Shown piece by piece: positions 1-64,000 of a DNA stretch of 64,000 nucleotides (position 1 is the stretch's first letter; every line of letters begins with the position of its first letter). The position numbers and the translations under genes are program-made. The stretch covers positions 15,821 through 79,820 of the forward strand of contig CAZFKS010000003.1 of the NCBI GenBank assembly GCA_964519725.1. Direction: 5' to 3'. Origin of the DNA: an uncultured Gammaproteobacteria bacterium (GTDB lineage: Bacteria; Patescibacteriota; Patescibacteriia; Magasanikbacterales; UBA922). Under the pieces are notes generated by a model. The model saw nothing but the letters and a program-made list of their open reading frames with translations, ran no database searches and was not told the origin of the DNA.

Positions 1-2367
1 AATATCCTGAATTCCACGGCGCCAGTATTTCAAACGCAAACTCGCAATTGGACCAGGCACATTATATGACTCAGCTGGGTAAATTTTATCAGTACCTGGG
101 TAGAACATCACCCCGTCACCATTGGAATAATTCCAACCAGTTTCCCCGCGCACGCTATCATCACCGCTCTTACCACCAAAAGTCATGGCTTGTTTGAAAA
201 CATTAGTCTGACCAGTCCCACCTTGGTAATTATTATAATAGGTTGATTCCCAGTAAAACCAGCGGTCAACATTTTTCTTGTACTGACCCCACGCTAATTC
301 GCGGAGTGCCACACCGTCGTCATCAGTCATAAATGAACCTTGACCTGGCCGACCACCGTTGTACATGAGGAATTTTTTCCCTGGTGTGGTCAAATAATAA
401 TTCACAGCTGTTTGCCATTTATCAGTTTCACCCAAGGTCATGCCAGACACAGCGTAATCTAGACTTGGAGTGTTTTTGTAAGATTCAGTGGCCCAAATCG
501 TAGCCATAGACGGAACATTTTTCCCAATACCTGGATTACTATTAATCCATTTGGCCCACTGTTCAATTTGTGGGTAATCACTACTTTCATCAATTAAATA
601 TAAGAAATAATCCACGCCTGGGGCATTTTGCGCAAACCAATTAGCCCAATTATCCGTATGTTTCCACATTCCAGCCTGGCCTTCATTTTTCCAACCCCAT
701 GAACCATATGGACCAATGGCATAAACACCATTACCGACTCCAACCCCTGGGCCATCATATCCGTTGGCTGCACTAAACAATGAACCATTCAAACGCGGCA
801 ACATGTCTGGGCGAGGTGCGTCCTGATTCCACACCGCTTCATTTGGATCAGCATCAATCAAAGAAATTTTATGTCGGTGTGCGAGCGCGTAAAATTTATC
901 ACGCAAACTTTTTATTGCCGCCACGTTGGTATCAGTGCCAGCTGGATAGGCTTCACCAAAAAAGCGTTCATTAATATCGCGGTAGCCAAGGTACAGCATG
1001 GTTTTGGAACTTGGTGTGTCAGATAAAGCAAAACTTTTCACTGTTAATTCAACGGGAATTGTTTTGGTCACTGCACCATTTTCTTTAATGGTAACATTTC
1101 CAGCGTACAAACCAGCTGGGGCCGTTTTAGGAATGTAAATATCAGCCCAAATACTTTGGTTTTTATTAGCGGCAATTGTGAAAGTTGGGTGCAGCTCAAG
1201 TGGCACTGCAATGTCTGGGAAATTTTTATTAGCGGCCACCCGATTAGACCAAAGTCGATCAGAGACGCGGAGTCGGGCTGGTAATTGCTGTTCATCATAA
1301 TTTCCAGCCATAAAAGCACTCAGGCCTTTGATTTCCAAATACCGCACGTAAAATAATTCAATGTTCCGATCAGTCCATTTGTACAAATCAGATCCAGCTG
1401 CTGGTTTTCCTTTGATTGTAAAATTATTTGGGCCAGTCAATGTGTCAAAATTAACTGACACATTATTTACCGCATTATTTTTGGCTTCTAAAATTACATT
1501 AAAATTAATCACTTCATTTTTGGCCCCAAAAACAGAAATCTTGCTTCCATTCCACACTGAGTTAGTTACATTTAAATTATTCGAAGCGCGCAAATCTTCT
1601 TGCACCACTTTATCCCCGCCTTCATTGGCCCAAACCGCAGTGATATTTCCGGCTGTCACTGGTGGCGTTGGATTTTGATTTGGAATTGCAGGTGGTGTTG
1701 AAGGGGTCGCTGGAACAGTTGGGGCGACTGGGGCAGTGGTGGAAATAAAATATCGGTTGCGCGAAAAAGTGGTTTTACCAAATTTTGTTGTGAGCGTAAT
1801 GTAAACGTATTTATTTTTCTGTGGCAAATTAGTGGCCGTAAAACTAGTTGCTTTGCCAGTGTATGAGCCATAATTACTAGCCCCATAATAATTACCTACT
1901 TTAACTGTGTAGGAATCAGCTCCAACATCCGTCCAAGTAATAACGGCACTGGTCCCAGGAATTTTTTGACCATTATTTGGTTCAGTAAAAGTCGCTGCTT
2001 TTGGCGTCACTGCAGTTTGATTTGGTGTAGAGTTTGCAGTTGCTGGCAAAACAAAATCTTGCGCTGCACCACCAGCAAAAACCCGAATATTTACTTTGGA
2101 AACCGCTGGTAAATTATCTACCTGAAAAGTAGTGCAGGACGCTGAATTAAACCATTTATAATCTGGTGATCCAACGGAAGAGCCAACCGCGAGCTCACAA
2201 TTTGTACCACTTGGTGCGCCAATATTAATAACCGCAGTGCCATTGGAAAAAGTACTCGACGGTAATAATGAAACTGCAACGGCCTGTGCTGGCAGAGCTT
2301 GCAGTGGAGAAATAACCAGCGCCACTAAAGCAATTAAAGTAGTGGTCAAACGTTTACGGAAAGTCAT
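1..2367 (-). CDS. secreted protein, 5' complete and 3' truncated by the window edge; signal peptide, Thr/Pro-rich linker, C-terminal W/Y/G-rich domain with glycoside-hydrolase-like flavour (product uncertain)
   Basis: Continuous 789-codon reading frame on the minus strand from ATG at 2367 to position 1, verified codon by codon. It is absent from the ORF track only because it runs off the window. N-terminus MTFRKRLTTTLIALVALVISPLQALPAQA is signal-peptide-like. The short track ORFs in this region are in other frames. Confidence 0.7.
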   Translation of the reverse strand, partial: MTFRKRLTTTLIALVALVISPLQALPAQAVAVSLLPSSTFSNGTAVINIGAPSGTNCELAVGSSVGSPDYKWFNSASCTTFQVDNLPAVSKVNIRVFAGGAAQDFVLPATANSTPNQTAVTPKAATFTEPNNGQKIPGTSAVITWTDVGADSYTVKVGNYYGASNYGSYTGKATSFTATNLPQKNKYVYITLTTKFGKTTFSRNRYFISTTAPVAPTVPATPSTPPAIPNQNPTPPVTAGNITAVWANEGGDKVVQEDLRASNNLNVTNSVWNGSKISVFGAKNEVINFNVILEAKNNAVNNVSVNFDTLTGPNNFTIKGKPAAGSDLYKWTDRNIELFYVRYLEIKGLSAFMAGNYDEQQLPARLRVSDRLWSNRVAANKNFPDIAVPLELHPTFTIAANKNQSIWADIYIPKTAPAGLYAGNVTIKENGAVTKTIPVELTVKSFALSDTPSSKTMLYLGYRDINERFFGEAYPAGTDTNVAAIKSLRDKFYALAHRHKISLIDADPNEAVWNQDAPRPDMLPRLNGSLFSAANGYDGPGVGVGNGVYAIGPYGSWGWKNEGQAGMWKHTDNWANWFAQNAPGVDYFLYLIDESSDYPQIEQWAKWINSNPGIGKNVPSMATIWATESYKNTPSLDYAVSGMTLGETDKWQTAVNYYLTTPGKKFLMYNGGRPGQGSFMTDDDGVALRELAWGQYKKNVDRWFYWESTYYNNYQGGTGQTNVFKQAMTFGGKSGDDSVRGETGWNYSNGDGVMFYPGTDKIYPAESYNVPGPIASLRLKYWRRGIQDI

Positions 2368-2462
2368 AGAAATAGTTCTTAACGTCAATGACGGTGAGTA
2401 AAATGTCTATGGGAAGAGGTACTATAGGTTAATTTTAGGAGTTTGGCAACCTATGATTTGGA

Positions 2463-2495
2463 ATAAAAAATCCCTTATTGGGGGATTTTTTATTG
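2463..2495. terminator. bidirectional rho-independent terminator (AAAATCCC loop GGGATTTT flanked by A/T runs)
   Basis: Perfect 8-bp stem with A-run upstream and T-run downstream, between the stop of the 883-aa gene and the start of the gene at 2367. Confidence 0.6.
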
Positions 2496-2499
2496 TTAA

Positions 2500-2691
2500 T
2501 TATCTAGTCCCAGTTCGCATGCCCATGCGGCCTTTTTTGCCACCCGGAGCTTTGCCATTAGATCGGAAAGAGGTTGGGGTGGGACGCTGACCACGAGGCA
2601 CACCAAGCCCCCCGCTTCGCTTGCCAGTTTCCATGTTTCCTTTAAATTGACCACTGTACTGAGTAATTTTAACTACATTTAGTTTAGGCAT
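2500..2691 (-). CDS. small basic Gly/Arg-rich protein (64 aa from MPKLNVVKIT...), existence uncertain
   Basis: ORF-track frame 2500..2715; internal ATG at 2691 sits 1 nt after the upstream gene stop. Very basic composition. No family recognised. Confidence 0.25.
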   Translation of the reverse strand: MPKLNVVKITQYSGQFKGNMETGKRSGGLGVPRGQRPTPTSFRSNGKAPGGKKGRMGMRTGTR

Positions 2692-2692
2692 A

Positions 2693-5344
2693 TTATAAAG
2701 CTTGAATTGATTCAATAATTGTTTGGGTGGCTGGCGCAGTGGAGCCAGTTTCGATTTTCAAAATTGAATTTGGTTTTAATTCGACTTCATAAATAATGAT
2801 TGGTGAAGTGGTCGTGGTGTCAGTAACAAAGGTAAATAATTTTCCTGGCAAACCACTTTTGGTCATAAAATCAGTGGACGAAGTGCTGCCAAATTTGGTG
2901 AGGGCCGAGAACACAAGGGCATCATTAGCTTCAGCATTTTTTAAGGTAAATGTTTTTGGTGAATACAAGGCTTCAAAACGGCGCGGGTGAGTCACTTTGA
3001 AATCAGCAAAACCAGTCACAGTGGCAGTCGTATTTTCATTTAAGGCTTGCTCGCGCTCTTCAGCAATTGCACTCATAATTTCCGCGCGGATTTGGGCCGG
3101 TGTCAGTTGTGGCGTTTCTGGAACTTTGGCCCCCATCCCACAACCAGCCCCAACCGTCATAATGAGTGCACCCAAACAAGCAAAACCAGCGACCAGTCCA
3201 AGCAATTGGTGATTAGTGCCAAAAGTTTTTCCCACTGAGCGCTCGGCTTCATAGGCTGAGTGGTGGACAGCGGCACTTTCATTGTGATTAACAATCAAAG
3301 TTTTAATCCCACTTTTCACTGCCGAAAAAACCAGCTGTGGTTCGCGCGCCAGCCATTCGCCAGACAATGCAATGGTGGTTTTTTCTTTGGCTGCAGTTTT
3401 GGCAATTGCGCTCAAAGCTTGCTCAACAGTTTTTTGACGGATTGCAGTCATGGTTTTACTGCGTTCGCCAGTAGTACTTTTGACCAGTGAGTCTAAATCA
3501 AAAATTAATTCATCAATTTGGCGCGCTAGTGATTCAGTTAACAGAGCATGACCAGGCAGGTCAGTCGCTAAACTAAACCGCCAACCTTGTTCACGACTAA
3601 TCCCCTGTTTTTTAAGGGCAGTTAAGAATTCTTCTAATTCAGAAACTGACCGACAGTATGGTAAAGTCAAAGTAAATTGGAGACCAAAACGATCACGAAC
3701 AGCTTTGAGTGCTGTGCATTCAGCAGCAAAAACACGCGTATATTGATTATGCAAATAACGTTCAGCCCCACGAGCAGACTGACGTAAATGTAAAAGACGT
3801 TCAGCTTTGGCGCCACCACTTAAATCTACAAACACACTTGGAGTACTACTACTCATGGCGACCATAAGCCGCGGCGCATCTTTCTTGGCAATTGATTCCG
3901 CGAGTTTTTGGCCCAGTAACTCAGCGTAATTAGCCGTTTGTTTGGCGGCAAAATAATCTAACGGGTGACGGTTATTTAATTCGCACAACACATCATCAAG
4001 CGCAATGGTAATTTCTGGAGTACGGAGTTCAGTTTTAATTTTTGGTTGTTTGGTAACAATTGGTTTAACTTCGTATGGCAAGGCACCAGCGTAAATTGCA
4101 CCATTCTCGGCTGTCAGGGCTATGGTCACTGTTGTGCCAGTGCGTAAGCGTTTGGTAGCATGTTTTGTGCCGAGTAAAACTGGCACAGTTAAATCCAGAG
4201 TGCGCAGTTTAATTTCCGCCCCCTGACTAGCATCTTCAATAATCAGACCAGCGGCCAGTGAAAGATTTGTATTTGAAACTAAACTAAAGTTTTTCGCGAC
4301 CACAATATCACCAGATTCAATAATTTGACTTGGATTACGAATTACGGCTAGCTGACCAACCGCAATCCCCTGACCAAAAAATTTTCCAGTGCCAAGAATT
4401 TGGCTGGTGGTTTTGAGATTATATTCGACTTTATTTTCCGTAGTAACTGCCGGAAGCACATCTAGTTGCCACACTGTGGCTTGATTTTTGGTTAGATCAA
4501 TACTACCTGTGACTACAATGGTTTGGTGAGTGTGTTTTTCAATTTCTAAAATTGGGGCAACAATTGCGGCGACTAAAGTTTCTGAAATTAAAGTTTGGGT
4601 CCAAGCATTTAAAAATAGAGCTTTTTTGCTGGCTACAGCTGGCTTATACAAACTAAAATCTGTGCCATTAATTTGTAGACTAGCAACTTTGCTACCAATG
4701 TTAGTGATTAATTTAAAATTCAGGTCAGTTTTTTTACTAGCGCGAACACTAACCAAAATACTGACTGGTAAATGCGCATGACCAAAACCACGCTGTTCGC
4801 GTTCACGCAAAAAACGTTCGCTATACAGCGCACTTAAACTTTGGCGGAGCAATTTGAGTAAGCCAGCTTCAGTGGCTGGAGCAGTAAAGGTGGGTAGCCA
4901 ATCAGTGCGGCCAATGGTTTCAGTTTCAAAGTATAGTGCAAATACGACATCTGCTTTGGTGTTTTTTGGTAAAGCCGTGTGCAACTTTTTCCATTCATTT
5001 TTCCAACTACTTGGTAGAGTTTGGCGACTAATTAGGCGCTGAATACTGGCCGCCGCACTAGACAATGAGCGAGGGTGACGCAGATTAATCGTTGTGGTTT
5101 GGTTTTTTATTTTTTTGTCTAATCCTTGCCAAGCCCAAAAATCCTGAATTAACTGGCTTGGAATTACTAAACTACTTGCTTTAATTACACTGGCCTCAGG
5201 TTTGGTAAGTTTAGCTAATTCTAAAATGCCAGTTGGTAGGTTTTCACTAATAATTTCTGGTAAACGCAAAATCTCAGCTGGTTTAGCTGCTTCAGTTGGC
5301 TTTAAAAGTGCCACTTTTTTAGAAATGGCCTGAAAAAATTTCAT
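2693..5344 (-). CDS. PEP-utilizing enzyme family protein (PEP synthase / pyruvate phosphate dikinase-like), apparently degenerate
   Basis: 883 aa. Central swivel-like segment GDIVVAKN...IIEDASQGAEIKLRTLDLTVPVLLG...RTGTTVTIALTAENGAIYAG aligns to the PEP-utilizing mobile domain. C-terminal LTLPYCRSVSELEEF...REQGWRFSLATDLP resembles the PEP-utilizing TIM-barrel. A hydrophobic segment LLGLVAGFACLGALIMTVGAG is present. Located directly upstream of pyk. Confidence 0.55.
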   Translation of the reverse strand: MKFFQAISKKVALLKPTEAAKPAEILRLPEIISENLPTGILELAKLTKPEASVIKASSLVIPSQLIQDFWAWQGLDKKIKNQTTTINLRHPRSLSSAAASIQRLISRQTLPSSWKNEWKKLHTALPKNTKADVVFALYFETETIGRTDWLPTFTAPATEAGLLKLLRQSLSALYSERFLREREQRGFGHAHLPVSILVSVRASKKTDLNFKLITNIGSKVASLQINGTDFSLYKPAVASKKALFLNAWTQTLISETLVAAIVAPILEIEKHTHQTIVVTGSIDLTKNQATVWQLDVLPAVTTENKVEYNLKTTSQILGTGKFFGQGIAVGQLAVIRNPSQIIESGDIVVAKNFSLVSNTNLSLAAGLIIEDASQGAEIKLRTLDLTVPVLLGTKHATKRLRTGTTVTIALTAENGAIYAGALPYEVKPIVTKQPKIKTELRTPEITIALDDVLCELNNRHPLDYFAAKQTANYAELLGQKLAESIAKKDAPRLMVAMSSSTPSVFVDLSGGAKAERLLHLRQSARGAERYLHNQYTRVFAAECTALKAVRDRFGLQFTLTLPYCRSVSELEEFLTALKKQGISREQGWRFSLATDLPGHALLTESLARQIDELIFDLDSLVKSTTGERSKTMTAIRQKTVEQALSAIAKTAAKEKTTIALSGEWLAREPQLVFSAVKSGIKTLIVNHNESAAVHHSAYEAERSVGKTFGTNHQLLGLVAGFACLGALIMTVGAGCGMGAKVPETPQLTPAQIRAEIMSAIAEEREQALNENTTATVTGFADFKVTHPRRFEALYSPKTFTLKNAEANDALVFSALTKFGSTSSTDFMTKSGLPGKLFTFVTDTTTTSPIIIYEVELKPNSILKIETGSTAPATQTIIESIQAL

Positions 5345-5351
5345 GGACTTA

Positions 5352-6758
5352 TTATACTGCTTTTACTTCCAAAACGGAAACAACCTGTGTATTACTAAGT
5401 GGTTCGCCAAGGGCAACCACAGCGTCAGCGCCGACTGGGGCAAGATTTTTGGCTAGGGTAAAAGCGTGAGCTGCTTCAATGGCGGCTTCAGCTGAACTAA
5501 GTGAGCCAACCGTGGCGTAAACACCAGAGTACAAGCCAAGTTGGCGGGCCAAACGATCACTCGGGGTCACGGCGACAATTGGAACTTGCGGGCGGAAGTG
5601 ACTAATGTGAGCCGCAATCGCGCCATCAGTGGTGGCCGTGTAAATTACTGCGGCGTTAATTTCTTCCACTGTGTGCCGAACTTCTAGGGCTAAACTATCT
5701 GAATTATGATCAGGTGGGGCTGGCAAACGGTCGTCATACACTGACTGTTCAGTTTCGGTCAAAATACTAGCCATCATGGCCACAGTTTCGCGCGGGAATT
5801 TTCCAGTTGCACTTTCGTTTGACAGCATGACCGCATCGGCCAAGTCAATTTCTGCGTTGGCCACGTCTGACACTTCAGCGCGAGTTGGGAGTGGACTGTC
5901 TTGCATGGAATCTAACATTTGCGTGGCCACAATCACCGGCTTACCAGCCGCCAGAGCTGCTTCAATTAATTGTTTTTGCACCACCGGCACTTTGCTTTCA
6001 GCAATTTCAATTCCCAAATCACCCCGTGCAACCATGATTACATCCACCACATCAATAATTTTAGTGGCATTTTGAATGGCTTCGGGTCGTTCCATTTTGG
6101 CAATAATTCGGGTTGGAAATTCCACTTTGCCTTCGTGTTTGGTAATTAAATCACGCAGTTCTAACACATCTTTTGGCTCACGAACAAATGACAACGCAAT
6201 GTAATCAACGCCTTGGCTAAGCCCAAACACCGCGTCAGCACGATCTTTGTCAGTCAAGGAACTACTGCTAATGTGTGAGTCTGGAACATTTAAGCCTTTA
6301 TGTGAACTGAGTAAGCCACCGTGTTCAACTTTGGCCGAAATTTTTGTACCCTCAATCTGAGTGGCTTTGGCAACCACTCGGCCATCATTTAGTAAAATTC
6401 GATCCCCGCTTTTTACTGACTCGTGTAATTCTTTAAAATCAACGGGGAAAATTTTATCAGCGTAATCTGATTTACTAGTGTCAAACACAATTTCTTCGCC
6501 ATCAGCCACTTCAACGCCATTTTCTGGCAAAACCCCCAACCGAATTTTTGGGCCTTGTAAATCTTGAATAATTGGAATATGAACCTTTTGCTCAGCCGCA
6601 GCCGCGCGCACCATCGCAATAAGAGCAGTATGATCATCGTACGAACCATGCGAAAAATTTAAACGCACCGCGTTCAAACCATTATTAATTAAATCAGTAA
6701 TAATTTCTTTAGTGTGGGTGGCAGGACCAAGCGTGGCAATAATTTTGGTACGTTTCAT
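5352..6758 (-). CDS. pyk: pyruvate kinase
   Basis: MKRTKIIATLGPAT...LNFSHGS...VMVARGDLGIEI motifs; 468 aa. Confidence 0.92.
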   Translation of the reverse strand: MKRTKIIATLGPATHTKEIITDLINNGLNAVRLNFSHGSYDDHTALIAMVRAAAAEQKVHIPIIQDLQGPKIRLGVLPENGVEVADGEEIVFDTSKSDYADKIFPVDFKELHESVKSGDRILLNDGRVVAKATQIEGTKISAKVEHGGLLSSHKGLNVPDSHISSSSLTDKDRADAVFGLSQGVDYIALSFVREPKDVLELRDLITKHEGKVEFPTRIIAKMERPEAIQNATKIIDVVDVIMVARGDLGIEIAESKVPVVQKQLIEAALAAGKPVIVATQMLDSMQDSPLPTRAEVSDVANAEIDLADAVMLSNESATGKFPRETVAMMASILTETEQSVYDDRLPAPPDHNSDSLALEVRHTVEEINAAVIYTATTDGAIAAHISHFRPQVPIVAVTPSDRLARQLGLYSGVYATVGSLSSAEAAIEAAHAFTLAKNLAPVGADAVVALGEPLSNTQVVSVLEVKAV

Positions 6759-6759
6759 A

Positions 6760-7107
6760 TTAATGACGAGTGGAAGTGTTGGCCCCAGGAATAAATTTCA
6801 AAAAGCTGTTCACATTATTTTGCAATTTTTCTTGCGGCGCAACCACGGTGTTTTGGTACCAATCTTTGGCTTCGCGGTAATATGGTGGCAAGAAAATTGC
6901 CGCCGCAATCACTGGTGCAAGCAGTAAAAATAATTTCACCCAGCCCCAGAGCTGCATGGTAAATAAGCGGCGGCGGATTTTTTTCACGTCTTTGTAAACA
7001 ACCTCACTCCACTGAATGTTTTGCCGTACTAAAACCTCGAGGTCATTAATTCTGGCTTCAAGTTTAGCCATTCCTGATTCATCTGACACGGGAGATTTTT
7101 CTGGCAT
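6760..7107 (-). CDS. hypothetical small membrane protein (one TM helix)
   Basis: 115 aa with hydrophobic WGWVKLFLLLAPVIAAAIFLPPYY segment. Tightly packed between pyk and nrdR. Confidence 0.45.
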   Translation of the reverse strand: MPEKSPVSDESGMAKLEARINDLEVLVRQNIQWSEVVYKDVKKIRRRLFTMQLWGWVKLFLLLAPVIAAAIFLPPYYREAKDWYQNTVVAPQEKLQNNVNSFLKFIPGANTSTRH

Positions 7108-7108
7108 A

Positions 7109-7573
7109 TTATTTGCGTGGTTTATCTTTGGTTAAGGATTTAAGTTCAGTTTGAAATTTATCAACGTCAGTAAACGCGCGGTAAATTGAAGCAAATCTAA
7201 TATACGCCACTTTGTCGAATTTACGCAAATGACGCATGACACTTTCACCAATATCTTTACTGGTGATTTCGCGTTGTTTTTTCTTTTGAATATCAGTTTC
7301 AATGGCGTGGACAAGCTGTGCAAATTGTTCTTCAGTAAATGGTCGTTTGGTGAGTGAACTTTGCAAACCTTTTTCTAATTTGGTACGCGAGTATGATTCG
7401 CGACGACCATCATTTTTGACCACGGTAATGTCTAAGAGCTCCATTTCTTCAAGCGTGGAAAAACGATAGGTGCATTTGGCACATTCCCGACGTCGCCGCA
7501 CAGCTGCGCCATCTGACGCAACCCGTGAATCAACCACTTTGGTTTCTTTATGGCGACAAATCGGGCAATTCAT
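7109..7573 (-). CDS. nrdR: transcriptional repressor NrdR (zinc ribbon + ATP-cone)
   Basis: MNCPICRHKETKVVDSR...RRRRECAKC zinc-ribbon N-terminus; 154 aa. Confidence 0.9.
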   Translation of the reverse strand: MNCPICRHKETKVVDSRVASDGAAVRRRRECAKCTYRFSTLEEMELLDITVVKNDGRRESYSRTKLEKGLQSSLTKRPFTEEQFAQLVHAIETDIQKKKQREITSKDIGESVMRHLRKFDKVAYIRFASIYRAFTDVDKFQTELKSLTKDKPRK

Positions 7574-7575
7574 AT

Positions 7576-8928
7576 TTATTGACCCATTTTTTTACGGATG
7601 AAAGCAGGGATTTCTAAATCTGGGTCTTCGGTTTCAGTAGTTGGGGTTGAGACTGGTGGGGTCGGTGGTACAGAAAAGGACCGGCGCGGTTCGGTTATGA
7701 CCGGAGTTGGTGGTTTCGATGGAAAATGAGTTGGTTTAGGTGGAATCGCCCGAATTGGCATGACTGGTTTCGGAATCAACGGCTCTTCAAGAGCCGCAGT
7801 AATGTCATCATCTTCGCCATCGTCCAAATCAGGAATAGTGGCCACGAGTGGTTCAGGCACACGCTTTTGGAAAATAGGCATGCGGAGTGGTGAACGACGA
7901 ATTGATGGGGTGACTGTTTCAGTTGGTTCAGCGCTGAAGGCTTTTTCAATTCCCCGACTTTCAAAACCAGTGGCAATTACGGTAATACGTACTTCCTCAC
8001 CCATGGTTTCATCAATCACAGCACCAAAGATAACGCGCGCATCTTCATGCGCTGAACTGGTAATAACTTTGGCCGCCTCAGAAACTTCCTGCATACCGAG
8101 TGATGAACTACCGGTAATGGTAAACAGAATACCGCGTGCGCCGTCAATCGCAATATCAAGAAGTGGACTAGAAATAGCTGATTTGGCAGCTTCCAGCGCT
8201 CGATTTTCACCCGACCCAAGCCCAATCCCCATGAGCGCTGTGCCAGTGTCACTCATAATGGTGCGGACATCAGCAAAGTCAACATTGATCAGACCCGGAA
8301 CAGTGATTAGTTCAGAAATTCCTTGCACACCTTGGCGGAGCACATCATCAACAATCTTGAACGCTTCCATCAGTGAAGTTTTTTTATCAATGATTTGCAA
8401 AATCCGATCATTTTGGATAGTAATGATCGTATCAACATTGCGGGAAAGTTCTTCGTGTGCGCGTTCTGCAATTGCGCGCCGCTGCGGACCTTCAAAAGAA
8501 AACGGTTTGGTAACCACAGCCACAGTTAAAATTCCCATGTCACGCGCAATTTCAGCCACCACTGGGGCGGCCCCTGAACCAGTACCGCCACCAAGACCAC
8601 AGGTAATAAATACCATGTCTGTGTCTTTTAACATTTCGCGAATTTCATTTTGTGATTCTTCGGCCGCGCGTTTACCAACATCTGGATTCATGCCCGCACC
8701 AAGACCACGAGTCACCGCTTTCCCAATGTGTAATTTATGTGGTGCACTATTGTGGTGCAGCGCTTGCACATCAGTGTTCATTACCAAAAAATCAACCCCA
8801 CGAATGCCCCCTTTTACCATTCGATCAACAGCTGAATTTCCTGATCCCCCAACGCCAATCACTTTAATTTTGGCAAAAGTTTCAATCTCTGGTTTAACTT
8901 GCGGCATATGAACAATTTTTGTATTCAA
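7576..8928 (-). CDS. ftsZ: cell division GTPase FtsZ with Pro-rich C-terminal tail
   Basis: GVGGSGNSAV...GGGTGSGAAPVVAEIAR tubulin-signature motifs; 450 aa. Confidence 0.95.
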   Translation of the reverse strand: MNTKIVHMPQVKPEIETFAKIKVIGVGGSGNSAVDRMVKGGIRGVDFLVMNTDVQALHHNSAPHKLHIGKAVTRGLGAGMNPDVGKRAAEESQNEIREMLKDTDMVFITCGLGGGTGSGAAPVVAEIARDMGILTVAVVTKPFSFEGPQRRAIAERAHEELSRNVDTIITIQNDRILQIIDKKTSLMEAFKIVDDVLRQGVQGISELITVPGLINVDFADVRTIMSDTGTALMGIGLGSGENRALEAAKSAISSPLLDIAIDGARGILFTITGSSSLGMQEVSEAAKVITSSAHEDARVIFGAVIDETMGEEVRITVIATGFESRGIEKAFSAEPTETVTPSIRRSPLRMPIFQKRVPEPLVATIPDLDDGEDDDITAALEEPLIPKPVMPIRAIPPKPTHFPSKPPTPVITEPRRSFSVPPTPPVSTPTTETEDPDLEIPAFIRKKMGQ

Positions 8929-8989
8929 TTTGGCTAACTATGAACAAAATATGTATGTATTTTAGAAGCTTTTCCTAGGAGTGTCAACT

Positions 8990-9020
8990 AAAAAAATCCC
9001 CCTGCTTTTGAGGGGGAGGA
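8990..9020 (-). terminator. rho-independent terminator after ftsA (hairpin TCCCCCT/AGGGGGA plus U-run on minus-strand RNA)
   Basis: Hairpin begins a few nt after the ftsA stop (9029); A-run at 8990-8996 gives the U-tract on the minus transcript. Confidence 0.5.
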
Positions 9021-9028
9021 TTTAGGCT

Positions 9029-10297
9029 CTATGGAAGCAAATTTTTCAAAAATGACCTGACCCCGTCCGAAAGTTTACCAGTGGTCGCGCGCCAGGATTC
9101 ACCTTTGCTTGGACCGGCTGAGACTGCGCTCGCTCCCCATTTAACGAGACCAATGACTGAACCAAAAGCCACGTCTTGAACTTTGTCACTGATACTTTCA
9201 ACGGTGAGTGGATAGCCCAGTGCGCACGGAAGTTGTAATTCTTCTTTGGCTAATTCAACTAGGCCGCCGAGACGTGCCCCACCACCAACAAAATAAGCAC
9301 CGGCTGGCAAGAGACCACTGCGGCCAATTTTGGTCAGCTCAGCATCAACTTTCTCTAAAATTTCCGAAACGCGCGCTTCAATAATTTGACCCACGTAGTA
9401 ACGAGAAACAACTTCTGGTTGAGGTGCACCTAGGTCAGCTAAATTGATCATGTCTTTTTTAGATAAACCTTGTGCCACACACTGGCCATATTCAATTTTC
9501 ACGCGTTCGGCCACATCAATTGGAGTTTTAAGTCCAAGCGCTAAATCATTGGTAATATGTCCAGCACCCACTGGTAAAACCGCAGTGTGTAAAATATCAC
9601 CTTCTTCGTACACCACTAAACTGGTGGTTGAGTTACCCAAATTAATTACCACTGCGCCCAATTCTTTTTGGCGACCAGTTAAAACCACATCACCAGCCGC
9701 AATGACTGACAAGACAAAGTCATCGATGTTGACACCAGTACGATATACGGCTTTGGAAACATTTTTTATGTGCGCTGTCGCCCCAAAAATAATTTTGGTA
9801 TCCACTTCTAACCGGATTCCAGTCATGCCCACTGGATCTTTGATTCCAGTTTGACCATCAACTGAAAAACTCCGCGGTAAGACATGGATAATTTCGTAAT
9901 TAAGTGGTGAAGCCACAGTTTTGGAAGCTTCAAGCGCGCGGGCCACATCTTCTTCCGTAATCTCTCCGTCTGACCGGGCCACAGCTACTACCCCTTTGCT
10001 GTCTTGAGAAATAATATTAGCACCCGATAAACCAACCCACACATTTTCAATTGGCACACCCGTGACTTTTTCCGCAGTTTCTAGCGCATTAGCGAGTGAT
10101 GACACCACTTCTTCAATACTCACAATAATTCCTTTTTGGACACCTTCGGATGGAACTTCAGCGGCACCAATAATTTGCACCGTTCGATCATTTGGGTTCG
10201 CACCAGGACCGCCAACCTGACCCACGGCCACGCGGATGCTTTGGGAACCAATATCAATTCCAGTAATATATTCTGTGTGTTGTTTATTTCGGGCCAT
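9029..10297 (-). CDS. ftsA: cell division protein FtsA
   Basis: Actin-like ITGIDIGSQSIRVAVG N-terminus. Start taken at in-frame ATG (MARNKQH...) 24 codons inside the track ORF. Confidence 0.9.
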   Translation of the reverse strand: MARNKQHTEYITGIDIGSQSIRVAVGQVGGPGANPNDRTVQIIGAAEVPSEGVQKGIIVSIEEVVSSLANALETAEKVTGVPIENVWVGLSGANIISQDSKGVVAVARSDGEITEEDVARALEASKTVASPLNYEIIHVLPRSFSVDGQTGIKDPVGMTGIRLEVDTKIIFGATAHIKNVSKAVYRTGVNIDDFVLSVIAAGDVVLTGRQKELGAVVINLGNSTTSLVVYEEGDILHTAVLPVGAGHITNDLALGLKTPIDVAERVKIEYGQCVAQGLSKKDMINLADLGAPQPEVVSRYYVGQIIEARVSEILEKVDAELTKIGRSGLLPAGAYFVGGGARLGGLVELAKEELQLPCALGYPLTVESISDKVQDVAFGSVIGLVKWGASAVSAGPSKGESWRATTGKLSDGVRSFLKNLLP

Positions 10298-10322
10298 AGT
10301 TGTGCCAATTATACCACGGGAC

Positions 10323-10676
10323 TTACCAGCGCTCAATGACATGGGGGATAAAAATGAAACTAGCCACAATTAGGGCGGTTAAACTAGCAATTAAAACCGC
10401 GCCAGCCGCAATGTCTTTGATCACTCCTGCCTGATCAGTGAGCCTTGGTTTAATCACATCAAGCATTTTTTCTAGAGTGGTGTTGACTAATTCTAAGGCC
10501 AAAACTAAACCTGAGACCACAGTAATAGCCAGCCACTCAGCGCGAGTAACACCAAAATATAAACCAGCCAAAGCCACAACAATGAGGAGGGTTAGTTGAA
10601 CCTGCACATTTTTTTCGCGCCAAAACGCAATCCCAATCCCCCGCGCTGCGTGTTTAAAGCTGGTTAATAAACTCAT
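10323..10676 (-). CDS. dgkA: diacylglycerol kinase family protein (DgkA / undecaprenol kinase)
   Basis: 117 aa, three TM helices, typical prokaryotic DAGK size and layout. Overlaps ybeY by 4 nt. Confidence 0.8.
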   Translation of the reverse strand: MSLLTSFKHAARGIGIAFWREKNVQVQLTLLIVVALAGLYFGVTRAEWLAITVVSGLVLALELVNTTLEKMLDVIKPRLTDQAGVIKDIAAGAVLIASLTALIVASFIFIPHVIERW

Positions 10677-11104
10677 AAAACTGCGGCTAAATATTTTTCT
10701 TGTTTACCAAACATAACTTTGGCTTCAGCTTCGACCAGGTGGTCATAACCAAGAATATGAAGAGTGCCGTGAATGAGCATGCGCAAAAACTCTTCTTTGG
10801 CACTTACTTCCCAAACTTTGGCTTGGCGCTTGATTTGCGCAAGACTAATGAACATGTCACCCAACTCAGATTCGGTTTTGCCTGGCCAATTACCTTCGGT
10901 GGCCGCAAACGATAACACATCTGTCGTTTTATTTTTGCCGCGGTGCACATGGTTCATTTTTTTCATGGTCGCATCACCAATTAAGTGAACACTGATTGAA
11001 CCTTTTTTGTGTTCTCTTTGCAAAACAAAAAAAATTGTCTGTTCAATTTTTTTGTTCGATACTGGGGCTTTGGTTTTTACTTTGGAAAAAATGAGGCATT
11101 CCAT
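10673..11104 (-). CDS. ybeY: rRNA maturation endoribonuclease YbeY
   Basis: HGTLHILGYDH zinc-binding motif and TDVLSF motif; 143 aa. Confidence 0.9.
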   Translation of the reverse strand: MECLIFSKVKTKAPVSNKKIEQTIFFVLQREHKKGSISVHLIGDATMKKMNHVHRGKNKTTDVLSFAATEGNWPGKTESELGDMFISLAQIKRQAKVWEVSAKEEFLRMLIHGTLHILGYDHLVEAEAKVMFGKQEKYLAAVL

Positions 11105-11105
11105 A

Positions 11106-12161
11106 TTAGGTTGAAGAAGTGGTCACAGCCGGCGCCGTGTCAGTAATTCCCACTCCTTTGACCCGCAAACTCTCCAGCATCATCCGGAAAATGTGACGGA
11201 AATTAATTGGACTATTTGTAGCTGGATGATAAATTAAAACCAAAACACTGTTTGGCATATCAACATAAGCTGACAAATCATCTTTGCGGCGAAGATAGGA
11301 AATTTTGAAACGATTGACTCCGCTTTCTAAATCAGTAATCCGCTCACTAGTCGCTGCCCGACCAAACCAGGTGCCAAAATCTTCACCAGAATTTTTTGGA
11401 TATTGCCGGACTTCAATATAATCACCATTGGCGGCTGTAATTAAAATGGTATTTCCAGCGGGATCAATGGTGCCAACAGTCCAAGGCACTGGGTAATACA
11501 AACGGTAAGCATCGGCTGGCGCTACGTACTCACGGACCAAACCTGAGTCAATAATTCGAACTGGAGCCAGGCCCTTTGGGTTGTACAAATTTCCCACTTC
11601 TTGGCCGTCATAATATTCGTCTTTGTCAGTATCAAACACTGAGGGATCAGTCCCAAACACTTCTTCTTCAGCGTCAGTTAGACCATCAGCATCAAAATCT
11701 GTGGTATCAATTTGATTAATGGTTGAAAATTCTAACGCTAGTTCAGATAAACTAGGTAAATTTGACGTTGTGCTTGAAGGCGTAGTTTCATCAGTACTAG
11801 TTGGGGTAATAATTTCTGTAGTTGTAGTTGGTGTAACAATCGCGACTTCGGCTGGTTTTTTCTCAGTGGTAACAGTTTTAGCTGGAGTATCTAGTCGCAA
11901 ATAATTCCAGTAATACCAGCCTGCAGCGGCACAAGCACTGACAAAAATAAAAATCATGACCGCGGCAATAAGTTTGGTTCGGACTGGACTGACTACATCA
12001 GAACTTGGGGCTGAAATTTTAGGAGTCAGAACTTTACCTGAGCTAGTACTAGTCTGTACCGCCTCTGGATCATTACCACCATAAAACACTTCGGGAATGG
12101 TCATGACCGAAGCATTAGCATTTACCGGCGCTGGCGTGGATTGGTGACCGCGACCAAACAT
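11106..12161 (-). CDS. membrane-anchored Thr/Pro-rich protein with thrombospondin type 3-like calcium-binding repeats
   Basis: N-terminal TM (LIAAVMIFIFVSACAAAGWYYW), Thr-rich linker, repeats DADGLTDAEEEVFGTDPSVFDTDKDEYYDGQEV (DxDxDG-type). Confidence 0.6.
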   Translation of the reverse strand: MFGRGHQSTPAPVNANASVMTIPEVFYGGNDPEAVQTSTSSGKVLTPKISAPSSDVVSPVRTKLIAAVMIFIFVSACAAAGWYYWNYLRLDTPAKTVTTEKKPAEVAIVTPTTTTEIITPTSTDETTPSSTTSNLPSLSELALEFSTINQIDTTDFDADGLTDAEEEVFGTDPSVFDTDKDEYYDGQEVGNLYNPKGLAPVRIIDSGLVREYVAPADAYRLYYPVPWTVGTIDPAGNTILITAANGDYIEVRQYPKNSGEDFGTWFGRAATSERITDLESGVNRFKISYLRRKDDLSAYVDMPNSVLVLIYHPATNSPINFRHIFRMMLESLRVKGVGITDTAPAVTTSST

Positions 12162-12163
12162 AA

Positions 12164-13114
12164 TTATTTTGTGGTTGTCGCTGTAGCAGCTGTCGCACTG
12201 GTTGAGGTTGGGGTTGGGAACAATTTACCATCTCCACGCGGGTTATAACCATTGCGGATTTCCATACCATCTGGATAAGTATCACCATCAGTATCATTTT
12301 TCTTTGGATCAGTTTTCCACGTTAACACTTCATCACCATCACTAAGCGTATCGCTGTCTGTGTCCCAAAGCAGCATGTCAGTGCCGATTTTCTTTTCGTA
12401 TTCATCATCAAGACCATCGCTATCAGTATCTAACGTTGGTTCACCAAATAAAATCCGACTATCAGTACTACTAGCATTACCATTTGTTTGTTCTGTAGTT
12501 TCGGTATTTTCGGTTGGGGTTGTATTTGGTGTAGTGGTAGCTACTGGTAAACTTGGAACCACTGGCGAACTACTTGGGTTAATATAAGTAAAATAAACCC
12601 AGGCTCCAGCCGCACTAACCACACCTAAACTCAAAACCACCATTAAAGTTACCCAGACTTTGCGCCCGCCCATTGGGTCACGGAGCATATTGTCAGGTGG
12701 GGTCCCAGCCATGGTGTTCATTGGTGCGTTCATTCCCGCACCTTGACCCAGACCAGCCAAACCACGCATGGCTCCAGTTTGAGCTGGTGGCATGGTTGGG
12801 TTCAGTGATGGTGCTTGGCGAACTGGTGCCGTTGGTGTGGCCACCGTTGGCAGTGGCGGTAAATCTGGCAAGTCCATACCTTCCATGTCTTCATCAGCCA
12901 CTGGAATTGATGGTGGCAATGGACTGCGTGGTTTGAGCACTCCAGCATCCAAAGCTGACGGCACCATTGGCGCAGGCTCAGTTGGCAAAGAAACATTAGG
13001 TGGAGAAGAAAAATCAGCGCCCATGGCCGAACTATCTGAACCAGCAAACATGTCGTCTGGCTCACCGACTGGTAAATTTGGTGGCGTAGTGTTTGGGGTC
13101 TGATTATCAAACAT
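12164..13114 (-). CDS. Pro/Thr-rich membrane protein with TSP3-like repeats (paralog of neighbours)
   Basis: TM segment VWVTLMVVLSLGVVSAAGAWVYF; C-terminal DTDSDGLDDEYEKKIGTD...DTDGDTYPDGMEIRNGYNPRG repeats. Confidence 0.6.
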   Translation of the reverse strand: MFDNQTPNTTPPNLPVGEPDDMFAGSDSSAMGADFSSPPNVSLPTEPAPMVPSALDAGVLKPRSPLPPSIPVADEDMEGMDLPDLPPLPTVATPTAPVRQAPSLNPTMPPAQTGAMRGLAGLGQGAGMNAPMNTMAGTPPDNMLRDPMGGRKVWVTLMVVLSLGVVSAAGAWVYFTYINPSSSPVVPSLPVATTTPNTTPTENTETTEQTNGNASSTDSRILFGEPTLDTDSDGLDDEYEKKIGTDMLLWDTDSDTLSDGDEVLTWKTDPKKNDTDGDTYPDGMEIRNGYNPRGDGKLFPTPTSTSATAATATTTK

Positions 13115-13115
13115 A

Positions 13116-14039
13116 CTAGTTCTTTTTTACTTCGTAATTTTTAACAACTGCTTTAAGATACAAAGTTGTTTCAGCCTTAAGCTGTGGTTTAAGCAATTTA
13201 ACATTAATGAATTTAAGCGAACTAGTAGTTACGCTGGCCGCACGGTTACCTGTCCCCATCGGGTTGTAACCTTGCAGTACTTCAACCGCATCAGTGTAAC
13301 CATCATTATCTGAATCCCGAGAATTTGGGTCAGTGCCGTATTTTTCTAATTCGACTCGGTCACTAAGACCATCACCATCAGTGTCAAAATTTTCACTACT
13401 GAGACCAAGGTCAGCTTCGGCAGCATCATCAATTCCGTCACGGTCTTTATCTTTGGCTTTGACTGGACGCACAATCCCTGAAGCGTCAGGCGTTCGAGCC
13501 GCAGTCCGGCTCTCAATAAAAGCAGCGACCGTAGTTCTTTGGTTGCGTAAAGCAGTGACCGCATCAGTAACTTTGGTTTTATCAGTTTCATTGGTTATAT
13601 TACCAGCAATATCACGGAGCAAGTCTTCGGCTGCACCAAAGTACACTTCAACACTATCTACCAGATCAGCTTTGACTTCTTCGTTTCCGTCTTGCCAACG
13701 CTCGAGCCGCTTGCTCACTACTTCTGACAAAACAGCGGCCCGTTCCACTAATTTAGAGGCTTTGCTGTCAGTAGTGCTACCAAGCTGGGCACTCGCAATA
13801 ATATTGGCGAGGTGTAAATTATCACTAGCAAACTGTACTCGCAAATCAGTATCAGACTCTTCATTAAAGGTAAACCACAATTGCATCCGTTGATTTAAGT
13901 CGCGAAAAAATAAAGAGACAGCGCCTGGGACATCCTGGCTTGGCGGAGCTGACGTGGTGCGAGTTTGGGCCAAAGTTACGGCTGGCACCAAACTTAACAC
14001 AAGCATTGAGATGGCGACGAGCTTTAAGAGTTGTTTCAT
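13116..14039 (-). CDS. secreted protein with N-terminal helical domain and C-terminal TSP3-like repeats (paralog of neighbours)
   Basis: Signal peptide MKQLLKLVAISMLVLSLVPAVTLAQ; DKDRDGIDD...DTDGDGLSD...DSDNDGYTDAVEVLQGYNPMG repeats. Confidence 0.6.
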   Translation of the reverse strand: MKQLLKLVAISMLVLSLVPAVTLAQTRTTSAPPSQDVPGAVSLFFRDLNQRMQLWFTFNEESDTDLRVQFASDNLHLANIIASAQLGSTTDSKASKLVERAAVLSEVVSKRLERWQDGNEEVKADLVDSVEVYFGAAEDLLRDIAGNITNETDKTKVTDAVTALRNQRTTVAAFIESRTAARTPDASGIVRPVKAKDKDRDGIDDAAEADLGLSSENFDTDGDGLSDRVELEKYGTDPNSRDSDNDGYTDAVEVLQGYNPMGTGNRAASVTTSSLKFINVKLLKPQLKAETTLYLKAVVKNYEVKKN

Positions 14040-14076
14040 AATTATTACTAATTATACCACGGTCAAAAAATTAATT

Positions 14077-17000
14077 CTATTGACTACAACTTTCACCTGG
14101 AATGTGATTCAGAGTTGAACAAAAAGTACTCTGCAACATACCATCAGCGTATTCACCAGTGACTGTACCAGAACTATTGGTTTGTGGAACTTTTTTAACT
14201 ACATACACATTCCCCTCTTTGACTAAATTGAATGCGTGCCAATATTGCGCCGCACTTGGATTAGATGTACTTGAACCAGTATTTTTAATACTGAAAGTGT
14301 AGGTTGGACCATAAATTGAATAGAGTGGTACTTGGCCGTCGCGATATTCGTACACCCGAACTTGGAGGTCGCCGTTGCGCTGGGCAGGCAAACCACTGGA
14401 ACCATATTCACCAACCAAGAAAGCAAATGGCTTAGTACTATTGGTTGGAGGTTTAATGGTAAATGCAATGGTTTGCACAGTTTTTGAATTTACTTGCTCA
14501 GAAATTTTTACACCATTGACTTCACGACACAGGTACCGCGCTTTACTACTGTAAGGTAATTTGTTAGCAAAGGTACGGAAACCCAGGGCGTTTGGTGCCC
14601 AGTATCCTGCAATTTGGCTCATGTTATTGCACGCATCAATCGTAGGCGGAACAAATTTATTGACTTCGTTCATCCAAGCTTCGAGGCCATCTTTAATCTC
14701 TTCATCAGAGCAAATACTACCGCCATTGTCAGCTTCTGATCGAGGTTGGCCATAAACATCAACACAAGGATGTTCCTGGTAAGTACTGTCATTGTTAATC
14801 ATATCAACCACGGTTTGCAGATTTGGAATCAGAGTTTGTGCAGTGGCTGCAGTCAAATAATCAATGAGTGAATCTTCTTTTACGGCCGTACTGCCTGTAC
14901 TTGGAGTTTCATCATTGTAAACCAGGCCATTGAATTTTGCGTTCGTGTCAGTCCAACTCATCACCACCCGGAAAGTACTTGGTGGTACTGCCGGTGAGTA
15001 GAAAATTTGTTGTTCAATTTTATCAGCCTGCCCATTTACTGGGAAGACAAAAGTGCTACCATTTAAATCTGAGCCTTTAATTGTACTGGCAGTTGAACCA
15101 TTTTTTACAACTTTAGCCGCATTAAAGACAACTGTGTATTTGTTAGTACACTGATTATTAGTTTGAATGTAGTCATCTATATCGCCAGTTACACCATTAA
15201 CCATGCGGCGCAAATTAAGTGCAGTGTTATTATTAGCATATTTGGTGAGCCCACTTGAAAGAGCCTGTTTTTGTGCATTGGTGCCAGTTTGATTGGCGTC
15301 TAAGCCGCGGAATAAGGAGATGGTGTAACTATCATCGTACAGGTCACCAAAGCTTTGGGTAGCTGGAACAAGTGGATTAATAACCCGAACTTGTGGTAAT
15401 GCACCTTTCTCAAAAAAACCACATTGCAAACATTGCGGTATTACGGTTTTACAACTTGAACAAGAATACGAACCAAATTCTGAACAACTAGCCACAAAGG
15501 TAGATGGAGTGCAATTTGAGTATTTTTTGTTACAAGCAGCATTACAATCAGCGTTACCATTACAGGTTAAGAGACATTCTTGCAGGCCGACTCCACAGTC
15601 AGAAGTATTGCCTGAACCACTCAGTGCGATAATACTACCATCACTCTTAGTTTCACATTTTTCACCTGGATCAAGCGTGCCATTACCACAGTAAACTAAA
15701 TTATCAGTGGTTAAAATCTTACAACCCTTACCACAATAACTGCAGTATTTTTCACCAGTTACTGGTACACATTTTACATCATTATTTTTTCCCGCATCGC
15801 ACTCCTCACCTAACTCTTTTTCCAAAACACCGTTTCCACACTGAGCGGCTGCAGTATCTGGCGGCAAGTTATTCACCCCTCCTGGTACATAAATTCCATT
15901 ACAACTAACCACATCTGGAGCAAGAACTGCTAACACAAAATCACTGATCTTAGAAGATACTCCTAATTTAGAATAATTACTATCACAACCAAGTACAGTT
16001 GAACCAATTTTTACTTCTTTACACGTTAAATTGGCCGCGGCGCATAAACTACGTGGCGTGGCGGCATTACAAGAACTTTCTGATAAAAAGCCGCCGCTAA
16101 TTGGAAGGGTGAAATTAGTAACACCATTTTCAATGGTTGATTTAGCTTCCACCGCTTTGAGACAACTAATTGCTGGCAATTTACAATTGGCCATACATTT
16201 AGCATCGTCTTTGGTATTACCATCATCACACTCCTCACCTTTATCAGTTTGGGTAAGGCCATCACCACAATACGCGCCGTATTCCTGACAATCCCAAGCA
16301 CATGATTTGGCTTGAGCCGCATTATAATTGGCTGTAAACAAACTACCTGGGACTGACGGGTCACAGAATTCAAGAGCTTTACCAGTTGAGTCTTTGTCGA
16401 GTTTACCATTACCACAATAGCCAGCGGCCGCCAGGCCAGTACATCCAGGGGCGCCATCAGTAGGAGCATTACAGTGACCGTAGGTGCCATTTAGAGCACC
16501 ATCATCGCAACTTTCACCACCCTCGACAATCCCATTACCACAAGAACCAGCACTACCACAAGAACCATATTGCCAAGTACAAGAATTGGTACAGGTGCGG
16601 GTAACAATTTGGTTAGCTGGACACTGAACCGTACCATAACCACTTGGCACACAAGTATCAGAGGTAAAGGTAGCTGTCTTAGTTAAAGTTTCATTACAGT
16701 AAAAATTAGGCTTTTCTGAATTGTAGTAGTTGGCAAAATCACCAAGCCCACTTGGGGCTTTGGCTAGGGTTTTAGCGGCCGGATCATACGATGCCAAACC
16801 AAGATTAGTTAAATTATTTCCTGCATCATAGTTTCGATCAACCTGACAATTGGCGTTTGAACTACAAGACACTAATTCAAATTCATCATTACCTTGGCGC
16901 GGCATGGTTCGGTACGGTAGTAAAATAGCTGATCCACGGTTAACAGCGCAGACCCCTTGTTTTCCATCCGCTACGTGTACTTTGGCTGCGGGTGATCCGG

Positions 17001-20000
17001 TAGCAAAGTTTTGTGAATATTGACCACATTGAGCTGCGGTGGTGCAAGATTTAGAACTAGCCCATGATGCACATTTAAACGTAGTGGCATTTTGAATTTC
17101 AGTCACTTGTTCAATTGTTCCTGGCGGTTCACATTGTTCGTTAGCATTTAAAACCCCGTCACCACATTTTTCACTAAATGGATTGTACGCGCCAGAAGCA
17201 CAACCAGCCCAGCGACTAGAGCTAAAGTTAGCCACATTTACTTGGTCTTTAGTAACCTGGTCATTAACCGTGAAGAATTCAAGTGGAGCGTGGAAAATAT
17301 AAGACCGAGTACTTGGGACATATTCATATTCGTAAACACTGGCGTATTTTGGACAGTAATACGTAGTGTTGCCCGCGTTCCAACAGGTTTGCTTGTCATC
17401 AGCCTGACAATTGGTCCACTGGTTAAGTGGATCAGTTGGGAGTCCACCCACTAACGTTTGTAGTGTGCCCCATGATTGACCCCAACGTGATACCGTGTAA
17501 CCCGGTGCAAATGAGCCACCTGCCAAATCACCTTTAAAATCAAATTTATCTTTGTTAGCCGCAAAGTATTCATCAATGTTTTCTTGGGCTGTACGAACAT
17601 CAGCTAGGCGCTTCCAATCACGTTGGAATTTAGTGCGTGCGTTGGAACAAACACCACTGGTTCCAGCCAAAGCCACGCCTTCGGCATCGCGACAATTAAA
17701 ATCAGTCGTACACTGAGTGGCACTAAACAGATTTGGATTAGTGCGAATATTTCCACCAGGTTTTAAACAATAACCATGGTTAGTAACATTAATGTTGAAT
17801 TGCAAATTATCAATGAATTTCTTAAACACAGCCCGACTTTCATCACTCGCATTTGGATTAATACTGAACAAATAAATATTACTGTAAACTTTATCATCAG
17901 TTGGTGAGCTACTGGCGCCCGGAGCTAAATTCAAGGCTTGAACATAGTAATTATTATTGTCAGTCAGGGCGCGGTAACCACCAACGGTTGTAGCTTGCAT
18001 TGAGCCAGTGGTACCAAATTTCTTTTCATACCATTCGACGAGTGGTTCTTCACTCGAGAAAACTTGAATCCCAATCGCGTCCTCATTTTTATCATTGAAG
18101 AATACTAATTTGCGGAGCGTATCAGTTGAGCCAGGCACACCACCCAGTGATAAAGCATCTTTTAACAGCGGTAAATCATCACTGGCATCACCAGCTTTAC
18201 CGCTGTCAGCACAATAACCAGTAGAAAAATTATACTCAGTGTCTTTGTATGGGAAATTAGCTTCACTTGGCCATGGACGTTCACAGAAGAATGCAGTCAA
18301 TTGGAACGTGCCACTAAAAATTTTACCCTTTTGATTATTTTCTGTGCTCGCATCTTCAGTCACAATTGCTTGCGCTACACCAGTTACTTCACCAGCTACA
18401 TTTTTAGCAGTTACATTTAATTTATTAGTTGGTGTTTGCGGTGCAAAATCAAAGACTGGATTGTTTTGTGGTAACCAAGCCCAATCCCAGCGGTAACCCG
18501 CGACTGGGACAATTTTACCGGTCGTGCCCGCGTCATCAGTAAAGCCAAGCGCAGTAAAGGTGGCTGAAGTATTTGGTTTTTTGAATAAATAGCTTGTTGG
18601 GTCAACGACTACACCAGATAATTTACAAATTTTCGCGCCAGTTTTGAAGAACCAGGAATCATTACGACTGTTATTTTCGCTATCTGGTTTTGAGCCAAGT
18701 GGAACACCGCGCACATCAGTAATACCACCGCGATCACCACGGAGTAGCACACCGTACACAGTGGTTGGTTCAAGCGCCTGACTAATTGCCAGTGAAGCTA
18801 CGGTTGCTTTGGTACTATCTGGTTTGGTAATGGTGTGTGACTCAGTGGTCACTGGCATGCCAACTGAACACCAGGTTTTAATATTTTTAAATTCTGACAA
18901 ATCAGTCACAGTGGTAGCGGTTGCTGAATTTCCCAGCAAATCATGGAACCAAGCCACAATACGCTGCCACAGTCTGGCCCAGAACCCAAGATCTGGAGTT
19001 TCACCAGCCACAGTTTTTTTAACGTAACTAGTGAAGTCTTGGCCATTCACAGGATCAGCGGTACAATCAAAATTTGACTCTGTAAAGCCACGTACCAAGA
19101 ACATGTTTTGGGAAATGGTGTCAGAGTTTAATTCTTTGCTAAATTCAACTTCAATATTGGTGTTGCGACACACACCCGCACTAAAGAAACCAGCGCCATC
19201 AGCTGGGCTTTCTGCCACCCGTTTTGGTCGCAATTGACAACATGATTGACCATCGACACCTTTGCTATTATCATAATTATTTGGACAATCATTGTACGCA
19301 TTACCCTCAACATCTGCGTCAATTTTGGACAAACTAATTGGTTGATCAAATTCTTGGTAACCACATTGCAGGCGATAATCAGCCGTACTGCTCACAGTTT
19401 TATTTTCGGTCACCGTGTTCACGTGGATATCAGTTTGCTGGTAGGTTTGACCAGCCACTAAACTACCCTGACCAACTGCTTCCACTAATTGAGTTGGGCC
19501 AGCCGTATTACTGCTATCACCACTTGGTAATTCACAACTTTTGTTTTCACCAATACCAATCGTAGTGTCACCACAAATTGATGGCGTGCTGTAACTAGTT
19601 TTTGAACCTTGAAGCGTACACTTATTAGTACAACCTAAGTCACCAGCCTGGCATGGACGTTTATCAGCTGGTAAACCGCAAGCATCAATAAACAAACACT
19701 GCGAGCTACAAACACCAGCTCCAGACGCATTTGGGCCACTAATTTCACAATCTTCAGCCTGCTCAATAATACCATTACCACAGACACTCACGCTGTTCAA
19801 ACAGGCTGGATTAGTACCAAAATTAGCTTGATTATCTTTACACCAGAAACTCGCGACTTTGGTGCCAGCATGCAAACATTGATTAGTACAACCTGCTTTT
19901 GTAGCTGGATCATTTGGATCACACAGTTCTTGGCCAGCTGTTACAAAAGAGTCGCCACAATTAGCCACACCAACGGTGGTATTACCTGTCGTTGAACCTT

Positions 20001-23000
20001 TGAGTAAACATTTACTTGAACAAATTGGATCATCAGTTTTTACTTTGCCATCTTTATTACCCGGATCACATTGTTCACCCACCTCAGCTTCCACTGTGCC
20101 ATTTCCACAAACATTGGCACCATTGTTTTGGTCATTAAACGCATTAGTATTACCTGGTCTCAAACAAGTCAACGAACAAGACACACCTGGTTTTTCACCA
20201 GTGGCCGCAATATCACAGTCTTCACCGGCGTCAATTTTACCATTACCACAAATTGGTAGATCAGCTGCGCCAGTTGCGGCTGTAATCGTACTCCCTTTTT
20301 TGAGACATGAATTAGTACAGAAACTAGGAATGTTACTAAATGAAGCTGGTTTTATTTTTGATATTTTAGCCACGGCCAGGCTCGCCACACTCCAATTATA
20401 TTGATAATCCCATTTGTTAAGCGCTTGACCAACTTTGCTACACGCATTTGGCGCACTGTATGGTGTAACCGTAAATTGATCACGCTGACCAATTTCAGTG
20501 GCACTGAAACTAACTGGGGTCACTACCAGTGAACTAACTTTACATGGTGTGCCATCATTTTTAGTTTTGAAAATCCACTCAGTTTTTGGCAGAGCCTTAC
20601 CTAGTTTTTTTGGATTCGCCCCCAGTAAGGCTTTAATGCTTGAGCCGGTACCATTGAGTGAAACTTTGTAATACGTATTTTTATCAAGAACCGAACCAGG
20701 TTTTAAATTAGCGCGCAAACTAATCGCAGTTGAAGTCTGTTCATCAATTGCATACTGTGAAATTTCATCAGCTTGAGCACAAGCGACACCGTCATTACAT
20801 TTGTAAATCTTGAACCCATCCGCAAAAGTGGCCGTATCCATTTGACGATTAAAATCAGCACGCAAACTAGTGTTAACACAAGACTCAACACAATTTGGTT
20901 CATAATACGTCACTTCTGGATCAGCCAAATCAATGGTGAGTTTACTGGTTGGGGTAAATTTAGAACTACTTTTAACAGTTAAATCAATCACATCATTGCG
21001 CAGGCGAATTGCAAAATACGTTGGACCTGGATCACTAGCTGGAACTTTAGTTGTGACCATCGCGGCCGCATTGTCAGTGGCCAATGGTACTCCAGCTGGT
21101 AAATTAGTTTCTGCCTTATTACTTAAATTATTTAAATCAATCCAGGTTAATTTTTTACTATTTTGATCCCAAGTAAGTGCGATATTGTAAATTCCACTAT
21201 TGCTAAGTGACGGAGTAAAGCAGTGTTGTAAATCAAGTGTAACTGCCCGATAAGTGGTGAAGCAAACTACTGTACCAATAACATTTACCTTATAACCAAT
21301 GCGCGGTTGGGTAATATTCCGCCGTTCAAGCAAGTTAGTGTTAGTTAAACTTGGGGATTTGGAATATTTAAATTGGAGGGTAAATGAACTTTGCAAAGAA
21401 ACGAGCGAACTACCCGCAGTGTTGTAGGCTTTGCCCATTGGTGATACATAACCCGTCGCTGGAACAATAATGTCACTGGTGGCCAGGACATCAGTACCAC
21501 CAATCGTATCTAGTGATGAACCCCCAGCTGACGGATTACCATTATTTACATTTGAAATAGTGGCTTCAGCTTTAATAGTTACAGTGTCTGGCGCAGTGTG
21601 AGCACGCGCAGCCACAATTCCACGACTATTTAGGTATGGTAAAGTCGTTGTCGTTGCTGCTTTGACCGATTTAAATGCGCTCGCTTTATCACTGTCAGTC
21701 CCAGTAATGCCTGGTGCCCACACCCATGGGTACTGATCAACATTTAACACTGAACAATCCTGATTACCTTTTCCCCAAATGTAAAAATAATTTGGAAATG
21801 GTGGAATTTTTTCTGGTGGATTTTGCGTTGGCAAATACAAATCAGCTGAGTTAAATGGAAAACGTGGGTCCTGAATAATACCAAGTTGACGCGTCGTATA
21901 TTCAGCTGGATTAATCCCCGCATCAGTGAGCACACATTCCGCACTATTAGTTTTAAAAGTAAAACAATAAGCCGTTCCATTTCCACACGGACGAGTGGCC
22001 ACAATTGGGGCTGACACAGTGGTGTCAACTCCTAAAAATTTAGTGGCTTTTTTTGATGTTAATCCAGAGCCAATTTCCACCTGGTACCAAGTGTTGGCAG
22101 CCAGAGTTGGCGGGGCCTGTTTAATAATTAGAGTTTTACCTGCACTTTGGTAAGACAAACCAGTGGTCACTGGATCTTTTTTCGCTGCACAATCGATTTG
22201 GCCGTCTTTGGTGCCACAAGCAAAAACTTTAATCGTATTGTTATTAATGGTCGCTTCATCCATGTCTTCAGAAAACCGCACCGCAATACTACTATTTACA
22301 CAGGCAGTGGAATTTACGGCCAAACCAGTCCCCTGACTCCGTGGGGTTGGTGATGGGAACACACTACCATCAGCTTTACATTCTTCGACTACTTTTGGCG
22401 GATAGGTCAAAATACCAGTGGTAAACCGCCACAAATAGGCTGAGTCGCGTGCTTCACCCTGACAAGATTGACTATTAGCTTTCCACTGACCAGCATCTGG
22501 ACCACTTGGACAACAGTGAAAACCTGGTAATGGTGATTTACTGTTTACACAACTATCAACCGTGTATGTAACGCCATTACTAAGTAAATTAGTACCAAAA
22601 GATTTAAATTTAATTGGTCCAGTACTCATTGACCGACCAGACTGATTACTGACTGGTAAAGTGGTGACAATTTTACTACTGGTAATGTCTTTAATTACAT
22701 TTAAACCATCAAACCGATCGCGAGTTGAGTCTAACCAGGTAGCGTAATTATTTGGATCAGCGCCACTTTGCCAAAAATACAGGGTTGGATTAGTTGTTAC
22801 AAAATTTAAACCATAAATTGTGAGTCCACTGCTGCCAGATGGTAATGGTGCTGGACCAGCATTTGGGGCTAAGCGACAAATACCTGGGCGTGGTTCACCA
22901 TTCACAACCTCAATCGAATCTTGTGCGCTACTGGTAAAACCACTGGAATTTTTAATAATAACTACTGCTTTTGAGCCATTAAACGAACCTGGAATTTGAC

Positions 23001-25365
23001 CAATAATTTGTGTATCACCCCAGGTGTCCCCACACTGAGTTGGGAGTGAATCAATATTTAAAAGTTTACAGTCTGGATCAGGAATACTTCCAAGGCAGGC
23101 TGTAGTTGGATTAAGTGGGCGACCGGCTGGGAATAACCAGACTTGGCCAGTCTCATTACCAAACCCACGACCATTAATTGTAACTAAACTTAATTTAGTG
23201 GTACTGGTTGGATCAATACTGCTAATACTTGGGACAATTTGCGCTTTATCAGCTGACAAAATATTAAATTTAACGCCGTTACTTGATTGTCCACCAGCAC
23301 TTACGTGCACCGCATAATTACCAGCTTTCAAATTACTTGGCACACGTGAATTGATCGCGAGATCAGTCCAGTTATTACCTGAAGTTTCAGCTGGAAAACC
23401 ACCACTCAGCGCACCAGTGATTGGATTTTTATTAGCCCCAAACACTAAGCGATCCGTGTCACCTTTGGTCCCAAAACCAGAACCTTTCGCAGTCACTGGC
23501 ACATCTGGTAAACCAGCTTCATTACCAGCTGGGAGCGTAACTTTTTGTCCGCCCAACGTCACTTCCGTGTCAGTAGTGACCCCAACTTTACACAAACCTG
23601 GACGCTGGGTCGTATTAATTACAAAGAGCCCATCAGTGTTTGGTTTTGGTCCAAAATCATTGATAGTCGTGTCAGTTTTATTATCAGCCGTAACGATTTT
23701 AATTGGGGTTTCCACACCCGTGGAAAAATCCGCACTTGGACCAGGCACAGCTACTACCACCCAGTATGGACTCCAGGATGCGCCGGTTCCACAATTGACT
23801 ACAGTCGCCTCCACCCACTCATTGTCAGTGGTGAATTTACCATCATCATTACGATCGACACCAAAGTACACTTTACCTTGTTTAGTGCCAAAATTTTTAC
23901 CCGCAATCGTAATCCAATTACCTGGCGCACCATTACCTGGATCAAGATTAGTAATGGCTGGGGCTGGTGAGCATTTATTATCAACACACTGGTAGCCACT
24001 GGAACAATCTGAGTCTTCACTACACTGATCCCCATCACCACCACCACAAGAACCACCACTGTCTGGACCAGTTTCATCACCATCTTGAATATCATTATCA
24101 CAGTGCGTAGCGACTACTCTAAAATTCACGCTACTGGTCTGCACATTACCATCAATATCAAAAGCAGTTAAAGTAACCAAATAATTCTGACCGGCTTTAA
24201 ATTTCCCGCTTAGTTTAGTCGAGTAATCAACAGTGAACGGCTGAGAAGATCCTTCCTGTCCAGTTGGGGCACTATAACCAGTCAGTATTGTATTTCCTCC
24301 CACTTCACTTATGACTATTTTTACCAAACCATTACCACCATAACTCACGTTTTTTCGATCATTTATGATTGCTGAAATAGTAAAGTTAGAATTCAAAGGA
24401 AAATTAAGGTCAGTGCCAGACAGACCATTTAAACTAATTTGTTCCACAGCAGGTTTGGTGGCATCATTAATATCCTCATCAACAGTAAAGTACCCTGTAT
24501 TTCCATAAGTAACCTCACCCACTGAGTATTTAGTTTTGAGACTTTTTCCAGAAGTATCTTTCAGATCAGGATTAACTGTCACTGTTATATAATTACCACT
24601 ATTAACTCTAAATGGCGTGGCAACACCATTTTCCACGTAGTTAATTTCCAAAACCCGGTTTCCCTCAACAAGAGAAATTTTAATTGGCAAAGGATTATTG
24701 TTAATGACCAGACTAGCCGCCTTACTAATATCATTTTCATCACTAAGCGGCCGACTAAATAGAACACGGACCGTGACATTCTTCATGCCCGTTAAAATCT
24801 GATTTTCAGAGTCACTACCTGGTGTAATCGCTTTGACATAAAACTCTCGCTCCTGACAAATTGATGCTCCTGGGTTGTCTTGGCAAAACCGATCACAATC
24901 ATCAGCATTATAATTATCACCTTCACAACTACCTGGGTCTGGCAGATCACTAGAGCCATTATCACTGGCCACATCAGAACCCCCATTAATGGCACTGTTT
25001 AATTGGTTAAACACAAATTGGACAATGGCCCAAGCCGAAAAAATAATCACGAGACCAATAACTGCGTTCACAATGTATTTTTTACCTTCGGCCACCCGAT
25101 CTTCATTACCACCAGCGGTCATGTACAAAAAGCCACCGTACAAAATCAGTCCAACCGTAATAATTCCAAGTAAACCAAGCGCAATATTAATAAACCGGGC
25201 GGCAATTTCGCGGATGTCACCTCCACCCAAGGTCAAAGCATTATCAACTGGCTTTAAACCAAAAGTGTCACCTTCATTTTGCGCGCTTACCTGCGTGGCA
25301 ATACCCAAAAACACCAAACCAGCCATGAGTAGGCCGGCAAAAAATAGTTTGGTGCGTTGCTTCAT
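14077..25365 (-). CDS. giant (3,762 aa) surface protein: signal peptide + T4SS-pilin-like (TrbC/VirB2-like) two-helix N-terminal module, then long extracellular region with many Cys-rich CGNGxxExxEECD repeats
   Basis: Single uninterrupted ORF. N-terminus LGGGDIREIAARFINIALGLLGIITVGLILYGGFLYMTAGGNEDRVAEGKKYIVNAVIGLVIIFSAWAIVQFVF matches the pilin-like module common on CPR surface proteins. Repeats CGNGKIDAGEDCD, CGNGTVEAEVGEQCDPGN, CGNGIVEGGESCDDG, CGDGLTQTDKGEECDDGN. Confidence 0.8.
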   Translation of the reverse strand: MKQRTKLFFAGLLMAGLVFLGIATQVSAQNEGDTFGLKPVDNALTLGGGDIREIAARFINIALGLLGIITVGLILYGGFLYMTAGGNEDRVAEGKKYIVNAVIGLVIIFSAWAIVQFVFNQLNSAINGGSDVASDNGSSDLPDPGSCEGDNYNADDCDRFCQDNPGASICQEREFYVKAITPGSDSENQILTGMKNVTVRVLFSRPLSDENDISKAASLVINNNPLPIKISLVEGNRVLEINYVENGVATPFRVNSGNYITVTVNPDLKDTSGKSLKTKYSVGEVTYGNTGYFTVDEDINDATKPAVEQISLNGLSGTDLNFPLNSNFTISAIINDRKNVSYGGNGLVKIVISEVGGNTILTGYSAPTGQEGSSQPFTVDYSTKLSGKFKAGQNYLVTLTAFDIDGNVQTSSVNFRVVATHCDNDIQDGDETGPDSGGSCGGGDGDQCSEDSDCSSGYQCVDNKCSPAPAITNLDPGNGAPGNWITIAGKNFGTKQGKVYFGVDRNDDGKFTTDNEWVEATVVNCGTGASWSPYWVVVAVPGPSADFSTGVETPIKIVTADNKTDTTINDFGPKPNTDGLFVINTTQRPGLCKVGVTTDTEVTLGGQKVTLPAGNEAGLPDVPVTAKGSGFGTKGDTDRLVFGANKNPITGALSGGFPAETSGNNWTDLAINSRVPSNLKAGNYAVHVSAGGQSSNGVKFNILSADKAQIVPSISSIDPTSTTKLSLVTINGRGFGNETGQVWLFPAGRPLNPTTACLGSIPDPDCKLLNIDSLPTQCGDTWGDTQIIGQIPGSFNGSKAVVIIKNSSGFTSSAQDSIEVVNGEPRPGICRLAPNAGPAPLPSGSSGLTIYGLNFVTTNPTLYFWQSGADPNNYATWLDSTRDRFDGLNVIKDITSSKIVTTLPVSNQSGRSMSTGPIKFKSFGTNLLSNGVTYTVDSCVNSKSPLPGFHCCPSGPDAGQWKANSQSCQGEARDSAYLWRFTTGILTYPPKVVEECKADGSVFPSPTPRSQGTGLAVNSTACVNSSIAVRFSEDMDEATINNNTIKVFACGTKDGQIDCAAKKDPVTTGLSYQSAGKTLIIKQAPPTLAANTWYQVEIGSGLTSKKATKFLGVDTTVSAPIVATRPCGNGTAYCFTFKTNSAECVLTDAGINPAEYTTRQLGIIQDPRFPFNSADLYLPTQNPPEKIPPFPNYFYIWGKGNQDCSVLNVDQYPWVWAPGITGTDSDKASAFKSVKAATTTTLPYLNSRGIVAARAHTAPDTVTIKAEATISNVNNGNPSAGGSSLDTIGGTDVLATSDIIVPATGYVSPMGKAYNTAGSSLVSLQSSFTLQFKYSKSPSLTNTNLLERRNITQPRIGYKVNVIGTVVCFTTYRAVTLDLQHCFTPSLSNSGIYNIALTWDQNSKKLTWIDLNNLSNKAETNLPAGVPLATDNAAAMVTTKVPASDPGPTYFAIRLRNDVIDLTVKSSSKFTPTSKLTIDLADPEVTYYEPNCVESCVNTSLRADFNRQMDTATFADGFKIYKCNDGVACAQADEISQYAIDEQTSTAISLRANLKPGSVLDKNTYYKVSLNGTGSSIKALLGANPKKLGKALPKTEWIFKTKNDGTPCKVSSLVVTPVSFSATEIGQRDQFTVTPYSAPNACSKVGQALNKWDYQYNWSVASLAVAKISKIKPASFSNIPSFCTNSCLKKGSTITAATGAADLPICGNGKIDAGEDCDIAATGEKPGVSCSLTCLRPGNTNAFNDQNNGANVCGNGTVEAEVGEQCDPGNKDGKVKTDDPICSSKCLLKGSTTGNTTVGVANCGDSFVTAGQELCDPNDPATKAGCTNQCLHAGTKVASFWCKDNQANFGTNPACLNSVSVCGNGIIEQAEDCEISGPNASGAGVCSSQCLFIDACGLPADKRPCQAGDLGCTNKCTLQGSKTSYSTPSICGDTTIGIGENKSCELPSGDSSNTAGPTQLVEAVGQGSLVAGQTYQQTDIHVNTVTENKTVSSTADYRLQCGYQEFDQPISLSKIDADVEGNAYNDCPNNYDNSKGVDGQSCCQLRPKRVAESPADGAGFFSAGVCRNTNIEVEFSKELNSDTISQNMFLVRGFTESNFDCTADPVNGQDFTSYVKKTVAGETPDLGFWARLWQRIVAWFHDLLGNSATATTVTDLSEFKNIKTWCSVGMPVTTESHTITKPDSTKATVASLAISQALEPTTVYGVLLRGDRGGITDVRGVPLGSKPDSENNSRNDSWFFKTGAKICKLSGVVVDPTSYLFKKPNTSATFTALGFTDDAGTTGKIVPVAGYRWDWAWLPQNNPVFDFAPQTPTNKLNVTAKNVAGEVTGVAQAIVTEDASTENNQKGKIFSGTFQLTAFFCERPWPSEANFPYKDTEYNFSTGYCADSGKAGDASDDLPLLKDALSLGGVPGSTDTLRKLVFFNDKNEDAIGIQVFSSEEPLVEWYEKKFGTTGSMQATTVGGYRALTDNNNYYVQALNLAPGASSSPTDDKVYSNIYLFSINPNASDESRAVFKKFIDNLQFNINVTNHGYCLKPGGNIRTNPNLFSATQCTTDFNCRDAEGVALAGTSGVCSNARTKFQRDWKRLADVRTAQENIDEYFAANKDKFDFKGDLAGGSFAPGYTVSRWGQSWGTLQTLVGGLPTDPLNQWTNCQADDKQTCWNAGNTTYYCPKYASVYEYEYVPSTRSYIFHAPLEFFTVNDQVTKDQVNVANFSSSRWAGCASGAYNPFSEKCGDGVLNANEQCEPPGTIEQVTEIQNATTFKCASWASSKSCTTAAQCGQYSQNFATGSPAAKVHVADGKQGVCAVNRGSAILLPYRTMPRQGNDEFELVSCSSNANCQVDRNYDAGNNLTNLGLASYDPAAKTLAKAPSGLGDFANYYNSEKPNFYCNETLTKTATFTSDTCVPSGYGTVQCPANQIVTRTCTNSCTWQYGSCGSAGSCGNGIVEGGESCDDGALNGTYGHCNAPTDGAPGCTGLAAAGYCGNGKLDKDSTGKALEFCDPSVPGSLFTANYNAAQAKSCAWDCQEYGAYCGDGLTQTDKGEECDDGNTKDDAKCMANCKLPAISCLKAVEAKSTIENGVTNFTLPISGGFLSESSCNAATPRSLCAAANLTCKEVKIGSTVLGCDSNYSKLGVSSKISDFVLAVLAPDVVSCNGIYVPGGVNNLPPDTAAAQCGNGVLEKELGEECDAGKNNDVKCVPVTGEKYCSYCGKGCKILTTDNLVYCGNGTLDPGEKCETKSDGSIIALSGSGNTSDCGVGLQECLLTCNGNADCNAACNKKYSNCTPSTFVASCSEFGSYSCSSCKTVIPQCLQCGFFEKGALPQVRVINPLVPATQSFGDLYDDSYTISLFRGLDANQTGTNAQKQALSSGLTKYANNNTALNLRRMVNGVTGDIDDYIQTNNQCTNKYTVVFNAAKVVKNGSTASTIKGSDLNGSTFVFPVNGQADKIEQQIFYSPAVPPSTFRVVMSWTDTNAKFNGLVYNDETPSTGSTAVKEDSLIDYLTAATAQTLIPNLQTVVDMINNDSTYQEHPCVDVYGQPRSEADNGGSICSDEEIKDGLEAWMNEVNKFVPPTIDACNNMSQIAGYWAPNALGFRTFANKLPYSSKARYLCREVNGVKISEQVNSKTVQTIAFTIKPPTNSTKPFAFLVGEYGSSGLPAQRNGDLQVRVYEYRDGQVPLYSIYGPTYTFSIKNTGSSTSNPSAAQYWHAFNLVKEGNVYVVKKVPQTNSSGTVTGEYADGMLQSTFCSTLNHIPGESCSQ

Positions 25366-25368
25366 AGA

Positions 25369-27597
25369 TTATTGTAAGTCTGGTGGTGGACTCCACGGAC
25401 TGGCCGCTTTGACTTTGATTAAACAGGCCGCTAAATCTTTTTGAATTTGTTCGCCTGGGACTTGTCCAAAAATACAGGCCGTGTCACTAATCGCATCAAA
25501 GGTCACAGGCGCACAATTTTGTGATTGGGCTGGGCTTCCATTTACCCCCTCAGTATAGCTACAGATTGGCGAGGTATTTTTTTCACCTGGAATTGGCACT
25601 GGACCCCGACCTGGATACAAACAATTTTGATTTTCAGCTTTAACTGTGCTTGAAACAAAGGGGAAATAGTAAAGGTCAAGGTTTCCAGTCCCAAAGTCGC
25701 GGGGATGCTGGGCCGTGGCAACCGTATTTTCACCACCCTCTGCTGGTGCCATTTCAAAGTAGTATGGAAAATCTTCTAACTGGATGCCGTCCCGACCAGT
25801 CACATTGGCTGGATATTCAATTACACCACTGCCTTTTGGGATAGTACTATACCACATTGGCTTGCTGAAATAAATTTTTACCAGGTCCTTACCACCCACA
25901 CCTTCGCCCTCTAAATTTGGGGTCACTTGTTTAATGTAGGGCACAGTATTATCAATTGCATTTTTTACTTTAAAACCCCAGAAAAAGTTATCTGGTACTT
26001 TTTCATTTTCGGCTACAGTTTTAAAATTGCCAGGCAATTGCGGTTTGTGTTTAGTCGTTTGGCCGGGAATTGTCGCGAGCAGACCATCAGCTTTATTATC
26101 TGGACCATTATCAAGCGCATTACCCGCCATATCATTCACCCCGGTAAATGGTTGGGCCACAAATGAATTTTCGGCTGCATTTAACAGCGCGGCAGTGCGC
26201 ACCAAACCATTGTAATCAGCGGTACAATTTAAATCAGTTGGCGAACAATTACTTACTGGTAAGCAGTACATCTTTTCACCGCAACTGTTTTGCCCACACT
26301 CTTCAGCCGAAATAAATTCAAGGGTGGAATAACCATTGGAAATTCGCCACTCGCCTTTTACATTTGGGTTACCAAAAATAATATTCGTGAACGCACTATT
26401 ATCACCTAGTACGCCTTGAGTCACCGTTGGGTCAACCGGTTCATTAAAATTAATTTGTACAATAATATTACGTGCAATCGTTTGACCAGCTTTTGGCCGA
26501 GTCGATACAACGTGCGGTGGCGTTAAATCAAGCGTGGTATTGGTTTCAAAATTCCAGGCATAAAATTTACTAATAAATTGTTGTGGGAAAATGTCTGTAC
26601 CATCAAGCCGCTTGATACCAACATTTTTATTTTCACCACCAATTAATTTAACCGTGTTCCAAACATTTTTTAAATCACTACCCAGCGGTTCAAGTGGCCT
26701 AAAGGTAAAGACCGTGGCCTTTTTTTCTTGATCATATACCGCGAGTGCCGCCATTTTAGCGTAAGTTTTGGTAGTACTAGTAGCCTGTTCTTTTGGAAAT
26801 ACTTGCACCGCATCAGTGCGCACCTGATCACACTCAGTTTCCCAATTAATGGCTTGATCGTTATTTAAATCAACACAATCACCATAATATTCCAAATCTT
26901 TGCCGTCTTTATCTTTAAGACAAGCATCTGGCGCAATTTTGACTGGCTCGATGAAACCCATTTTTGACCAACAAGTTTGGTTAGTATTAGTAATTAAACT
27001 GCTTGGTAAAATTGGTTCAGCAAAAGTAACGGCAATTTTTGTGTTGCGCGCCACATTAACTTGGTTTGGACGTGGGTAATGATCTTTAATAATTGACCCA
27101 AGACCACCGGTTCCAACGTAGGAAGCAAAAAATGGTTGTGGCGCATCACTGTCAGTGTTATTAAATCCACCGCCAAACGTGTCCGAGAGTGATTTGAAAA
27201 TAAAACGCACAATTGCAAAGGTGGACATGATAATCACTAGACCAACCACAGCGTTAGTGAGTACACGCTTACCTTGCGCCACTTTTTCTTCATTACCCGC
27301 TGAGGTCATGATTAAAAAGCCCCCGTACAAAACCAAACCAAAGGCAATAATTCCCAGTAAGCCCAAAATTACATTAATAATTCGGCCCGCAATTTCCCGA
27401 ATATCGCCACCACCTAAATTAATCGTGTTTTGGACTGGCTGCAGTCCCAGCGCATCGGTTTGCGCCAGTACAGGGTTTGGGATGGCACTAAAAACGAAAA
27501 TAAAAAAAACAAAGACTAGAGCGGTTCTGACGAACTGTCTAGTCTTGTTAGAAGTAACCAGTGAGAGAATCCAAGGAAGCATGAACCTGGGACTCAA
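25369..27597 (-). CDS. 742-aa paralog: signal peptide + T4SS-pilin-like N-terminal module + extracellular domain
   Basis: N-terminal region LGGGDIREIAGRIINVILGLLGIIAFGLVLYGGFLIMTSAGNEEKVAQGKRVLTNAVVGLVIIMSTFAIVRFIF is near-identical in layout to the giant protein N-terminus. Start 4 nt after giant gene stop. Confidence 0.75.
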   Translation of the reverse strand: MSPRFMLPWILSLVTSNKTRQFVRTALVFVFFIFVFSAIPNPVLAQTDALGLQPVQNTINLGGGDIREIAGRIINVILGLLGIIAFGLVLYGGFLIMTSAGNEEKVAQGKRVLTNAVVGLVIIMSTFAIVRFIFKSLSDTFGGGFNNTDSDAPQPFFASYVGTGGLGSIIKDHYPRPNQVNVARNTKIAVTFAEPILPSSLITNTNQTCWSKMGFIEPVKIAPDACLKDKDGKDLEYYGDCVDLNNDQAINWETECDQVRTDAVQVFPKEQATSTTKTYAKMAALAVYDQEKKATVFTFRPLEPLGSDLKNVWNTVKLIGGENKNVGIKRLDGTDIFPQQFISKFYAWNFETNTTLDLTPPHVVSTRPKAGQTIARNIIVQINFNEPVDPTVTQGVLGDNSAFTNIIFGNPNVKGEWRISNGYSTLEFISAEECGQNSCGEKMYCLPVSNCSPTDLNCTADYNGLVRTAALLNAAENSFVAQPFTGVNDMAGNALDNGPDNKADGLLATIPGQTTKHKPQLPGNFKTVAENEKVPDNFFWGFKVKNAIDNTVPYIKQVTPNLEGEGVGGKDLVKIYFSKPMWYSTIPKGSGVIEYPANVTGRDGIQLEDFPYYFEMAPAEGGENTVATAQHPRDFGTGNLDLYYFPFVSSTVKAENQNCLYPGRGPVPIPGEKNTSPICSYTEGVNGSPAQSQNCAPVTFDAISDTACIFGQVPGEQIQKDLAACLIKVKAASPWSPPPDLQ

Positions 27598-27606
27598 AAA
27601 TAAATT

Positions 27607-28053
27607 TTAGCCGCCGAGCTGTTTCAAAATCTCAGTTCTGACGCGACTACCATCAGCCTTGCCTTTGACTCGGCCCATTACAGCGCCGGTGGCTTTACCA
27701 CTGTCTTTGGCAGTCAGTGGTCCAAGCGTTGCCAGCACTTCTTTAACAATGCTTGCAAGCTCTTCATCACTTAACTGCTCAGGCAAAAAGCTGGTCAGTA
27801 ATTTTATTTCGGTGTTGGTTTTATCAATCAAATCTTGCCGACCAGCTTTAGTAAAATCACCTAAAGCATCGGACAATTGTTTGACCTGTCTGGCCACAAT
27901 CGCTTCTGCGTCTGTGCCAGTTACGGTTTTACCGTGATTGATTTCTTCATTTTTTATGGCTGCCAAAACATTCTGCAAACTGTCTAGAGTCACACTGTCA
28001 TGACTTTTCCGAGCGGTTTCTCTAGCAGCTTTCAGGGCTTCAACAATTTCCAT
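27607..28053 (-). CDS. yqeY: GatB/YqeY domain protein
   Basis: 148 aa; typical YqeY family sequence (LKAARETARKS...ILKQLGG). Conserved yqeY-rpsU neighbourhood. Confidence 0.8.
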   Translation of the reverse strand: MEIVEALKAARETARKSHDSVTLDSLQNVLAAIKNEEINHGKTVTGTDAEAIVARQVKQLSDALGDFTKAGRQDLIDKTNTEIKLLTSFLPEQLSDEELASIVKEVLATLGPLTAKDSGKATGAVMGRVKGKADGSRVRTEILKQLGG

Positions 28054-28055
28054 AG

Positions 28056-28319
28056 CTATTTACTATTGCGTTTTTGGTACTCAGCCAATTCTTTTTTCGA
28101 CATTTTACCATTATTGCGGCGATATTCCATCCGGCCTTTGGTCTCAATGCGACTTACGGCTGATTTACGGCGAGCGTTTTTAGTTGGCTTACCTTTGAAG
28201 TATTGGCGTTTCTTGCTTTCAAGAATCCGACCAGAACTTTGCCAGCCTTTTTTGACCCGGCGCATGTAACCTTCAAACTGCTCGTTTTTGTGACGTTTAA
28301 TTTCTGACACACTATTCAC
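28056..28319 (-). CDS. rpsU: 30S ribosomal protein S21 (bS21)
   Basis: EIKRHKNEQFEGYMRRVKKG...KKRQYFKGKPTKNARRKSAV aligns to the S21 pattern; adjacent to yqeY as in many bacteria. Confidence 0.75.
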   Translation of the reverse strand: MNSVSEIKRHKNEQFEGYMRRVKKGWQSSGRILESKKRQYFKGKPTKNARRKSAVSRIETKGRMEYRRNNGKMSKKELAEYQKRNSK

Positions 28320-28379
28320 CTCCTGAGGTGATTAATAATTAATGGCTGTATCTTAACTAAAATTAGCCTAAATGTCAAA

Positions 28380-29816
28380 TTAATTTTCTAGAATTTTGAG
28401 GATAGCTTGGCGGAGTTTTTTCTGGTCTACAATTTCCTGGTTACCAGACTCCATATTCCGAATCAAAACCGTACCATCTTGGACCTCTTTTTGACCCAAA
28501 ATTAAGGTGTGAGTGGTGCCGTACTTGTTGGCCAGTTCCATTTGGGTCTTGAGTGAGGCTTTGGCCAAGTTGTGACGGACCATGATTCCACCCTGGCGCA
28601 GTTCTTCAATTAATTTAAGCACACGACGACGAGCCTGTTCACCAAGTTGAGCAAAGAAAATCACTGGCTTAGTACTTGGAGCTGGGGCTTCCGCCATCTT
28701 TTGGGCGCGTTCAACCGCACTGGCCACGCGTTCGAGACCAATTGCAAACCCAGCCGCTGGAGTTGGTTGACCACCTAATTGCTCAATGAGTAAATCATAA
28801 CGACCACCACCACCCAGAGCACTTTGGGCACTTTCATCAGTACCCTCAGTGTAATATTCAAAGACTGTGTGGGTGTAATAATCAAGTCCACGCACCAAAG
28901 TTGGTGTCAAAACGTATGGAATACTTAATTCATCAAGATATTCAAGTACACTCATGAAAAAAGCTTTTGAACTTTCAGCGAGCCAGTCTACAATTTGTGG
29001 GGCCTCAGCCACCACACCCGCGCAACTTTCTACTTTACAATCTAAAACGCGAAGTGGATTTTTTAAGAGACGCTTTTTACAATCTTCACAAAGATAAGCA
29101 CGCTTACCACGCAGGTAGCCAACCAATTCAACCAAATATTGTTCCCGATCTTGTGGCGTACCAAGTGAGTTAATACGTACGGTTACATTTAAACCAAGCT
29201 CACGTAGGTAATTGTAACCAACCGCAATTAATTCTGCGTCAATCACTGGCGCTGACTCACCAATTGTTTCACAATCAAACTGGTGAAATTCACGATAACG
29301 ACCAGCTTGGGGGCGATCATAACGGAAAAGTGGACCAATACTCCACATTTTTACTGGCTGTGATTGGGTGTGTAAACCGTGCATGACAAACGCGCGCGCT
29401 ACTGAGGCAGTCATTTCTGGACGAAGCGCTAATTTACCACCATCACGATCTTCAAATACATACATTTCTTTATCAACTACATCAGTACCACGACCAACCG
29501 CGCGTACAAATAGTGACGCCATTTCTACGGTTGGCGTTTCAAAATAGTGAAAGTCGTAAGCAGTCGCAATGTTGGCGGCATTTTGCCACAACCGCAACCA
29601 CTCATCACCTTGTGGTGGCAAAATATCTTTCATGCCGCGCACCAAAGCCAATTGACTAGCCGTTTTTTTATTATCTTCAGCCGGTGCAGCGACCGCTTTT
29701 ACTGGGGCAACTTTTTTTACTGGCGCTGGTTTAGCTACTGCTTTAGCCGCCACTTTCATTGGCTTGGCTGGGGCTTTTGGCGCTAGTTTCTTTTTAACTT
29801 CTTTTTTTGGTGACAT
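28380..29816 (-). CDS. hisS: histidyl-tRNA synthetase with N-terminal Lys/Ala/Pro-rich extension
   Basis: Class II aaRS / HisRS motifs (RGMKDILP, RPEMTASVARA, GGGRYD). Start taken at ATG 29816 (MSPKKEVKKKLAPKAPAKP...). Confidence 0.9.
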   Translation of the reverse strand: MSPKKEVKKKLAPKAPAKPMKVAAKAVAKPAPVKKVAPVKAVAAPAEDNKKTASQLALVRGMKDILPPQGDEWLRLWQNAANIATAYDFHYFETPTVEMASLFVRAVGRGTDVVDKEMYVFEDRDGGKLALRPEMTASVARAFVMHGLHTQSQPVKMWSIGPLFRYDRPQAGRYREFHQFDCETIGESAPVIDAELIAVGYNYLRELGLNVTVRINSLGTPQDREQYLVELVGYLRGKRAYLCEDCKKRLLKNPLRVLDCKVESCAGVVAEAPQIVDWLAESSKAFFMSVLEYLDELSIPYVLTPTLVRGLDYYTHTVFEYYTEGTDESAQSALGGGGRYDLLIEQLGGQPTPAAGFAIGLERVASAVERAQKMAEAPAPSTKPVIFFAQLGEQARRRVLKLIEELRQGGIMVRHNLAKASLKTQMELANKYGTTHTLILGQKEVQDGTVLIRNMESGNQEIVDQKKLRQAILKILEN

Positions 29817-29821
29817 ACAAA

Positions 29822-30427
29822 TTAGTAGGTAGGATGGGAAAAGGCAGTCAAACGTGACACTGGCCAACCGCGTAACCAGACGCGACCAACAATGTCAGCT
29901 TTATCAATCGCGCCAAAGCGGCGGGAATCAAAACTAGCATCACGATTATCCCCCATCACAAAATATTGATTTTGCCCAAGGGTGATGGTAATTGTGCCTG
30001 GGGTTTCTTCGGTTAAATAACTTTCGGTTAATACCATACCTTGCGGATTGGCGTCATTGTAGACAATTACTTTATTGCCATCCACTTTTACGCGCTCGCC
30101 AGGGAGGCCAATCACGCGTTTCAAGAAAAAATCATCAGTTGGACGGTAATGAAACACAATTACTTCACCCCGTTCTGGCTCGCGGAAACGGTAAGATAAT
30201 TCATCAATAATTAAATAATCCCGTTCTTCAAAATTTGGTTCCATGGACTGGCCTTTCACGTAAAACGGCTTGAACAAAAAGTAACGCACCAGACCAATCG
30301 TGAGACCAGCCAAAACCGCAATTTTAATAAGTTCAAACAGGACACTGCCTGCCTTACTCAAAAAACTCCGCTTTGGTTGATGGAGCTCCTCTAAGACCTC
30401 GGCATCACTAGTTTTTTCTTCTTCCAT
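29822..30427 (-). CDS. lepB: signal peptidase I
   Basis: GQSMEPNF (Ser box), RVIGLPGERV, GDNRDASFDSRRFG boxes; 201 aa. Confidence 0.85.
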   Translation of the reverse strand: MEEEKTSDAEVLEELHQPKRSFLSKAGSVLFELIKIAVLAGLTIGLVRYFLFKPFYVKGQSMEPNFEERDYLIIDELSYRFREPERGEVIVFHYRPTDDFFLKRVIGLPGERVKVDGNKVIVYNDANPQGMVLTESYLTEETPGTITITLGQNQYFVMGDNRDASFDSRRFGAIDKADIVGRVWLRGWPVSRLTAFSHPTY

Positions 30428-30494
30428 AGGGTATAAATTTATTTAAATATACTGTTTTTTTGGCCTGTTGTCAACCGCGCCAATCTGCGCCATA

Positions 30495-31145
30495 ATGTCT
30501 AAATCTATGACTTCCTCCCCTATTTCTGAGATTCTAACTGACCTGGCCGCAGGCCGACTGGTCTTGGTTTTTGATGATAATCCTGGGCGTGAGCTTGAGG
30601 CAGATTTGGTGGGCGCAGCCAGCCTCATTACCCCGGAACAGATCCGGTTTATGGCTCATTTTGGCGGTGGGATTATTTGTGTGCCCCTGACTGGCGAACG
30701 GCTAGATGCCCTGCAAATTCCAAACATGGTCAGGAACAATCACGACCCCCTAGGCACAGCTTGGACCGTGTCAGTGGATGCGCTTGGCACCGGGACTGGT
30801 ATTTCGGCTTTTGACCGGACTACTACTATTCACCGTTTGATTGACCCACAAGCAGTGAGCACAGATTTTATTCAGCCTGGCCACGTGTTTCCCCTTCGCG
30901 CCCGAGCTGGTGGTGTTTTGGAGCGGCCTGGTCACACTGAATCTTCGGTTGATTTAATGCGTTTAGCTGGCCTTGAGCCAGCGGCCGTAATTTGTGAAAT
31001 CATGTTGCCAACTGGCTACATGGCCCGCGAACCAGAAACACTTGAATTTGCGCGCGCACATAATTTGAAAATGTGCCGGATTAGTGAAATTATTGCAGCC
31101 GTGAAAAATGTTCCCACGGTCAAAACTTTGGTATACTCTAATTAA
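30495..31145 (+). CDS. ribB: 3,4-dihydroxy-2-butanone 4-phosphate synthase
   Basis: RLVLVFDDNPGRELEADLVGAA...ICVPL...GHTESSVDLMRLAGL DHBP-synthase motifs. Start at ATG 30495 (track ORF begins at an upstream TTG). Confidence 0.85.
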   Translation: MSKSMTSSPISEILTDLAAGRLVLVFDDNPGRELEADLVGAASLITPEQIRFMAHFGGGIICVPLTGERLDALQIPNMVRNNHDPLGTAWTVSVDALGTGTGISAFDRTTTIHRLIDPQAVSTDFIQPGHVFPLRARAGGVLERPGHTESSVDLMRLAGLEPAAVICEIMLPTGYMAREPETLEFARAHNLKMCRISEIIAAVKNVPTVKTLVYSN

Positions 31146-31159
31146 TTTTAATTAAAACT

Positions 31160-31747
31160 ATGAAAAAATCTTTGCTAGTTACCTTGGCCGCAGTCGCTTT
31201 AATTGGTGGCGGCTGTTCTAAGCCAGTTGCCCCAACCAGTACGGCAGTGGTTCCAGCTGGTTACCAGACTTATGATGCCAAGTATTACCGATTTAGCATT
31301 AGCCATCCGGCTGATTGGACTGCCACAGCAAGTGATGGGCAATCAAATATTGCCGCAGAATTTACCTCACCTCTTAAAAATTCCGCCGACACCTTTAGTG
31401 AAAATTTAAATGTTATTGAAACTGGTTTAACAGGAAAAGTTACACTTGAGGATTTTTTTGAACGCGGCCGCGCGCAAAATCAAAACGCCCAGGATTACAA
31501 AGAAATTAGTAACACTGACACAGTGCTTGATGGTTATCCAGCCAAGCGTTTGGAGTTTGAATTTACTTACCCGTTGGAAAGCGGTGCAGCTACTTTGAAT
31601 GCACACATGATTCAATACGCGGCCCTCAGTAATGCCAGTGCTTACACCATTACTTGTACACTACTGAAAGAAACTGCTAAAGAATACGTTGACACGTGCG
31701 ACAAAATGGTTGCTTCACTGAAAATTCACGCTGAGGCAAATAAATAA
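31160..31747 (+). CDS. lipoprotein
   Basis: MKKSLLVTLAAVALIGGGCS signal peptide with lipobox Cys; 195 aa. Confidence 0.7.
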   Translation: MKKSLLVTLAAVALIGGGCSKPVAPTSTAVVPAGYQTYDAKYYRFSISHPADWTATASDGQSNIAAEFTSPLKNSADTFSENLNVIETGLTGKVTLEDFFERGRAQNQNAQDYKEISNTDTVLDGYPAKRLEFEFTYPLESGAATLNAHMIQYAALSNASAYTITCTLLKETAKEYVDTCDKMVASLKIHAEANK

Positions 31748-31754
31748 TCAAATA

Positions 31755-31806
31755 AAAAATCCCCCCTGATCCGTCAGTTGACGGACGAAGGGGGATTTTT
31801 TATTTT
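31755..31806 (+). terminator. strong rho-independent terminator (nested hairpin ATCCCCC...CCGTC-AGTT-GACGG...GGGGGAT followed by T-run)
   Basis: Long GC stem directly after the lipoprotein stop, followed by TTTTTTATTTT. The low-GC block ends here. Confidence 0.7.
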
Positions 31807-32076
31807 CGGTGTGGGCCCAGAGCAACGACGTCACGAACCAGATTCACGGTACCGACGTCGCGGAGGCGCCTCCGGCAAATAATAATAACTTCGTGAACAT
31901 CCGGCCGCACTTTGACAAGATCCTCAAAGGACAACCGGACTGAGCGCCGGTCGGGTTGCATTGGGGACGCAGTCCGTGGTGACGCGTGAGCCCTTTCGCC
32001 TCACTACAGGGAGCGCACGGTAGTTCATAGACGTTGTGTCCGCGTGCCGCTTCTGGTACCAAAGCTCCGGAGGCCC

Positions 32077-32466
32077 ATGGTGAAAACGATCAGGCAAGTC
32101 AAAATTCAGGCGCACAGCCAGAGCCTCCGGAAGGCGGCCCGGTTGGTGGCAGAACAGTTGACCGAAACGCCGGCTCCGACCGGAGATTCTCCGTCACGCG
32201 ACTTCCGGAAATCCCTGGAACTTGCTCTACGTACGAGCGATCAGCGAGCCCTGGATTGGTACCGGCGCGGCCTGGAGTACGGAATGCGCGTCGCTACCGA
32301 CCTGATCTGCGACGGCACGCTCGTGTTCGCGGATGGATGGCTGACCGCACCCGGCGCGACCCGTGAGCAGCTGGTTGTGAAGAGGTGGGTCAAGCTGAAA
32401 GGCCGAGCGCGAGCGCAAAGGACGTTCAGAATCAAGCTTGCTCGTCTCGGTTTCGATACAAAGTGA
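32077..32466 (+). CDS. hypothetical protein
   Basis: ATG at 32077 preceded by GGAGG 5 nt upstream; GC-rich third positions; 129 aa; no recognised domain. Confidence 0.4.
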   Translation: MVKTIRQVKIQAHSQSLRKAARLVAEQLTETPAPTGDSPSRDFRKSLELALRTSDQRALDWYRRGLEYGMRVATDLICDGTLVFADGWLTAPGATREQLVVKRWVKLKGRARAQRTFRIKLARLGFDTK

Positions 32467-32514
32467 ACTGCTGGCGCGCGAGTCTTCGACGTTGCGGGTC
32501 GTAGCCTCACCACG

Positions 32515-33183
32515 ATGAAGCACTCGATACAAGTGCTCACTTCCGTGGTCGGGGTGAATGGTCCGCGACTTCCTGACGTCACTGAGTCGGCCCTCGGCGC
32601 TGTCGAGATGTTGTACGACGGCGGCTCGCGCGTAGATTTCCGTGTTTCCTATCTCGCATGGCGGTCTTTGTCAGTTGTCTCTGACGGTCGCGTAGAGAGC
32701 GTTCGGCTGCAGGTCCAGCGGACGGCCTACGTGCGATTCCTTCGCCACGACAACGTCATCCTGGTTCATGGTCGCTCGCGAGCGTGGCCAACGCTCAGTG
32801 CCGTCCTATGGCCCAACCTGTCGACGCGCCCGCACATCACGGCTCCGACGTGGAGTCTACGGCCTGTCATCGAGGGCGCGTCAACCGATACGCCACTGCG
32901 GCTCCTCAATGTGAGGCTGCAGGACGTAGTCGTGGATTCGATGCTGGCTTCCACCATCGTTTTCGGGCATATTGATGCTAGCCGTCTGATTCCCCTTCTT
33001 GCACGAACACACGCACAGGTGCGAAGCTTTGAGGTTGTGGTCGAGTCCAGGCCTCCCTGCCGAGTAACGCTTCATGCGGATGGCCGGTGTCGGCTGGTCC
33101 TCGATGACAGTCCCCTCGACGCACTCGCGCGTTTTGAAGCCATAGCTAGGGAGCTTGGCTATTTCCCGAGGAGGGAGCCGTAG
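32515..33183 (+). CDS. hypothetical protein (first of three co-directional unknowns)
   Basis: 222-aa ORF; stop TAG abuts the ATG of the next gene (33184). Confidence 0.45.
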   Translation: MKHSIQVLTSVVGVNGPRLPDVTESALGAVEMLYDGGSRVDFRVSYLAWRSLSVVSDGRVESVRLQVQRTAYVRFLRHDNVILVHGRSRAWPTLSAVLWPNLSTRPHITAPTWSLRPVIEGASTDTPLRLLNVRLQDVVVDSMLASTIVFGHIDASRLIPLLARTHAQVRSFEVVVESRPPCRVTLHADGRCRLVLDDSPLDALARFEAIARELGYFPRREP

Positions 33184-34089
33184 ATGGGCGGTGAGCAGGG
33201 TCAGGAGGGCTGGGCCAACATCAAGCTCTTCTCGGAGCATGCAAGGCAACTGGGCTGGAGAACGTGGGGCGGGCTTGATCGAAACGCACCCTGCGACGCC
33301 TGTCCAGCGCGCAGATCGGGTGACAAAGCGAGCCACGGCGTCGACGGGTTGTTCTCCTTCGCGTGCCCCTTCCTCCGACGAGAGCGAGCCGTAGTGGTCG
33401 ATGGAAAGCGTTATGCGATGGGCTCCGTTGGCGGTCCCGCGAAGCTGAAGGAATGGATTTCTGCGGGAACCAAAGTGGCCGACCATTTGTCTCGCTCCGC
33501 CTCTGCGCTGCAGGAACAGAGGTCGATTCCTGCGGATGTCACCACGAGCTTAGACACGTCAATCATCGCCTGGGATTGCGAGGATGGATGGGATTCTGAG
33601 AAGGCCGAGGGTTGGCTCTCGGAAAGCGTCCTCGAGCTCCGGCCGGAGAAGGCCATCCAGTCGCTGATCCTGACCAAGGACCGCCTGGACTGGCTCGCCA
33701 CGCTTTCCAACTTCTCTCGCCTCCACGAAGAACTGGAGTTGTACTACTTCCTGGAGCCCACCCCCCTGTGGCATCACGTCCTTGTGCCTGAGGCGCTTTT
33801 TTGGCATTTCATTCGCGTGAGGTACAGCGCGTTGGGTTCTGCCAAGTCCGGAGTGCTCATTCCCAACTGGCATGGTGCGCCGCTAGCCCGATCTATCCTC
33901 AAGTTCCTCGCATCCTCAGACGGACTCTCGACGGACTTGACCTTCTTCGTCCGCTCGCCGAAGCACACGGTTCCGCAAGTCACCGAGGTACTAACGACAG
34001 AACGAGACGCACTGTTACATAAGTTCGACCCGAACCGTCGGCGAGCCATTCACGTCGAACAAATGACCTCAGTGCTTTTCTCTTCCTAA
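33184..34089 (+). CDS. hypothetical protein
   Basis: 301-aa ORF immediately following the previous stop. No recognised domain. Confidence 0.45.
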   Translation: MGGEQGQEGWANIKLFSEHARQLGWRTWGGLDRNAPCDACPARRSGDKASHGVDGLFSFACPFLRRERAVVVDGKRYAMGSVGGPAKLKEWISAGTKVADHLSRSASALQEQRSIPADVTTSLDTSIIAWDCEDGWDSEKAEGWLSESVLELRPEKAIQSLILTKDRLDWLATLSNFSRLHEELELYYFLEPTPLWHHVLVPEALFWHFIRVRYSALGSAKSGVLIPNWHGAPLARSILKFLASSDGLSTDLTFFVRSPKHTVPQVTEVLTTERDALLHKFDPNRRRAIHVEQMTSVLFSS

Positions 34090-34101
34090 CGAGGGTGAAA
34101 C

Positions 34102-35175
34102 TTGAAGGCGGAGCAACACTTCCCGACTGCTTCAGACGTAGAGGCACTGCTGGCAGGGAGCAAGACGGCTGACATCCGTGCGTCGCTTGCCCCAGAAGGA
34201 ATATTCCTCGCCTGCCCAGTAGGGCGAATCCCCGAGTTCATGGGCCGCTACCTCCTTGAAGAGGACTGGTATTCCGATCTCATTGAGTCGGTCGAACAAA
34301 AGCGCCGTGGCTTCTCGATCACCGGAACGCGCGTGTCCCTACCAGCGAGCGAGGTCAGGAAGATCGTGGAGGCGCAATCTCTTGCAACGCCTCTGGTCCC
34401 AGGTCCGGATCCCATCTGGATAACGAGCCCGCATGTGACCGCTAACGTCTTTCGATTTCAGGTCGAATACGAGAAGAGAAAGGCGAACAAGGCCTCCTTT
34501 TTCCAAAGAGAACGGCGGAGCTTCTGGCTGGAGGTGTACCCGGGCGACGGCTCACCGGGCGGTGGCGCCGAAACCGACGTCGTCGGGTTCACTGCGTCCA
34601 ACGGCGACGCCCTAGCGGCCCGTCGCGCGTTCGAGGTCCTCGTGGGCAAGTACGTCGTCGACGTCCATCTCGAAGACCTGCCCCTTCCTGCGAGAGTAAC
34701 AGCTTTCGACCAGCTTCTCGCATCGGAAGGGCTTGCCACGTACCGCGTTGCAGAAAGTTGTGGGTTTACCATCCGACGCGGACATGACGAGACCGACGAC
34801 GTCGATGATGCTCAGATGCACCTCTTGAATTCTGCCATCCTTGAGGGGCGCTCCCTCCGTACCCATCCCTTCGTTGAGGATCTCATCGGAAAGAGCTACT
34901 ATTTCTCCGCGACAACATTCTGGGCGACGTCGCGGCTCCAAGTGAGTGATAACAGCGAGCTGAAGGTAGCCGTGAGCTTCAAGCAGAACCCAAAGGTCAT
35001 CTTGGTTTCCGTGGGAGGAAAGCGGACTCCGACCGAGGGCGACGGTTGGGACCATGGTGTCCCCACGAAGGCGGAAGCGTCGACCGTCGCGCTGGCATAT
35101 TGGCGGCACCTGTACTCCGTCCTGCAAGAGCAAAAGCACGTCGCAGACCAGTCCGGTCTAATTATTACTGGCTAG
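34102..35175 (+). CDS. hypothetical protein
   Basis: 357-aa ORF 12 nt after the previous stop. No recognised domain. Confidence 0.5.
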   Translation: MKAEQHFPTASDVEALLAGSKTADIRASLAPEGIFLACPVGRIPEFMGRYLLEEDWYSDLIESVEQKRRGFSITGTRVSLPASEVRKIVEAQSLATPLVPGPDPIWITSPHVTANVFRFQVEYEKRKANKASFFQRERRSFWLEVYPGDGSPGGGAETDVVGFTASNGDALAARRAFEVLVGKYVVDVHLEDLPLPARVTAFDQLLASEGLATYRVAESCGFTIRRGHDETDDVDDAQMHLLNSAILEGRSLRTHPFVEDLIGKSYYFSATTFWATSRLQVSDNSELKVAVSFKQNPKVILVSVGGKRTPTEGDGWDHGVPTKAEASTVALAYWRHLYSVLQEQKHVADQSGLIITG

Positions 35176-35375
35176 CGGCAGCAGCTCTCGGAATCGGAGG
35201 GAGTCGCAGGACAGTGCGGGCGCGAGATGATCGTGCTCAGGCACGCGCAGACGTCAGCGGTGTCAGAAACCAGGCCCTCGCCGAGCCAAGCGACTTTCCT
35301 GGACATCCCGGGTGACGCCTCGTGCATCGGGTCGGTCCGTTGGCAACGGGCGTGCCGCTCGCGACTACTACCCAC

Positions 35376-36434
35376 TTACGCACGGTCCAAACTCAGCAAG
35401 TCCAGCAGCTCTCCATCAGCCGCCACGCTCGCACTCGGCATGATGAGATCTAGGTGATGACCTGTATCGTTCGGAGAGCCGTCATCGCGAAGCCCAGGGA
35501 CCTCGATGCCAAAGCCAAGGTGAGGCCCGACACATCGTTCTTCCCACGAATAGTCCAGTCCTGGAACGCTACGTATCGCGGGGTGCGTGCCGATTCCAAA
35601 CTCAGCTAGGCGATTGGCGCCCTTCTCGTCAAAGAAGCAGTACATGAGGTCATCTCGAAGCCCAGGCACATCAGCGTCTACTTCGACGATGTAGCCACTG
35701 CGAACAACGAGCCGAACGCAGGGGTCGTGCATATAACCATACTTCCGTCCGACGGGGATTGTCCCGTTGAACGCACCATCCATGACGATTACGCCATCTG
35801 CTCGTAGTGGCTTACTCGCCACTTCACCGGCAGGTAGTTCGTACTGATGGGCAGGAGTACCGTCGCAGTTCTCCCAAACATCGGATGCGAGCGTGATGTG
35901 CAGGTCAGTGCCAGCAGGGCTGGTGATGTGAAAGGCGGTCTTCTTGCCGAGCTGCGCGAGAAGCATGCTATTGCGCCGAGAAATAATGTCGCCTGGCTCT
36001 CGGAAAAAGACCGAGAAGAGTTGATCCGTTAGATCGCGCGCAAGTCGGTACTGACCGGCATCACGGATGTGCCACCGGAGATGCTCCTGAAGCCACAGCT
36101 GAGACAGGGGCGGGTCGCTGGATCGATATCTGGTCGCATAGAAGTTCAGAACCATGGGCTCATCGGGGAGTAAGCCGCAAAGTTCGTTCTCGACCGCGCC
36201 CCAGGCGCTGTCCGAGACGTCAGTCCGTAGGAGAACAGTTTTCGCGCCGGCGTCGGCGCACAACCTAGCGATGCGGCCAACTGCGCCTGTGACCGGAGCG
36301 TCGTGTAGAAGCACTACGACGTCTCGGAGAGTTCCCCGCAGATATGAGTCGAAGAAGTTTCGTGCGGCGATGTCCAGCGACGCTTGGGCATCACCGTTCA
36401 CTACTTGCCGCCAATGATGCAGTTGTATGCCCAC
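35376..36434 (-). CDS. peptidase M29 (aminopeptidase T/S)-like protein
   Basis: C-terminal LAEFGIGTHPAI and GHHLDLIM resemble the GEFGIGTN / HxDx metal-ligand motifs of M29 aminopeptidases; 352 aa. Confidence 0.45.
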   Translation of the reverse strand: MGIQLHHWRQVVNGDAQASLDIAARNFFDSYLRGTLRDVVVLLHDAPVTGAVGRIARLCADAGAKTVLLRTDVSDSAWGAVENELCGLLPDEPMVLNFYATRYRSSDPPLSQLWLQEHLRWHIRDAGQYRLARDLTDQLFSVFFREPGDIISRRNSMLLAQLGKKTAFHITSPAGTDLHITLASDVWENCDGTPAHQYELPAGEVASKPLRADGVIVMDGAFNGTIPVGRKYGYMHDPCVRLVVRSGYIVEVDADVPGLRDDLMYCFFDEKGANRLAEFGIGTHPAIRSVPGLDYSWEERCVGPHLGFGIEVPGLRDDGSPNDTGHHLDLIMPSASVAADGELLDLLSLDRA

Positions 36435-36684
36435 TTCTTGCAGGCAGTCAGAGGCAGATTGATATCCGCTTGACGGGGCTCAAGCCCTTCGGTCGGAAGA
36501 TGGCTGCGCGGTGGATGTGCACTGCCGCCCTGCTCGTTGCCCTTCACATCCTTGATGGCAGCATTCGGTACTCGCAGCATACTAGTCTCCTGTCGGTCCT
36601 AAGGGTCGAATGCTACAGGTGACATGGCCGCGAGGCAAGCTCCTCTCCACAAGATTGTCAGCCGTCGTCCGCCATCGCGGCGCT

Positions 36685-39018
36685 TCAGCGAGGTCTTTCG
36701 CAGGCATACCCAAAGAGCGCTGAGCATGGAACGTCTGCCCACCCCGCAGCTCCGCAGCCGGCGGACTGAAAGTCTGGAGGGCACGTCGCGATGCACTCCT
36801 CTCGCTTTGGGCCATTCGGATCTCCGGGCTGCCAGCGCTCATAGCTCCATTTTGCGCCGGTCGACCATGCGAACCGTCTCTTGTGGTTCTTGTATGTCGC
36901 GCGTGCTCCGAGCCAGAGCGAAGCTCTGAGCGTGGAGCTAATCTCGTCGATCGCCGCTTGCTCCTCAGCGGTTGCAATCGCTGCCAGCGCCATCTTTCGC
37001 TGCGTGCAATCGGCCAGCGCACCTTCCCATGACCGGCGCACTGACGTTGCCCAAAACTGCTTGCTCTTGGTTACCGCTACAGCTATGGCCACTGACGACG
37101 TTGGGGTGGATGGCATCTGCGGCACTTGCGATCGAGGCTGGGCAGACGGCACGGGATGGGCATCAACCCGGGCGTTTGCGGCACGTTCAACAGCGCCCGA
37201 GTCGTTCCCCGACTTCTTCTTGGGCTCGTTCATTGGCGAAGTGTCGGCCCGCTTGGGGACTGCAAATACGAGAACGGTCAGCGCGATGATGAATCCAAGT
37301 GGTACCCACACCAACCAACGTGACCCACCACCAGGCCGGGGCGAGGGGAAGCCCGGACCGTCTAGGGTCGTTCCGGATGAAAGTTCACGCTGAGATTGCG
37401 TGGGTTGCCGCGGTGCTGTGCGCGAACGCGCAGGCCCGGAGTCAATCCCGACTCGGCGGTCTAGTTCGCGGTGAGCTTCATCGGAAATCGCGCGAAGTTC
37501 ATCCGACACGAGCACTGTGGGAGCGCCCGCGAGCGAAGCCAAATCGACGTCGCGTGAGTCCTTTATTCTCGACAAGATCTCCGCAGCCCTATGGGGCAGA
37601 TGCGACGCAAATAGCATCGCGGACGTGAACGGCGCCTCATCGGCCACAATATGAAGGTACAAGATCCCCAATCGTCTGTCGCCGATGCCCCGGTTCCCTT
37701 CGAGGCACCACTGGGCGGCTTTGAAGCACCGAAGCAGCATGCCTTCGTGAAGCAACTTCAAACACTCCGGATAATCTCGAAGTGGTTCGAGGCCAGACTC
37801 CCGCAAACGTGTCTGTAGCGCTCCTTGGGGATGTTCCGCCTCGTAGACGGCGAATTCCTTGGCACTGATAAGCCCGTACCGTCGATTCGACGGGAGCAAC
37901 TTCGTCGCGACGCCAGCCGAGGGCGCGGGAGAATCCTCGCTCGTTGGAGCGTTGCCGTTCACCGGGCCGTACTTCGGAATGAAGACAACCGGTGTCGGCT
38001 CCTCATGAGGGTCGAGCGAGAACGAGCGGTCAACCATGTTCGTCCGCGCGACGGCCGCGTTCCAGATCGCCTTCTCCTGCTCTGCCGTCACCCGGAGGCG
38101 GAGCGACAGTTCGCGGTGGATGTTGGTGGCATTTTCGAAGAGTGAGTTCGCAACGCGCGCATTGCGACTGCGCAACTCGCTCGCACCGAATAGCAGCGGG
38201 ACCAGGATGGCGGGAAGGAGCAACGGATCGAATCGATCGATCGTCCAGGCAAGCAGTACTAGTGAAATCCCGCGGAACACCGCGTCGTCATTGCTCTCAC
38301 GAAAGGCGTTAAGAACGTTGCGGCTTAGAACAAGGGGAATGAGAGGACCCACGATCGAGGCTCCGAGTGCATTCCGAGTGCCTCCTCCGTCGAACTCGAT
38401 GGGGGCAAAATTCCCCGTTCGCAGGAACGAGCAGATGTCGATCAGCATTTGAGCGAAAGCCGGGTGGCCGTGCCGCCACATCCCGCGATACCCTGGATGT
38501 AGCTCAGTCTCGCCGAGTAGACCTGTTACGCTGCTCTCCGCGACGCGAAACCCGACCTTCGTTGGTTCCTCGGCACTCCAGGGTCCCTGCGTGGTCGCGA
38601 TGTGGCACAGATAGCCGAAGAGATTCGAGACATCTCGGTCGAGGTTCGAGAGCAGTTCGCGCGTAGTCGGAGCCAAATGTGGCCTCGTGTCGAACAGTGC
38701 CCGCTCAATCGAGCCAAGAAGAGCACCACAGTTCCGCATCGGGAGTGCAAGAACTTGAGTCAGGTCGATGGTGAGACAATGCGTCCACGCCCACGTCAGT
38801 CCGCGGTCTAGGAGGCCACCGAAGTCGGGCAGCGCTGCACCGCCTAGTACTTCCCTGCACGCCTCGAATCTCTCGCCAAGCGTGCCCGCACGTAGGAAAA
38901 CGCCGCTCCACACGGCTGCAAATGATGTCGAAACCGCGGGTGACGTGGAGTCGCGCACCTTGACCTCCAAGCTGGCGCGGGACAGCGTAGCAGAGCGAGA
39001 GAGTCCCGTGAAGGCCAC
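36685..39018 (-). CDS. membrane protein with large N-terminal cytoplasmic domain, single TM helix and C-terminal extracellular C-type lectin domain
   Basis: TM WLVWVPLGFIIALTVLVFAV. C-terminus WATSVRRSWEGALADCTQRKMALAAIATAEEQAAI...WLGA...WSTGAKWSYERWQPGDPNG...EECIATC...GWADVPCSALFGYACE is a C-type-lectin-like pattern. Confidence 0.6.
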   Translation of the reverse strand: MAFTGLSRSATLSRASLEVKVRDSTSPAVSTSFAAVWSGVFLRAGTLGERFEACREVLGGAALPDFGGLLDRGLTWAWTHCLTIDLTQVLALPMRNCGALLGSIERALFDTRPHLAPTTRELLSNLDRDVSNLFGYLCHIATTQGPWSAEEPTKVGFRVAESSVTGLLGETELHPGYRGMWRHGHPAFAQMLIDICSFLRTGNFAPIEFDGGGTRNALGASIVGPLIPLVLSRNVLNAFRESNDDAVFRGISLVLLAWTIDRFDPLLLPAILVPLLFGASELRSRNARVANSLFENATNIHRELSLRLRVTAEQEKAIWNAAVARTNMVDRSFSLDPHEEPTPVVFIPKYGPVNGNAPTSEDSPAPSAGVATKLLPSNRRYGLISAKEFAVYEAEHPQGALQTRLRESGLEPLRDYPECLKLLHEGMLLRCFKAAQWCLEGNRGIGDRRLGILYLHIVADEAPFTSAMLFASHLPHRAAEILSRIKDSRDVDLASLAGAPTVLVSDELRAISDEAHRELDRRVGIDSGPARSRTAPRQPTQSQRELSSGTTLDGPGFPSPRPGGGSRWLVWVPLGFIIALTVLVFAVPKRADTSPMNEPKKKSGNDSGAVERAANARVDAHPVPSAQPRSQVPQMPSTPTSSVAIAVAVTKSKQFWATSVRRSWEGALADCTQRKMALAAIATAEEQAAIDEISSTLRASLWLGARATYKNHKRRFAWSTGAKWSYERWQPGDPNGPKREECIATCPPDFQSAGCGAAGWADVPCSALFGYACERPR

Positions 39019-39213
39019 TGCGCCTCAAGAGGCCCTCACGAACCTGCTTGGGAGCGGACGTCACCTCCTCGCGCTTCGTTGGCGTTGTAGTTCCGGGCTG
39101 GCGCCTTTTGATTCCCGACCAACGCTGTGCCTGTCGTGCTGCTTCGCTGCCGCATGAGGAATGTCTCACCGGAACGGCCGTCTCGCGCGCCGTCAACTCG
39201 TAATTAGGCGCCT

Positions 39214-39229
39214 GTTTCCCCGGGGAAAC
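39214..39229. promoter_or_regulatory. 16-bp perfect palindrome GTTTCCCCGGGGAAAC (copy 1), candidate operator
   Basis: 10 nt after the giant Cys-rich gene stop and about 195 nt upstream of the CTLD gene start. Confidence 0.5.
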
Positions 39230-39238
39230 ACGGTTCCT

Positions 39239-42200
39239 TTAGTTGCATGGCAAGCCCTGGTAGCAGACGTTCGCCGCCGTCTTCCCGGCTGGCGAGAGCA
39301 CTCCCGTTCCGGCGTCCTTCGCAACCGCTAGGCTTCCCGTGTAGCAGCAGTTGTCGTCCGCTCCCGTCCAGCTGAACTCGCCGAGACGCGAGTCGACCTG
39401 CGTGTACTGCATGTATCCCGGGTTTCCGCCGTCCTTGGTTCCACACCGGAGGAAGGAGAACCGAAATGGCAGACCGTCGGCGCAGGTCGAACATCCAGGA
39501 TACGGCTTCAGGCCCACCTTGATGTTCGGCAGCAGGTACTCCACCCAGCCATCCCCGTCACTGTCCGAGACGGAGATCTCCTGGTGACCCCAGGCTTCTC
39601 CGTACGCCCAGCCGATCGCGCAGAGAGTCCCGCTCGCAACGAGCGTTGCGAGGTTGGTGCCGTCGTGGAGGTAGAAGGCCGACACCTTTAGGAGGATGCT
39701 CTTGTTGTCGGGGGACAGCTTGATCGCGAGCAGTGACGGGTCGGCGATGCAGGTCCCCCACGCGCAACCGGCAGAGCACGTAAGAGTGCCCGGGTTTCCA
39801 TTCGTCCAGCATGACGTCTTTGCCCCTGGAGCGCAGGCTCCTTCGCCTTGGCACTGACCCCAGCTCCAGACGCACGAGCTCGTGCAGGTCCGAATCCGCG
39901 AGCCGCAGTTTCCACAGGCGACCGAGTCCTGTGTGCCGGCCATGCAGACGCCACTTTGACCCATACACGTGGTCCAAGCGCCCCAGAGGCAGGTCGCCCC
40001 GCATGTGCGCGACTGGGTGCCGCACATGCCGCAGCTCGCCGTCTGGCTCCCGCCCGCAGGTGAACACGTCCCATCCGCATAGCCATCGCAGTCGTCGTCC
40101 TTCGAGTTCCCGCATACCTCGGCAATGGGAACGACCTCTCCGACACAGGCGCCGAGGCTGCCTCCCGAGCAGCTCCGAACGCCGGGCTTGCACGCGCCGA
40201 CTCCCTTCGTCGCTGCCGGTCCGGAATAGCAGGACTCGGTGTAGGCCGTAGCCACGTGGGTGCAGCCGCTCGAGCTCGCGCACGAGTCCTGGGTGCAGGG
40301 GTTACCGTCGTTGCATGCCGCGGCCGTCCCCGAGCAGAGCCCAGCCTGGCAAACGTCACCAGTCGTGCAGGCGTTCCCGTCGCTGCAGCTCCCTCCGGTC
40401 TGCGCCGCGTGGGTGCAGCCGGATGCCGCCGCGCACCCGTCCACGGTACAAGGCAAGCCATCGTCACACGGGACCGGCGTCCCCTTGCACGTGCCACTCG
40501 CGCAGGAGTCGTTCGTCGTGCAAGCGCTCCCATCAGAACAAGCACCAGGGGAAGGCGTGAACACGCATTGCCCGCTCGCGCAGGAGTCCGAAGTGCAAGG
40601 GTTCGAGTCATTGCAGACGAGCCCGGCGCCTGCGCAGGTTCCACTCGTGCACGTGTCGCCCTGCGTGCACGGGTTCCCATCGGAGCAGGCGGTGCCATTC
40701 GCAAGCGCGCCGTGCGCGCAAGCTCCCTGGCTGCAGGCGTCGCTCGTACAGGCGTTCCCGTCATCTGGGCACGCTCCGGACGCCGCTGGATAGCTGCATC
40801 CACTTGCTGGAACACACTCGTTGCTCGTGCAGGGATTTCCGTCGTTGCACGTGACGGGCTGGCCCTGACACGCACCCGCGACGCAGACGTCGGACGCCGT
40901 ACACGCGCTCCCATCGCTGCAGAGCGTTCCGTTGCCCACAGCGGTAAGAAGGCACGTTCCCGTAGCCGGCTGGCACGCGTTCTTCTGACACGCGTTCGCG
41001 GATGCGGGGCACGTCACAATGCTGCCTGGCTTGGTCGCGCATTCGTTGAGGACGTTGCAATACCGACTGCCGTTGCACTTGTCCGCGTCGTCCGGGCAGT
41101 CCGCATCGGTCTGGCAGGCGCACACGAGGGCGCCCGCCTTGCAGCTGCCGTTCTGGCAGGCGTCTCCGGCTGTGCAAGCGTTGCCGTCGCTGCACGCGGC
41201 CGTGTTGTTCACGGTCTGACAGCCCGAGGCGGGCGCGCAGGAGTCGTTGGTGCAGGGATTCGAGTCATTGCAGACGACCGGCACGCCTGCGCAGGTCCCG
41301 TTCGCGCAGGCGTCTCCGCTCGTGCACGCGCTCCCATCAGAGCACGAGGCTCCTGAGAGCTTCGCGTGCGTGCAAGCTCCGGTCGCTGGCACGCAGGCGT
41401 CCGTGGTGCAGTCGTTCCCGTCATTGCAGTTCGTGACCGTCCCCACGCATGCTCCAGCGACGCAGACGTCCCCCGTGGTGCAGGGGTCATTGTCCGAGCA
41501 CGCGTAGGCGCTGCCGGACACCTTCGGGTGCGTGCAGACGCCGTTCTGGCAGCTGTCGCCAGTGCAGGGGTTGCCGTCGTCCTGGCACGCGGTGCCGTTC
41601 GGCTTCCCCGCGCACGGAGCGCAGCCGTCATCCGGAACGCCGTCACAGTCATCGTCGAGATTGTTGCCGCAGACCTCGAGTACGGCCCCGCAGCCGCCGC
41701 AGGGGTTCTTGACGCCGTCGTCGACCACCGCATCGCAGTCATTGTCCTTCCCGTCGCAGGCCTCGACGAGTCCAGGCCGTGCGCTCGCGTCGTGATCGTC
41801 GCAATCCCCCTGATTCGGCGTGTATCCATCCTGGTCCGTATCCGCGCACGCTGGCGCCAGACTCCCGCCCTTGCAGGTTCCGCTGGCGCACGTGTCACCG
41901 AGGGTGCAGGCGTTTCCGTCCGAGCACGCCGCTCCGGCTGTCACGGCGGGGTGCGTGCAGGACCCGTTGTCACAGACGTCGAGCGTGCATGGGCTGCCAT
42001 CGTTGCACTGCGCGCCGCTTGTGCACTCGCACGCGAGCCCCGCCTTGCACGCACCGGCCTCGCAGTAGTCGCCATGGGTGCACACCGCCGGATTTTGAAC
42101 GCACGGTCCCGACGCGTAGCTCCACTGGCAGCCGACGCCGACGTTGCACCAGTTGTTCGTGCAGACGTTCTCGTCGGAGCACGCGGCGTCGCTCGGGAAC

Positions 42201-45127
42201 CCGATGCAGTCCCCTGTCTCGGTAACAACATCCCCCGTGGTGCAGGCTATGCCGTCGTCGCACGGCTCCCCCGGAACCGGCCCGCAACCATCGTCGACCG
42301 TGCCGTTGCAATCATTGTCGAGGTCGTCGCCGCAAATGTCGTTGTGCTCGTAGTCCTCAGGATCAACCAGCGGATTGCTGTCGTCGCAGTCGGTGTGGCA
42401 GTTCCATTCCGCGGCCGGGTACGCGTTGGTGGCGTAGCACTGACAGACGGAGATGGACGGGGCGCCGCATCCGTCCTTGTCCATATCGACGTAGAACGGC
42501 TTGCAGTTCGGGCCGTTCATGTCGTTATGCGTCCCGTCGCAGTCGTCATCCTCCTCGGTCGTGCAGTCTTCGGTTGCTGCGCAGCTCGTGCAGGTCGAGG
42601 TGTCGAACTTGCAGTTCACGCAGCCAAGTTGGCCACTCGGCTTGCCCTTTGCTTGGCAACTCGAGGGAATCGCGGAGCCATCACACTCCTCAGCTCCCTC
42701 GACGATGCCATTGCCGCAGATGGGGTTGATACCCCCGCAGTCCGAGTCGGGCCAGTCAGCCTTGCCGTCGCAGTCGTCGTCGAGCCCATTCCCGCACTGC
42801 TCAGCGCCGAGGACCGCATGCACCTTCGGGTCGTAGTCGTTGCAGTCGCCGGCGACGAGCGTCGAATAGATCCCGAGGGGGCCGCACGCGCAGCGGATGT
42901 CGCCCTCCTGACCGTACCCATCCTGGTCGACGTCCAAGTAGTAGGGGGTGCAGCCAGGGCCGTTGCGGTCATCAACATCGGTGTAGCCGTCGCAGTCCTC
43001 ATCCACCCCGTTCCCGCAGGACTCAGTGGCTGCCGGTGACACCGCGCCATCCGAGTCGTTGCAGTCGTCGCTGTTCGTCGAAGTAAACACGCCAGACGGC
43101 CCGCACATGCAAACGTCGCCGTTGATCCCGCCGTACCCGTCGCCGTCATCATCCTCGTAGTACGTGGAACAGCCCGTGAGGCTGAAGTCCTCGGTGTCGA
43201 CCTTCCCGTCGCAATCGTTGTCCTTGCCGTCGCAGATCTCCTGACCTGAACAACCCGCGCCGCCGCACTCGGTGTCCTCGCCGTCGACGGCGCCATCACA
43301 GTCATCGTCGGCCCCGTTCGAGCAGCTCTTCTCCTTGGCTTGGCAGCCGTACCCGCACGAACTGACGACGAACGTGCATTTGGTCGAGCACTTGAGGACG
43401 CCTGCGGTGCTGTAGTCGAGCGTGTCACACGTCGCCCCGCCGAACTGGGTACCGTCGCAGAACTCGCCCGGGTCCAGCACCCCGTTCCCGCATTTGGAAC
43501 CACCCCCAGCGACGCCTCCCTGCGGATTCCCGGTCAGCTTGGCGTAGTCCAAGCTGACCTCGTCGAACTCCGTATCGCTGCAGGCCTTCGCGAAGTCGAA
43601 GCGGACCAGAGTGACTGGGCCGCCGTCGGTCCAGCACCTGTTAGTACTCATGTCGAGGTTGAACGTGCACCACTCGCCAACGCCGCATTGAATCGTCCCG
43701 CATACCTTGATGTTGGCGTCGTTCGGTGCAGAGAAGTTAGCGCAATCCACCTCGCTTCCGTTCCACGAGATCTTCTTGGAGCCCTTGAAGTAGAGGCACG
43801 CGGTCCGGTCAGCACAACGTGACGACAGGTAGGAGCTAAACTGGCTGCAGGTTTTTCCATCGATCCACGCATTTTTAAACGTAATGCTTGGATCAGTTGC
43901 CGCAGGGTCGAGGTTCCACGGGATGGCGTCGCCTGGTGGCGGTTGCCGTGTTTTCCCTCTTCCCGGTTCCACGACCCAGCCAGAGAACCCCTTACTGGCA
44001 AACTTCCAGTTCGGGCACCCGGCGGCGTTCGGAACGGGAGTCTTCGTCGCTAGGTCGCAAGTTGTTCCGTCTGGGGGTATGCAGGCGCCGCCACAGCCAT
44101 CGGTTTCAGGGCCACATTTGGCGCCATCGCATTTCGGAACACAGCAAATATTAGCCTTCGTGCATACCGCTGGGAGCGTGCACCCCGGACAGAGCTTCCC
44201 AGGGCAGTTGCTCGCCTGACCGCACTTGCCGGCGCACTGCGGAACGCAGCAGTCTGGGTCCTTGGAATCCGTCGCACCATCGTCGTCATCATCCAGGAGG
44301 TCACCACAGAAAGATTCGTGTCCGGCCGGCGTGCAAGCGCCGCATGTGAACGTGGCCTCAGCTCCGTGATCCTCGATCGCGCCGGGAGCACAAAAACCGG
44401 GTGTCCATCGTTCGAACTGAGCTTCCGGTCCACAGTCAAACCCGGCCCCTGACCCGGCGCCCATGAAGTATGGGCATCTGTCGACGACCTCCGAAACGAG
44501 CCACTTCTTGAGCACGCAATGCGTCGAAAAAGACGTGGCCGCCACGCTAGCTGTTGTGCTTTTCGTGGATCCGGGAAACAGTGGCAATGCAAAGTGGTAA
44601 TCGGTCTTTTCCTTCAAGAGGGTCGCGTCGTATACCCCGACAGCAAAGTTGCCGCCGAACGTCTCAGGCTTGCTCAAGAGGAAATCATAGTACTTGTCCG
44701 TTGCTATCTGGTTGTTTGCAAGAAACGGCAAGCCGCACGTTTTCACGTAGTCCCAGGTGTTGAACTTACCGATTGGCTTGTCGTAGTTGAAGACGTCGAC
44801 GTAGTAGTTCCCAGCTGGCAGATTCGTGTCCAACTGCTTGGAGGTGAAGTTGAAGTCCTTGCCAGGATTTAGTGCATCCCAACCCGGGGCTGCGAACGTG
44901 TGATCGCACACGTCCACCTGGATCTCCAACGCAGATGTCCCGTTCGCATAGGTCGGGAAGCTGGGCTTCTTTTCATACCGAAAATCCACACGCACCAGAT
45001 GGTGTGTCAGGGTCACTTTCAGGTAGTCCGGCTTCGGTATCGTCCCCGCGCTTGCCGTGAAGCTTCCGACGAGCAGGCACCAGCTGACGACGGCAGAAAT
45101 TCCAGGGGAGATCGGCATGATGCTCAC
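39239..45127 (-). CDS. 1,962-aa secreted cysteine-rich repeat protein (Myxococcus-type CGNGxxExxEECD repeats, CDGxDNDCDG putative metal-binding motifs, many about 27-aa CxDGNxCTxDxCxxGxC repeats)
   Basis: Signal peptide MSIMPISPGISAVVSWCLLVGSFTASAG; one continuous ORF. Antisense ORFs listed over it are Arg/Ala-rich composition artefacts. Confidence 0.75.
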   Translation of the reverse strand: MSIMPISPGISAVVSWCLLVGSFTASAGTIPKPDYLKVTLTHHLVRVDFRYEKKPSFPTYANGTSALEIQVDVCDHTFAAPGWDALNPGKDFNFTSKQLDTNLPAGNYYVDVFNYDKPIGKFNTWDYVKTCGLPFLANNQIATDKYYDFLLSKPETFGGNFAVGVYDATLLKEKTDYHFALPLFPGSTKSTTASVAATSFSTHCVLKKWLVSEVVDRCPYFMGAGSGAGFDCGPEAQFERWTPGFCAPGAIEDHGAEATFTCGACTPAGHESFCGDLLDDDDDGATDSKDPDCCVPQCAGKCGQASNCPGKLCPGCTLPAVCTKANICCVPKCDGAKCGPETDGCGGACIPPDGTTCDLATKTPVPNAAGCPNWKFASKGFSGWVVEPGRGKTRQPPPGDAIPWNLDPAATDPSITFKNAWIDGKTCSQFSSYLSSRCADRTACLYFKGSKKISWNGSEVDCANFSAPNDANIKVCGTIQCGVGEWCTFNLDMSTNRCWTDGGPVTLVRFDFAKACSDTEFDEVSLDYAKLTGNPQGGVAGGGSKCGNGVLDPGEFCDGTQFGGATCDTLDYSTAGVLKCSTKCTFVVSSCGYGCQAKEKSCSNGADDDCDGAVDGEDTECGGAGCSGQEICDGKDNDCDGKVDTEDFSLTGCSTYYEDDDGDGYGGINGDVCMCGPSGVFTSTNSDDCNDSDGAVSPAATESCGNGVDEDCDGYTDVDDRNGPGCTPYYLDVDQDGYGQEGDIRCACGPLGIYSTLVAGDCNDYDPKVHAVLGAEQCGNGLDDDCDGKADWPDSDCGGINPICGNGIVEGAEECDGSAIPSSCQAKGKPSGQLGCVNCKFDTSTCTSCAATEDCTTEEDDDCDGTHNDMNGPNCKPFYVDMDKDGCGAPSISVCQCYATNAYPAAEWNCHTDCDDSNPLVDPEDYEHNDICGDDLDNDCNGTVDDGCGPVPGEPCDDGIACTTGDVVTETGDCIGFPSDAACSDENVCTNNWCNVGVGCQWSYASGPCVQNPAVCTHGDYCEAGACKAGLACECTSGAQCNDGSPCTLDVCDNGSCTHPAVTAGAACSDGNACTLGDTCASGTCKGGSLAPACADTDQDGYTPNQGDCDDHDASARPGLVEACDGKDNDCDAVVDDGVKNPCGGCGAVLEVCGNNLDDDCDGVPDDGCAPCAGKPNGTACQDDGNPCTGDSCQNGVCTHPKVSGSAYACSDNDPCTTGDVCVAGACVGTVTNCNDGNDCTTDACVPATGACTHAKLSGASCSDGSACTSGDACANGTCAGVPVVCNDSNPCTNDSCAPASGCQTVNNTAACSDGNACTAGDACQNGSCKAGALVCACQTDADCPDDADKCNGSRYCNVLNECATKPGSIVTCPASANACQKNACQPATGTCLLTAVGNGTLCSDGSACTASDVCVAGACQGQPVTCNDGNPCTSNECVPASGCSYPAASGACPDDGNACTSDACSQGACAHGALANGTACSDGNPCTQGDTCTSGTCAGAGLVCNDSNPCTSDSCASGQCVFTPSPGACSDGSACTTNDSCASGTCKGTPVPCDDGLPCTVDGCAAASGCTHAAQTGGSCSDGNACTTGDVCQAGLCSGTAAACNDGNPCTQDSCASSSGCTHVATAYTESCYSGPAATKGVGACKPGVRSCSGGSLGACVGEVVPIAEVCGNSKDDDCDGYADGTCSPAGGSQTASCGMCGTQSRTCGATCLWGAWTTCMGQSGVCMAGTQDSVACGNCGSRIRTCTSSCVWSWGQCQGEGACAPGAKTSCWTNGNPGTLTCSAGCAWGTCIADPSLLAIKLSPDNKSILLKVSAFYLHDGTNLATLVASGTLCAIGWAYGEAWGHQEISVSDSDGDGWVEYLLPNIKVGLKPYPGCSTCADGLPFRFSFLRCGTKDGGNPGYMQYTQVDSRLGEFSWTGADDNCCYTGSLAVAKDAGTGVLSPAGKTAANVCYQGLPCN

Positions 45128-45133
45128 TCCGGG

Positions 45134-45829
45134 CTAGTTGGGTTGGCCGGACTCGCGAGAAAGAGGTTGCTGGGGCAGGATGATTGGCCACACGGCCGCT
45201 GAACTTTCGCCTTGTCCATGAACGGCACGAATGAAGGCAGGATAGGTGAGCCACATCGACAGGATTGCCTGCCCGGACCCACGAATTCGGAACCCGTAGA
45301 TTGCCAAGCGACCGCCTTCAAGTGCCGTTGACAAGTCTTCCAGCTTGCGTCGGCGCTGAGATTCCTCGGTCAACTTCATTTCGTAGTGCAGGCTGCTCCG
45401 GACGGCAGCGTCTGCTTCCCCAAGATCTGAGCCGTCAACGACGTCGAGTTCGAGATCCTGGGACGTGCTCGTCGAAAGCACCGAGTAGGAAACGACGCGG
45501 ATATCGTGAGCATTTCCCAGGACGGACGCGAGCTCCTCTGGCGTCATGAGGGAAGGGAGAAGGACTTCTCCCACCAGGACACTTGAACCGAACGACCGGA
45601 GTTCCTCAAACCACAACTTCTGCAACGCCGCGTCCTCCGCCCTCAGGGCCAGACACACCGTCGCGTTACTTTCGACTCTGGACGCCGAAGAACCAGGCGG
45701 GCAGTTGAGAACCCGCGGTTCCCTGAAGTCGCCCTCCGACCCGCATGCCACCAGTAGCAGTACAGCCAATAGGAGGGTGATCCACGGACACCAACCAAAG
45801 TCGCGAGGATAAGTGTTGATAGAATTCAT
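45134..45829 (-). CDS. lipoprotein, co-transcribed with the giant Cys-rich protein
   Basis: In-frame ATG at 45829 gives MNSINTYPRDFGWCPWITLLLAVLLLVACGSEG (lipobox). Stop 7 nt before giant gene start. Confidence 0.55.
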   Translation of the reverse strand: MNSINTYPRDFGWCPWITLLLAVLLLVACGSEGDFREPRVLNCPPGSSASRVESNATVCLALRAEDAALQKLWFEELRSFGSSVLVGEVLLPSLMTPEELASVLGNAHDIRVVSYSVLSTSTSQDLELDVVDGSDLGEADAAVRSSLHYEMKLTEESQRRRKLEDLSTALEGGRLAIYGFRIRGSGQAILSMWLTYPAFIRAVHGQGESSAAVWPIILPQQPLSRESGQPN

Positions 45830-45938
45830 ATGCCTTATTGTCTCACACGGCACACCAGCACGCAAGCGCGTGCGCGATCGGCTGTGGCGATGCCACAGGC
45901 GGTCGAAGACCAGTCTTGACCAAAGTGGGGCTTCCGCC

Positions 45939-45954
45939 GTTTCCCCGGGGAAAC
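45939..45954. promoter_or_regulatory. 16-bp palindrome GTTTCCCCGGGGAAAC (copy 2) in divergent promoter region
   Basis: Between the lipoprotein gene start (45829, minus) and the GHKL gene start (45998, plus). Confidence 0.5.
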
Positions 45955-45997
45955 GACTGGGTTCGTTCTTTCTTCCACGCTCGTCTGACGGCACGAT

Positions 45998-48085
45998 TTG
46001 ACCGGTCTCGGGTGTCCGGCTACCGTGTTCCGAGTGAAGGAGATCGAACTAGGCAACAGCGCAGCAAGCAGCCCCGTGCCCGAGCCGCCGCAGCCCGAGA
46101 TGAAAGTCGACGTGCTCGGGTGCGTGCGCGCGACTCACGTCCCGAAGGATTCGGCCTTTCTTCCGGTATTTGAAGCCGTCGTGAATGCGATCCATTCAAC
46201 TCAGGATCGATTCGGTACTGACGTTTTGGCTCAAGGACGGATCGAAGTGCGTGTTGTGCGCGTTCCTCAGCCTGATCTCCCTGGCTCGCCGGGTCGCCCT
46301 AGCGTCCTTCCGATCGAGCGCGTGGTTGTCACGGATAACGGCCAGGGATTTACGCCGCGGAACCTCGGTTCGTTCCAGACGGCGTACACGACGGCCAAGC
46401 TTGACCGAGGCGGGAAGGGCGTTGGGCGCTTTTCGTGGCTCGCCGTGTTTCGCGAAGCTCACGTCGAAAGCACGTACCATGAGGAGTCCGGCCCGCGGCG
46501 CCGGTCTTTCACGTTCCGCCCGACCCCCCGCGGAATCGAAGGTCACACCGACCTGCCGGTCGAGCCTGAGGCCGAACTCACAACAGCGGTCGAGCTTCGC
46601 GGCATTCAGCCGAAGTACGCGGACGCACTTCGCCGCGGAACCGACGTCATAGCCGAGAAGATCTTCGAGCATTGTTTCCCCTACTTCGTGGTCGGCGACT
46701 GCCCCGAGGTATTGCTAGTCGACGTCCTTCCTGACGGGGCTGAGCGTGTTCTCGTCAACGACAAAGTGAAGGAACTGCGGATCGGCCCGCCCCAGCCGCT
46801 GAAAGTCGGCTCTCATGTCCTCGAGGCTCGGCACGTCCAGCAACAACATCGTGGCGAACGACAACACACCGCCCACCTGTGCGCGAACAAGCGAGAAGTA
46901 GAAACGTTCAAGTTGTCAGCAGTTACCGAACTAGGCGACGGACCAATCGCGAGTTCGGATGGACAGTCGCTCGTGCATCACGTATTCGTGAGCGGCGGAG
47001 CGCTCGACGAGGCCGTTAACAGCGTTCGAACCCGGTTGGTTCTCGCAGAGGACGATTCGTTGTTCGCGAGCGCCGGCGAACTCGACATGAAGAGCATCAA
47101 GGCTGCCGCTGGTGAGCAGGTCCGGACCGAGCTCGCAGGGTTTCTCGAGGACGAGAAGAAAACGAACTTCGAGAGGATCGAGCGGCACATTCGCACCGTG
47201 CAGCCCGAGTACCGCCATCTCCTCACGCGAAAGCCCGATGAGCTCTCGCGCGTCAGGTGGACCGACAACCCACGGCAGCTCGACGAGAACCTCTACAAGG
47301 TCCAACAAGCTTGGGACACTGAGGCTCGTGCGCGACTCGCTGCCGTCGAGGAGAAGGTACTCGAGGGAACCAATCCGGAGCTCTTCGCCGATGAGCTCGG
47401 CCGCGTATCCGCAGAAGTGAATGAAGCCGGTGAGGCGAGCCTGATCAAGTACGTCGTCCGGCGTCGTGCCATCCTCAAGGTGGTTCGCGCTCTCCTTGGT
47501 CGAAATGCGCTCGAAGCACACATTCATCAGATTCTCTTTCCTCCCAAGAAGACCGCCGACGATGTCGAGTACGGTGATCACAACCTGTGGCTCGTCGACG
47601 ACACCTTCTCGTTCTACGAGCACGTCGCGTCCGACCTTCCGTTCTCGGCGATTTCGGCCGCCCCGGTTGACGGCCTGCGGCGGCCGGACCTCCTCGCGTT
47701 CAAGACCGGTGACTCGCCCTACCAGCACGTGGCCCTGCTCGAACTCAAGCGCCCGGAACGTGGCAACGACAACCCCGCCCAGCAGCTCATGGACTATGCC
47801 GTGCTGCTGCGAGAGGGCGGTGCGAAGAACGTGCATCACATGACCATGCCGGGAATCCCGAAGTCCGTTCGCATCGACGGGGTGGCACTTGTTACTCTGG
47901 GCCCCGAGATGGAGCGTCGTCTACGGACAGGGCCGGGGAACCTACGCAAGGCCGATGGTGAATGGCGCTGGTACGGCTTTGTGCCGGAAGAGAACCTAAG
48001 CATTGAGGTTCTCGATTTCCAGGCATTCGTCGTTCGAGCGGAGCAGCGCAACCGAGCGTTCTTCGCAAAGCTCGGCCTGAGCTAG
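45998..48085 (+). CDS. GHKL (histidine kinase/Hsp90/MORC-like) ATPase fused to a C-terminal PD-(D/E)xK-like nuclease domain; candidate single-gene defense protein
   Basis: VVTDNGQGFTPRNLGSFQ...KLDRGGKGVGRFSWLAVF = Bergerat-fold N/G boxes. C-terminus PDLLAFK...HVALLELKRPE = D...ELK nuclease-like motif. Track start is TTG at 45998; ATG at 46103 is an alternative. Confidence 0.6.
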   Translation: MTGLGCPATVFRVKEIELGNSAASSPVPEPPQPEMKVDVLGCVRATHVPKDSAFLPVFEAVVNAIHSTQDRFGTDVLAQGRIEVRVVRVPQPDLPGSPGRPSVLPIERVVVTDNGQGFTPRNLGSFQTAYTTAKLDRGGKGVGRFSWLAVFREAHVESTYHEESGPRRRSFTFRPTPRGIEGHTDLPVEPEAELTTAVELRGIQPKYADALRRGTDVIAEKIFEHCFPYFVVGDCPEVLLVDVLPDGAERVLVNDKVKELRIGPPQPLKVGSHVLEARHVQQQHRGERQHTAHLCANKREVETFKLSAVTELGDGPIASSDGQSLVHHVFVSGGALDEAVNSVRTRLVLAEDDSLFASAGELDMKSIKAAAGEQVRTELAGFLEDEKKTNFERIERHIRTVQPEYRHLLTRKPDELSRVRWTDNPRQLDENLYKVQQAWDTEARARLAAVEEKVLEGTNPELFADELGRVSAEVNEAGEASLIKYVVRRRAILKVVRALLGRNALEAHIHQILFPPKKTADDVEYGDHNLWLVDDTFSFYEHVASDLPFSAISAAPVDGLRRPDLLAFKTGDSPYQHVALLELKRPERGNDNPAQQLMDYAVLLREGGAKNVHHMTMPGIPKSVRIDGVALVTLGPEMERRLRTGPGNLRKADGEWRWYGFVPEENLSIEVLDFQAFVVRAEQRNRAFFAKLGLS

Positions 48086-48586
48086 AGCTCATGTCGCTGC
48101 GAGGCGCGAGCGGGGAGTCGAGGAATTCCGTGGTGATTTCCTTGAAGTTCGCCTGCTGCCGGAGCGACGTCTTCGGGCTTTCTGGTCAGTACGAAGCGCG
48201 TGACAAACGCACTTCCGGCCTCCACAGGGCCAAAGAAGTGGCCCACCAGTCTAATCAGAAAATGTGGCGCAGTCGCGCGATCAGCCACATCGGGTGGCTC
48301 CACCCGGTTTCATCCCGCCGTGGTGCGCGAAGCCCATCTCGAACTAGCTATGACCATCCTGACTGAGTACGAGTGCGAACACGAGTCGCTCTTCGATGCA
48401 GACGCGCTCCGTAACCCAAGCAGTGGTGCCGGTTAACGTTGGCACCCACGCAGCGTCCCCGTTTCCCAGGAGGCCGTGCGTCCCGCGGATCTGCCGAACT
48501 TTGTCGTAGGCGGTCTGAGCCAGCGGGCCGAGGATGTGTACCGAACACAGTCCAGAATAGCTCGTTCATCTGGGGAGTCCTTTGGT

Positions 48587-49354
48587 TTAGGGCCCGGCCA
48601 GGGTCAAGCGTGCATGCTCGTCGGCCGCCGTTTTCAAGCACGCTTTCTTGGAAATAGCCTTCTGCACCTTCGCGTCCTCGTACCCCTGGTCACGCTGCCT
48701 CAAGAATGCTGTTCGGAGCACCTCCCAAGGGAAGATCCCGTCCACGGCGACTCTCCGTAGCTCCTCGACGGTGATAAGGATGTGAATTCGGCCGCGCAGC
48801 CAATCATGAAACAGATCACCGGCATAGCCCTTCCCGCTACCGAACCCGAATCCCGCGGCAGAGAATGCCACGCCGAAGGTGCAGCCGTGACTACTCATGC
48901 GGCCGCAGTGCTGAGCCCAATCTGCAGGCCCCATCGGAGCTATGTGGTTCTTCGCCTCCATGTAGAGGTTCGGTCCGGCGACGACCGCCATCCCAGCGCC
49001 GAGAATTCGGTCGATACGGTCGGGGAATACCTCGCCCTTACCATCGATGGTCCATCGGTTGCTGAGCCCACCTTTCTGTACGTCCCGCGCCACTCCACCT
49101 CTTTCGAGAAAGTAGCGCGCCACATCCTCCAATGGATCGCCCTTCACCGCTGTTGTCTGGTTGCCAGCCGCGGGGAGGTTTGCCTGCGTCGACGTGATAA
49201 AAGCGCGGTAGAGCTGCCGATAGGCCGCGGGATCCCAGCCGCCGAGAACCGCGTACGTGGCCTCGTACACCGCCCCCATCCCGCCAAGTTCATGAACCCG
49301 AGCGGCAATGGCCATCAGATGGCTAACATCCGGCTCAGGCGTGGGCGCGGTCAT
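48587..49354 (-). CDS. hypothetical protein translationally coupled to the 3' end of the Type ISP gene
   Basis: 255-aa ORF from ATG 49354, overlapping the upstream gene by about 20 nt. Gly-rich GFGFGSGKGYAGD segment. No family recognised. Confidence 0.45.
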   Translation of the reverse strand: MTAPTPEPDVSHLMAIAARVHELGGMGAVYEATYAVLGGWDPAAYRQLYRAFITSTQANLPAAGNQTTAVKGDPLEDVARYFLERGGVARDVQKGGLSNRWTIDGKGEVFPDRIDRILGAGMAVVAGPNLYMEAKNHIAPMGPADWAQHCGRMSSHGCTFGVAFSAAGFGFGSGKGYAGDLFHDWLRGRIHILITVEELRRVAVDGIFPWEVLRTAFLRQRDQGYEDAKVQKAISKKACLKTAADEHARLTLAGP

Positions 49355-52300
49355 CAAGGGCCCCTTCGGCCAAGAAGAACCGGATTCTGATCACCACGTC
49401 GTGCGGGCCATCGACGACGCGCGCGCACTCAGGGCAGGCGCTATTATACCGTCCTGCGAGCGCGAGGCTCTGAACACGGTCGGCGCTCGGCTCCTCCGGC
49501 CCGACGGCGCCGTTGCAGACCCGGTGATGAGGAATGAATCTCGCTCGAAACCATCCAACAAGCAGGAGCGCCAGCATGGCGTCACGAGCGGGCTCAGGAT
49601 TCCAATCTTTGCTGATCATCGCCGCAAGTGGGACTTGCCCGTCCAGCGTCGCAGCACCCACTTCAGCAGAGCGGCGTATGAACGCTGCGGCCTCCGCGGG
49701 CTCGAGGCGGAAGGTGCGCCTCAAGATCTGAATTGACCGGCCAAGAATGTCCCTGGGCGCTTCATCCTCGGCCGCCGCTGGATCCAGTTTGCCGGTCAAA
49801 CCACGAATAATCCGAACGGATTCGACCGCGACGGTGACCGCCTTCTTTAGAAGCCCAACAATATACATCGGATCGGACGACGCATCGTTCGGGTCCGACG
49901 CTATGCCGCTGTCCCTATCGGATGACGCCTCGTACTGATCCATCACCCATTCGAGGGGTGTCCGACCATTGATGACGTACTCATGTGCCTCGGGAGGGAT
50001 ACCGGCGAGCATAAGAGAAGAGTTTACACAGATACAGCTCTTGTCTACCTTCTTGCCCTCCCGCGCATATTGCATTCGGGTCACACGATAGGCACCTGGG
50101 TCGCGAGTCAGCGCAGTCCATTGCTCGCGCAGCGGGTACTCCGCTGCGGTCTCGTACCCCACATGCAGGGCAGAAAGCCTTCGACCGGCCGCAGCGAACG
50201 CGTCGAATGCACGACTCAGCGGAATGCGAGGAGGTTGGACCTTCAACTCGTTGGCGAACCGATCGCGATAATCGGGAGAGTGAAGAACGCCATAGACATA
50301 GAAGAAGATATCTTCCTTGGTGATGTCGTCTCGCGCGTAGCTGACACGGAACCAGTTTAGCGCTGCGTCTGTAATCGCCTCCCGGCGTCCACCAATTTGG
50401 TCGCCCGACGTTGCCTGAAAGAGATCAGTGGGCGACCCCTCGGCGGCGTAGACGAATCTCGGAAAGAACTGCGTGCCATCCGGAGCCACCTTCGAGTCTG
50501 GCAAGGTATCGGTCATTAGCACCGAGAACGCCCGTCGAGTTCCTGCCGCCGGCACGCAGATGGCGAGGTTCGGCGAGTTCGCCCCCGGAAACATCTCGGG
50601 GAGTTCGCCAACCAGTTCATTCATCCCGCGGTCGAAGTAGACCCACTTCTTGCAAAAGGGACGATACAACGCGCGTACGATGCGCTCTTCCGAGAACGGA
50701 TGGTCCCTTCCTGCCTTCAAAGCGTTTTTTAGACCGCGGCTCCATTTGATGCGGCGCTCGTCACGGTCAATGAAGGACTCTATGTCGAGCCATTGGGCTT
50801 TCTTGCGGCCGCTATTCGCCTTCCGGTAAGCAATGACATGCTGGTTGTAGACGGCGCTCATTCGTCGCATGTTGGCGGCCACTGCTGCAGCCGAGAAGCC
50901 ATACGCCCAGGCGTCGCGATTGGTCACGATGCCTGACGCGTACGTGCTGAACACGGTGAGCGGCTCGGTTCTGTCGCGGTCCTTTTCACCAAGCGCCAGG
51001 AGATGGCCGAAGTCGTCGCCTCGCTGTCTGACCCAGTCCCCCGCCGCGTTCGGCGTCACCTCGACCCAAGGCACTCCCTTGACGCTCTGGAACTCGGCCA
51101 CGCGCTGGAGCTTCTCGGGCGCGGTTAGGTAGTCGCCAATGTCATGGTAGAGCAGTCGCCTGGGTTGTGCCGCGGATGGATTACGCACGAGGACCGTAAT
51201 CGCGACTCCCGCCCTGCTTCCAGAACCGAATACCTTTCCGCCCTCCATCCGTGAAACAACGCCCTGGGTGCGCTGATCCCCACGAAGGTCGAAGCAATAG
51301 ATCGAGGTGAACTCGTCCCCAACACACTTCCGGAACCCGTCCATTGTCTTCTTCGACACGATGGCGCCGTTGCTTACGAACGCAATGACCCCTCGTTCCT
51401 TCAGGCGGTCGCTGGCCCATCTGAACGCCCGAATATACGAGTCGTAGAGGTTTCTTACCAAGTCCGCGCTTGAACTCGCCGCATAGGTTTGGCGGATACG
51501 TTCGTCGAGCTGAGGGTATTCGAGGTTCACGTTCCCGTCGTTCTGGCTCTCCTGCCCCACCGACCATGGTGGATTGCCAATTACGACGCGAATATCGGTC
51601 TCGTTCTGCAAAGCAGCCCGCCGATTGTTCTCTGGGAACATTGAGGCGAGGGTAGTCCCTCGCGTCTCGGTCATCTGAAAGGTGTCGGTTAGTACGATCC
51701 CCGGAAATGACTCGTATGGGGCTCCGGACAGCGCGTGGTAGGTGCTCTCGATGTTCACAGCCGCGATGTAGTACGCAAGCAAAACGAGCTCGTTGGCGTG
51801 AAGCTCTTTCAAATACTTGCGGCGGAGGTCCGCGCGGGCAATGAGGCCGCTCTGAAGTAGGCGAACGAGGAAGGTGCCTGTACCCGTAAACGGGTCCAGG
51901 ACGTGCACCCCCTCAGCCGAAAGACCGACGCCGAACTCCGCTGTCAGCACCGCCTGTACGCTGTGAATGATGAAATCCACGATCTCGACGGGGGTGTAGA
52001 CAATGCCAAGGCGTTCCGCCGTCCGCGGGAATGCGGTCCGGAAGAACTTGTCGTAAAGTTCAATGACGATGCGCTGCTTGCCTTCGGCATTATCGATCCC
52101 GCGTGCGCGGATTCGAACGCTCTCATAGAAGCTCTCCAGGGCCACCGTTTCCTTTTCGAGGTTCTCCTCCTGGAGTGCATCCAGCATCTTCTGCATGGCC
52201 ACGGAGACTGGATTCGAGCGAGTGAACTCATGCCCATCGAATAGCGCGTCGAAGACTGGGCGAGTGATAAGATGCTGCGAGAGCATTTCAATCGCGTCAT

Positions 52301-54551
52301 CTCTGCTGACGCTGGGATTCAGACTCGCTTGCAGCTCGGCAAGGAACTCTGCAAAGGCACGGCGCGCGACGCTACCCTTTCCATCCACAAGGGCCGATAT
52401 TCGAGCGACGTGACGTTCCGCGATTTCAGCAACATCCTTTGCCCAAGTCTCCCAGTAGCGCCGGTCTCCGCACTTTTCGACGATGCGCGCGTAAATGGCA
52501 TCGCGCCACTCCCCAATCTGCGGGAATGCGAGGTAGTATTGCTGCCCCTCACCATTCGGCGCGCGGCTCTGGCTCGTACCCTCGGTCTCGCGGCCCGAGA
52601 CGCCGACTACTTGGATCTGCGGTGGTCTGGTCTTGTTCAGTTCCAGCTGATTGATGGTCGCATTAAACCGGTCATCGTGCGCCCGCAGGGCCTGGAGAAC
52701 CTGCCATACGACTTTGTACTTCTGATTGTTTTTGAGGGCTTCATCCGGGCGCATGTCGGCAGGAATCCCGATAGGAAGGATGATGTACCCGTACTGCTTA
52801 CCTTCAGCTCGTCGCATCACCCGGCCAACCGACTGCACGACGTCGACGACCGAGTTTCGGGGGTTTAGAAACATGACGGCGTCGAGCGCAGGCACGTCCA
52901 CGCCTTCTGAGAGGCAGCGGGCATTCGAGAGGACCCGGCAGATCCCATCGCCGCCGGACTCTGCCTTCAGCCAATCAAGTCGTGCATTCCGCGCCAGCGC
53001 ATTGAAGGTACCATCCACATGGTCGACCTCGCACCGCAGCAGGCCTGGCTCTTCGGGATGCTCCTTGATGTAGGACTCGACAACCTGACCAAACAGGCCG
53101 GTGATTCGTTTGCTGTCTTTGATTGACCGGCAAAACGCCACCGCCCGCTTCATCGGAGCTGGGTCGGTCTCAGTCGCAGCTGAATCCTCGGTGAACCGCT
53201 TCGCGAGGCCGTTCCAGCACCCGGTGATCTTGACCGCGTCCTCGAGCCGGAGCTCGGAATCTTCGTCCGCGAGCTGCTTTTGGAACGTGCGGCTCACGTA
53301 TTTCTCGTCGACCGCGAGCACCATCACCTTGTAATCGGTGAGGAGTCCGGAGGCGACCGCTTCGGAAAACCCGAGCCGATGGAACTCCGGACCGTAGAGC
53401 CGTTCGTCGTCCATGGACGCGATCTCAGCGTCGTTCTCCTCGGCCTTCGTCTTGGTGACGTCGCTGAAGATACGCGGCGTGGCGGTCATGTATAGCCGGC
53501 GCTGAGCACGCACGAAGTCGCCGTCATGGACTCGGACGAAGTGCGATTCATCCTCGTCGGCGAGTTTCACGCCGGTCGTGCGGTGAGCCTCATCGCAGAT
53601 AATGAGGTCGAACTCCGGGAGCCCCTTTTTCTGAGCATCGGCGACTGCCTGGATCGACTGGTAGGTCGAGAAAACGACCGTGAGCTTTCCGTTGCCACCG
53701 TGCTTCCCGGCCTTTGCGAGGAGAGCGGCGTTGGTAGTGGCAGGGAACGCCAAGTCATGCGTGTGGAGGTCCTCGCTGTCGGCCGGCCGTCCGACCTGGG
53801 TATCCGAGCACACCGCGAACGCGCGAAGTTTCCGGCTCGCCTCCGAGGTCCACTCGCGGAGGGACTGAGAAAGCAGGGAGATCGATGGAACAAGAAACAG
53901 GACCGTAGCCGACTCTTTCGGAGTGAGTTCCTCGGCGATGCGAAGGGCAGTGAACGTTTTGCCGGTCCCGCAGGCCATGATTAGCTTTCCACGGGCGCTC
54001 GTCCGGAAACCATCACGTACTTTTCCTAGCGCGACCTGTTGATGCGGACGAAGGTCTTTCCGTTTGCGGAGCTGGATGTCCTCGGGCTTCCTGAGACTGA
54101 ACCGGCTCCAATCGATTGGACTTTCCGCCAGGTCCTGAACGCGAAGGCGCGTTACCGGAAGCGTCTGTCCGGTAAGCGCGTCCTCGGCATGCTTACTCCA
54201 CCGGTCAGTGGTGGAAACCAAGAGCCGGGTCGTGAAGGGTGCCTTTCCAGAGGCCGTGAAAAAAGAGTCGATATCGCCCTTCTGAAGATAGTGATCCGGG
54301 TCGAAGAACTTGCACTGGATAGCGCAGAAGCCTTCGGTCTCGCGCTCGCGCGCCACGAGGTCAATGCCCGTGTCCGGGCGGTGGCCACGCTCGGGCCATT
54401 CATTCCACAGCCACACGTCGCTGAACCGAGCCTTGTAAAGGGGGTCGGTCCGGAGATACGCCGCGATCAACCGCTCGAAGCGGTCGCCCTGGTCTCGCTT
54501 GGAGCGGGCTCCGACGCGCAGTTCGTCAAGGATGGCGTGAATCGAGGGCAT
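49335..54551 (-). CDS. Type ISP-like single-polypeptide restriction-modification enzyme: N-terminal Mrr-family PD-(D/E)xK nuclease, SF2 helicase-like ATPase, gamma-class N6-adenine DNA methyltransferase, C-terminal target-recognition region
   Basis: DTGIDLVARERETEGFCAIQCK (D...E.K nuclease); MACGTGKTFTAL Walker A; LIICDEAHRTTG DEAH box; VLDPFTGTGTFLV (MTase motif I); VIGNPPWSVGQ (motif IV NPPW); 1,738 aa. Confidence 0.75.
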   Translation of the reverse strand: MPSIHAILDELRVGARSKRDQGDRFERLIAAYLRTDPLYKARFSDVWLWNEWPERGHRPDTGIDLVARERETEGFCAIQCKFFDPDHYLQKGDIDSFFTASGKAPFTTRLLVSTTDRWSKHAEDALTGQTLPVTRLRVQDLAESPIDWSRFSLRKPEDIQLRKRKDLRPHQQVALGKVRDGFRTSARGKLIMACGTGKTFTALRIAEELTPKESATVLFLVPSISLLSQSLREWTSEASRKLRAFAVCSDTQVGRPADSEDLHTHDLAFPATTNAALLAKAGKHGGNGKLTVVFSTYQSIQAVADAQKKGLPEFDLIICDEAHRTTGVKLADEDESHFVRVHDGDFVRAQRRLYMTATPRIFSDVTKTKAEENDAEIASMDDERLYGPEFHRLGFSEAVASGLLTDYKVMVLAVDEKYVSRTFQKQLADEDSELRLEDAVKITGCWNGLAKRFTEDSAATETDPAPMKRAVAFCRSIKDSKRITGLFGQVVESYIKEHPEEPGLLRCEVDHVDGTFNALARNARLDWLKAESGGDGICRVLSNARCLSEGVDVPALDAVMFLNPRNSVVDVVQSVGRVMRRAEGKQYGYIILPIGIPADMRPDEALKNNQKYKVVWQVLQALRAHDDRFNATINQLELNKTRPPQIQVVGVSGRETEGTSQSRAPNGEGQQYYLAFPQIGEWRDAIYARIVEKCGDRRYWETWAKDVAEIAERHVARISALVDGKGSVARRAFAEFLAELQASLNPSVSRDDAIEMLSQHLITRPVFDALFDGHEFTRSNPVSVAMQKMLDALQEENLEKETVALESFYESVRIRARGIDNAEGKQRIVIELYDKFFRTAFPRTAERLGIVYTPVEIVDFIIHSVQAVLTAEFGVGLSAEGVHVLDPFTGTGTFLVRLLQSGLIARADLRRKYLKELHANELVLLAYYIAAVNIESTYHALSGAPYESFPGIVLTDTFQMTETRGTTLASMFPENNRRAALQNETDIRVVIGNPPWSVGQESQNDGNVNLEYPQLDERIRQTYAASSSADLVRNLYDSYIRAFRWASDRLKERGVIAFVSNGAIVSKKTMDGFRKCVGDEFTSIYCFDLRGDQRTQGVVSRMEGGKVFGSGSRAGVAITVLVRNPSAAQPRRLLYHDIGDYLTAPEKLQRVAEFQSVKGVPWVEVTPNAAGDWVRQRGDDFGHLLALGEKDRDRTEPLTVFSTYASGIVTNRDAWAYGFSAAAVAANMRRMSAVYNQHVIAYRKANSGRKKAQWLDIESFIDRDERRIKWSRGLKNALKAGRDHPFSEERIVRALYRPFCKKWVYFDRGMNELVGELPEMFPGANSPNLAICVPAAGTRRAFSVLMTDTLPDSKVAPDGTQFFPRFVYAAEGSPTDLFQATSGDQIGGRREAITDAALNWFRVSYARDDITKEDIFFYVYGVLHSPDYRDRFANELKVQPPRIPLSRAFDAFAAAGRRLSALHVGYETAAEYPLREQWTALTRDPGAYRVTRMQYAREGKKVDKSCICVNSSLMLAGIPPEAHEYVINGRTPLEWVMDQYEASSDRDSGIASDPNDASSDPMYIVGLLKKAVTVAVESVRIIRGLTGKLDPAAAEDEAPRDILGRSIQILRRTFRLEPAEAAAFIRRSAEVGAATLDGQVPLAAMISKDWNPEPARDAMLALLLVGWFRARFIPHHRVCNGAVGPEEPSADRVQSLALAGRYNSACPECARVVDGPHDVVIRIRFFLAEGALDDRAHA

Positions 54552-54938
54552 CGTTCGCTGGTGTCGTCCGTGGCCATGAACCTAGTCGAGTAGTGCCGCA
54601 TCCGTCAACGTTCGGCTAACCGCTGCGACCGTTCCTACATGAGTGCCCTCGCACTATCTTTCGCTAGTTCAGGTCGCCGTTCGGTCCATGGACAAGGCTC
54701 CTCAGGGCGACGAGCTCGTGCTCAATAGCTTGCCGCGATCGCTCCTCGCGGAGGTCAACGAGTCGCTGGGCCGGAAGGAGGAGCCCCGCTGTCTCCGCGT
54801 CGCGAGCCCAGCTGAGGAGCAGGTGAAGAACACCCTCGCGGTCCAGCTCACTGCGTCGGAACGCGCGAATCGTCCCATCGAGCTGTCGAAGAAGGCGGAG
54901 CCGGTCGGAAACGTGCACGGGCACCACAGTCGGCGCGT

Positions 54939-55625
54939 CTACTCGACCGTGCCATCGGCGCGGGCCGCGAGCTGCTCCCGGAGCGCCCCGAGCCGCTCCC
55001 ACGCTTCGTCGAGCTGGAGCCGCATCTCGCGGGCCGCCTTCTCGTCGAGCCCATCCAACTTCGCCGGCGTCAGTCGCTTCAGGTTCAGCCCGTCGAGCGC
55101 CTTCATGACCTTGCGAAGGTTCTTCACCGGCTCTGGCTCCGGCTTCCGTCCCCGCTTCTCCCCCGGAATCTCCTTGGCCCGGACCTTCTTCACCCGCTGC
55201 TCGAGCTCGCGCTTCCCGAGGTTCTTCTCGATAGCTTCGCTCGCGAGCTTCAGCTTCTTCTCCGGGTCCTTGACCGGCAGGAGGAGCTTGTGGTGCGAGA
55301 GCGGGAGCGCCTCCGCGATGTTCTCGGGCAGCTGCTTCAGCTGGTCCACGACCGCGACCGCGTTCCAGATGAACTGGTAGTTCACTCGGAGGTCCGTCCG
55401 CTCCCCGAGCTTTCGGAACGTGACGTGCTTCCTTCCGTGCGTGCGGAAGTTCGCCGTGTCCCCGTCAAAGAACCGGTCGAGGACGTACGACCCGATGGCC
55501 CGGGTCATCTCGAGGCCCTTCGCTACGTAGAGGCGGTTGATCTCGGCAACCGCCTCGGACAGCGCGGCCTCGTCGACTTCGCCACCTTCTTCCGGAACCA
55601 CTGCGAGCGTCTTCTCACGCGCCAT
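54939..55625 (-). CDS. ParB/KorB-like nuclease-domain protein
   Basis: LSHHKLLLPVKDPEKKLKLASEAIEKNLGKRELEQRVKKV resembles the ParB HTH/linker region; 228 aa. Coordinates from ORF track. Confidence 0.45.
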   Translation of the reverse strand: MAREKTLAVVPEEGGEVDEAALSEAVAEINRLYVAKGLEMTRAIGSYVLDRFFDGDTANFRTHGRKHVTFRKLGERTDLRVNYQFIWNAVAVVDQLKQLPENIAEALPLSHHKLLLPVKDPEKKLKLASEAIEKNLGKRELEQRVKKVRAKEIPGEKRGRKPEPEPVKNLRKVMKALDGLNLKRLTPAKLDGLDEKAAREMRLQLDEAWERLGALREQLAARADGTVE

Positions 55626-55692
55626 GGCGGCACCTCCAGAGCAGGGACGCTAATCCCCTCCACGCCCTAGGTCAACTCGGAATCAGGTGCTT

Positions 55693-55708
55693 GTTTCCGC
55701 GGGGAAAC
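55693..55708. promoter_or_regulatory. 16-bp near-palindrome GTTTCCGCGGGGAAAC (copy 3, one asymmetric position)
   Basis: About 68 nt upstream of the ParB-like gene start; next to element B copy 1. Confidence 0.45.
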
Positions 55709-55731
55709 ATGCCGTCCCGCAGGGACGTGCT

Positions 55732-55868
55732 TCCCCCTCTGGGGGAGGGGTGGCCGTGAAGCGGGCGGCCCTCCGGCATAGGGGGACCGAGGGGGTGACG
55801 GGGCCAGCGGCCGCCCCGCCCCCAAGGGGGGCGGAAGCGCCGCGGCCATAAGAAGATAGGCCCACCCG
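55732..55868 (-). repeat. element B copy 1: about 137-bp GC-rich multi-hairpin element just downstream of the P-gene stop
   Basis: TCCCCCTCTGGGGGAGGG...GCCGCCCCGCCCCCAAGGGGGGCGG...GATAGGCCCACCC; about 88% identical (by eye) to 61125-61263. Confidence 0.6.
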
Positions 55869-55871
55869 CAT

Positions 55872-56228
55872 TTATTCATTCTGCCTGGCCGCAAGCGCGG
55901 CGCGGAGACGGCGGGCGCGCCGGTCAAGCGAAACAAGCGTCTTCGCGAGTTCGGCCGTAGGGAGCCGGTGGTAGTACTCGAACATGACGGCTTCCCAGTC
56001 GAAGACAAGGGCGGCGTCGGGCTCGCCCGGCACCGAGAACGCGACGGACGCGGCGTAGATTTCCATCGCTATCGGCTCGTCCTGGGCGTGCAGCGTGAAC
56101 GCGAGGCCCGTCGACTCGACGAACGCCGCGAGCTGCGTCGGCGATGGGCGCCGGGATGGAAACGCGGACCGTAGCCGGTCGGCTATCCCCCGTGCGGTGG
56201 CGAGCCGGTTCTTTCGGTCGCGGGTCAT
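55872..56228 (-). CDS. small protein, family P member 1 (unknown function)
   Basis: 118 aa; homologous to the genes at 56225-56587 and 61268-62005 (QLAAFVESTGLAF...ALVFDWEAVMFE...LDRRARRLR). Confidence 0.5.
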   Translation of the reverse strand: MTRDRKNRLATARGIADRLRSAFPSRRPSPTQLAAFVESTGLAFTLHAQDEPIAMEIYAASVAFSVPGEPDAALVFDWEAVMFEYYHRLPTAELAKTLVSLDRRARRLRAALAARQNE

Positions 56229-56587
56229 AGGACTGCAAGTCGGGCGGCGAGCGCGGCGCCAACCGTCTGGGCCTCGGCGTCAAGCCGAAGAATCTCTTCG
56301 GCGAGCTCTTCCATGGTCCAGTGGCTGCCGAAGCCGAAGAGCGCTTCGTCGCCAAAGAGGGCGCCTGACACAAGGGACGTACCTGAAAGCGGAATCGTGA
56401 GTGGCGCGACGGCGACGAACGCCCGGAACCCGGTTTCCGGGTCGTGCGTGTCAATGAGCCTGACGGTAAGGTCCGAAAAAGACACGAAAGCGGCGATGTC
56501 GTCGTGCGTCGGCGCGTCCGGGAGCTCGTCTCGAAGGCGCTCGGCGAGTGCAAGAACCTCGGGTGAATAGGTCGTATCAGCGGTCAT
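56225..56587 (-). CDS. small protein, family P member 2 (unknown function)
   Basis: 120 aa; overlaps member 1 by 4 nt; shares the DDIAAFVSF...FRAFVAVAPLTIPL core with the paralogs. Confidence 0.5.
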   Translation of the reverse strand: MTADTTYSPEVLALAERLRDELPDAPTHDDIAAFVSFSDLTVRLIDTHDPETGFRAFVAVAPLTIPLSGTSLVSGALFGDEALFGFGSHWTMEELAEEILRLDAEAQTVGAALAARLAVL

Positions 56588-56993
56588 ACGGAACGGTTAC
56601 GAACAAGAGTGCGAGCCCGCGAGTGGTCGGGGCGGCGCGCGGAACACGTGGTTGCCGGTGGTGGTCGAGGTCGTGTCATAGGAGGCGGGCCGGGGCCGTT
56701 ATCCGCCCCGCGGCTCCCGCGTGGCGACTGGACTCCCTGCCCGATACCGGGAGCCGATTAGCCAGGCGGCCCGTCCACAGGTCAAGGCCCTCGGCCGCTC
56801 TCGGACGGGCGCCTTGCCGCCCGGGGGTAACCTGTGGGCGGACGTCTGGCAGGCTCAACCGGCAGGGCGGGAGGCCGGGAGCTGAGCGGGACCGCTCGTG
56901 TTCGCGTTGTCTCTCGGCTGTTGGCTGTTCGGGTGGGCCTGTCCGGCCGACGTGCGCCGTGGGGCGCCGACGGCAAGGACTCCTTATGGGGGG
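56588..56993 (-). repeat. element A copy 1: about 400-bp conserved non-coding leader directly upstream of the P-gene start codon (candidate structured RNA / regulatory leader)
   Basis: About 95% identical (by eye) to the split copy at 62006-62367 plus 62797-62853. Contains long GC stems, e.g. CGGCTCCCG...CGGGAGCCG and GGCGGCCCGTCC...GGACGGGCGCC. Track ORFs over it are Arg/Pro-rich artefacts. Confidence 0.6.
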
Positions 56994-57056
56994 AGCCGCG
57001 CCGCGGCGACTAAGTCCCCCATGGAAGCCCGGCGCGCGCGGGCGCAGCGATAGCGT

Positions 57057-57072
57057 GTTTCCCCGGGGAAAC
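57057..57072. promoter_or_regulatory. 16-bp palindrome GTTTCCCCGGGGAAAC (copy 4)
   Basis: Between the SMC-like ATPase gene stop and leader element A copy 1. Confidence 0.5.
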
Positions 57073-57172
57073 AGCATGACCTGGCGCGCTTGCGGCCACG
57101 TTCGCACCCAACCGCGTTCCCACGGCGACGGCCGTTCGTTCGCCACATTTGGCCGAGTTGCGCCACCGCTTC

Positions 57173-58957
57173 CTACTTCACTTCGCCGAGGAAGTGCGGA
57201 CTCTTGGGCCCCTGGAAGGTCGGGGCCCAGGTCTCATCGATCCCTGCCGGCACAACCTCAATATCGGTGGCGCTGTACACGAGCTGAATGGGCGGGTCAG
57301 TCGTCGAGATCATCTTCTTGAACTCAACGACGAAGTCTCGTAGGTCCTCGGCGCTCAGCTCTTGTTGACGGGGCGCATCCAAGATAAGAACTCGGGGATG
57401 CTGCCCGTTCGTCTTGAGCGAGGCTTCGACGAGTGCGGCGTGATATGCGAGCACGAACCGGGCTCGCGTGCTGCCCGAATGACCAGAACCCTTCTTGAAG
57501 ACTTCTCCGTCCACGACGAATCGAAAATCTTCATCCCACGTGACGTCGAGAGCGGTGTTAGGAGTTCGGAGGACCGCCAGCCACCTTCGCGCTGCACCGG
57601 CCAATGCTGATCGAGCGTCGAGGACCCGGTCTCCCGGGCCGCTCCGCCTCGCTCGTGGACGGAGGGAGTCAACTAACTCGGCTTCGGCCCGCTCGCGGTC
57701 GAGAAGGGCGTTGAGCTGGGCTCGCTCGCGCTCGATGCGCTGCAGCCGATCGAGACGGACCCGAACGTCACCGATCTCTCTACTCAGGGTGTCAAGCATG
57801 GCCACGACCGATTCGCCGGGGCTCCGGGCGAGGCCGTCAGTCTTCTCTTTGACGGTAGTATCGAGGGCCGCCTGCGCTTCAGCGAGCTGCGAACCAAGCA
57901 GCCCGATTTCGGTATTCGCGTCCCCGATCCCCGTGACGAAGTCCTTGAGCTGGTCCCTCAAGTAGAGCACCCGGCGGCCATATGACGCTTCCGGGTTCCG
58001 GAAAAACTGGCAACTGCCACTGCCGCACAGCCTTCGGAACACGTCGGCCGCAATTTCGTTCTGTTCGAGAGCAGACAACTCGGTCTCAATCTCGGCCTGA
58101 GCGGCTTGCACCTGCATCATCCGACGCCTCAGGGCGCCATGTCGTTGGCCTAGCTCGTCGCGAATCCTCGTTGCCTCTCGGATTCGGCCATCGTAGACCG
58201 CACTGTCCGCAGCCAACACCTCGAGTGCGGAGTACATCCGAGTTAGCTCGCGCTCCAGGGTCGCGTGCCGCTCCCGAAGTAGAACCGCGCCATCGGGGCT
58301 GGCATCGGCGCCAGTTTCGCGCTGGAGCGCTTCGAGCCCGAGCCTCTTGAACGATATCTGTTCGCGTGTGCCGCCAAGACGTTCTTCAGCGGTTCGGAAG
58401 GCAGACTTGTCGACGGGCTTGTGCTTCGGTGGCAGGTCGAGGAGCCACCGCACCACTTCCTCGCGCTGGTCTCGCACGAACGTAGCTGTCGGCTCGTACC
58501 CGGTGGTCCAGCCCCCGTCCTGCTCAACCAAGAACATCGGGCCAGCCACGCTCAGGTACGCCGGAACTGGAGAGCCGTCACCACTTGAGGTGAGAGTCCG
58601 CGGCGCCGTACCGATTCTCGGAAGTACCCACGCCGAGAGTTCTCGCTCGGTTGCGATTTCGGTGCGCTCGCCGTCAGGTCCCTGAACGCGCACCTCAACT
58701 CCCTTTGCAACGATCTGCCGTTCGAGCGTGTGCTCGCCTAGGCCATCCGTGAGAACGAGGCGGACTGCTTGGCAGCGCTCGCGCACGTCCTTCGGGAACT
58801 CCACCGGAAGCCCCAGCGCGTACATAATCGCCTTCATTACCGGCGTCTTGCCGGAGCCGTTCGGCCCGAGGACCACCGTCGTGTGGCGCCCGAAGCGGAG
58901 TTTGCCAGAGCCCCAGCCTGCTTCGCCCCGCGGGAGGATTTCGAATTCAGTGAGCAT
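57173..58957 (-). CDS. SMC/ABC-type ATPase with central coiled coil (LmuB/DdmC-like)
   Basis: VVLGPNGSGKTPVMKAI Walker A at N-terminus; long Ala/Arg/Glu/Leu-rich coiled coil; C-terminal RVLILDAP Walker-B-like box (Asp-Ala rather than Asp-Glu). ATG overlaps upstream stop (ATGA). Confidence 0.7.
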   Translation of the reverse strand: MLTEFEILPRGEAGWGSGKLRFGRHTTVVLGPNGSGKTPVMKAIMYALGLPVEFPKDVRERCQAVRLVLTDGLGEHTLERQIVAKGVEVRVQGPDGERTEIATERELSAWVLPRIGTAPRTLTSSGDGSPVPAYLSVAGPMFLVEQDGGWTTGYEPTATFVRDQREEVVRWLLDLPPKHKPVDKSAFRTAEERLGGTREQISFKRLGLEALQRETGADASPDGAVLLRERHATLERELTRMYSALEVLAADSAVYDGRIREATRIRDELGQRHGALRRRMMQVQAAQAEIETELSALEQNEIAADVFRRLCGSGSCQFFRNPEASYGRRVLYLRDQLKDFVTGIGDANTEIGLLGSQLAEAQAALDTTVKEKTDGLARSPGESVVAMLDTLSREIGDVRVRLDRLQRIERERAQLNALLDRERAEAELVDSLRPRARRSGPGDRVLDARSALAGAARRWLAVLRTPNTALDVTWDEDFRFVVDGEVFKKGSGHSGSTRARFVLAYHAALVEASLKTNGQHPRVLILDAPRQQELSAEDLRDFVVEFKKMISTTDPPIQLVYSATDIEVVPAGIDETWAPTFQGPKSPHFLGEVK

Positions 58958-59436
58958 CAGAGTAGCTCCAGACCTCGGAGTCGAACCCGCTCGTGTGCCT
59001 TTGCGAGTGATCGAACAAGCGCACCAACATCGGTAATTTGAACCCGCAGATCCGAAAGAAGTGCCCGGCCGGTGGCGGAGGTGCTGACGCGACGAAGCGA
59101 CCCCTCGACCACATCAACCAAGCCAACAGTCTCAAGAATTGCGAGACCATCGGCGCACCGAGCGCGAAGCGAAACAGACCACTTCAGTCGACTTCTCGTC
59201 CCTCCGTCCGGGTCGAATCGCTCTGCAAGCACCGCGAGTGTCCATGTGGCTAGTTCACTGGTGCGGAGTTCGCCGTGACGCGCGTGTGTCACGACAAGAA
59301 TCGCGAGTGCGATAAGAGGCGTGTGGAAGAGCGTGTCGGCCGACAGGCCAGCTACGCGGTCGAGCCCGTCGGCGTTGACCTGCAACCGGACGTTTGCCGC
59401 CATTGCTGCTTCGATCAATTGTTCGAGGGTCCTCAC
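58957..59436 (-). CDS. small middle subunit of the three-gene operon (LmuC/DdmB-position protein)
   Basis: 159-aa ORF (GTG start at 59436, or ATG 59403) overlapping both neighbours. Confidence 0.45.
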   Translation of the reverse strand: MRTLEQLIEAAMAANVRLQVNADGLDRVAGLSADTLFHTPLIALAILVVTHARHGELRTSELATWTLAVLAERFDPDGGTRSRLKWSVSLRARCADGLAILETVGLVDVVEGSLRRVSTSATGRALLSDLRVQITDVGALVRSLAKAHERVRLRGLELL

Positions 59437-60605
59437 GGCTCCGCCTCGACAGCCAGCGCCAGGATCGCGCCGAAAACGAGTGACTTGGTGAGTGGCTTCG
59501 TGGCGCCAATTGTGGCGTACCTCTGTGCGAGTGCACTCGCCTCATTCACGAGCCAGTCTAACGCCTTTCGGTCGGACACGTAGATCCGGAGCACGTCGCG
59601 GCAGTCCTTCTTTAGCAGGAGCAGGTCAGCAAGGTCGATCGTGGATCGTTCGGCGATAACCCACTCATCCCATCCCGTCTTCAGCTGACACCAGTCGGGA
59701 ATATGTGATTCGTCAATGCCGCTTCGCTGACAAAGCCGGTGAAGGCGCGAAAGAGCTACTACAGTTTGAAGGCCGGTCTCCTTAAGCGCTCGGTATCCCG
59801 TCGCCGAGAGGCTGAGGAGCTTTAGGATGTCCTCGAGGACGAGCGCCTTTTCCGACCGCAAGTCTGCCGGTGTCGACGGAAGGGCCTTCAGCACACGCTG
59901 GGACTTTCCGCGCACGACCGTGACAAGGCTTTCGCCGATGCGGAGTGCCTCGGACATTCGCAGGTCGACCTCAGAGAGCTTTCGAATTCGATTGCCGATC
60001 TCCAGCCGGCAGACGTCCTGATCGTGGAGTTTCCCGACGCACTCCTGCACGTGGAGACGCTGGAGGAAGGAGAGGAAGCTGGCCTCATCAAGACCAGGAA
60101 CCGCGGCCGGAAGGACTGCCACGACGTCCTGAAATATCCGAAGCGACTCACCGGCAAGCTGCGAATGAGAGGTGACGTTCTTCGCCTCCGTCAACAGGGC
60201 GTCGAACTCCGACGCAACCGCGGCGTTCGTGACGAAGACGAATCGGGCGCAACGCCCTCCGAAGCGAGTGGTGTGATCGAACATCTTCGGAAAAATGGCG
60301 GTCGCGTCGGCGGTGTACGGTGCCCTACGTCCTTTGAGCCCGAAGAACTCCTTCCACGACCAGGGACCTTCACTCGGCGAGCGGGTCTTCACCTGGTGGA
60401 ATCGGTACGAGATTATCGTGGCTTCCTCGAATACGTAGTCATCATGCCACTCGCAATAGATGCACACGTACTGATTTTCATCGAGAACGAGAAGCGCATC
60501 GTATGCCGCTTGATGATATTGGAACTCATAACGAGCGCCGGTGACGGCGCCGACCTGCTCGCGCGGCTCGCTCTGAAACAGTTCACGTCCGACCGGAGCG
60601 CTCAC
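59433..60605 (-). CDS. DUF4297-like (Cap4/LmuA-type) PD-(D/E)xK nuclease-domain protein, candidate effector
   Basis: N-terminus GARYEFQYHQAAYDALLVL then CEWHDDYVFEE...FHQVK fits the D...QxK restriction-endonuclease-like core; 390 aa; GTG start. Confidence 0.55.
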   Translation of the reverse strand: MSAPVGRELFQSEPREQVGAVTGARYEFQYHQAAYDALLVLDENQYVCIYCEWHDDYVFEEATIISYRFHQVKTRSPSEGPWSWKEFFGLKGRRAPYTADATAIFPKMFDHTTRFGGRCARFVFVTNAAVASEFDALLTEAKNVTSHSQLAGESLRIFQDVVAVLPAAVPGLDEASFLSFLQRLHVQECVGKLHDQDVCRLEIGNRIRKLSEVDLRMSEALRIGESLVTVVRGKSQRVLKALPSTPADLRSEKALVLEDILKLLSLSATGYRALKETGLQTVVALSRLHRLCQRSGIDESHIPDWCQLKTGWDEWVIAERSTIDLADLLLLKKDCRDVLRIYVSDRKALDWLVNEASALAQRYATIGATKPLTKSLVFGAILALAVEAEP

Positions 60606-60984
60606 CGCAGGTCACCTCTTGTCCAGTCAGTGCCTTGAGGTGCGCGCGGTCACGCACCGTAGGCAGATCCCGTTCATCGCCGATACAGTAAGTGGGGCGG
60701 AGGTAGGCGTCAATCCGGGAAATTGCGGAAGCACCGAGTTCTCTTTGGGGGAGGAGACGGAGGAGACGGCAACTTCCCGCGGTCAAATCCATGTGCGGTC
60801 CTGTCCCACTGGCTGCGCCCGAAATGCCCGTCGACAGCAAGAACAGGTGATCGTCTTCTTCGCGAACAGGGACGATGAAACGCGAGTCCAATGCCCGCAT
60901 GGGCGGGACCGCGGCTGACAGGACGTCCTCGTCGACTGGAAGGACGCCCGGGAGTGAAGATGCAGGCGCGTTGCTATCATCCAT
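60583..60984 (-). CDS. possible 133-aa ORF at the head of the operon
   Basis: ATG at 60984 lies 51 nt downstream of a GTTTCCCCGGGGAAAC palindrome and overlaps the next gene by 23 nt. No domain. Could be spurious. Confidence 0.25.
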   Translation of the reverse strand: MDDSNAPASSLPGVLPVDEDVLSAAVPPMRALDSRFIVPVREEDDHLFLLSTGISGAASGTGPHMDLTAGSCRLLRLLPQRELGASAISRIDAYLRPTYCIGDERDLPTVRDRAHLKALTGQEVTCGERSGRT

Positions 60985-61034
60985 GAGAACCCGTCCTGGC
61001 GACCGGGATTACGGAGCGTCAACGGAGCAAGCCT

Positions 61035-61050
61035 GTTTCCCCGGGGAAAC
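61035..61050. promoter_or_regulatory. 16-bp palindrome GTTTCCCCGGGGAAAC (copy 5)
   Basis: 51 nt upstream of the ORF starting at 60984. Shares flanks cctGTTTCCCCGGGGAAACacg with copy 1. Confidence 0.5.
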
Positions 61051-61124
61051 ACGCCAGGCGCGCGTTGTCGAAAGACAGCAGCCGGCCAAGCGTTCTCGTT
61101 CGCGGGCGATGCCGCGAACGGACA

Positions 61125-61263
61125 TCCCCCTCTGGGGGAGGGATGGCGGCGAAGCCGACGGCACTCCGGCACAGGGGGACGGGAGGGGGTGACGGGGCCA
61201 GCGGCCGCCCCGCCCCCCGAAGGGGGCGGAAGTGGCGCGGCCATAAAAAGATAGGCCCACCCG
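61125..61263 (-). repeat. element B copy 2
   Basis: Same hairpin series immediately downstream of the family P member 3 stop. Confidence 0.6.
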
Positions 61264-61267
61264 GCTG

Positions 61268-62005
61268 TTAGTCTTCGGTTGCTAGCATGATGGTTGCGAC
61301 GATTTCGAGCTGGTCGCCGCGGTGAACGGCTACGACAAGGGACACCGCGCCGACTTCAAACGGGAGGCGCTCGCCAAGGTCAACGCCGCCTGCGGCCTCG
61401 ATGGCTTCGCGGGCGCCGGCGAGCGCGGCGAGGATTTCGAGGCCGCCGCGGTCCTTCTCGTCGCGCGGCTTGCCAGCCCGGAGGTCCGCGAGCGCACCCA
61501 CCGTGATTGCGACCGGCACCGGAAACCCGGCCGTGCGGGCGACCCCTTCGGCATCTATGAGGACGCCGTCCCCGATTGCCTCGGCGCGGGTGTAGCTGAA
61601 CACGTAGGCGCTCCGGTCCGCGAGTCGGTCCGGCGACCGAACCGGGAACTCAAAGAGCCAGGCAAAGCGAATCGCCCGCGCCCGTTGGTCAAGGCAGTCG
61701 AGCGCGTCCGCGACCTCGGCGGGTTCAAGCGTCTCGGGCTCGCCCGGCTCGAACGCGAACGCCTCGCGGTCGAATACGAGCGCGGCCCATTCGTCCCGTA
61801 CGCCCGTCTTGACCGTAAGCGGGAGGGCCGCGGCGTAGATGGCAAAGTCGTGCTCCGCATGAAGACGCGACAGCTCGAACGCCAAGAGCGGCGAGGCGGA
61901 CACGAACGCGGCAAACTGGTAGTGCCGCGGCCGCGCGTCCGGGAACTGCTCGGTATAGGCGGTCCGAATCTCGGTAAGCGTGGGCGGCGTAGTGCGGTAT
62001 AGCAT
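61268..62005 (-). CDS. family P member 3 (245 aa, N-terminal P-family core plus C-terminal extension)
   Basis: N-terminal 115 aa align with members 1 and 2 (QFAAFVSASPLLAFELSRLHAEHDFAIYAAALPLTVK...ALVFDREAFAFEP...LDQRARAIR). Flanked by the same A and B elements. Confidence 0.5.
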   Translation of the reverse strand: MLYRTTPPTLTEIRTAYTEQFPDARPRHYQFAAFVSASPLLAFELSRLHAEHDFAIYAAALPLTVKTGVRDEWAALVFDREAFAFEPGEPETLEPAEVADALDCLDQRARAIRFAWLFEFPVRSPDRLADRSAYVFSYTRAEAIGDGVLIDAEGVARTAGFPVPVAITVGALADLRAGKPRDEKDRGGLEILAALAGAREAIEAAGGVDLGERLPFEVGAVSLVVAVHRGDQLEIVATIMLATED

Positions 62006-62367
62006 ACATGATGGTTAGTAAGAGCGGGCCACGGTACCGGGGGCGGTACGTGGTCACGGGACGGCGCGCGGAACGCCGCGGTTACCGGTGGTGGTCGAGG
62101 TCGTGTCATAGGATGCGGGCCGGGGCCGTTATCCGCCCCGCGGCTCCCGCGTGGCGACTGGACTCCCTGCCCGATACTGGGAGCCGATTAGCCAGGCGGC
62201 CCGTCCACAGGTCAAGGCCCTCGGCCGCTCTGGGACGGGCGCCTTGCCGCCCGGGGGCAACCTGTGGGCGGACGTCTGGCAGGCTCAACCGGCAGGGCGG
62301 GAGGCCCGGGAGCCTAGCGGGGCCGCTCGTATCGCGTTGGCTGTTGGCTGTTCGGGTGGGCCTGTCC
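62006..62367 (-). repeat. element A copy 2, proximal part
   Basis: Aligns from the P3 start codon through ...TTCGGGTGGGCCTGTCC, where the alignment is interrupted by a 429-bp insertion. Confidence 0.6.
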
Positions 62368-62796
62368 TTGGGCGCTCACGAGAATTGACCCGGGGTCTGC
62401 TCGTCTGGAGTGATCCAATCGCAGCGTGGGTTGGGTGGTTCGCTCCCGCGGGGTTGCGCTCGTTCCAGTCGGCTGCGAGCCGCGTCCGGCGCACGATCTG
62501 CGACTTCGAACGCAGCCGACTTCCACGACCGCCCATTGGAAGGCCACAAACCGGTTGCTGGACCGTGGGGCCTATGGCATCTTCTCCCTCGTGACGCCGC
62601 TCCGAGTGGTGTCAGCCTCCGTTGGCCCGTGGCAACCGGGCAACGTCGAGGCCATGAGCCGAAAACGTTGTACATCAAAAGTAGTTGGCGGGCGCGCGCG
62701 GTGCTTCGAGACCTGAGGAGCGCGGCTGGGCGGTCGTGTTCCGTCGGTGGATCAGTTTCGGCGAGCACGATTGGATCAGTTCAGGCGAGCACCGAA
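62368..62796. mobile_element. 429-bp MITE-like non-autonomous insertion flanked by 9-bp direct duplication GGCCTGTCC, imperfect terminal inverted repeats
   Basis: Absent from the otherwise collinear copy 1 of element A. GGCCTGTCC present at 62359-62367 and 62797-62805. Ends TTGGGCGCTCACGAGAATTGACC ... GGATCAGTTCAGGCGAGCACCGAA are imperfect inverted repeats, and GATCCAATCG / CGATTGGATC lie near the two ends. Confidence 0.5.
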
Positions 62797-62853
62797 GGCC
62801 TGTCCGGCCGACGTGCGCCGTGGGGCGCCGACGGCAAGGACTCCTTATGGGGG
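62797..62853 (-). repeat. element A copy 2, distal part (resumes after the insertion)
   Basis: GGCCTGTCCGGCCGACGTGCGCCGTGGGGCGCCGACGGCAAGGACTCCTTATGGGGG identical to 56937-56993. Confidence 0.6.
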
Positions 62854-63046
62854 CGCTGCGTCTGACTGCGGTGGCCGTCTACCTCCGAAATCAAGTCGGG
62901 AACCGCTCGCGCGTCGGTAGCACGCTTGACGTGTTCAGGGGCGGACTCGTACCGTCCTCGTTCCGCGTCCGCTCGCCCAGAAGGAGAGGCACCGAGCGGC
63001 GCAGTGGGCTCCCAAGGACCACCACGGGCAACTTTTGAGAGGCGTC

Positions 63047-64000
63047 GTGAGCTACGCACTTCGAGTCTTCGTGAGTTCAACGTGCTACGAGCTTCGCGAC
63101 TTGCGTGCGCTCATCAGGCAGTGGCTCGAAGACCATGGTCTTAGTCCGCAAATGAGCGATGCAAACGGGTTTCCAACGCATGACGGCTTGCCGCCATACG
63201 CCTCCTGTTTGCGCGTTCTGGAGGAGTGCCCGCTGGTAATCGCCGTCATCGACCGACGGTACGGCACGGTCTTCGACGACTGGGGCCCGTACGAGAAGTA
63301 TCGAGGGCTTGCACCAACGCATGCGGAAATCGTCCATGCTCTAACCCGAGGGAAAAGGACGCTTATTTTCGTACAGGAAGAACTGTGGACCTTTTACGAG
63401 GTGTGGCGCAAGAATGGCGCTATGTTCGAGGGGCCTAGTCTTCCCTCTGGTCTCCAACGAGAAACCTTGTTGATGTTCCACGAGATCAAGCAACGGAAGC
63501 CGGCGCCCTGGATACGCAAATTCGGCACGGCGACGGAGATAACGAAAGCCCTTCAACTTGAGTTTGTGAACGAGCTTTATGCTCACCTCCACGCTCGGGA
63601 GCGAGAGACGACGGATACCGCAACCTTCCTGCTTGAGAAGCTCACCGGCGCCGCTCCAAACGTCCGACAGCAGATCGAGCGCGCCCTCAACCCGGACCTC
63701 ATTCGTGAAAAGGAGGCTCTTGAGCAGCGCTTGGCGGAGATCGAGCGTCAACTCGCCGCATCTGCAGAATCGGCTGAGCAACAGGTCCAGATTCTTGAAG
63801 AGCAGAAGACCGCCGTCGCCAGGCAGTTGGATGGTGTTCGCAGTGAAGTTAGTCGCCTAAGCGTAGTCCTGGCGCATGCTGCCATACGAGATGCAACGTG
63901 GTTGGACTTGGTCCGGCGGACCCTAATGCCGAAGACGCCGGGCCGGGTACCGTTCCACAACTCTGCTGAAATCGCGCTACGCGGATTTCACGTCAACCAA
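63047..64000 (+). CDS. DUF4062-like domain protein (N-terminal VFVSSTCYELRDLR... module) with C-terminal coiled coil, 3' truncated by the window
   Basis: GTG at 63047 preceded by GAGAGG. Open frame to the window end (hence absent from track). VFVSSTxxELRDLRxxI motif is typical of DUF4062 N-terminal domains of defense proteins. Confidence 0.5.
   Translation, partial: MSYALRVFVSSTCYELRDLRALIRQWLEDHGLSPQMSDANGFPTHDGLPPYASCLRVLEECPLVIAVIDRRYGTVFDDWGPYEKYRGLAPTHAEIVHALTRGKRTLIFVQEELWTFYEVWRKNGAMFEGPSLPSGLQRETLLMFHEIKQRKPAPWIRKFGTATEITKALQLEFVNELYAHLHARERETTDTATFLLEKLTGAAPNVRQQIERALNPDLIREKEALEQRLAEIERQLAASAESAEQQVQILEEQKTAVARQLDGVRSEVSRLSVVLAHAAIRDATWLDLVRRTLMPKTPGRVPFHNSAEIALRGFHVNQ

Follow-up and report, generated by a model that had tools for sequence, protein, structure and literature searches.

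Gene content and defence context of the locus

The window (the entire 64,000-nucleotide stretch of DNA analysed) contains a gene predicted to encode a GHKL ATPase fused to a C-terminal nuclease. The initial annotation placed this gene in an open reading frame at 45998..48085 on the plus strand, and that frame is present in the ORF list and the translation, with 695 codons counted from a TTG. As the N-termini of the family align at the methionine encoded at position 46100, the start codon is probably this ATG, which gives a coding sequence of 661 amino acids plus stop (46100..48085, plus strand; based on the ORF list, translation, and family N-termini). Alternative starts are a GTG at 46025, which would yield 686 amino acids and is used by the public gene call on a Logan contig, and the TTG at 45998 itself, which begins the longest ORF and leaves zero intergenic space.

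Upstream, a divergent intergenic region (45830..46099) separates the GHKL gene from a lipoprotein gene on the minus strand (start codon 45827-45829). Its signal peptide, which includes a lipobox, and a public gene call of 231 aa both back this start. Palindromes had been noted here from the outset, and an inverted-repeat search located two that are adjacent: GCACGC-AAGC-GCGTGC at 45858-45873, and a second with 14-nt arms at 45875-45905. The DNA of the palindrome region has a predicted fold of -22.7 kcal/mol (z -4.4), with equally stable folds in none of 200 shuffled sequences, and its sequence is unique within the window. A search of the divergent intergenic region for a sigma-70-like promoter found none, and expression from a promoter located here, as the initial annotation proposed, is therefore only putative.

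Downstream lies an intact, 1,738-aa Type ISP restriction-modification (R-M) enzyme (49335..54551, minus strand), with Pfam matches to Mrr_cat_2, ResIII, ISP_coupler, N6_Mtase, and Type_ISP_C, and a PADLOC match to REase_MTase_IIG (2132 bits). A 255-aa ORF between the GHKL and Type ISP genes had no match in Pfam, PADLOC, PDB sequences, or a tblastn search of plasmids. Further along the minus strand is a complete Lamassu system (57173..60605; Pfam Cap4_nuclease and SMC_N/AAA_23, and PADLOC), comprising LmuA with a Cap4-type nuclease (59433..60605, PADLOC 7e-63), LmuC (58957..59436, 1e-15), and LmuB (57173..58957, 1.7e-119). Both the Type ISP R-M gene and Lamassu are within 12 kb of the GHKL gene, and together they mark the region as a defence island, of which the GHKL gene would be the third system. 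The initial annotation had described the gene as sitting next to an R-M system: a plus-strand GHKL gene is indeed found near the Type ISP gene, but the two are convergent and not co-transcribed. Their proximity is a case of co-localisation within a defence island, not an operon.

The gene had also been proposed as a stand-alone defence candidate, and comparison of 18 homologue loci agrees with this, in that the search for a conserved partner gene found none (0 of 18) and the protein is homologous to the validated defence protein VcSduA. Homologous genes were often located among defence islands, toxin-antitoxin genes, and Abi genes, and two of the 18 loci (Mesorhizobium and Bryobacterales) contained housekeeping genes only.

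Domain architecture of the predicted protein

In the AlphaFold model of the whole protein (pLDDT 87.9), a GHKL ATPase is followed by a transducer domain of the GyrB/MutL/Hsp90/SMCHD1 type, which long linking helices connect to a PD-(D/E)xK nuclease at the C-terminus, making four parts in all. All motif coordinates below (plus strand) were checked by translating the positions given. The GHKL (Bergerat-fold) ATPase domain spans approximately residues 1-175 (46100..46624, plus strand), and is supported by motifs and by Foldseek matches at E ~1e-12. Within it are motif I (EAVVN, E25 to N29, 46172-46186), motif II (DNGQG(F), D79-N-G-x-G83, 46334-46348), and the ATP lid (GGKGVGR(FSW), G104-G-K-G-V-G-R110, 46409-46429). 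All the Bergerat signatures (motif I, ExxxN; motif II, DxGxG; glycine-rich lid, GxxGxG) are unchanged in all 45 homologues compared and, since these share just 24-62% identity with the window protein, the motifs are not chance matches.

Against the Pfam models HATPase_c and HATPase_c_3, the window protein scored below the gathering thresholds (17.3 and 16.9 bits versus 26.4 and 25, respectively; E 0.006), and the same models matched 36 and 35 of the 45 relatives at E <= 1 (best 1.4e-6). Evidence from the fold makes up for these sub-threshold scores: Foldseek matches to the full model were the GyrB/ParE 43K fragment, the SMCHD1 ATPase module, Hsp90, Topo VI-B, and the N-terminal domains of PMS1/MutL, with E-values on the order of 1e-12 to 1e-10. 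The alignments run to 320-500 columns and cover the ATPase and transducer as a two-domain unit (E 2e-12 to 4e-10). The Bergerat-fold ATPase recognised in the initial annotation therefore stands, and these matches, with the invariant motifs, identify it as the clamp type. PADLOC and NCBIfam were uninformative for the protein, as were single-sequence and profile searches of PDB sequences, except for a weak and marginal profile match to an Mlh1 N-terminal domain (residues 244-335).

What was originally left as an unknown region of about 450 aa is resolved by the AlphaFold model into a transducer and a set of long helices. The transducer, or middle domain (approximately residues 180-315; 46637..47044, plus strand; AlphaFold secondary structure and Foldseek), carries invariant R265 and R310. 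The long helical linker (approximately residues 320-467; 47057..47500, plus strand; AlphaFold, pLDDT mostly 76-93) contains modelled helices at residues 330-366, 391-420, and 426-467, and is presumed from the model to be a dimerisation element or a lever joining the ATPase to the nuclease.

The C-terminal domain (residues 468-661; 47501..48082, plus strand) was assigned to the PD-(D/E)xK nucleases, remotely Shedu- or RecB-like, from conservation, modelling, and hhalign. Residues E472 (47513-47515), D530 in an RPD motif (47681-47689, with D530 at 47687-47689), and E548-x-K550 in an ELKRP motif (47741-47755, with E548-L-K550 at 47741-47749) are invariant among the 45 homologues, and Q562xxxY566 (47783-47797) is nearly so. 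The domain was modelled with a pLDDT of 91.2, in the order alpha(E472)-beta-beta(D530)-beta(E548xK550)-alpha(Q562xxxY566)-beta, which matches the PD-(D/E)xK fold. Its best Foldseek match was McrC, at an E-value of only 0.013, followed by NucC, Can2, BstEII, BsmI, MspJI, and HamA; all interpretable matches were restriction-fold nucleases, and no Shedu structure was among the top 50. Profile comparison by hhalign of the family C-terminus with SduA_C domains of 11 plasmid proteins gave a probability of 92.7% (E 4.4e-7, 143 columns). In this alignment the ExK, the Q, and the C-terminal strand coincide, with the Asp shifted by one column. Fold topology, invariant residues, and this alignment to Shedu nuclease domains support the D...ELK nuclease motif first noticed at the C-terminus.

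The two-domain ATPase module is common to the window protein and to MORC, MutL, GyrB, Topo VI-B, Hsp90, and SMCHD1, and MutL and topoisomerases also join a GHKL/transducer module to a nuclease. However, the nuclease of the window protein is of the PD-(D/E)xK type rather than TOPRIM or the MutL C-terminal endonuclease, and chromatin-reader domains are absent. MORC proper was rejected on a regular-expression search, in which the S5 signature GhXhhpXXRhl was absent from the window protein; the one occurrence among the 45 relatives is a chance match located in the ATPase domain.

Relationship to VcSduA and the GHKL-Shedu family

In our view, the gene product is probably (roughly 0.85) an anti-phage nuclease that works as a single protein and belongs to the VcSduA family, known also as GHKL-Shedu, Shedu type I-D, or paraMORC3. 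VcSduA from Vibrio cholerae (2025) blocks phages in experiments validated in vivo, protects alone when expressed in E. coli, and loses defence with either E27A or K557A, which alter the ATPase glutamate and the nuclease lysine, respectively (PMC12137116). In our direct comparison VcSduA was represented by its first 399 aa, taken from a preprint supplement, and the C-terminal link was made via a Vibrio fluvialis orthologue. Across 374 aa, the 399-aa segment shares 29% identity with the window protein (E 2e-44). The segment is 63% identical to the V. fluvialis plasmid protein, which in turn aligns collinearly with the whole window protein at 28% identity (E 3e-74) and has residues matching those of VcSduA at E27 and K556. 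Residues E25 and K550 of the window protein, which align to E27 and K557 of VcSduA, are invariant in homologues, and every catalytic residue of the window protein is preserved. The 543 VcSduA homologues already published include four relatives of the window protein: Mesorhizobium EJ069_RS11060, Rhodococcus pyridinivorans Y013_RS23900, Hymenobacter GKZ68_RS20575, and V. fluvialis QUF32_RS24520. By sequence, the window protein is a distant, full-length relative of VcSduA and belongs to a known defence family, rather than to a new kind of system. At about 28% identity, activity and phage range would not be transferable with certainty from VcSduA-type proteins.

The two proteins are similar in length (673 aa for VcSduA, A1552VC_00276, AWB73059.1, of the WASA lineage, versus 661 aa) and share the same order of GHKL, middle domain, helices, and PD-(D/E)xK. 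Both genes are stand-alone and occur in defence islands. They differ in setting, which is a Vibrio genomic island for VcSduA and a high-GC, Myxococcota-like context for the window, and in neighbours, which are GrwAB in V. cholerae and the Type ISP R-M and Lamassu genes here. The window protein would broaden a validated single-gene phage defence to include a remote clade, found in bacteria that are high in GC and Myxococcota-like, and such a divergent orthologue could help show which features of the GHKL clamp and nuclease are essential.

VcSduA-like proteins were equated with paraMORC3 by Adams et al. (Nat Microbiol 2025, PMC12137116). As defined by Iyer, Abhiman and Aravind (Biol Direct 2008, PMC2292703), paraMORC3 combines GHKL and S5 (transducer) domains with a conserved C-terminal restriction-fold domain that is RecB-like and has E-D-ExK residues, and its nuclease-bearing subset often occurs as stand-alone genes. 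The window protein fits this definition in E472, D530, E548xK550, Q562xxxY566, and its restriction-fold topology; the link is made through the definition and the statement of Adams et al. (PMC12137116). The initial annotation described such fusions as only sparsely characterised, which overstated their novelty, given the description of paraMORC3 in 2008 (PMC2292703) and the in vivo validation in 2025 (PMC12137116).

Canonical Shedu (SduA, DUF4263) resembles the window protein in being a single protein whose N-terminal sensor varies and precedes a PD-(D/E)xK nuclease at the C-terminus, the defence role of the window protein being predicted. GHKL-fold N-terminal domains are listed among Shedu homologues with enzymatic N-termini (Gu et al., 10.1101/2023.08.10.552793). 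Canonical Shedu forms tetramers and lacks an ATPase, whereas the window protein has a GHKL ATPase; the tetramer model of VcSduA is poorly supported (PMC12137116). HMMER-level Shedu models also distinguish the two groups. Neither Pfam SduA_C (PF14082) nor the PADLOC SduA models matched the window protein, even at E <= 1, NCBIfam likewise gave no match to it, and SduA_C matched only one of 45 relatives (E 0.006). These models, NCBIfam included, similarly missed the V. fluvialis protein, yet detected its neighbouring canonical Shedu (E 1e-25 to 1e-170), our positive control from locus L010 (Pfam 1.3e-25, PADLOC 3.6e-170).

An exhaustive HMMER search put the family at 4,814 representatives with a cut-off of E <= 1e-3, or 1,958 with one of E <= 1e-30, and nearly all of the best 150 matches were 650-730 aa long with one profile stretch covering almost the whole profile. 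On these sequence data, the family comprises thousands of 50%-identity clusters with a uniform architecture. Its members are labelled merely 'ATP-binding protein' or 'hypothetical protein' in standard annotation. Homologues were distributed sporadically over phyla, had no constant chromosomal position, and were found both on ICE-like elements and on 59 plasmid records, of which 30 are conjugative. A further word-indexed search, queried with the alignment, returned the same approximately 100 proteins and added none. Scanning GTDB genomes yielded a single relative, which is partial and comes from a Polyangiaceae MAG (44% identity).

Predicted mode of action and alternative explanations

A literature search for a biochemical study of any GHKL-Shedu found none, and the mode of action proposed here is modelled on related proteins. 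As GHKL and transducer modules do elsewhere, the protein would work as a homodimer, in which ATP binding would draw the two N-terminal ATPase domains together, so that the transducer domains and the helical arms would enclose DNA in a cavity. The accompanying conformational change may position or unlock the C-terminal nucleases, which would then cut captured foreign DNA, and ATP hydrolysis, with E25 as the putative catalytic base, would reset the clamp. The cue for foreign DNA could be free ends or replication intermediates, as in canonical Shedu, for which DNA-end sensing is described in the SduA preprint (10.1101/2023.08.10.552762). VcSduA is reported to defend by degrading the phage DNA directly, not through suicide of the cell, and, by analogy, the same may apply to the window protein.

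The clade may not simply copy VcSduA, given the approximately 28% identity and the failure of Pfam SduA_C, PADLOC, and NCBIfam to detect it. Its ATP-driven clamp might read a property of DNA to which no known defence nuclease responds, for example crossings, supercoiling, or loops, much as type II topoisomerases and MutL do, or might cooperate with the adjacent R-M system. We regard such a departure from VcSduA as unlikely; if true, it would represent the first ATP-gated, topology-sensing restriction-fold nuclease.

A quite improbable alternative is that the protein serves as an accessory subunit whose clamp loops DNA or hands it to the Type ISP enzyme, without independent defence. Iyer, Abhiman and Aravind (2008) proposed an R-M accessory role for MORC and paraMORC ATPases, predicting an R-M-linked function for the wider group (PMC2292703), and R-M components do occur within 10 kb in seven of the 18 loci. 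These are the Type ISP gene of the window, a Type III system in Geoanaerobacter (13 bp upstream, same strand), a Type I system in V. fluvialis together with a canonical Shedu that has a 4-bp overlap, a methylase carrying a specificity (S) domain, accompanied by Mrr and GmrSD, in Anaerotignum, XamI with an N6 methylase in Manganitrophus, and single loci with a C5 methylase plus DEAD helicase and with an Eco57I-like Type IIG enzyme. However, the type of R-M differs every time (ISP, III, I, II, IIG), and this speaks against a dedicated pairing; the remaining 11 loci have no R-M gene nearby. In the window, moreover, the convergent genes are separated by another called gene. From convergence and the variation in R-M type between loci, we judged it unlikely that the protein and the Type ISP enzyme are specifically linked in function. 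Independent action is further indicated by the stand-alone occurrence of nuclease-bearing paraMORC3 according to Iyer et al. (PMC2292703), and by the protection of E. coli by VcSduA alone (PMC12137116).

It is also very improbable that the protein acts on the DNA of its own cell or mobile element, whether as a MutL-like repair or recombination nuclease or as a factor in plasmid or ICE competition or stabilisation. The combination of GHKL, transducer, and nuclease does parallel MutL and type II topoisomerases (PMC2292703), the plasmid and ICE-like homologues noted above would suit such a role, and two loci lie amid housekeeping genes. Yet the distribution over phyla is sporadic with no conserved chromosomal position, a MutS-type partner is lacking, genes of the family are embedded in defence islands amid toxin-antitoxin and Abi genes, and the validated homologue VcSduA targets phages (PMC12137116).

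Finally, a sensor histidine kinase or other signalling ATPase with a fortuitous D...ExK, as one database source suggests by labelling a homologue 'signal transduction histidine kinase' and as the coverage of kinases by the Pfam HATPase_c model would allow, is effectively refuted: the protein has neither a HisKA/DHp domain (Pfam) nor an H-box, none of the 18 loci has a response-regulator neighbour, the structural matches are the clamp ATPases GyrB, MutL, Hsp90, and SMCHD1 with the transducer included, and the nuclease residues are invariant in 45 divergent sequences.

Relationship of the GHKL ATPase-nuclease protein to VcSduA

The gene at 45998..48085 (+) was proposed in the initial annotation to encode a GHKL ATPase fused to a PD-(D/E)xK-like nuclease. 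Such fusions entered the literature in 2008 as the paraMORC3 family, in which GHKL and S5 domains are joined to a restriction-fold domain at the C-terminus that carries E-D-ExK motifs and resembles RecB, and whose genes often stand alone (PMC2292703). Gu et al. also listed GHKL folds among the enzymatic N-terminal domains of Shedu proteins (10.1101/2023.08.10.552793), and VcSduA of pandemic Vibrio cholerae, which Adams et al. studied, is a GHKL + DUF4263 protein (PMC12137116). VcSduA shields Escherichia coli from T1-like phages and V. cholerae from vibriophage X29; protection is lost in E27A (ATPase) and in K557A (nuclease), each alone, and is seen at every multiplicity of infection, consistent with direct phage targeting (PMC12137116).

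Searching plasmids with the window protein (tblastn) returned 59 records at 25–30% identity, 48 of which cover at least 80% of the protein. In one of these, a protein of a V. fluvialis IncC plasmid, the motif I glutamate is E27 and the ExK lysine is K556. VcSduA itself was compared directly via its first 399 residues, taken from the preprint supplement: this segment shares 63% identity with the V. fluvialis protein and, across 374 residues, 29% with the window protein (E 2e-44). The window and V. fluvialis proteins are collinear over their whole lengths (28% identity, E 3e-74), and E25, D530 and K550 of the former align with E27, D526 and K556 of the latter, as does the QxxxY motif. Moreover, four independently recovered relatives of the window protein appear in the list of 543 VcSduA homologues of Adams et al., namely (our handles in brackets) Mesorhizobium EJ069_RS11060 (P0094), Rhodococcus pyridinivorans Y013_RS23900 (H4), Hymenobacter GKZ68_RS20575 (H5) and V. 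fluvialis QUF32_RS24520 (H10). Given these alignments and shared relatives, the window protein belongs, as a new and divergent member, to a known, experimentally validated kind, and we put the probability of VcSduA family membership together with a defence role at about 0.85.

The label 'Shedu' is valid for the window protein at the level of remote homology only. Neither it nor the VcSduA-like V. fluvialis protein was matched by the Pfam SduA_C and PADLOC SduA models, whereas the canonical Shedu adjoining the latter (459 aa, Pfam SduA_C 1.3e-25) was detected by them. On this plasmid (pIDH5335-1, locus L010, 6619-10013), the canonical Shedu and VcSduA-like genes overlap by 4 bp directly downstream of a Type I restriction-modification (R-M) operon. 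The VcSduA-like 672-aa protein is 86–97% conserved across Vibrio, Aeromonas, Klebsiella, Proteus, Morganella and E. coli, with many copies on contigs of about 90–100 kb, a length that would fit SXT/R391-type ICEs.

Domain architecture and conserved residues

Translation of the window confirmed that the open reading frame is real and placed its motifs, those quoted in the initial annotation among them, on the forward strand at 46172-46186 (EAVVN), 46334-46348 (DNGQG(F)), 46409-46429 (GGKGVGR(FSW)), 47681-47689 (RPD) and 47741-47755 (ELKRP). Residues are numbered here from ATG 46100, probably the true start, where the N-termini of the family align; a public gene call uses a rival start at GTG 46025 (686 aa). 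The gene's GC3 of 0.72 is the same as that of neighbouring genes. Across an alignment of 45 homologues, 31 columns were invariant, including E25, N29, D79, G81, G83, G104, K106, G107, G109 and R110 in the N-terminal part and E472, H476, D500, S511, D530, E548, K550, P552 and Y566 in the C-terminal part. Because they are invariant among sequences with just 24–62% identity to the window protein, the motifs are under selection rather than products of chance.

For the N-terminus, Pfam gave only sub-threshold HATPase_c and HATPase_c_3 matches (E 0.006). A confident AlphaFold model built on the homologue alignment (pLDDT 87.9) divides into four: the ATPase domain (about residues 1-175) is followed by another alpha/beta domain (about 180-315) and then by long helices (about 320-467), and the chain ends in a C-terminal alpha/beta domain (468-661). 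When searched together against the PDB with Foldseek, the first two parts matched the GyrB and ParE 43K fragments, the SMCHD1 ATPase module, Hsp90, Topo VI-B and the PMS1/MutL N-terminal domain (E 2e-12 to 4e-10, 320–500 columns). These two-domain matches indicate a dimerising GHKL + transducer clamp module, so the Bergerat-fold ATPase first proposed holds, as one of GyrB/MutL/Hsp90 type. The MORC-specific S5 signature is missing from the window protein. A sensor histidine kinase with DHp/receiver partners, the case that the initial annotation had set against its own reading, was also checked and is refuted, as HisKA domain, H-box and response-regulator neighbour are all lacking.

The C-terminal D...ELK motif, which had been read as restriction-endonuclease-like, lies in a probable nuclease core. 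Modelled alone (pLDDT 91.2), the domain runs helix (E472)-strand-strand (D530)-strand (E548xK550)-helix (Q562xxxY566)-strand, the order of a PD-(D/E)xK core. Foldseek matches to this model were weak (best E 0.013, TM-scores about 0.3), and the interpretable ones were all restriction-fold nucleases (McrC, NucC, Can2, BstEII, BsmI, MspJI, HamA and the Avs3 nuclease). Weak Pfam matches among the 45 relatives were to HSDR_N (9/45), HSDR_N_2 (3/45) and SduA_C (1/45), and P0061, a relative not among these 45, matches NERD. In a profile-profile comparison, the family C-terminus aligned with 11 plasmid-derived Shedu nuclease domains at 92.7% probability (E 4.4e-7, 143 columns), with the ExK, the Q after it and the final strand in the same register and the Asp one column off.

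Family loci and a possible mechanism

When 1.84 billion representatives (counted at 50% identity) were searched exhaustively with HMMER, 4,814 family members were found at E <= 1e-3, 3,475 at <= 1e-10 and 1,958 at <= 1e-30. The best 150 matches are nearly all 650–730 aa, each with one profile stretch at almost full coverage, implying a fixed architecture. In public records family members are named 'ATP-binding protein' or 'hypothetical protein', and neither the window protein nor its V. fluvialis relative is picked up by PADLOC v2.0.0, Pfam SduA_C or NCBIfam; PDB sequences gave no match for the window protein either. This annotation blind spot, and the biochemistry of ATP-gated restriction-fold nucleases, are where the remaining value of the family lies.

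No conserved partner gene was found in the 18 loci examined, which, with the relationship to the validated VcSduA, supports the single-gene defence effector first suggested. The main alternative is an accessory subunit of the adjacent R-M system, as Iyer et al. proposed for paraMORCs generally. R-M components do occur within 10 kb at 7 of the 18 loci, but their type changes from locus to locus. The window has Type ISP, Geoanaerobacter Type III, V. fluvialis Type I and Manganitrophus Type II; Anaerotignum has Mrr and GmrSD along with a methylase that carries a specificity (S) domain, and two further homologue loci have a C5 methylase and a helicase (L031) or Type IIG (L034). This heterogeneity, the convergent orientation of the GHKL and Type ISP genes, the many loci where the gene is alone and the self-sufficient activity of VcSduA together make an accessory role disfavoured. 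Another 8 loci adjoin genes of toxin-antitoxin, Abi, CBASS or HEPN type, or those of integrases or other mobile-element functions; the neighbours at one Rhodococcus plasmid locus are mostly transposases and acetyltransferases, and only housekeeping genes surround the remaining two. A role in repair or plasmid competition has low probability and no specific support.

The window protein has intact ATPase and nuclease catalytic residues, a two-domain clamp-type ATPase module and homology to VcSduA, whose defence requires both activities. A possible mechanism can be drawn from what is established for GyrB, MutL, Hsp90 and MORC modules and from the VcSduA dimer model of Adams et al. The protein would form a homodimer in which ATP-driven N-terminal dimerisation shuts a cavity around DNA; closure would position or activate the PD-(D/E)xK domains for cutting, and ATP hydrolysis would reset the clamp. 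We give these steps roughly even odds. Canonical Shedu senses free DNA ends (10.1101/2023.08.10.552762), and the same cue for foreign DNA would be the most economical guess here.

Upstream region and neighbourhood

The gene is monocistronic and divergent from an apparent operon (36685-45829, -) encoding a 231-aa lipoprotein (signal peptide with lipobox, start codon 45827-45829), a giant 1962-aa protein carrying repeats of the MopE metal-binding and Dicty_CTDC types, and a 777-aa C-type lectin domain protein. The intervening 270 bp had been described as a palindrome-containing divergent promoter. Two adjoining palindromes are present, at 45858-45873 (GCACGC-AAGC-GCGTGC) and 45875-45905 (14-nt arms around GAT); they are far stabler than shuffled sequence (DNA fold z -4.4), unique in the window, and could be a candidate operator. 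The promoter was not borne out, with no sigma-70-like consensus found near the palindromes in this region.

The reported position beside an R-M system is correct as to proximity, although the GHKL gene is convergent with both the Type ISP gene and a 255-aa gene between the two. The intact 1738-aa Type ISP enzyme (49335-54551, -) comprises Mrr_cat_2 nuclease, ResIII helicase, coupler, N6 methylase and Type_ISP_C specificity regions. The 255-aa frame (48587-49354, -), for which an independent Logan contig also has a gene call, shares the strand of the Type ISP gene and overlaps the 3' end of that gene by ~20 bp. It carries a D...ExK-like motif ('IDGKGEV...NLYMEAKNH'), had no match in Pfam, PADLOC, PDB sequences or plasmids, and may be a putative uncharacterised nuclease partner of the R-M enzyme. 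About 2.6 kb (54643-57321) then separates the Type ISP gene from Lamassu, with frames of 245 aa (54643..55380, +), 209 aa (55924..56553, -) and 257 aa (56548..57321, +); none of the three matched Pfam or PADLOC, and they could be more defence genes or spurious high-GC frames. The complete Lamassu system (57173-60605, -), 9 kb beyond the GHKL gene, consists of LmuA with a Cap4-type nuclease (59433..60605), LmuC (58957..59436) and the SMC-like LmuB (57173..58957). The GHKL-nuclease gene, Type ISP enzyme and Lamassu form a defence island of about 15 kb, with the lipoprotein operon, unrelated to defence, at its left edge.

The window as a whole looks like a chimeric contig or two unrelated genomes joined. 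GC changes from 0.43 to 0.60 directly past a strong terminator hairpin at 31757-31803 (about 31757-31810). The left 31.8 kb has housekeeping genes (pyruvate kinase, FtsA, HisRS, RibB) and encodes giant proteins that begin with T4SS_pilin domains and that we take to be typical of CPR/Patescibacteria, and the MopE/Dicty_CTDC repeat and C-type lectin proteins of the right half look Myxococcota-like.

Follow-up and report, generated by a model that had tools for sequence, protein, structure and literature searches.

The window, the 64-kb stretch of DNA analyzed here, carries on its minus strand a Lamassu operon flanked by two copies of one arrangement: a leader (A), one or two small genes and a trailer (B). 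Unit 1 runs from 57073 down to 55692 and unit 2 from 62853 down to 61034; the second copy lies 5.4 kb upstream of unit 1, with the Lamassu operon in between. An earlier note had described A and B as repeated in the same orientation on either side of a nuclease/SMC operon, and BLAST bore this out. The core of A (56623–56944 and 62050–62367) aligns at 92.6% identity over 326 nt (E 1e-133), including a 233-nt stretch at 97%, and B (55732–55868 and 61125–61263) at 89% over 139 nt (E 1e-45). Profile searches with nhmmer found no third copy of A or B in the 64 kb.

Genes and elements of the two units

The genes between the units are all on the minus strand and are assigned to Lamassu by PADLOC models. 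A possible 133-aa ORF without a family match (60583–60984) lies upstream of lmuA and overlaps it. LmuA, a Cap4-type nuclease effector (59433–60605), matches Pfam Cap4_nuclease (2.5e-15) and PADLOC LmuA (7e-63), its top PADLOC match being a DUF4297 model (1.3e-65) that PADLOC labels LmuB. LmuC (58957–59436; PADLOC LmuC, 1.1e-15) and LmuB, an SMC/Rad50-like ATPase (57173–58957; PADLOC LmuB, 1.7e-119), complete the operon.

The cargo differs between the units. Unit 1 holds two P-family genes, P120 (56225–56587, minus strand; pI 4.2) and P118 (55872–56228, minus strand), and unit 2 a single gene, P245 (61268–62005, minus strand), in which a P domain (residues 1 to ~118) is fused to a DUF6573-like domain, here called Q; the C-terminal domain of P245 has a pLDDT above 90 in the AlphaFold2 model. 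The three proteins have a common N-terminal domain of ~110 aa at 28–44% identity. The P family is very small: when 1.84 billion representatives were searched exhaustively with HMMER, the three window proteins and three others were returned. The nearest relative of P120 is the first gene of metagenome contig L004 (36%), and P245 is colinear with the P and Q genes of contig L002 (36% over 244 aa). Judged from these likenesses, the cargo subtypes are old, the cargo genes of the two units having diverged anciently.

The first leader, A1 (56588–56992, minus strand), extends from a conserved TAAGGAG to the P120 start codon and comprises a 5' stem-loop, the motif GGCCCACCCG (56930–56939), a long hairpin (~56700–56900) and a uORF-like ATG at 56679. 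The second is split by a 429-nt MITE-like insertion (62368–62796, minus strand), which is bounded by a 9-bp direct repeat, the target-site duplication GGACAGGCC, and has subterminal 24-nt inverted repeats (62398–62421 and 62768–62791) and tandem 21-mers; the window holds no second copy of it. The 5' segment of A2 (62797–62853, minus strand), with a possible -10-like TAAGGAG and the 5' stem-loop, is 100% identical over its 57 nt to 56936–56992, as are the adjoining 29 nt. Its core and leader (62006–62367, minus strand; 92.6% identical to A1, nhmmer E 1e-87) reach the P245 start codon and contain in order the GGCCCACCCG motif, a CA-rich linker, a hairpin of ~230 nt and the CCTATGAC motif.

The trailers, B1 (55725–55868) and B2 (61118–61263), both on the minus strand, follow the genes. 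B2 is a GC-rich multi-hairpin element with CGGGTGGGCC at its start, just past the stop codon. Both L002 and L011 share the opening C(G/C)GGTGGGCCT just 3' of the stop codon.

Two Logan contigs from run SRR11567520, L001 and L017, match the window exactly. L001 has its start within A2 and its end within B2, and L017 begins in the region of B1 and the palindrome, 193 nt 5' of the ParB-HTH gene described below. Since real repeats are where one expects short-read contigs to break, these end points provide independent support for the repeats.

Palindromes and the ParB-HTH gene

The palindrome that the earlier note had placed in each cassette, at a length of 16 bp, measures 18 bp (TGTTTCCCCGGGGAAACA) and has five matches in the window, where chance alone would give 0.03. 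Perfect copies lie at 61034–61051, 49 nt 5' of the first Lamassu ORF, at 57056–57073, between lmuB and A1, and at 39213–39230, 8 nt past the stop codon of a 1962-aa gene, where a terminator hairpin would also fit. A copy with one mismatch lies at 55692–55709 and a further copy, CGTTTCCCCGGGGAAACG, at 45938–45955. The palindrome is therefore found 3' of B in both units and 5' of A1, but not upstream of A2, and the proposed ordered unit stands only without it.

The gene 66 nt downstream of the copy at 55692–55709 (54939–55625, minus strand) encodes a ParB/Noc-type HTH protein of 228 aa. Its Pfam match (HTH_ParB, 9e-5) is weak and covers the HTH alone, no ParB N-terminal (CTP-binding) domain being detected; its best PDB sequence matches are to the DNA-binding domain of Noc (E 0.0045). 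A homologue, 42% identical, occupies the same position in L002, and there an imperfect palindrome, GCGTTCC-TCCGGG-GGAACGC, separates B from the gene.

We set the half-site TGTTTCCCC against those of the consensus parS, TGTTTCAC-GTGAAACA, and of the NBS, TATTTCCC-GGGAAATA (PMC7383237). The outer bases are those of parS (TGTTTC...GAAACA) and the CCC/GGG center is NBS-like; moreover, several copies fall within 22 kb and a ParB-type HTH gene adjoins one. Unlike the 16-bp parS and NBS, however, the palindrome has 18 bp with 9-bp half-sites, the protein is short and matches in its HTH domain alone, ParA was not found, and the palindromes sit at operon boundaries. For palindromes so placed, KorB-type operators would be the closer likeness. 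Because the palindrome resembles ParB/Noc sites and a ParB-HTH gene adjoins it, we read it as a separate operator-like site rather than as part of a cassette, and its further copies at 39213 and 45938 agree with this; the ParB-HTH protein is a candidate binder.

A conserved leader with small genes

Leader A is found beyond this window. We judged its occurrence on the contigs of P relatives and close Q relatives that have enough upstream DNA, and it is present on all of them: L004 (77% identity), L002/L003 (71%), L008 and L011/L012. These represent four other lineages, all metagenome contigs, one of which (L002) comes from a Myxococcales MAG. In each, P-family and/or DUF6573 (Q) genes follow A directly and in the same orientation, although the proteins are only 25–45% identical. 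B lies 3' of the genes in two of the four, namely both whose contigs reach past the genes. The unit is single-copy and Lamassu is absent in these other loci. The earlier description of a cassette-like unit with conserved ends and variable cargo thus holds, A recurring in all four ahead of differing P/Q combinations. Since the order of leader, genes and trailer recurs in this way, the unit is a real, previously undescribed conserved module.

Leader A, about 370–400 nt long, is predicted to fold into a ~230-nt imperfect hairpin with a variable tip, and the same rod is predicted in every lineage. Its invariant blocks, of up to 28 nt, include GAGCCTGCCAGACGTCCGCCCACAGGTT, GCAAGGCGC, GGCCTTGAC(C/T)TGTGGACGG and CGGGCAGGGAG; within the 10-nt motif the GGCCCAC core alone is invariant, with L008 departing. 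Indels of 1 and 2 nt inside the conserved blocks argue that A is non-coding. In the alignment of six sequences, from which the fold itself was derived, 92.7% of cells are paired, against 30–52% when the partners are slid; pair changes on both sides number 8, against 0–4 in the slid controls, over only five lineages; and the covariation score was reached by 0 of 500 shuffles, again with a fold from the same sequences. The covariation is modest because most stem positions are invariant, and a purely structural RNA would not usually be invariant in both arms of its hairpin.

We consider it slightly better than an even bet that both cassettes are paralogs belonging to a single operon type, in which leader A is followed by one to three small, mostly acidic P and/or Q genes and by B, a GC-rich trailer with several hairpins. 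A would be transcribed with these genes as a 5' leader controlling their expression, B would act as a terminator or stabilizer, and the 18-bp palindromes, as operator-like sites for the neighboring ParB/Noc-like protein, would mark the boundaries of transcription units, outside any cassette. Like structured 5' leaders of the riboswitch-like or protein-binding kinds in Rfam, A is conserved upstream of a specific gene family, has conserved stems and a variable tip, and is conserved up to the start codon, beginning at the -10-like TAAGGAG. It differs in matching no Rfam family and in its rod of ~100 bp per arm, both arms being invariant. A has no Shine-Dalgarno sequence, and a possible short uORF in it encodes M-T-x-P-R-P-P-P; a simple scan found no sigma-70 promoter for it.

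Alternative readings of the repeats

Among the alternatives, most weight is left to a single-stranded DNA promoter or priming hairpin of the Frpo/ssi type, a reading that we nevertheless consider unlikely. The region would in that case belong to an integrated conjugative element, as its leading or establishment region, and P/Q would be early establishment or anti-defense genes read from the incoming strand, with one hairpin per gene set as in F-like plasmids. Frpo/ssi promoters are repeated in the leading region of such plasmids (Masai & Arai 1997; PMC11541004), and A likewise is a long hairpin, imperfect and spanning a few hundred nt, that occurs as direct repeats, each directly upstream of different small, acidic, establishment-type genes in the same orientation. 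The cargo includes the plasmid-associated DUF6573, found in 293 PLSDB plasmids, of which 164 are conjugative; in pP33-1 it is the second ORF, at the head of a one-directional array of small genes adjoining virB genes, and it also occurs on a contig with the plasmid-type genes ParA, KfrA and RPA. Moreover, a TTGAC in the 3' arm of A is kept in five of six sequences, with an unpaired bubble at the would-be -10, and as single-stranded DNA the antisense (template) strand of A is predicted to be more stable (-73.2 kcal/mol, z -2.9) than the sense strand (-63.5 kcal/mol, z -1.8). The comparison of 22 G-U cells on the sense strand with 10 A-C cells does not decide between the strands, and A may therefore act at the DNA level. 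Several observations speak against the Frpo/ssi type, however. The -10 position varies (TAATC, CTACC, CGAGT, CGTGC, GATTC), and the -35 straddles a helix junction and is disrupted in L011, being only partly conserved. No relaxase, T4SS, oriT or integrase was found in either the 32 kb of high-GC sequence or the 11.7-kb L002 contig, and the units, interspersed with defense systems, lie in a chromosomal-looking, high-GC defense island. By blastn, A matches nothing in phages or in PLSDB, which should hold Frpo-carrying F-like plasmids, and a tblastn search of plasmids with the ParB-like protein gave no match. Finally, the conservation of A runs beyond the hairpin up to the start codon, which an RNA leader fits better. 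The view that no described element has this architecture therefore needs tempering: A lacks a match in plasmids and a conserved -10, but repeated hairpin leaders as such are documented.

A second and less probable reading is that the repeats exist, or are kept, as recombination handles, exchange between A1 and A2 or between B1 and B2 serving to excise, duplicate or swap Lamassu together with P245. The direct repeats of 320 and 140 nt, 5.4 kb apart, do contain long perfectly identical stretches, and the neighborhood is rich in defense genes both in the window (a Type ISP/IIG RM system) and in L002 (a Type III Mod methyltransferase and a weak STAND NTPase-like match). The concerted evolution of A1 and A2 is clear: they are 93–100% identical, even through the variable hairpin tip, whereas A differs by 23–29% between lineages and the cargo proteins are 28–44% identical. 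This closeness points to gene conversion, and homologous recombination between the repeats, as the earlier note had suggested, is accordingly plausible. The mobilization of Lamassu is another matter, since the other loci hold one unit without it, and a function as handles cannot explain why A and B are conserved as single copies across lineages.

It is improbable that the A-to-B unit is itself mobile, whether as a transposon-like element ending in the inverted 10-mers GGCCCACCCG ... CGGGTGGGCC or as an integron-like cassette. Cargo does differ between conserved ends, the lineages examined conserve both the 10-nt motif of A and the complement of that motif with which B starts, and L009/L010, at 92% amino acid identity to L002, have another downstream context, beside an AAA_22 (TniB-like) gene. 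The motif can, however, pair locally inside B, and the conservation of A runs ~60 nt beyond it. No target-site duplication occurs at the unit borders, and no transposase, integrase or other recombinase was found around the units. Unit 1 and L002 have the same downstream neighbors, the ParB-HTH gene and then an RM system, which suggests inherited synteny rather than transposition. Integron cassettes (ORF plus attC) resemble the units in having a variable small ORF followed by a structured 3' element, here of 130–150 nt, and in their head-to-tail order; by contrast, each unit here has its own 370-nt leader, B lacks the R''/L''/L'/R' pattern of attC core sites, no IntI or attI was found, and just two units are present, separated by a defense operon. 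As a mobile element, therefore, the module is unproven.

Very little probability attaches to a tie between the hairpins and Lamassu itself, for example with palindromic self DNA tuning or decoying the SMC sensor and P/Q acting as modulators. The Lamassu system DdmABC is reportedly triggered by palindromic, hairpin-forming DNA (PMC11707656), and the operon is bracketed by two ~230-nt imperfect palindromes and by perfect 18-bp ones; yet A occurs without Lamassu in every other recovered locus, and being neighbors in one genome counts for little as evidence. The reading we credit least is that of generic REP-type repeats spread genome-wide, or of an artifact of assembly: the contig is metagenome-assembled and has a suspicious GC jump at ~31.8 kb, but in the recovered lineages A and B go together with P/Q genes, substitutions and the 429-nt insertion set the two copies apart, and independent Logan contigs match the window.

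We thus favor paralogous copies of one leader-controlled operon, the likeness of A1 and A2 probably stemming from gene conversion. Such conversion would make the repeats substrates of homologous recombination, and Lamassu could then be lost or duplicated incidentally when they recombine.

Two probable leader-trailer operons around a Lamassu system

From about 31.8 kb onwards, the right half of the window has a GC content of about 61% and reads mainly on the minus strand. In the direction of transcription, it first carries unit 2, composed of the conserved leader A2, the gene for P245 (62005–61268) and the GC-rich trailer B2 (61263–61118), all on the minus strand; A2 is split into a 5′ segment (62853–62797) and a core plus leader (62367–62006) by a 429-nt insertion (62796–62368). 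An 18-bp palindrome (61051–61034) stands between B2 and a Lamassu operon (60984–57173, minus strand), in which a possible 133-aa ORF is followed by LmuA, LmuC and LmuB. Further along come a second palindrome (57073–57056) and, again on the minus strand, unit 1 with the leader A1 (56992–56588), the genes for P120 and P118 (56587–55872) and the trailer B1 (55868–55725). A third palindrome (55709–55692), a ParB-HTH gene (55625–54939, minus strand) and the gene for a 1738-aa Type ISP/IIG restriction-modification (RM) enzyme (54551–49335, minus strand) complete the arrangement. The cargo is unequal: unit 1 holds two genes of P, a rare small-protein family, and unit 2 a single gene whose P domain is fused to the DUF6573-like Q.

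The earlier note had described one ordered unit, palindrome included, occurring twice in the same orientation on either side of a nuclease/SMC operon. The two repeated units are real: the A core aligns over 326 nt at 92.6% (E 1e-133), the 5′ segment of A is identical between the copies over 57 nt plus an adjoining 29 nt, and B1 and B2 share 89% over 139 nt (E 1e-45). These statistics rule out chance as the origin of the repeats. The order of A, genes and B holds in both units; the palindrome, however, is 18 rather than 16 bp long and is missing upstream of A2, which is itself interrupted. Within the 64 kb, nhmmer profile searches with A and B returned these two copies of each and nothing further. 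The window is matched without a difference by two short contigs of an independent assembly of run SRR11567520; one (L001) runs from inside A2 to inside B2, and the start of the other (L017) falls in the B1/palindrome region, a short way ahead of the ParB-HTH gene. Genuine repeats are expected break points of short-read contigs.

The operon between the units encodes the SMC-like ATPase LmuB (PADLOC, 1.7e-119), LmuC (1.1e-15) and the effector nuclease LmuA (7e-63), with a Pfam match to Cap4_nuclease at 2.5e-15; by these matches, it is a Cap4-nuclease-type Lamassu system. The putative 133-aa ORF (60583–60984), for which a family match is absent, runs 23 nt into lmuA and would open the operon. Palindromic, hairpin-forming DNA has been reported as a trigger for Lamassu (PMC11707656), and in view of that response, the placement of the operon between two long imperfect palindromes is curious, but elsewhere A is found with no Lamassu beside it.

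At 31745–31810, just past a textbook intrinsic terminator, the GC content of the contig jumps from about 43% to about 61%. The low-GC half (1–31800) has the housekeeping genes for HisRS, signal peptidase and RibB and also encodes a T4SS-pilin-like protein and one of 3762 aa, and the high-GC half (31800–64000) encodes MopE-repeat and lectin proteins together with the defence genes. Either the MAG contig is chimeric or the jump marks a very foreign island.

The unit in other lineages

Very few proteins carry the P domain: among 1.84 billion representatives, a profile search retrieved just six, three from the window and three others. We compared the contigs encoding these three others and the closest relatives of Q. 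Wherever a contig has enough upstream DNA, A immediately precedes the first gene in the same orientation: at 77% identity over 246 nt in L004, at 71% over 271 nt in L002/L003 from a Myxococcales MAG, and likewise ahead of the first gene in L008 and L011/L012. Protein identity across lineages is 25–45%, despite the invariant A blocks GAGCCTGCCAGACGTCCGCCCACAGGTT, GCAAGGCGC, GGCCTTGAC(C/T)TGTGGACGG, CGGGCAGGGAG and C(C/T)TATGAC. In L002 and L011, the last gene’s stop codon is closely followed by B, which opens with C(G/C)GGTGGGCCT and continues into GC-rich hairpins that include an invariant CCCTCCCC-NAGN-GGGGGA. Between these ends the gene sets differ: P-P in unit 1, P fused to Q in unit 2, P, Q and P′ in L002, Q and P′ in L011, P and Q in L008, and P plus a second, possibly P-like gene in L004.

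The recurrence of A and B around such varied P/Q cargo marks them as the conserved boundaries of one particular small-gene module, and upholds the suggestion of a cassette-like unit with variable cargo. Generic repeats of the REP/BIME type, the possibility against which that suggestion had been set, should occur as many unlinked, dispersed copies; the two A and two B copies in the 64 kb all lie beside P/Q genes, and the same linkage is found in four other lineages, which sets A and B apart from generic repeats. A 24-nt pattern from A1 was unmatched in genome and metagenome collections, a second pattern from an invariant A block matched the known Myxococcales contig and L006 only, and viral scans matched L007 and L018. 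We treated L006, L007 and L018 as chance, these being isolated matches of 19–33 nt; those in L006 and L007 fall inside apparently coding sequence, with the other A blocks absent. A word-based homologue search with P245 returned P245 itself only, and in a tblastx comparison of the window with L002, high-GC noise swamped the signal.

Downstream of its module, L002 carries an imperfect palindrome (GCGTTCC-TCCGGG-GGAACGC), a ParB-HTH gene, whose product is 42% identical to that of the window, and then a Type III methyltransferase, an order of neighbours shared with unit 1, where the RM enzyme is of Type ISP. In both, the ParB-HTH gene is followed by RM (Type ISP/IIG, 49335–54551; Type III Mod, 9607–11346 of L002, E 3e-157), and leader operon, ParB-like gene and RM may form a conserved neighbourhood. 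In the JGI contigs L009/L010 (124–843), the P and Q genes are 92–93% identical to those of L002 at the amino acid level, and the downstream context differs, with a Cu-oxidase and an AAA_22/TniB-like gene; neither a B element nor a ParB gene was found downstream of P/Q there. The altered context is a hint that the module has been rearranged or is mobile.

Against DUF6573 (PF20213), P245 scores 21 bits and Q119 of L002 24 bits over its full length, with a cut-off of 27. Although these single scores are below the cut-off, a three-sequence Q profile retrieves 74 proteins, nearly all annotated as PF20213, and by this retrieval Q probably belongs to DUF6573. The family occurs in 293 PLSDB plasmids, 164 of them conjugative. 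On pP33-1 it is the second ORF, heading a long series of small unknown genes that all point one way, beside virB genes, and a contig of a Sedimenticola MAG has it among ParA, KfrA and RPA genes. The P/Q proteins are mostly strongly acidic (pI 4.1–5.1); AlphaFold2, run on the single sequence of P245, gave a pLDDT of 36. From the genomic context, a role in establishment, anti-defence or regulation is a reasonable guess.

Element A and its relation to known elements

Since 1- and 2-nt indels fall inside conserved blocks of the cross-lineage alignment, A cannot be coding. Its conservation starts at the 5′ boundary with (C/A)nTAAGGA(G/A), which is followed by a small stem-loop, the motif GGCCCACCCG and a CA-rich linker of variable length. 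The main hairpin is imperfect, about 230 nt long, and its tip varies in length and sequence by lineage; 3′ of it come a second small hairpin and C(C/T)TATGAC plus CGACCACCACC. In most lineages TTCGTAACC stands just ahead of the start codon, and the alignment has no Shine-Dalgarno sequence there.

Each lineage’s A folds independently to the same rod. In the six-sequence alignment, 92.7% of the cells are paired, as opposed to 30–52% when the partners are slid; both-side changes occur at eight pairs (0–4 in the slid controls), and the observed covariation score was reached by none of 500 shuffles. These data are good evidence that A is a conserved hairpin. The support from covariation as such is modest, because most stem positions are invariant, the lineages number five, and the structure was tested on the sequences it came from. 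The sense strand has 22 G-U cells versus 10 A-C cells. Folded as single-stranded DNA, the antisense (template) strand does better, at −73.2 kcal/mol (z −2.94; 1 of 200 shuffles as good). Rfam returned nothing in the window at gathering thresholds, and chance-level matches only at E up to 5. A would be a conserved structured leader outside the classes known to Rfam, its novelty lying in A itself and its link to DUF6573/P.

Two smaller features of A were observed. An ATG frame reading M-T-x-P-R-P-P-P is conserved in A1 (56584–56679), with equivalents in A2, L002, L004, L008 and L011 and synonymous third-position changes between lineages; in A1 it spans 31 codons, and its stop overlaps the P120 start (ATGA). 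It could encode a polyproline leader peptide, which we take as a lead only; open frames of at least 27 codons are expected by chance at the local GC, and no Shine-Dalgarno sequence precedes its ATG. Also, the A motif GGCCCACCCG (56930–56939; 62353–62362) complements CGGGTGGGCC (55859–55868; 61254–61263), with which B starts just past the stop codon. The pair is conserved in the lineages examined, the GGCCCAC core alone being invariant in A, and could represent putative long-range 5′–3′ pairing or paired protein sites; the B 10-mer is also able to pair locally, inside B.

Architecturally, the closest analogues of A are the repeated Frpo/ssi hairpin promoters in plasmid leading regions (PMC11541004). 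Like these, A has a long hairpin, is repeated and sits ahead of small genes; its long stem-loop can form in the template strand of the downstream genes, and the rod is kept in five lineages. Unlike them, A shows a TTGAC kept in five of six sequences but a −10 position that varies freely. A consensus scan finds no promoter in A, and the sigma-70 candidate TTGACC-17-GCTAAT in A1 was dropped, its −10 not being conserved. Relaxase, T4SS and integrase were not found (Pfam, larger ORFs, window 32–64 kb and L002), and blastn with A matched neither 72,556 plasmids nor phages. Lacking a conserved −10, conjugation genes nearby and sequence similarity, A was rejected as an Frpo element.

The two copies of A have a recent history in common. 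By comparison of their sequences, the two cargo types are old: P120 has its closest relative in the first gene of L004, the P+Q gene pair of L002 is colinear with P245, and pairwise identities among the window’s three P domains are only 28–44%. A1 and A2, in contrast, are 93–100% identical, including the hairpin tip and linkers that vary freely between lineages. Selection on A alone is thus insufficient, and, as far as the sequences tell, A1 and A2 must have exchanged sequence recently, through gene conversion or cargo replacement between conserved flanks. This exchange is the best support for the earlier proposal that the repeats are recombination substrates; it does not extend to excision or exchange of the Lamassu operon. 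At the other loci, all of which lack Lamassu, A is present without it.

The insertion at 62368–62796 is visible against the uninterrupted A1. Its 429 nt are flanked by a 9-bp target duplication (GGACAGGCC) and contain two tandem 21-mers as well as 24-nt inverted repeats (88% identity) in subterminal position; a transposase gene and a second copy are both absent from the window. By these features it is MITE-like, and its arrival would postdate the duplication or homogenisation of A. It is the sole part that, from its sequence, behaves as a mobile element. For the whole A-to-B unit, a transposon or MITE was rejected, the inverted 10-mers being internal to A and the borders having no target duplication; no transposase was found around the units. 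An integron cassette fails as well, with no integrase in the ORFs scanned and no attC core motifs in the GC hairpins of B. Of the interpretation in the earlier note, one part holds, in that the repeats bound a cassette-like module as its conserved ends and do recombine; the sequences show neither mobility of the unit nor excision of Lamassu.

Palindromes, ParB-like protein and meaning

The 18-bp palindrome, TGTTTCCCCGGGGAAACA, lies downstream of B in both units and upstream of A1, and two more copies are far from the cassettes (39213–39230 and 45938–45955), adjoining genes for large secreted-type proteins. In total there are five copies, against 0.03 expected by chance, every one where one minus-strand transcription unit borders the next; the ParB-like gene starts 66 nt downstream of one copy and the Lamassu operon 49 nt downstream of another. 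The consensus parS half-site is TGTTTCAC and that of the Noc site NBS is TATTTCCC (PMC7383237), each site being a 16-bp palindrome; the window half-site TGTTTCCCC is a parS/NBS hybrid with one extra base. A ParB-type HTH (Pfam 9e-5) is present in the neighbouring 228-aa protein, whose only solved sequence relatives are Noc DNA-binding domains (E 0.0045); a ParB N-terminal domain was unmatched in it, as was the protein itself in plasmids (tblastn). In L002, both the palindrome and the ParB-HTH protein have diverged from those of the window. We read the palindromes as putative operator-like sites of this neighbouring protein, presumably acting in the fashion of KorB operators. Alternatively, they could act as terminator hairpins; the copy at 39213 sits 8 nt past the stop codon of a 1962-aa gene. 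Whether operator or terminator, the palindromes are not components of the cassettes.

The most likely explanation, in which we place moderate confidence, is that of two paralogous operons, each with a structured leader and trailer, which would lie inside a ParB-like operator network within a defence island. A bolder reading strikes us as improbable, namely that A is a new class of hairpin element, at the DNA or DNA and RNA level, that drives or gates expression of the acidic P/DUF6573 proteins. A would then serve as a single-strand promoter resembling Frpo, or as a palindromic signal for SMC-type sensors, and the very acidic proteins would be anti-defence, establishment or self-control factors of the adjacent defence systems (Lamassu in the window, RM systems in both loci), with the module under ParB/Noc-like operators and reshuffled by recombination between its conserved ends.

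The finding does not itself reveal a new defence or mobility mechanism. It does offer a possible example of a ParB/Noc-type HTH protein and operator-like palindromes punctuating a defence island. The non-coding flanks of the defence operon have clearly evolved in concert, which bears on the rearrangement of defence islands. Should A be a functional leader, it would represent a new non-coding, structured motif of some 250 nt, unusual in its invariance, with identical blocks of up to 28 nt in lineages whose proteins share about 30% identity. A is linked to a very rare partner family and to DUF6573, whose function is unassigned and which is widespread on conjugative plasmids, and this linkage provides a concrete handle on DUF6573 function.

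Follow-up and report, generated by a model that had tools for sequence, protein, structure and literature searches.

What are three small, fast-diverging proteins doing in the midst of a bacterial defence island? The 64,000-nt stretch of DNA analysed here (the window) encodes proteins of 118, 120 and 245 aa (P1, P2 and P3; Table 1), for which the original prediction had proposed a shared core, no recognisable domain and a role in immunity (or as antitoxins), anti-defence or phase variation. The three ORFs lie on the minus strand where they were predicted, and P2 and P1 overlap by the expected 4 nt, with the ATGA at 56225–56228 forming the P2 stop and P1 start. Pairwise BLASTP connected P1 to P3 (E = 6e-11, 45% identity over 98 aa), P2 to P3 (E = 2e-6) and P1 to P2 (E = 1e-3), and 20 invariant columns in the three-way alignment, AAFV, ALxxD and LDxxA among them, bear out the paralogy and the shared core (P-core). 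A profile made from P1, P2 and P3 recovered independent homologs elsewhere with the same motifs, and AlphaFold2 (AF2) gave the P-core of P1 a compact, confident fold (pLDDT 85.5). This homology, the independent homologs and the confident fold indicate that these are real genes rather than chance ORFs of a GC-rich strand and, judged by their sequences, P1, P2 and P3 are true paralogs of one very rare family. P1 is basic (pI 9.8), P2 is acidic (pI 4.2) and P3 has a pI of 4.7.

Table 1. Coordinates of the cassette proteins, their non-coding flanks and neighbouring genes in the window.
Feature	Position	Strand	Description and evidence
P1	55872..56228	-	118 aa, P-core protein; gene 2 of cassette A; ORF, BLASTP, P-core HMM E=8.6e-40, AF2
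P2	56225..56587	-	120 aa, P-core protein; gene 1 of cassette A; ORF, BLASTP, P-core HMM
P3	61268..62005	-	245 aa; P-core + DUF6573 fusion
P3 N-terminal half, P-core domain	61634..62005	-	aa 1-124; alignments, HMM E=1.2e-48
P3 C-terminal half, divergent DUF6573	61268..61609	-	aa ~133-245 + stop; motif SYTRAEAIGDGVLID, C-terminal end TIMLATED; Pfam, profile search, own HMM, AF2
UP-A	56588..56992	-	motif GGCCCACCCG (IR-L, 56930-56939), ACAGCCAAC repeats, long hairpin, CTATGA block; repeat with UP-B, kept in five other lineages
UP-A hairpin core	56721..56890	+	modelled on strand complementary to P genes; covariance model R1, 170 bits, E=5e-35
UP-B proximal	62006..62367	-	hairpin 62151-62321, IR-L 62353-62362; covariance model 168 bits, E=1.5e-34
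UP-B distal	62797..62853	-	100% identical to 56936-56992; separated from remainder by insertion
MITE-like insertion	62368..62796	.	429 bp, splits UP-B; 9-bp target duplication GGCCTGTCC, subterminal inverted repeats; repeat families D3, D7, I5, D11
DN-A	55689..55871	-	starts right after P1 stop with CGGGTGGGCC (IR-R, 55859-55868), then GC-rich hairpins, ends in palindrome TGTTTCCCCGCGGAAACA
DN-B	61031..61267	-	IR-R 61254-61263; ~89% identical to DN-A; aligned with L002/L003
ParB-HTH-like gene	54939..55625	-	228 aa, downstream of cassettes; PF17762 E=9e-5
Type II Lamassu (context)	57173..60605	-	LmuA 59433-60605 E=7e-63, LmuC 58957-59436 E=1e-15, LmuB 57173-58957 E=1.7e-119 (PADLOC); Cap4 nuclease domain
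Type ISP restriction-modification enzyme (context)	49335..54551	-	1738 aa; Type_ISP_C E=2e-97, ISP_coupler, Mrr_cat_2, ResIII, N6_Mtase (Pfam)

A word-indexed protein search with P3 returned P3 itself alone, and an exhaustive profile search (1.84 billion protein representatives) was needed to reach the only four other members, P0004, P0007, P0008 and P0012, which are homologous to P1, P2 and the N-terminal half of P3 (HMM E ~1e-39 to 1e-48); further paralogs were found only within the same loci. The high divergence that had been predicted was evident in that P3 and its fusion ortholog P0004 were 34% identical, compared to 70% for the adjoining ParB-HTH-like protein between the same two loci. 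Family searches with P1–P3 (Pfam, PHROGs, NCBIfam and PADLOC) gave nothing beyond a weak DUF6573 match, and neither P-core nor DUF6573 matched a known anti-defence or other family in these collections or among PDB sequences. Structure prediction followed by Foldseek matched no fold, metabolic or other, for the P-core or DUF6573 model in the PDB, nor for P-core in BFVD.

The absence of a recognisable domain thus held for P-core but not for P3, whose supposedly anonymous 130-aa C-terminal extension belongs to a known Pfam family. P3 matched PF20213 (DUF6573) at E = 3.7e-4 (21 bits, under the gathering score of 27) over residues 135–169 only. The profile search returned 366 proteins, most of them aligned at P3 ~133–245, with hundreds of ~120-aa relatives, and 10 of these relatives scored 39–98 bits when scanned on PF20213. 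With our own DUF6573 HMM, built from 40 relatives, P3 was matched at E = 3.5e-31 (HMM positions 5–127), and it carries the signature residues of the family (Y-x-R...A..D-G..L..D, and G-D...V.T.M...E-D at the C-terminus), with the invariant columns Y12, R14, A17, D20, L23, G104, D105, V110 and T112 all kept; AF2 modelled this half with a pLDDT of 90.5. By these comparisons P3 ~133–245 is a divergent DUF6573 domain. It shares with the family Y-T-R-x-x-A-I-x-D-G-V-L-I/V-D near its start, T-I-M-L-x-x-E-D at the very C-terminus, and length and C-terminal position, and differs in that the P3 branch lacks the central 'QDE.GRLWDVL' typical of plasmid members and in its fusion to P-core, for which P0004 is the only other protein known. 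DUF6573 was always C-terminal in proteins with varying N-terminal parts (Cys-rich segments, Sel1 repeats and others), and its members had a pI of about 4.3–4.6. Although hhalign found no relation between the two modules, they were linked wherever sequence was available, being fused in P3 and P0004 and adjacent in loci L002, L011 and L139. We conclude that P-core is a previously undescribed protein module pairing with DUF6573; DUF6573 may be the constant part, and P-core one of several modules that can be swapped in as N-terminus or partner.

In all six lineages recovered, these genes were organized as a bracketed cassette, consisting of an upstream element (UP), one to three P-core and/or DUF6573 genes, and a downstream element (DN). 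Cassette content varied across lineages (P-core only, DUF6573 only, a fusion, or 1–3 genes), with P-core tandems in the window and L004. Flank conservation had been predicted and proved stronger than stated, as the two window copies repeat at 93–100% identity upstream and ~89% downstream; what had been missed was that these flanks are specific, conserved non-coding elements (a hairpin together with a bracket of inverted repeats) which other genomes share. Across lineages UP was 85–90% identical, compared to ~34% for the P proteins. DN motifs recurred in L008 and L139. DN opens with CGGGTGGGCC, an inverted copy of the 10-nt UP motif GGCCCACCCG, and in L008 the bracket reads GGCCAACCCG...CGGGTTGGCC, a compensatory change at both sites; DN showed no clear strand preference in folding.

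Such an arrangement could mean that the cassettes are mobile or recombining units, either integron-like with the hairpin as a single-strand recombination site or a phase-variable segment that inverts between the 10-bp inverted repeats. As in integron arrays, which defence systems can share, small genes are separated by imperfect palindromes that fold preferentially on one strand, as attC sites do; in L008 DN abuts the next UP, the two window cassettes flank cargo, and conservation is far higher in the flanks of a cassette than in the genes it carries. The co-change of the inverted repeats in L008 would be expected if a recombinase homogenised them, and some ParB-HTH-like homologs have serine recombinases or an integrase in their vicinity. 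However, neither IntI nor another recombinase adjoins any cassette, inspection by eye revealed no attC-type R''/R' core (RYYYAAC / GTTRRRY), the elements occupy 330 + 150 nt on both gene sides as against 57–141 nt for attC (3–5 times its length), and the units carry no target-site duplication around them. All seven cassettes in the six lineages also share one orientation relative to the ParB-HTH-like gene (the gene itself in view for 5: window, L002, L008, L139), which leaves the proposed phase variation unsupported, and we regard recombining units as very unlikely.

UP comprises ~330 conserved nt around a ~170-nt imperfect hairpin that folds best on the strand serving as template for the P genes, and was present upstream of every cassette in the six lineages. 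For UP-A, the template strand gave z = -4.9 (RNA) and -4.5 (DNA), relative to -2.7 and -2.1 for the other strand; template-strand z values of -4 to -8 stood against -1 to -2.7 on the other strand, with a range of -1.3 to -5 for DNA across lineages on the template strand. The consensus hairpin has 46 pairs, in which 93.6% of cells were paired as compared to 35–55% with partners slid. Six pairs showed compensatory change, a number reached by 1 of 500 shuffles, although the stems are mostly invariant and the covariation therefore rests on few events from about six lineages; A-U/G-U exchanges were valid on the template strand only. After GC correction the hairpin did not stand out as extreme within the window (z about -1.9), and UP was the most strand-asymmetric region in a sliding-window folding scan, an asymmetry that partly follows G-richness. 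A -35-like TTGAC beside the hairpin apex was invariant, followed 17 nt downstream by GCTAAT in the window copies only and by GCTATG in L008b, with no -10-like hexamer in the other lineages; scans for a sigma-70 consensus and intrinsic terminators returned 0 sites. A Rfam search of 54–64 kb left UP unmatched and gave a single sub-threshold match, chrB-b in DN-A (21.9 vs 36.5 bits, E = 0.44).

UP is non-coding, since the lengths of its spacers are not divisible by 3; a 64-aa ORF across it (56782–56976) was rejected because its start codon is missing from other lineages and the indel lengths do not keep the reading frame. It is not a genome-wide repeat, as an invariant 20-mer from UP was found only in a Myxococcales MAG among 185,579 species genomes, and the 20-mer was absent from JGI metagenomes. 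One further match to it, in a Lachnospiraceae MAG, was taken as chance. A looser two-block pattern gave more than 120 metagenome and 3 viral matches which, judged by the presence of the remaining blocks, were all chance except L115, the same contig as L009; UP was thus rejected as a widespread element.

A plainer reading would make UP nothing more than an ordinary promoter region or a long, structured 5' UTR, and DN the terminator region, of an operon whose small proteins have no special role, with conservation that stems from recent horizontal spread of one element. The sense RNA would fold too, because most pairs are Watson-Crick, the window copies carry a promoter-like TTGACC-17-GCTAAT, and the GC-rich hairpins of DN end in a palindrome that also occurs at the ends of other genes. 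Against this, the sense strand was barely more structured than shuffles and the -10-like hexamer was not kept in other lineages. Moreover, the flanks hold 85–90% identity while neighbouring proteins fall to 34–70%, which argues against recent spread of the whole segment and makes the plainer reading unlikely.

The predicted defence-island setting was confirmed, with a type II Lamassu system between cassette B and cassette A and a Type ISP enzyme just downstream of the paralogs. A survey of the genomic contexts of homologs placed none in a housekeeping context and all among defence systems. We rejected the cassette as an accessory component of Lamassu on the grounds of co-occurrence: cassettes in L002, L008 and L139 had no adjacent Lamassu, while L137 had Lamassu near the ParB-HTH-like gene and no cassette. 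The window ParB-HTH-like protein shared 70% identity with its homolog in L008 and 43% with that in L002; its homologs formed 48 clusters in defence-island and integrase contexts, adjoining a tyrosine integrase, serine recombinases and many defence systems.

In every locus reaching far enough (window, L002, L008 and L139), the cassettes lay upstream of this ParB-HTH-like gene, so UP and DN might be its binding or regulatory sites, with P-core and DUF6573 acting as accessory regulators or partition-type factors for island maintenance or defence-gene expression. The direct ACAGCCAAC repeats (1–4 copies) in UP and the inverted 10-mer bracket look like protein-binding sites, and the near-invariance of the stem sequence is more in keeping with sequence-specific recognition by a protein than with structure alone. 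The repeats are missing from L002 and L011, however, and regulators rarely drop to 34% identity with the operator still at 85–90%. Furthermore, most examined ParB-HTH-like homologs had neither cassette nor UP (L136, L137, L138, L140 and L141), which indicates that the ParB-HTH-like protein does not need them, and we consider this role improbable.

The wider distribution of DUF6573 points to mobile elements. A DUF6573 query matched 111 plasmid records, of which 100 were conjugative, and a more typical query gave 136 conjugative records out of 217; there were no phage records among the matches. On plasmids the DUF6573 genes lie within runs of small co-oriented ORFs, and on the conjugative plasmid pSB102 the gene comes first in a block of 13 small ORFs and has a ~230-nt hairpin immediately upstream (DNA dG -78 kcal/mol, z -7.9). 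A Xanthomonas plasmid had no hairpin upstream of its DUF6573 gene. We found no paper naming DUF6573, and it was absent from the supplements of the leading-region paper.

It was previously shown that anti-defence operons in plasmid leading regions are each preceded by a large hairpin that acts as a single-stranded DNA promoter, near-identical hairpin pairs included (PMC11541004, PMC12672017). The cassettes resemble the Frpo/ssi leading-region operons of F, ColIb-P9 and pESBL in their small, fast-evolving, co-oriented genes, in the large imperfect template-strand hairpin directly upstream (present here in silico) with near-identical copies within one region, and in a module that resides mainly on conjugative plasmids, pSB102 providing a DUF6573 gene behind a hairpin of its own. 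They differ in that the locus looks chromosomal or integrative, the cassette has no conserved -10 box, and a conserved DN and inverted 10-mer bracket, not known for Frpo operons, are added. A further difference is that the GC-rich half of the window and the surroundings of the cassettes yielded no oriT or integrase, and that no relaxase, type IV secretion system or coupling-protein domain turned up there or in related loci, which leaves a single-stranded DNA stage as pure hypothesis. Small size, frequent acidity, rapid divergence and mobile-element residence are likewise shared with ArdA, ArdB/KlcA, ArdC, Ocr and anti-CRISPRs, to which no sequence or fold similarity was found and from which the basic P1 departs.

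Among the options of the original prediction, an anti-defence or establishment role is, on the basis of context, the most consistent. We favour, with a probability of roughly 0.37, the reading that P-core and DUF6573 proteins evolve fast, serve a mobile element in anti-defence or establishment, and are expressed via a hairpin control element; no conjugation genes were found, and this reading is therefore unproven. P1, P2 and P3 would be the cargo of two cassette copies in a defence-island element, mobile or integrative, of Myxococcota-like bacteria, and may act as small, mostly acidic binders that neutralise a defence function of the host or a competitor. Through the hairpin the cassette would be expressed in a special way, with the element serving as a promoter or priming site active on single strands in the manner of Frpo/ssi; alternatively, the element might code for a cis-antisense RNA acting as a gate on leader translation, and the 5'/3' inverted motif could close the transcript.

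Residence in a defence island is equally expected of a defence gene, and the cassette could itself be a small defence, abortive-infection or toxin-antitoxin-like module, with a UP antisense RNA as antitoxin or sensor and P-core and DUF6573 as effector and partner (e.g., acidic P2 and basic P1, which are translationally coupled and of opposite charge). It would then occur in defence islands as one more defence system, and all known contexts are such islands (Type ISP, Lamassu, Type III and IIG RM, STAND NTPase, Dpd, HNH and SIR2); conjugative plasmids commonly carry defence systems too. The better-folding strand is antisense to the genes, and its long bulged hairpin resembles regulatory antisense RNAs. 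With hok/sok-type (type I) toxin-antitoxin loci and the antisense-RNA-controlled plasmid genes CopA/CopT the cassette has in common a strongly conserved non-coding leader, a hairpin of this kind that forms better on the antisense strand, and a 5' leader complementary to sequence immediately after the stop codon. Hok-type mRNAs undergo fold-back pairing, which this complementary motif recalls, and the invariant polar DUF6573 residues (Y, R, D and D) could be catalytic. However, scans found no antisense-RNA promoter or terminator, the cassette proteins are soluble and 116–250 aa long, as opposed to the ~50-aa membrane peptides of hok/sok, and they showed no PADLOC model match, nor could an effector domain be recognised or a long hydrophobic segment be seen in their sequences. 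Cassette composition is also very plastic, which is unusual for a fixed toxin/antitoxin stoichiometry, and divergence much faster than that of neighbouring proteins fits offence at least as well. A defence module is accordingly a possible but doubtful explanation; if the cassette were such a module with an antisense RNA, it would represent a new small RNA-protein immune system.

The anti-defence or establishment reading can be extended to a bolder proposal, which we put forward as rather unlikely: that UP is a new class of single-strand-active element (either a hairpin that works on single-stranded DNA as a promoter or primer site, or a structured antisense RNA acting in cis) which, together with the DN bracket, would form a portable 'anti-defence cassette' in chromosomal integrative elements of Myxococcota-like bacteria, a non-plasmid counterpart of leading regions, with P-core and DUF6573 as a new two-module family of defence inhibitors. 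If the anti-defence or establishment reading is right, the locus would provide the first functional handle on DUF6573, a family found on hundreds of conjugative plasmids whose hosts include plant pathogens, actinomycetes and environmental bacteria, and would add P-core as a new protein module and partner of DUF6573. The strongly conserved, strand-specific hairpin marking these genes, absent from Rfam, could then help to mine anti-defence and establishment genes beyond the well-studied enterobacterial plasmids, and hairpin-driven early expression would extend from plasmid leading regions to integrative islands.

The three small open reading frames of the original prediction, P1, P2 and P3, were recovered on the minus strand with unchanged boundaries, and they are homologous by BLASTP: P1 matched P3 at E=6e-11 (45% identity across 98 residues), P2 matched P3 at E=2e-6, and P1 matched P2 at E=1e-3. 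A joint alignment of the three proteins held 20 invariant columns, and the P2 stop and P1 start codons lie within a common ATGA. For the core domain that P1 and P2 share with the N-terminal half of P3 (P-core), AlphaFold2 run on a seven-member alignment returned a confident model (pLDDT 85.5, pTM 0.78) of a compact alpha3-beta3-alpha fold. The finding is real and more structured than was noticed at first reading.

Coordinates of features in the window.
Feature	Position	Strand	Remark
GC jump, ~0.43 to ~0.60	31,750-31,850		inside roughly 100 bp
Palindrome TGTTTCCCCGGGGAAACA	39210-39232, 55689-55713, 57053-57077, 61031-61055		after the 1962-aa gene, both cassettes and LmuB
Type ISP restriction-modification enzyme	49335-54551		1738 aa; just downstream of the cassettes
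ParB-HTH-like gene	54939-55625	-	conserved neighbour, cassettes upstream of it
Downstream repeats	55689-55868, 61031-61263		past P1 and P3
P1	55872-56228	-	ORF, 118 aa
P2	56225-56587	-	ORF, 120 aa
P3	61268-62005	-	ORF, 245 aa
Upstream repeats	56623-56992, 62050-62367 + 62797-62853		before P2 and P3
UP copies, covariance model	56721-56890, 62151-62321		
ORFs across UP	56782-56976	-	rejected
	56548-57321, 62008-62388	+	rejected
LmuB	57173-58957		type II Lamassu, PADLOC
LmuC	58957-59436		type II Lamassu, PADLOC
LmuA/Cap4 nuclease	59433-60605		type II Lamassu, PADLOC
133-aa ORF	60583-60984	-	between downstream element of P3 and LmuA
429-bp insertion	62368-62796		interrupts UP of P3
Target duplication GGCCTGTCC	62359-62367, 62797-805		9 bp
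Subterminal inverted repeats	62398-62421, 62768-62791		of the insertion
Tandem 24-nt repeat	62748-62792		of the insertion

P3 does have the 130-aa C-terminal extension first described, but this part is not devoid of a recognisable domain: profile comparison identifies it as a divergent DUF6573 (PF20213). Its Pfam score was 21 bits, below the 27-bit cut-off. A profile search with P3 among 1.84 billion representative proteins gave 366 matches, nearly all aligning to P3 positions ~133-245, and the matching proteins are stand-alone or C-terminal domains of ~120 aa that end in ...TIMLPxED. Ten of these scanned against Pfam were bona fide DUF6573 (39-98 bits), an HMM built from 40 of them scored P3 at E=3.5e-31, and the domain was modelled confidently (pLDDT 90.5). 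For P-core, this exhaustive search yielded only four homologs besides the window trio (P0004, P0007, P0008 and P0012), and the few further paralogs found were all within loci already holding one. P-core and DUF6573, between which hhalign found no relation, travel together, being fused in P3 and P0004 and encoded by adjoining genes at L011, L139 and L002 (in the order P-core, DUF6573, P-core); P-core also occurs in tandem with a 4-nt overlap, as P2-P1 in the window and at L004. DUF6573 is invariably C-terminal, and what precedes it varies, being P-core, Cys-rich segments or Sel1 repeats. Neither domain resembled a family of known function in sequence searches of Pfam, PHROGs, NCBIfam, PADLOC and the PDB, Foldseek returned nothing for either model against the PDB or for the P-core model against BFVD, and DUF6573 was not mentioned in the literature searched. 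P-core is a new and very rare family; the family it partners with is already known from plasmids but uncharacterised.

The conserved flanks of the original prediction were borne out. The region upstream of P2 recurs upstream of P3 at 93-100% identity and that downstream of P1 recurs downstream of P3 at ~89%, and the P proteins between them share a mere 24-45%. These elements (UP and DN) delimit two cassettes in the window, one of P2 and P1 and one of P3, and P-core/DUF6573 genes lie between them at all the other loci recovered, namely a Myxococcales MAG (L002/L003), L004, L008/L009/L010 (with two cassettes), L011 and L139, for a total of seven cassettes in six lineages. UP spans ~330 nt with the invariant blocks GGCC[C/A]ACCCG, GAGCCTGCCAGAC..CCGCCCACAGGT, CAAGGCGC, GGCCTTGAC, TGGACGG, CGGGCAGGGAG and CTATGA, as well as ACAGCCAAC repeats and the motif GGCCCACCCG. 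Spacer lengths between blocks differ by non-multiples of three, and UP is therefore non-coding; the long ORFs called across it in the window were rejected as artefacts of GC-rich sequence and possible gene mis-calls. In L008, gene calling places an 86-aa 'gene' (10850-11110) over the second UP. UP has no match in Rfam and is not a genome-wide repeat. A covariance model found exactly two copies in the 64-kb window, and of the genomes of 185,579 species only one relevant one contained an invariant UP 20-mer, which was absent from JGI metagenome contigs. A looser pattern gave more than 120 matches, but on checking these were chance save one known locus, and a widespread UP was rejected.

The core of UP is a single long imperfect hairpin of four helices and 46 consensus pairs, 85-90% identical across lineages compared with 34% between the fusion orthologs P3 and P0004. 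Standard pairs filled 93.6% of cells in a seven-copy alignment, as against 35-55% when partners were slid by 1-3 columns. Six pairs were changed on both sides, which was attained in 1 of 500 column shuffles, although this covariation support is modest because most stem positions never vary. Against dinucleotide shuffles, the template (+) strand gave z-scores of -4 to -8 with RNA parameters and -1.3 to -5 with DNA parameters, whereas the sense strand gave -1.1 to -2.7 and -0.3 to -2.4, respectively, and each of the five lineages tested showed this contrast. Of the two strands, only the template one permits the observed A-U/G-U exchanges and two G·U pairs that never vary. It is thus apparently the strand opposite the coding one that folds, with the caveat that the + strand is G-rich at UP; after GC regression, strand asymmetry within the GC-rich half of the window was greatest at UP, yet UP was no extreme outlier.

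DN begins directly past the last stop codon with CGGGTGGGCC, an exact inverted copy of the UP motif GGCCCACCCG. Next come a T-rich stretch and two or three hairpins, which are GC-rich and have sequences that co-vary between lineages. In L008 this bracket reads GGCCAACCCG upstream and CGGGTTGGCC downstream, a matched change on both sides that fits either base-pairing of transcript ends or a site for one protein or recombinase that is present twice. Recombination of the cassettes, or phase variation as first suggested, is very unlikely, since no recombinase lies nearby and cassette orientation is uniform. DN in the window ends in a palindrome, found closing other genes too, that is probably this genome's terminator-like hairpin, though without a T-run; that UP and DN as a whole are an ordinary UTR and terminator seems rather unlikely. 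Together, the conserved UP hairpin and inverted bracket are elements undescribed so far. The insertion within UP of P3 looks MITE-like, and no further copies were present in the window.

The surroundings are a defence island, as predicted, with a Lamassu system (PADLOC matches as low as E=1.7e-119) between the paralogs and the Type ISP enzyme beyond. A 133-aa ORF overlapping the LmuA start by 23 nt had no family match in the Pfam, PHROGs, NCBIfam or PADLOC libraries. Wherever the contig extends enough downstream (window, L002, L008 and L139), the cassettes are followed by the ParB-HTH-like gene, whose product in the window shares 70% identity with the homolog of L008 and 43% with that of L002. 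UP and DN could be regulatory sites for this protein, which we consider unlikely; the cassette was missing from most of its homologs' contexts. The ParB-HTH-like protein of the window is weakly similar to PADLOC PDC-S02 and DUF1016_N, and its family comprises 48 clusters, all metagenomic. Members of the family adjoin integrases or recombinases plus RM, BREX, Kiwa, TIR/SIR2, Lamassu and Dpd systems; among the six contexts examined (L136-L141) were serine recombinases (L136), TIR/SIR2/methylase genes, a MopE giant protein and Lamassu in synteny with the window (L137), a tyrosine integrase (L138), a cassette followed by an HTH-M78 protein and a Type IIG enzyme (L139), and IS21 with BREX (L140). 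Because most such loci are without it, the cassette is optional in this family of mobile, defence-rich islands and is tied to no single defence system. The ParB-HTH-like protein may mark or regulate a hotspot for defence islands or an integrative element. At L008, where the one further fusion of P-core to DUF6573 lies, positions 1150-6597 hold a cluster for 7-deazaguanine DNA modification of the Dpd type (QueC, QueE-like radical SAM, QueD/PTPS, DpdA and DndB-like), together with an excisionase-like HTH_17 gene and a divergent pair of DndB-like and HNH genes. The GC jump separates a left half with housekeeping genes (pyruvate kinase, FtsA, HisRS, signal peptidase, RibB), a 3762-aa ORF and a T4SS_pilin-domain protein from a right half that looks Myxococcota-like, with a MopE/Dicty_CTDC giant protein and a C-type lectin, and that shows synteny to metagenome contig L137; either the contig is a chimera or it contains a foreign island of very large size.

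The DUF6573 domain of P3 matched 111 plasmids by tblastn (100 predicted conjugative) and a more typical query matched 217 (136 conjugative), with no match among phage records. Hosts were mostly Xanthomonas and Streptomyces, plus PromA-type broad-host-range plasmids, and the genes lie within long series of small, co-oriented, uncharacterised ORFs adjoining transfer genes. In pSB102 (AJ304453.1, 11640-12381), an unannotated 166-aa DUF6573 gene on the + strand, antisense to an annotated 39.4-kDa ORF, comes first in a block of 13 small ORFs, with a ~230-nt near-perfect template-strand hairpin immediately upstream (DNA dG -78 kcal/mol, z -7.9); a Xanthomonas plasmid had no comparable hairpin.

Plasmid leading regions carry anti-defence/establishment operons, each preceded by a large hairpin single-strand promoter (Frpo/ssi), of which there are several sequence classes and near-identical copies inside one region (PMC11541004, PMC12672017). 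The window similarly has repeated template-strand hairpins before each small-gene operon, P proteins that are small, fast-evolving and mostly acidic, and a plasmid-borne partner domain. However, no oriT, relaxase or T4SS was found near the window cassettes or in related loci, and promoter conservation in UP is limited to a -35-like TTGAC. Because the analogy matches some features and fails others, we tentatively read the cassette, at a probability of about 0.37, as anti-defence/establishment genes of a mobile element under hairpin control. The main rival, in which the cassette would be a small defence or TA-like module in its own right, made up of RNA plus protein, would predict the defence-island location equally well and seems to us doubtful. 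Under the anti-defence/establishment reading, which we infer from context, P-core/DUF6573 proteins would be fast-evolving factors of a mobile element, and their expression would be controlled through the UP hairpin as an ssDNA promoter, a cis-antisense RNA or a processed leader.
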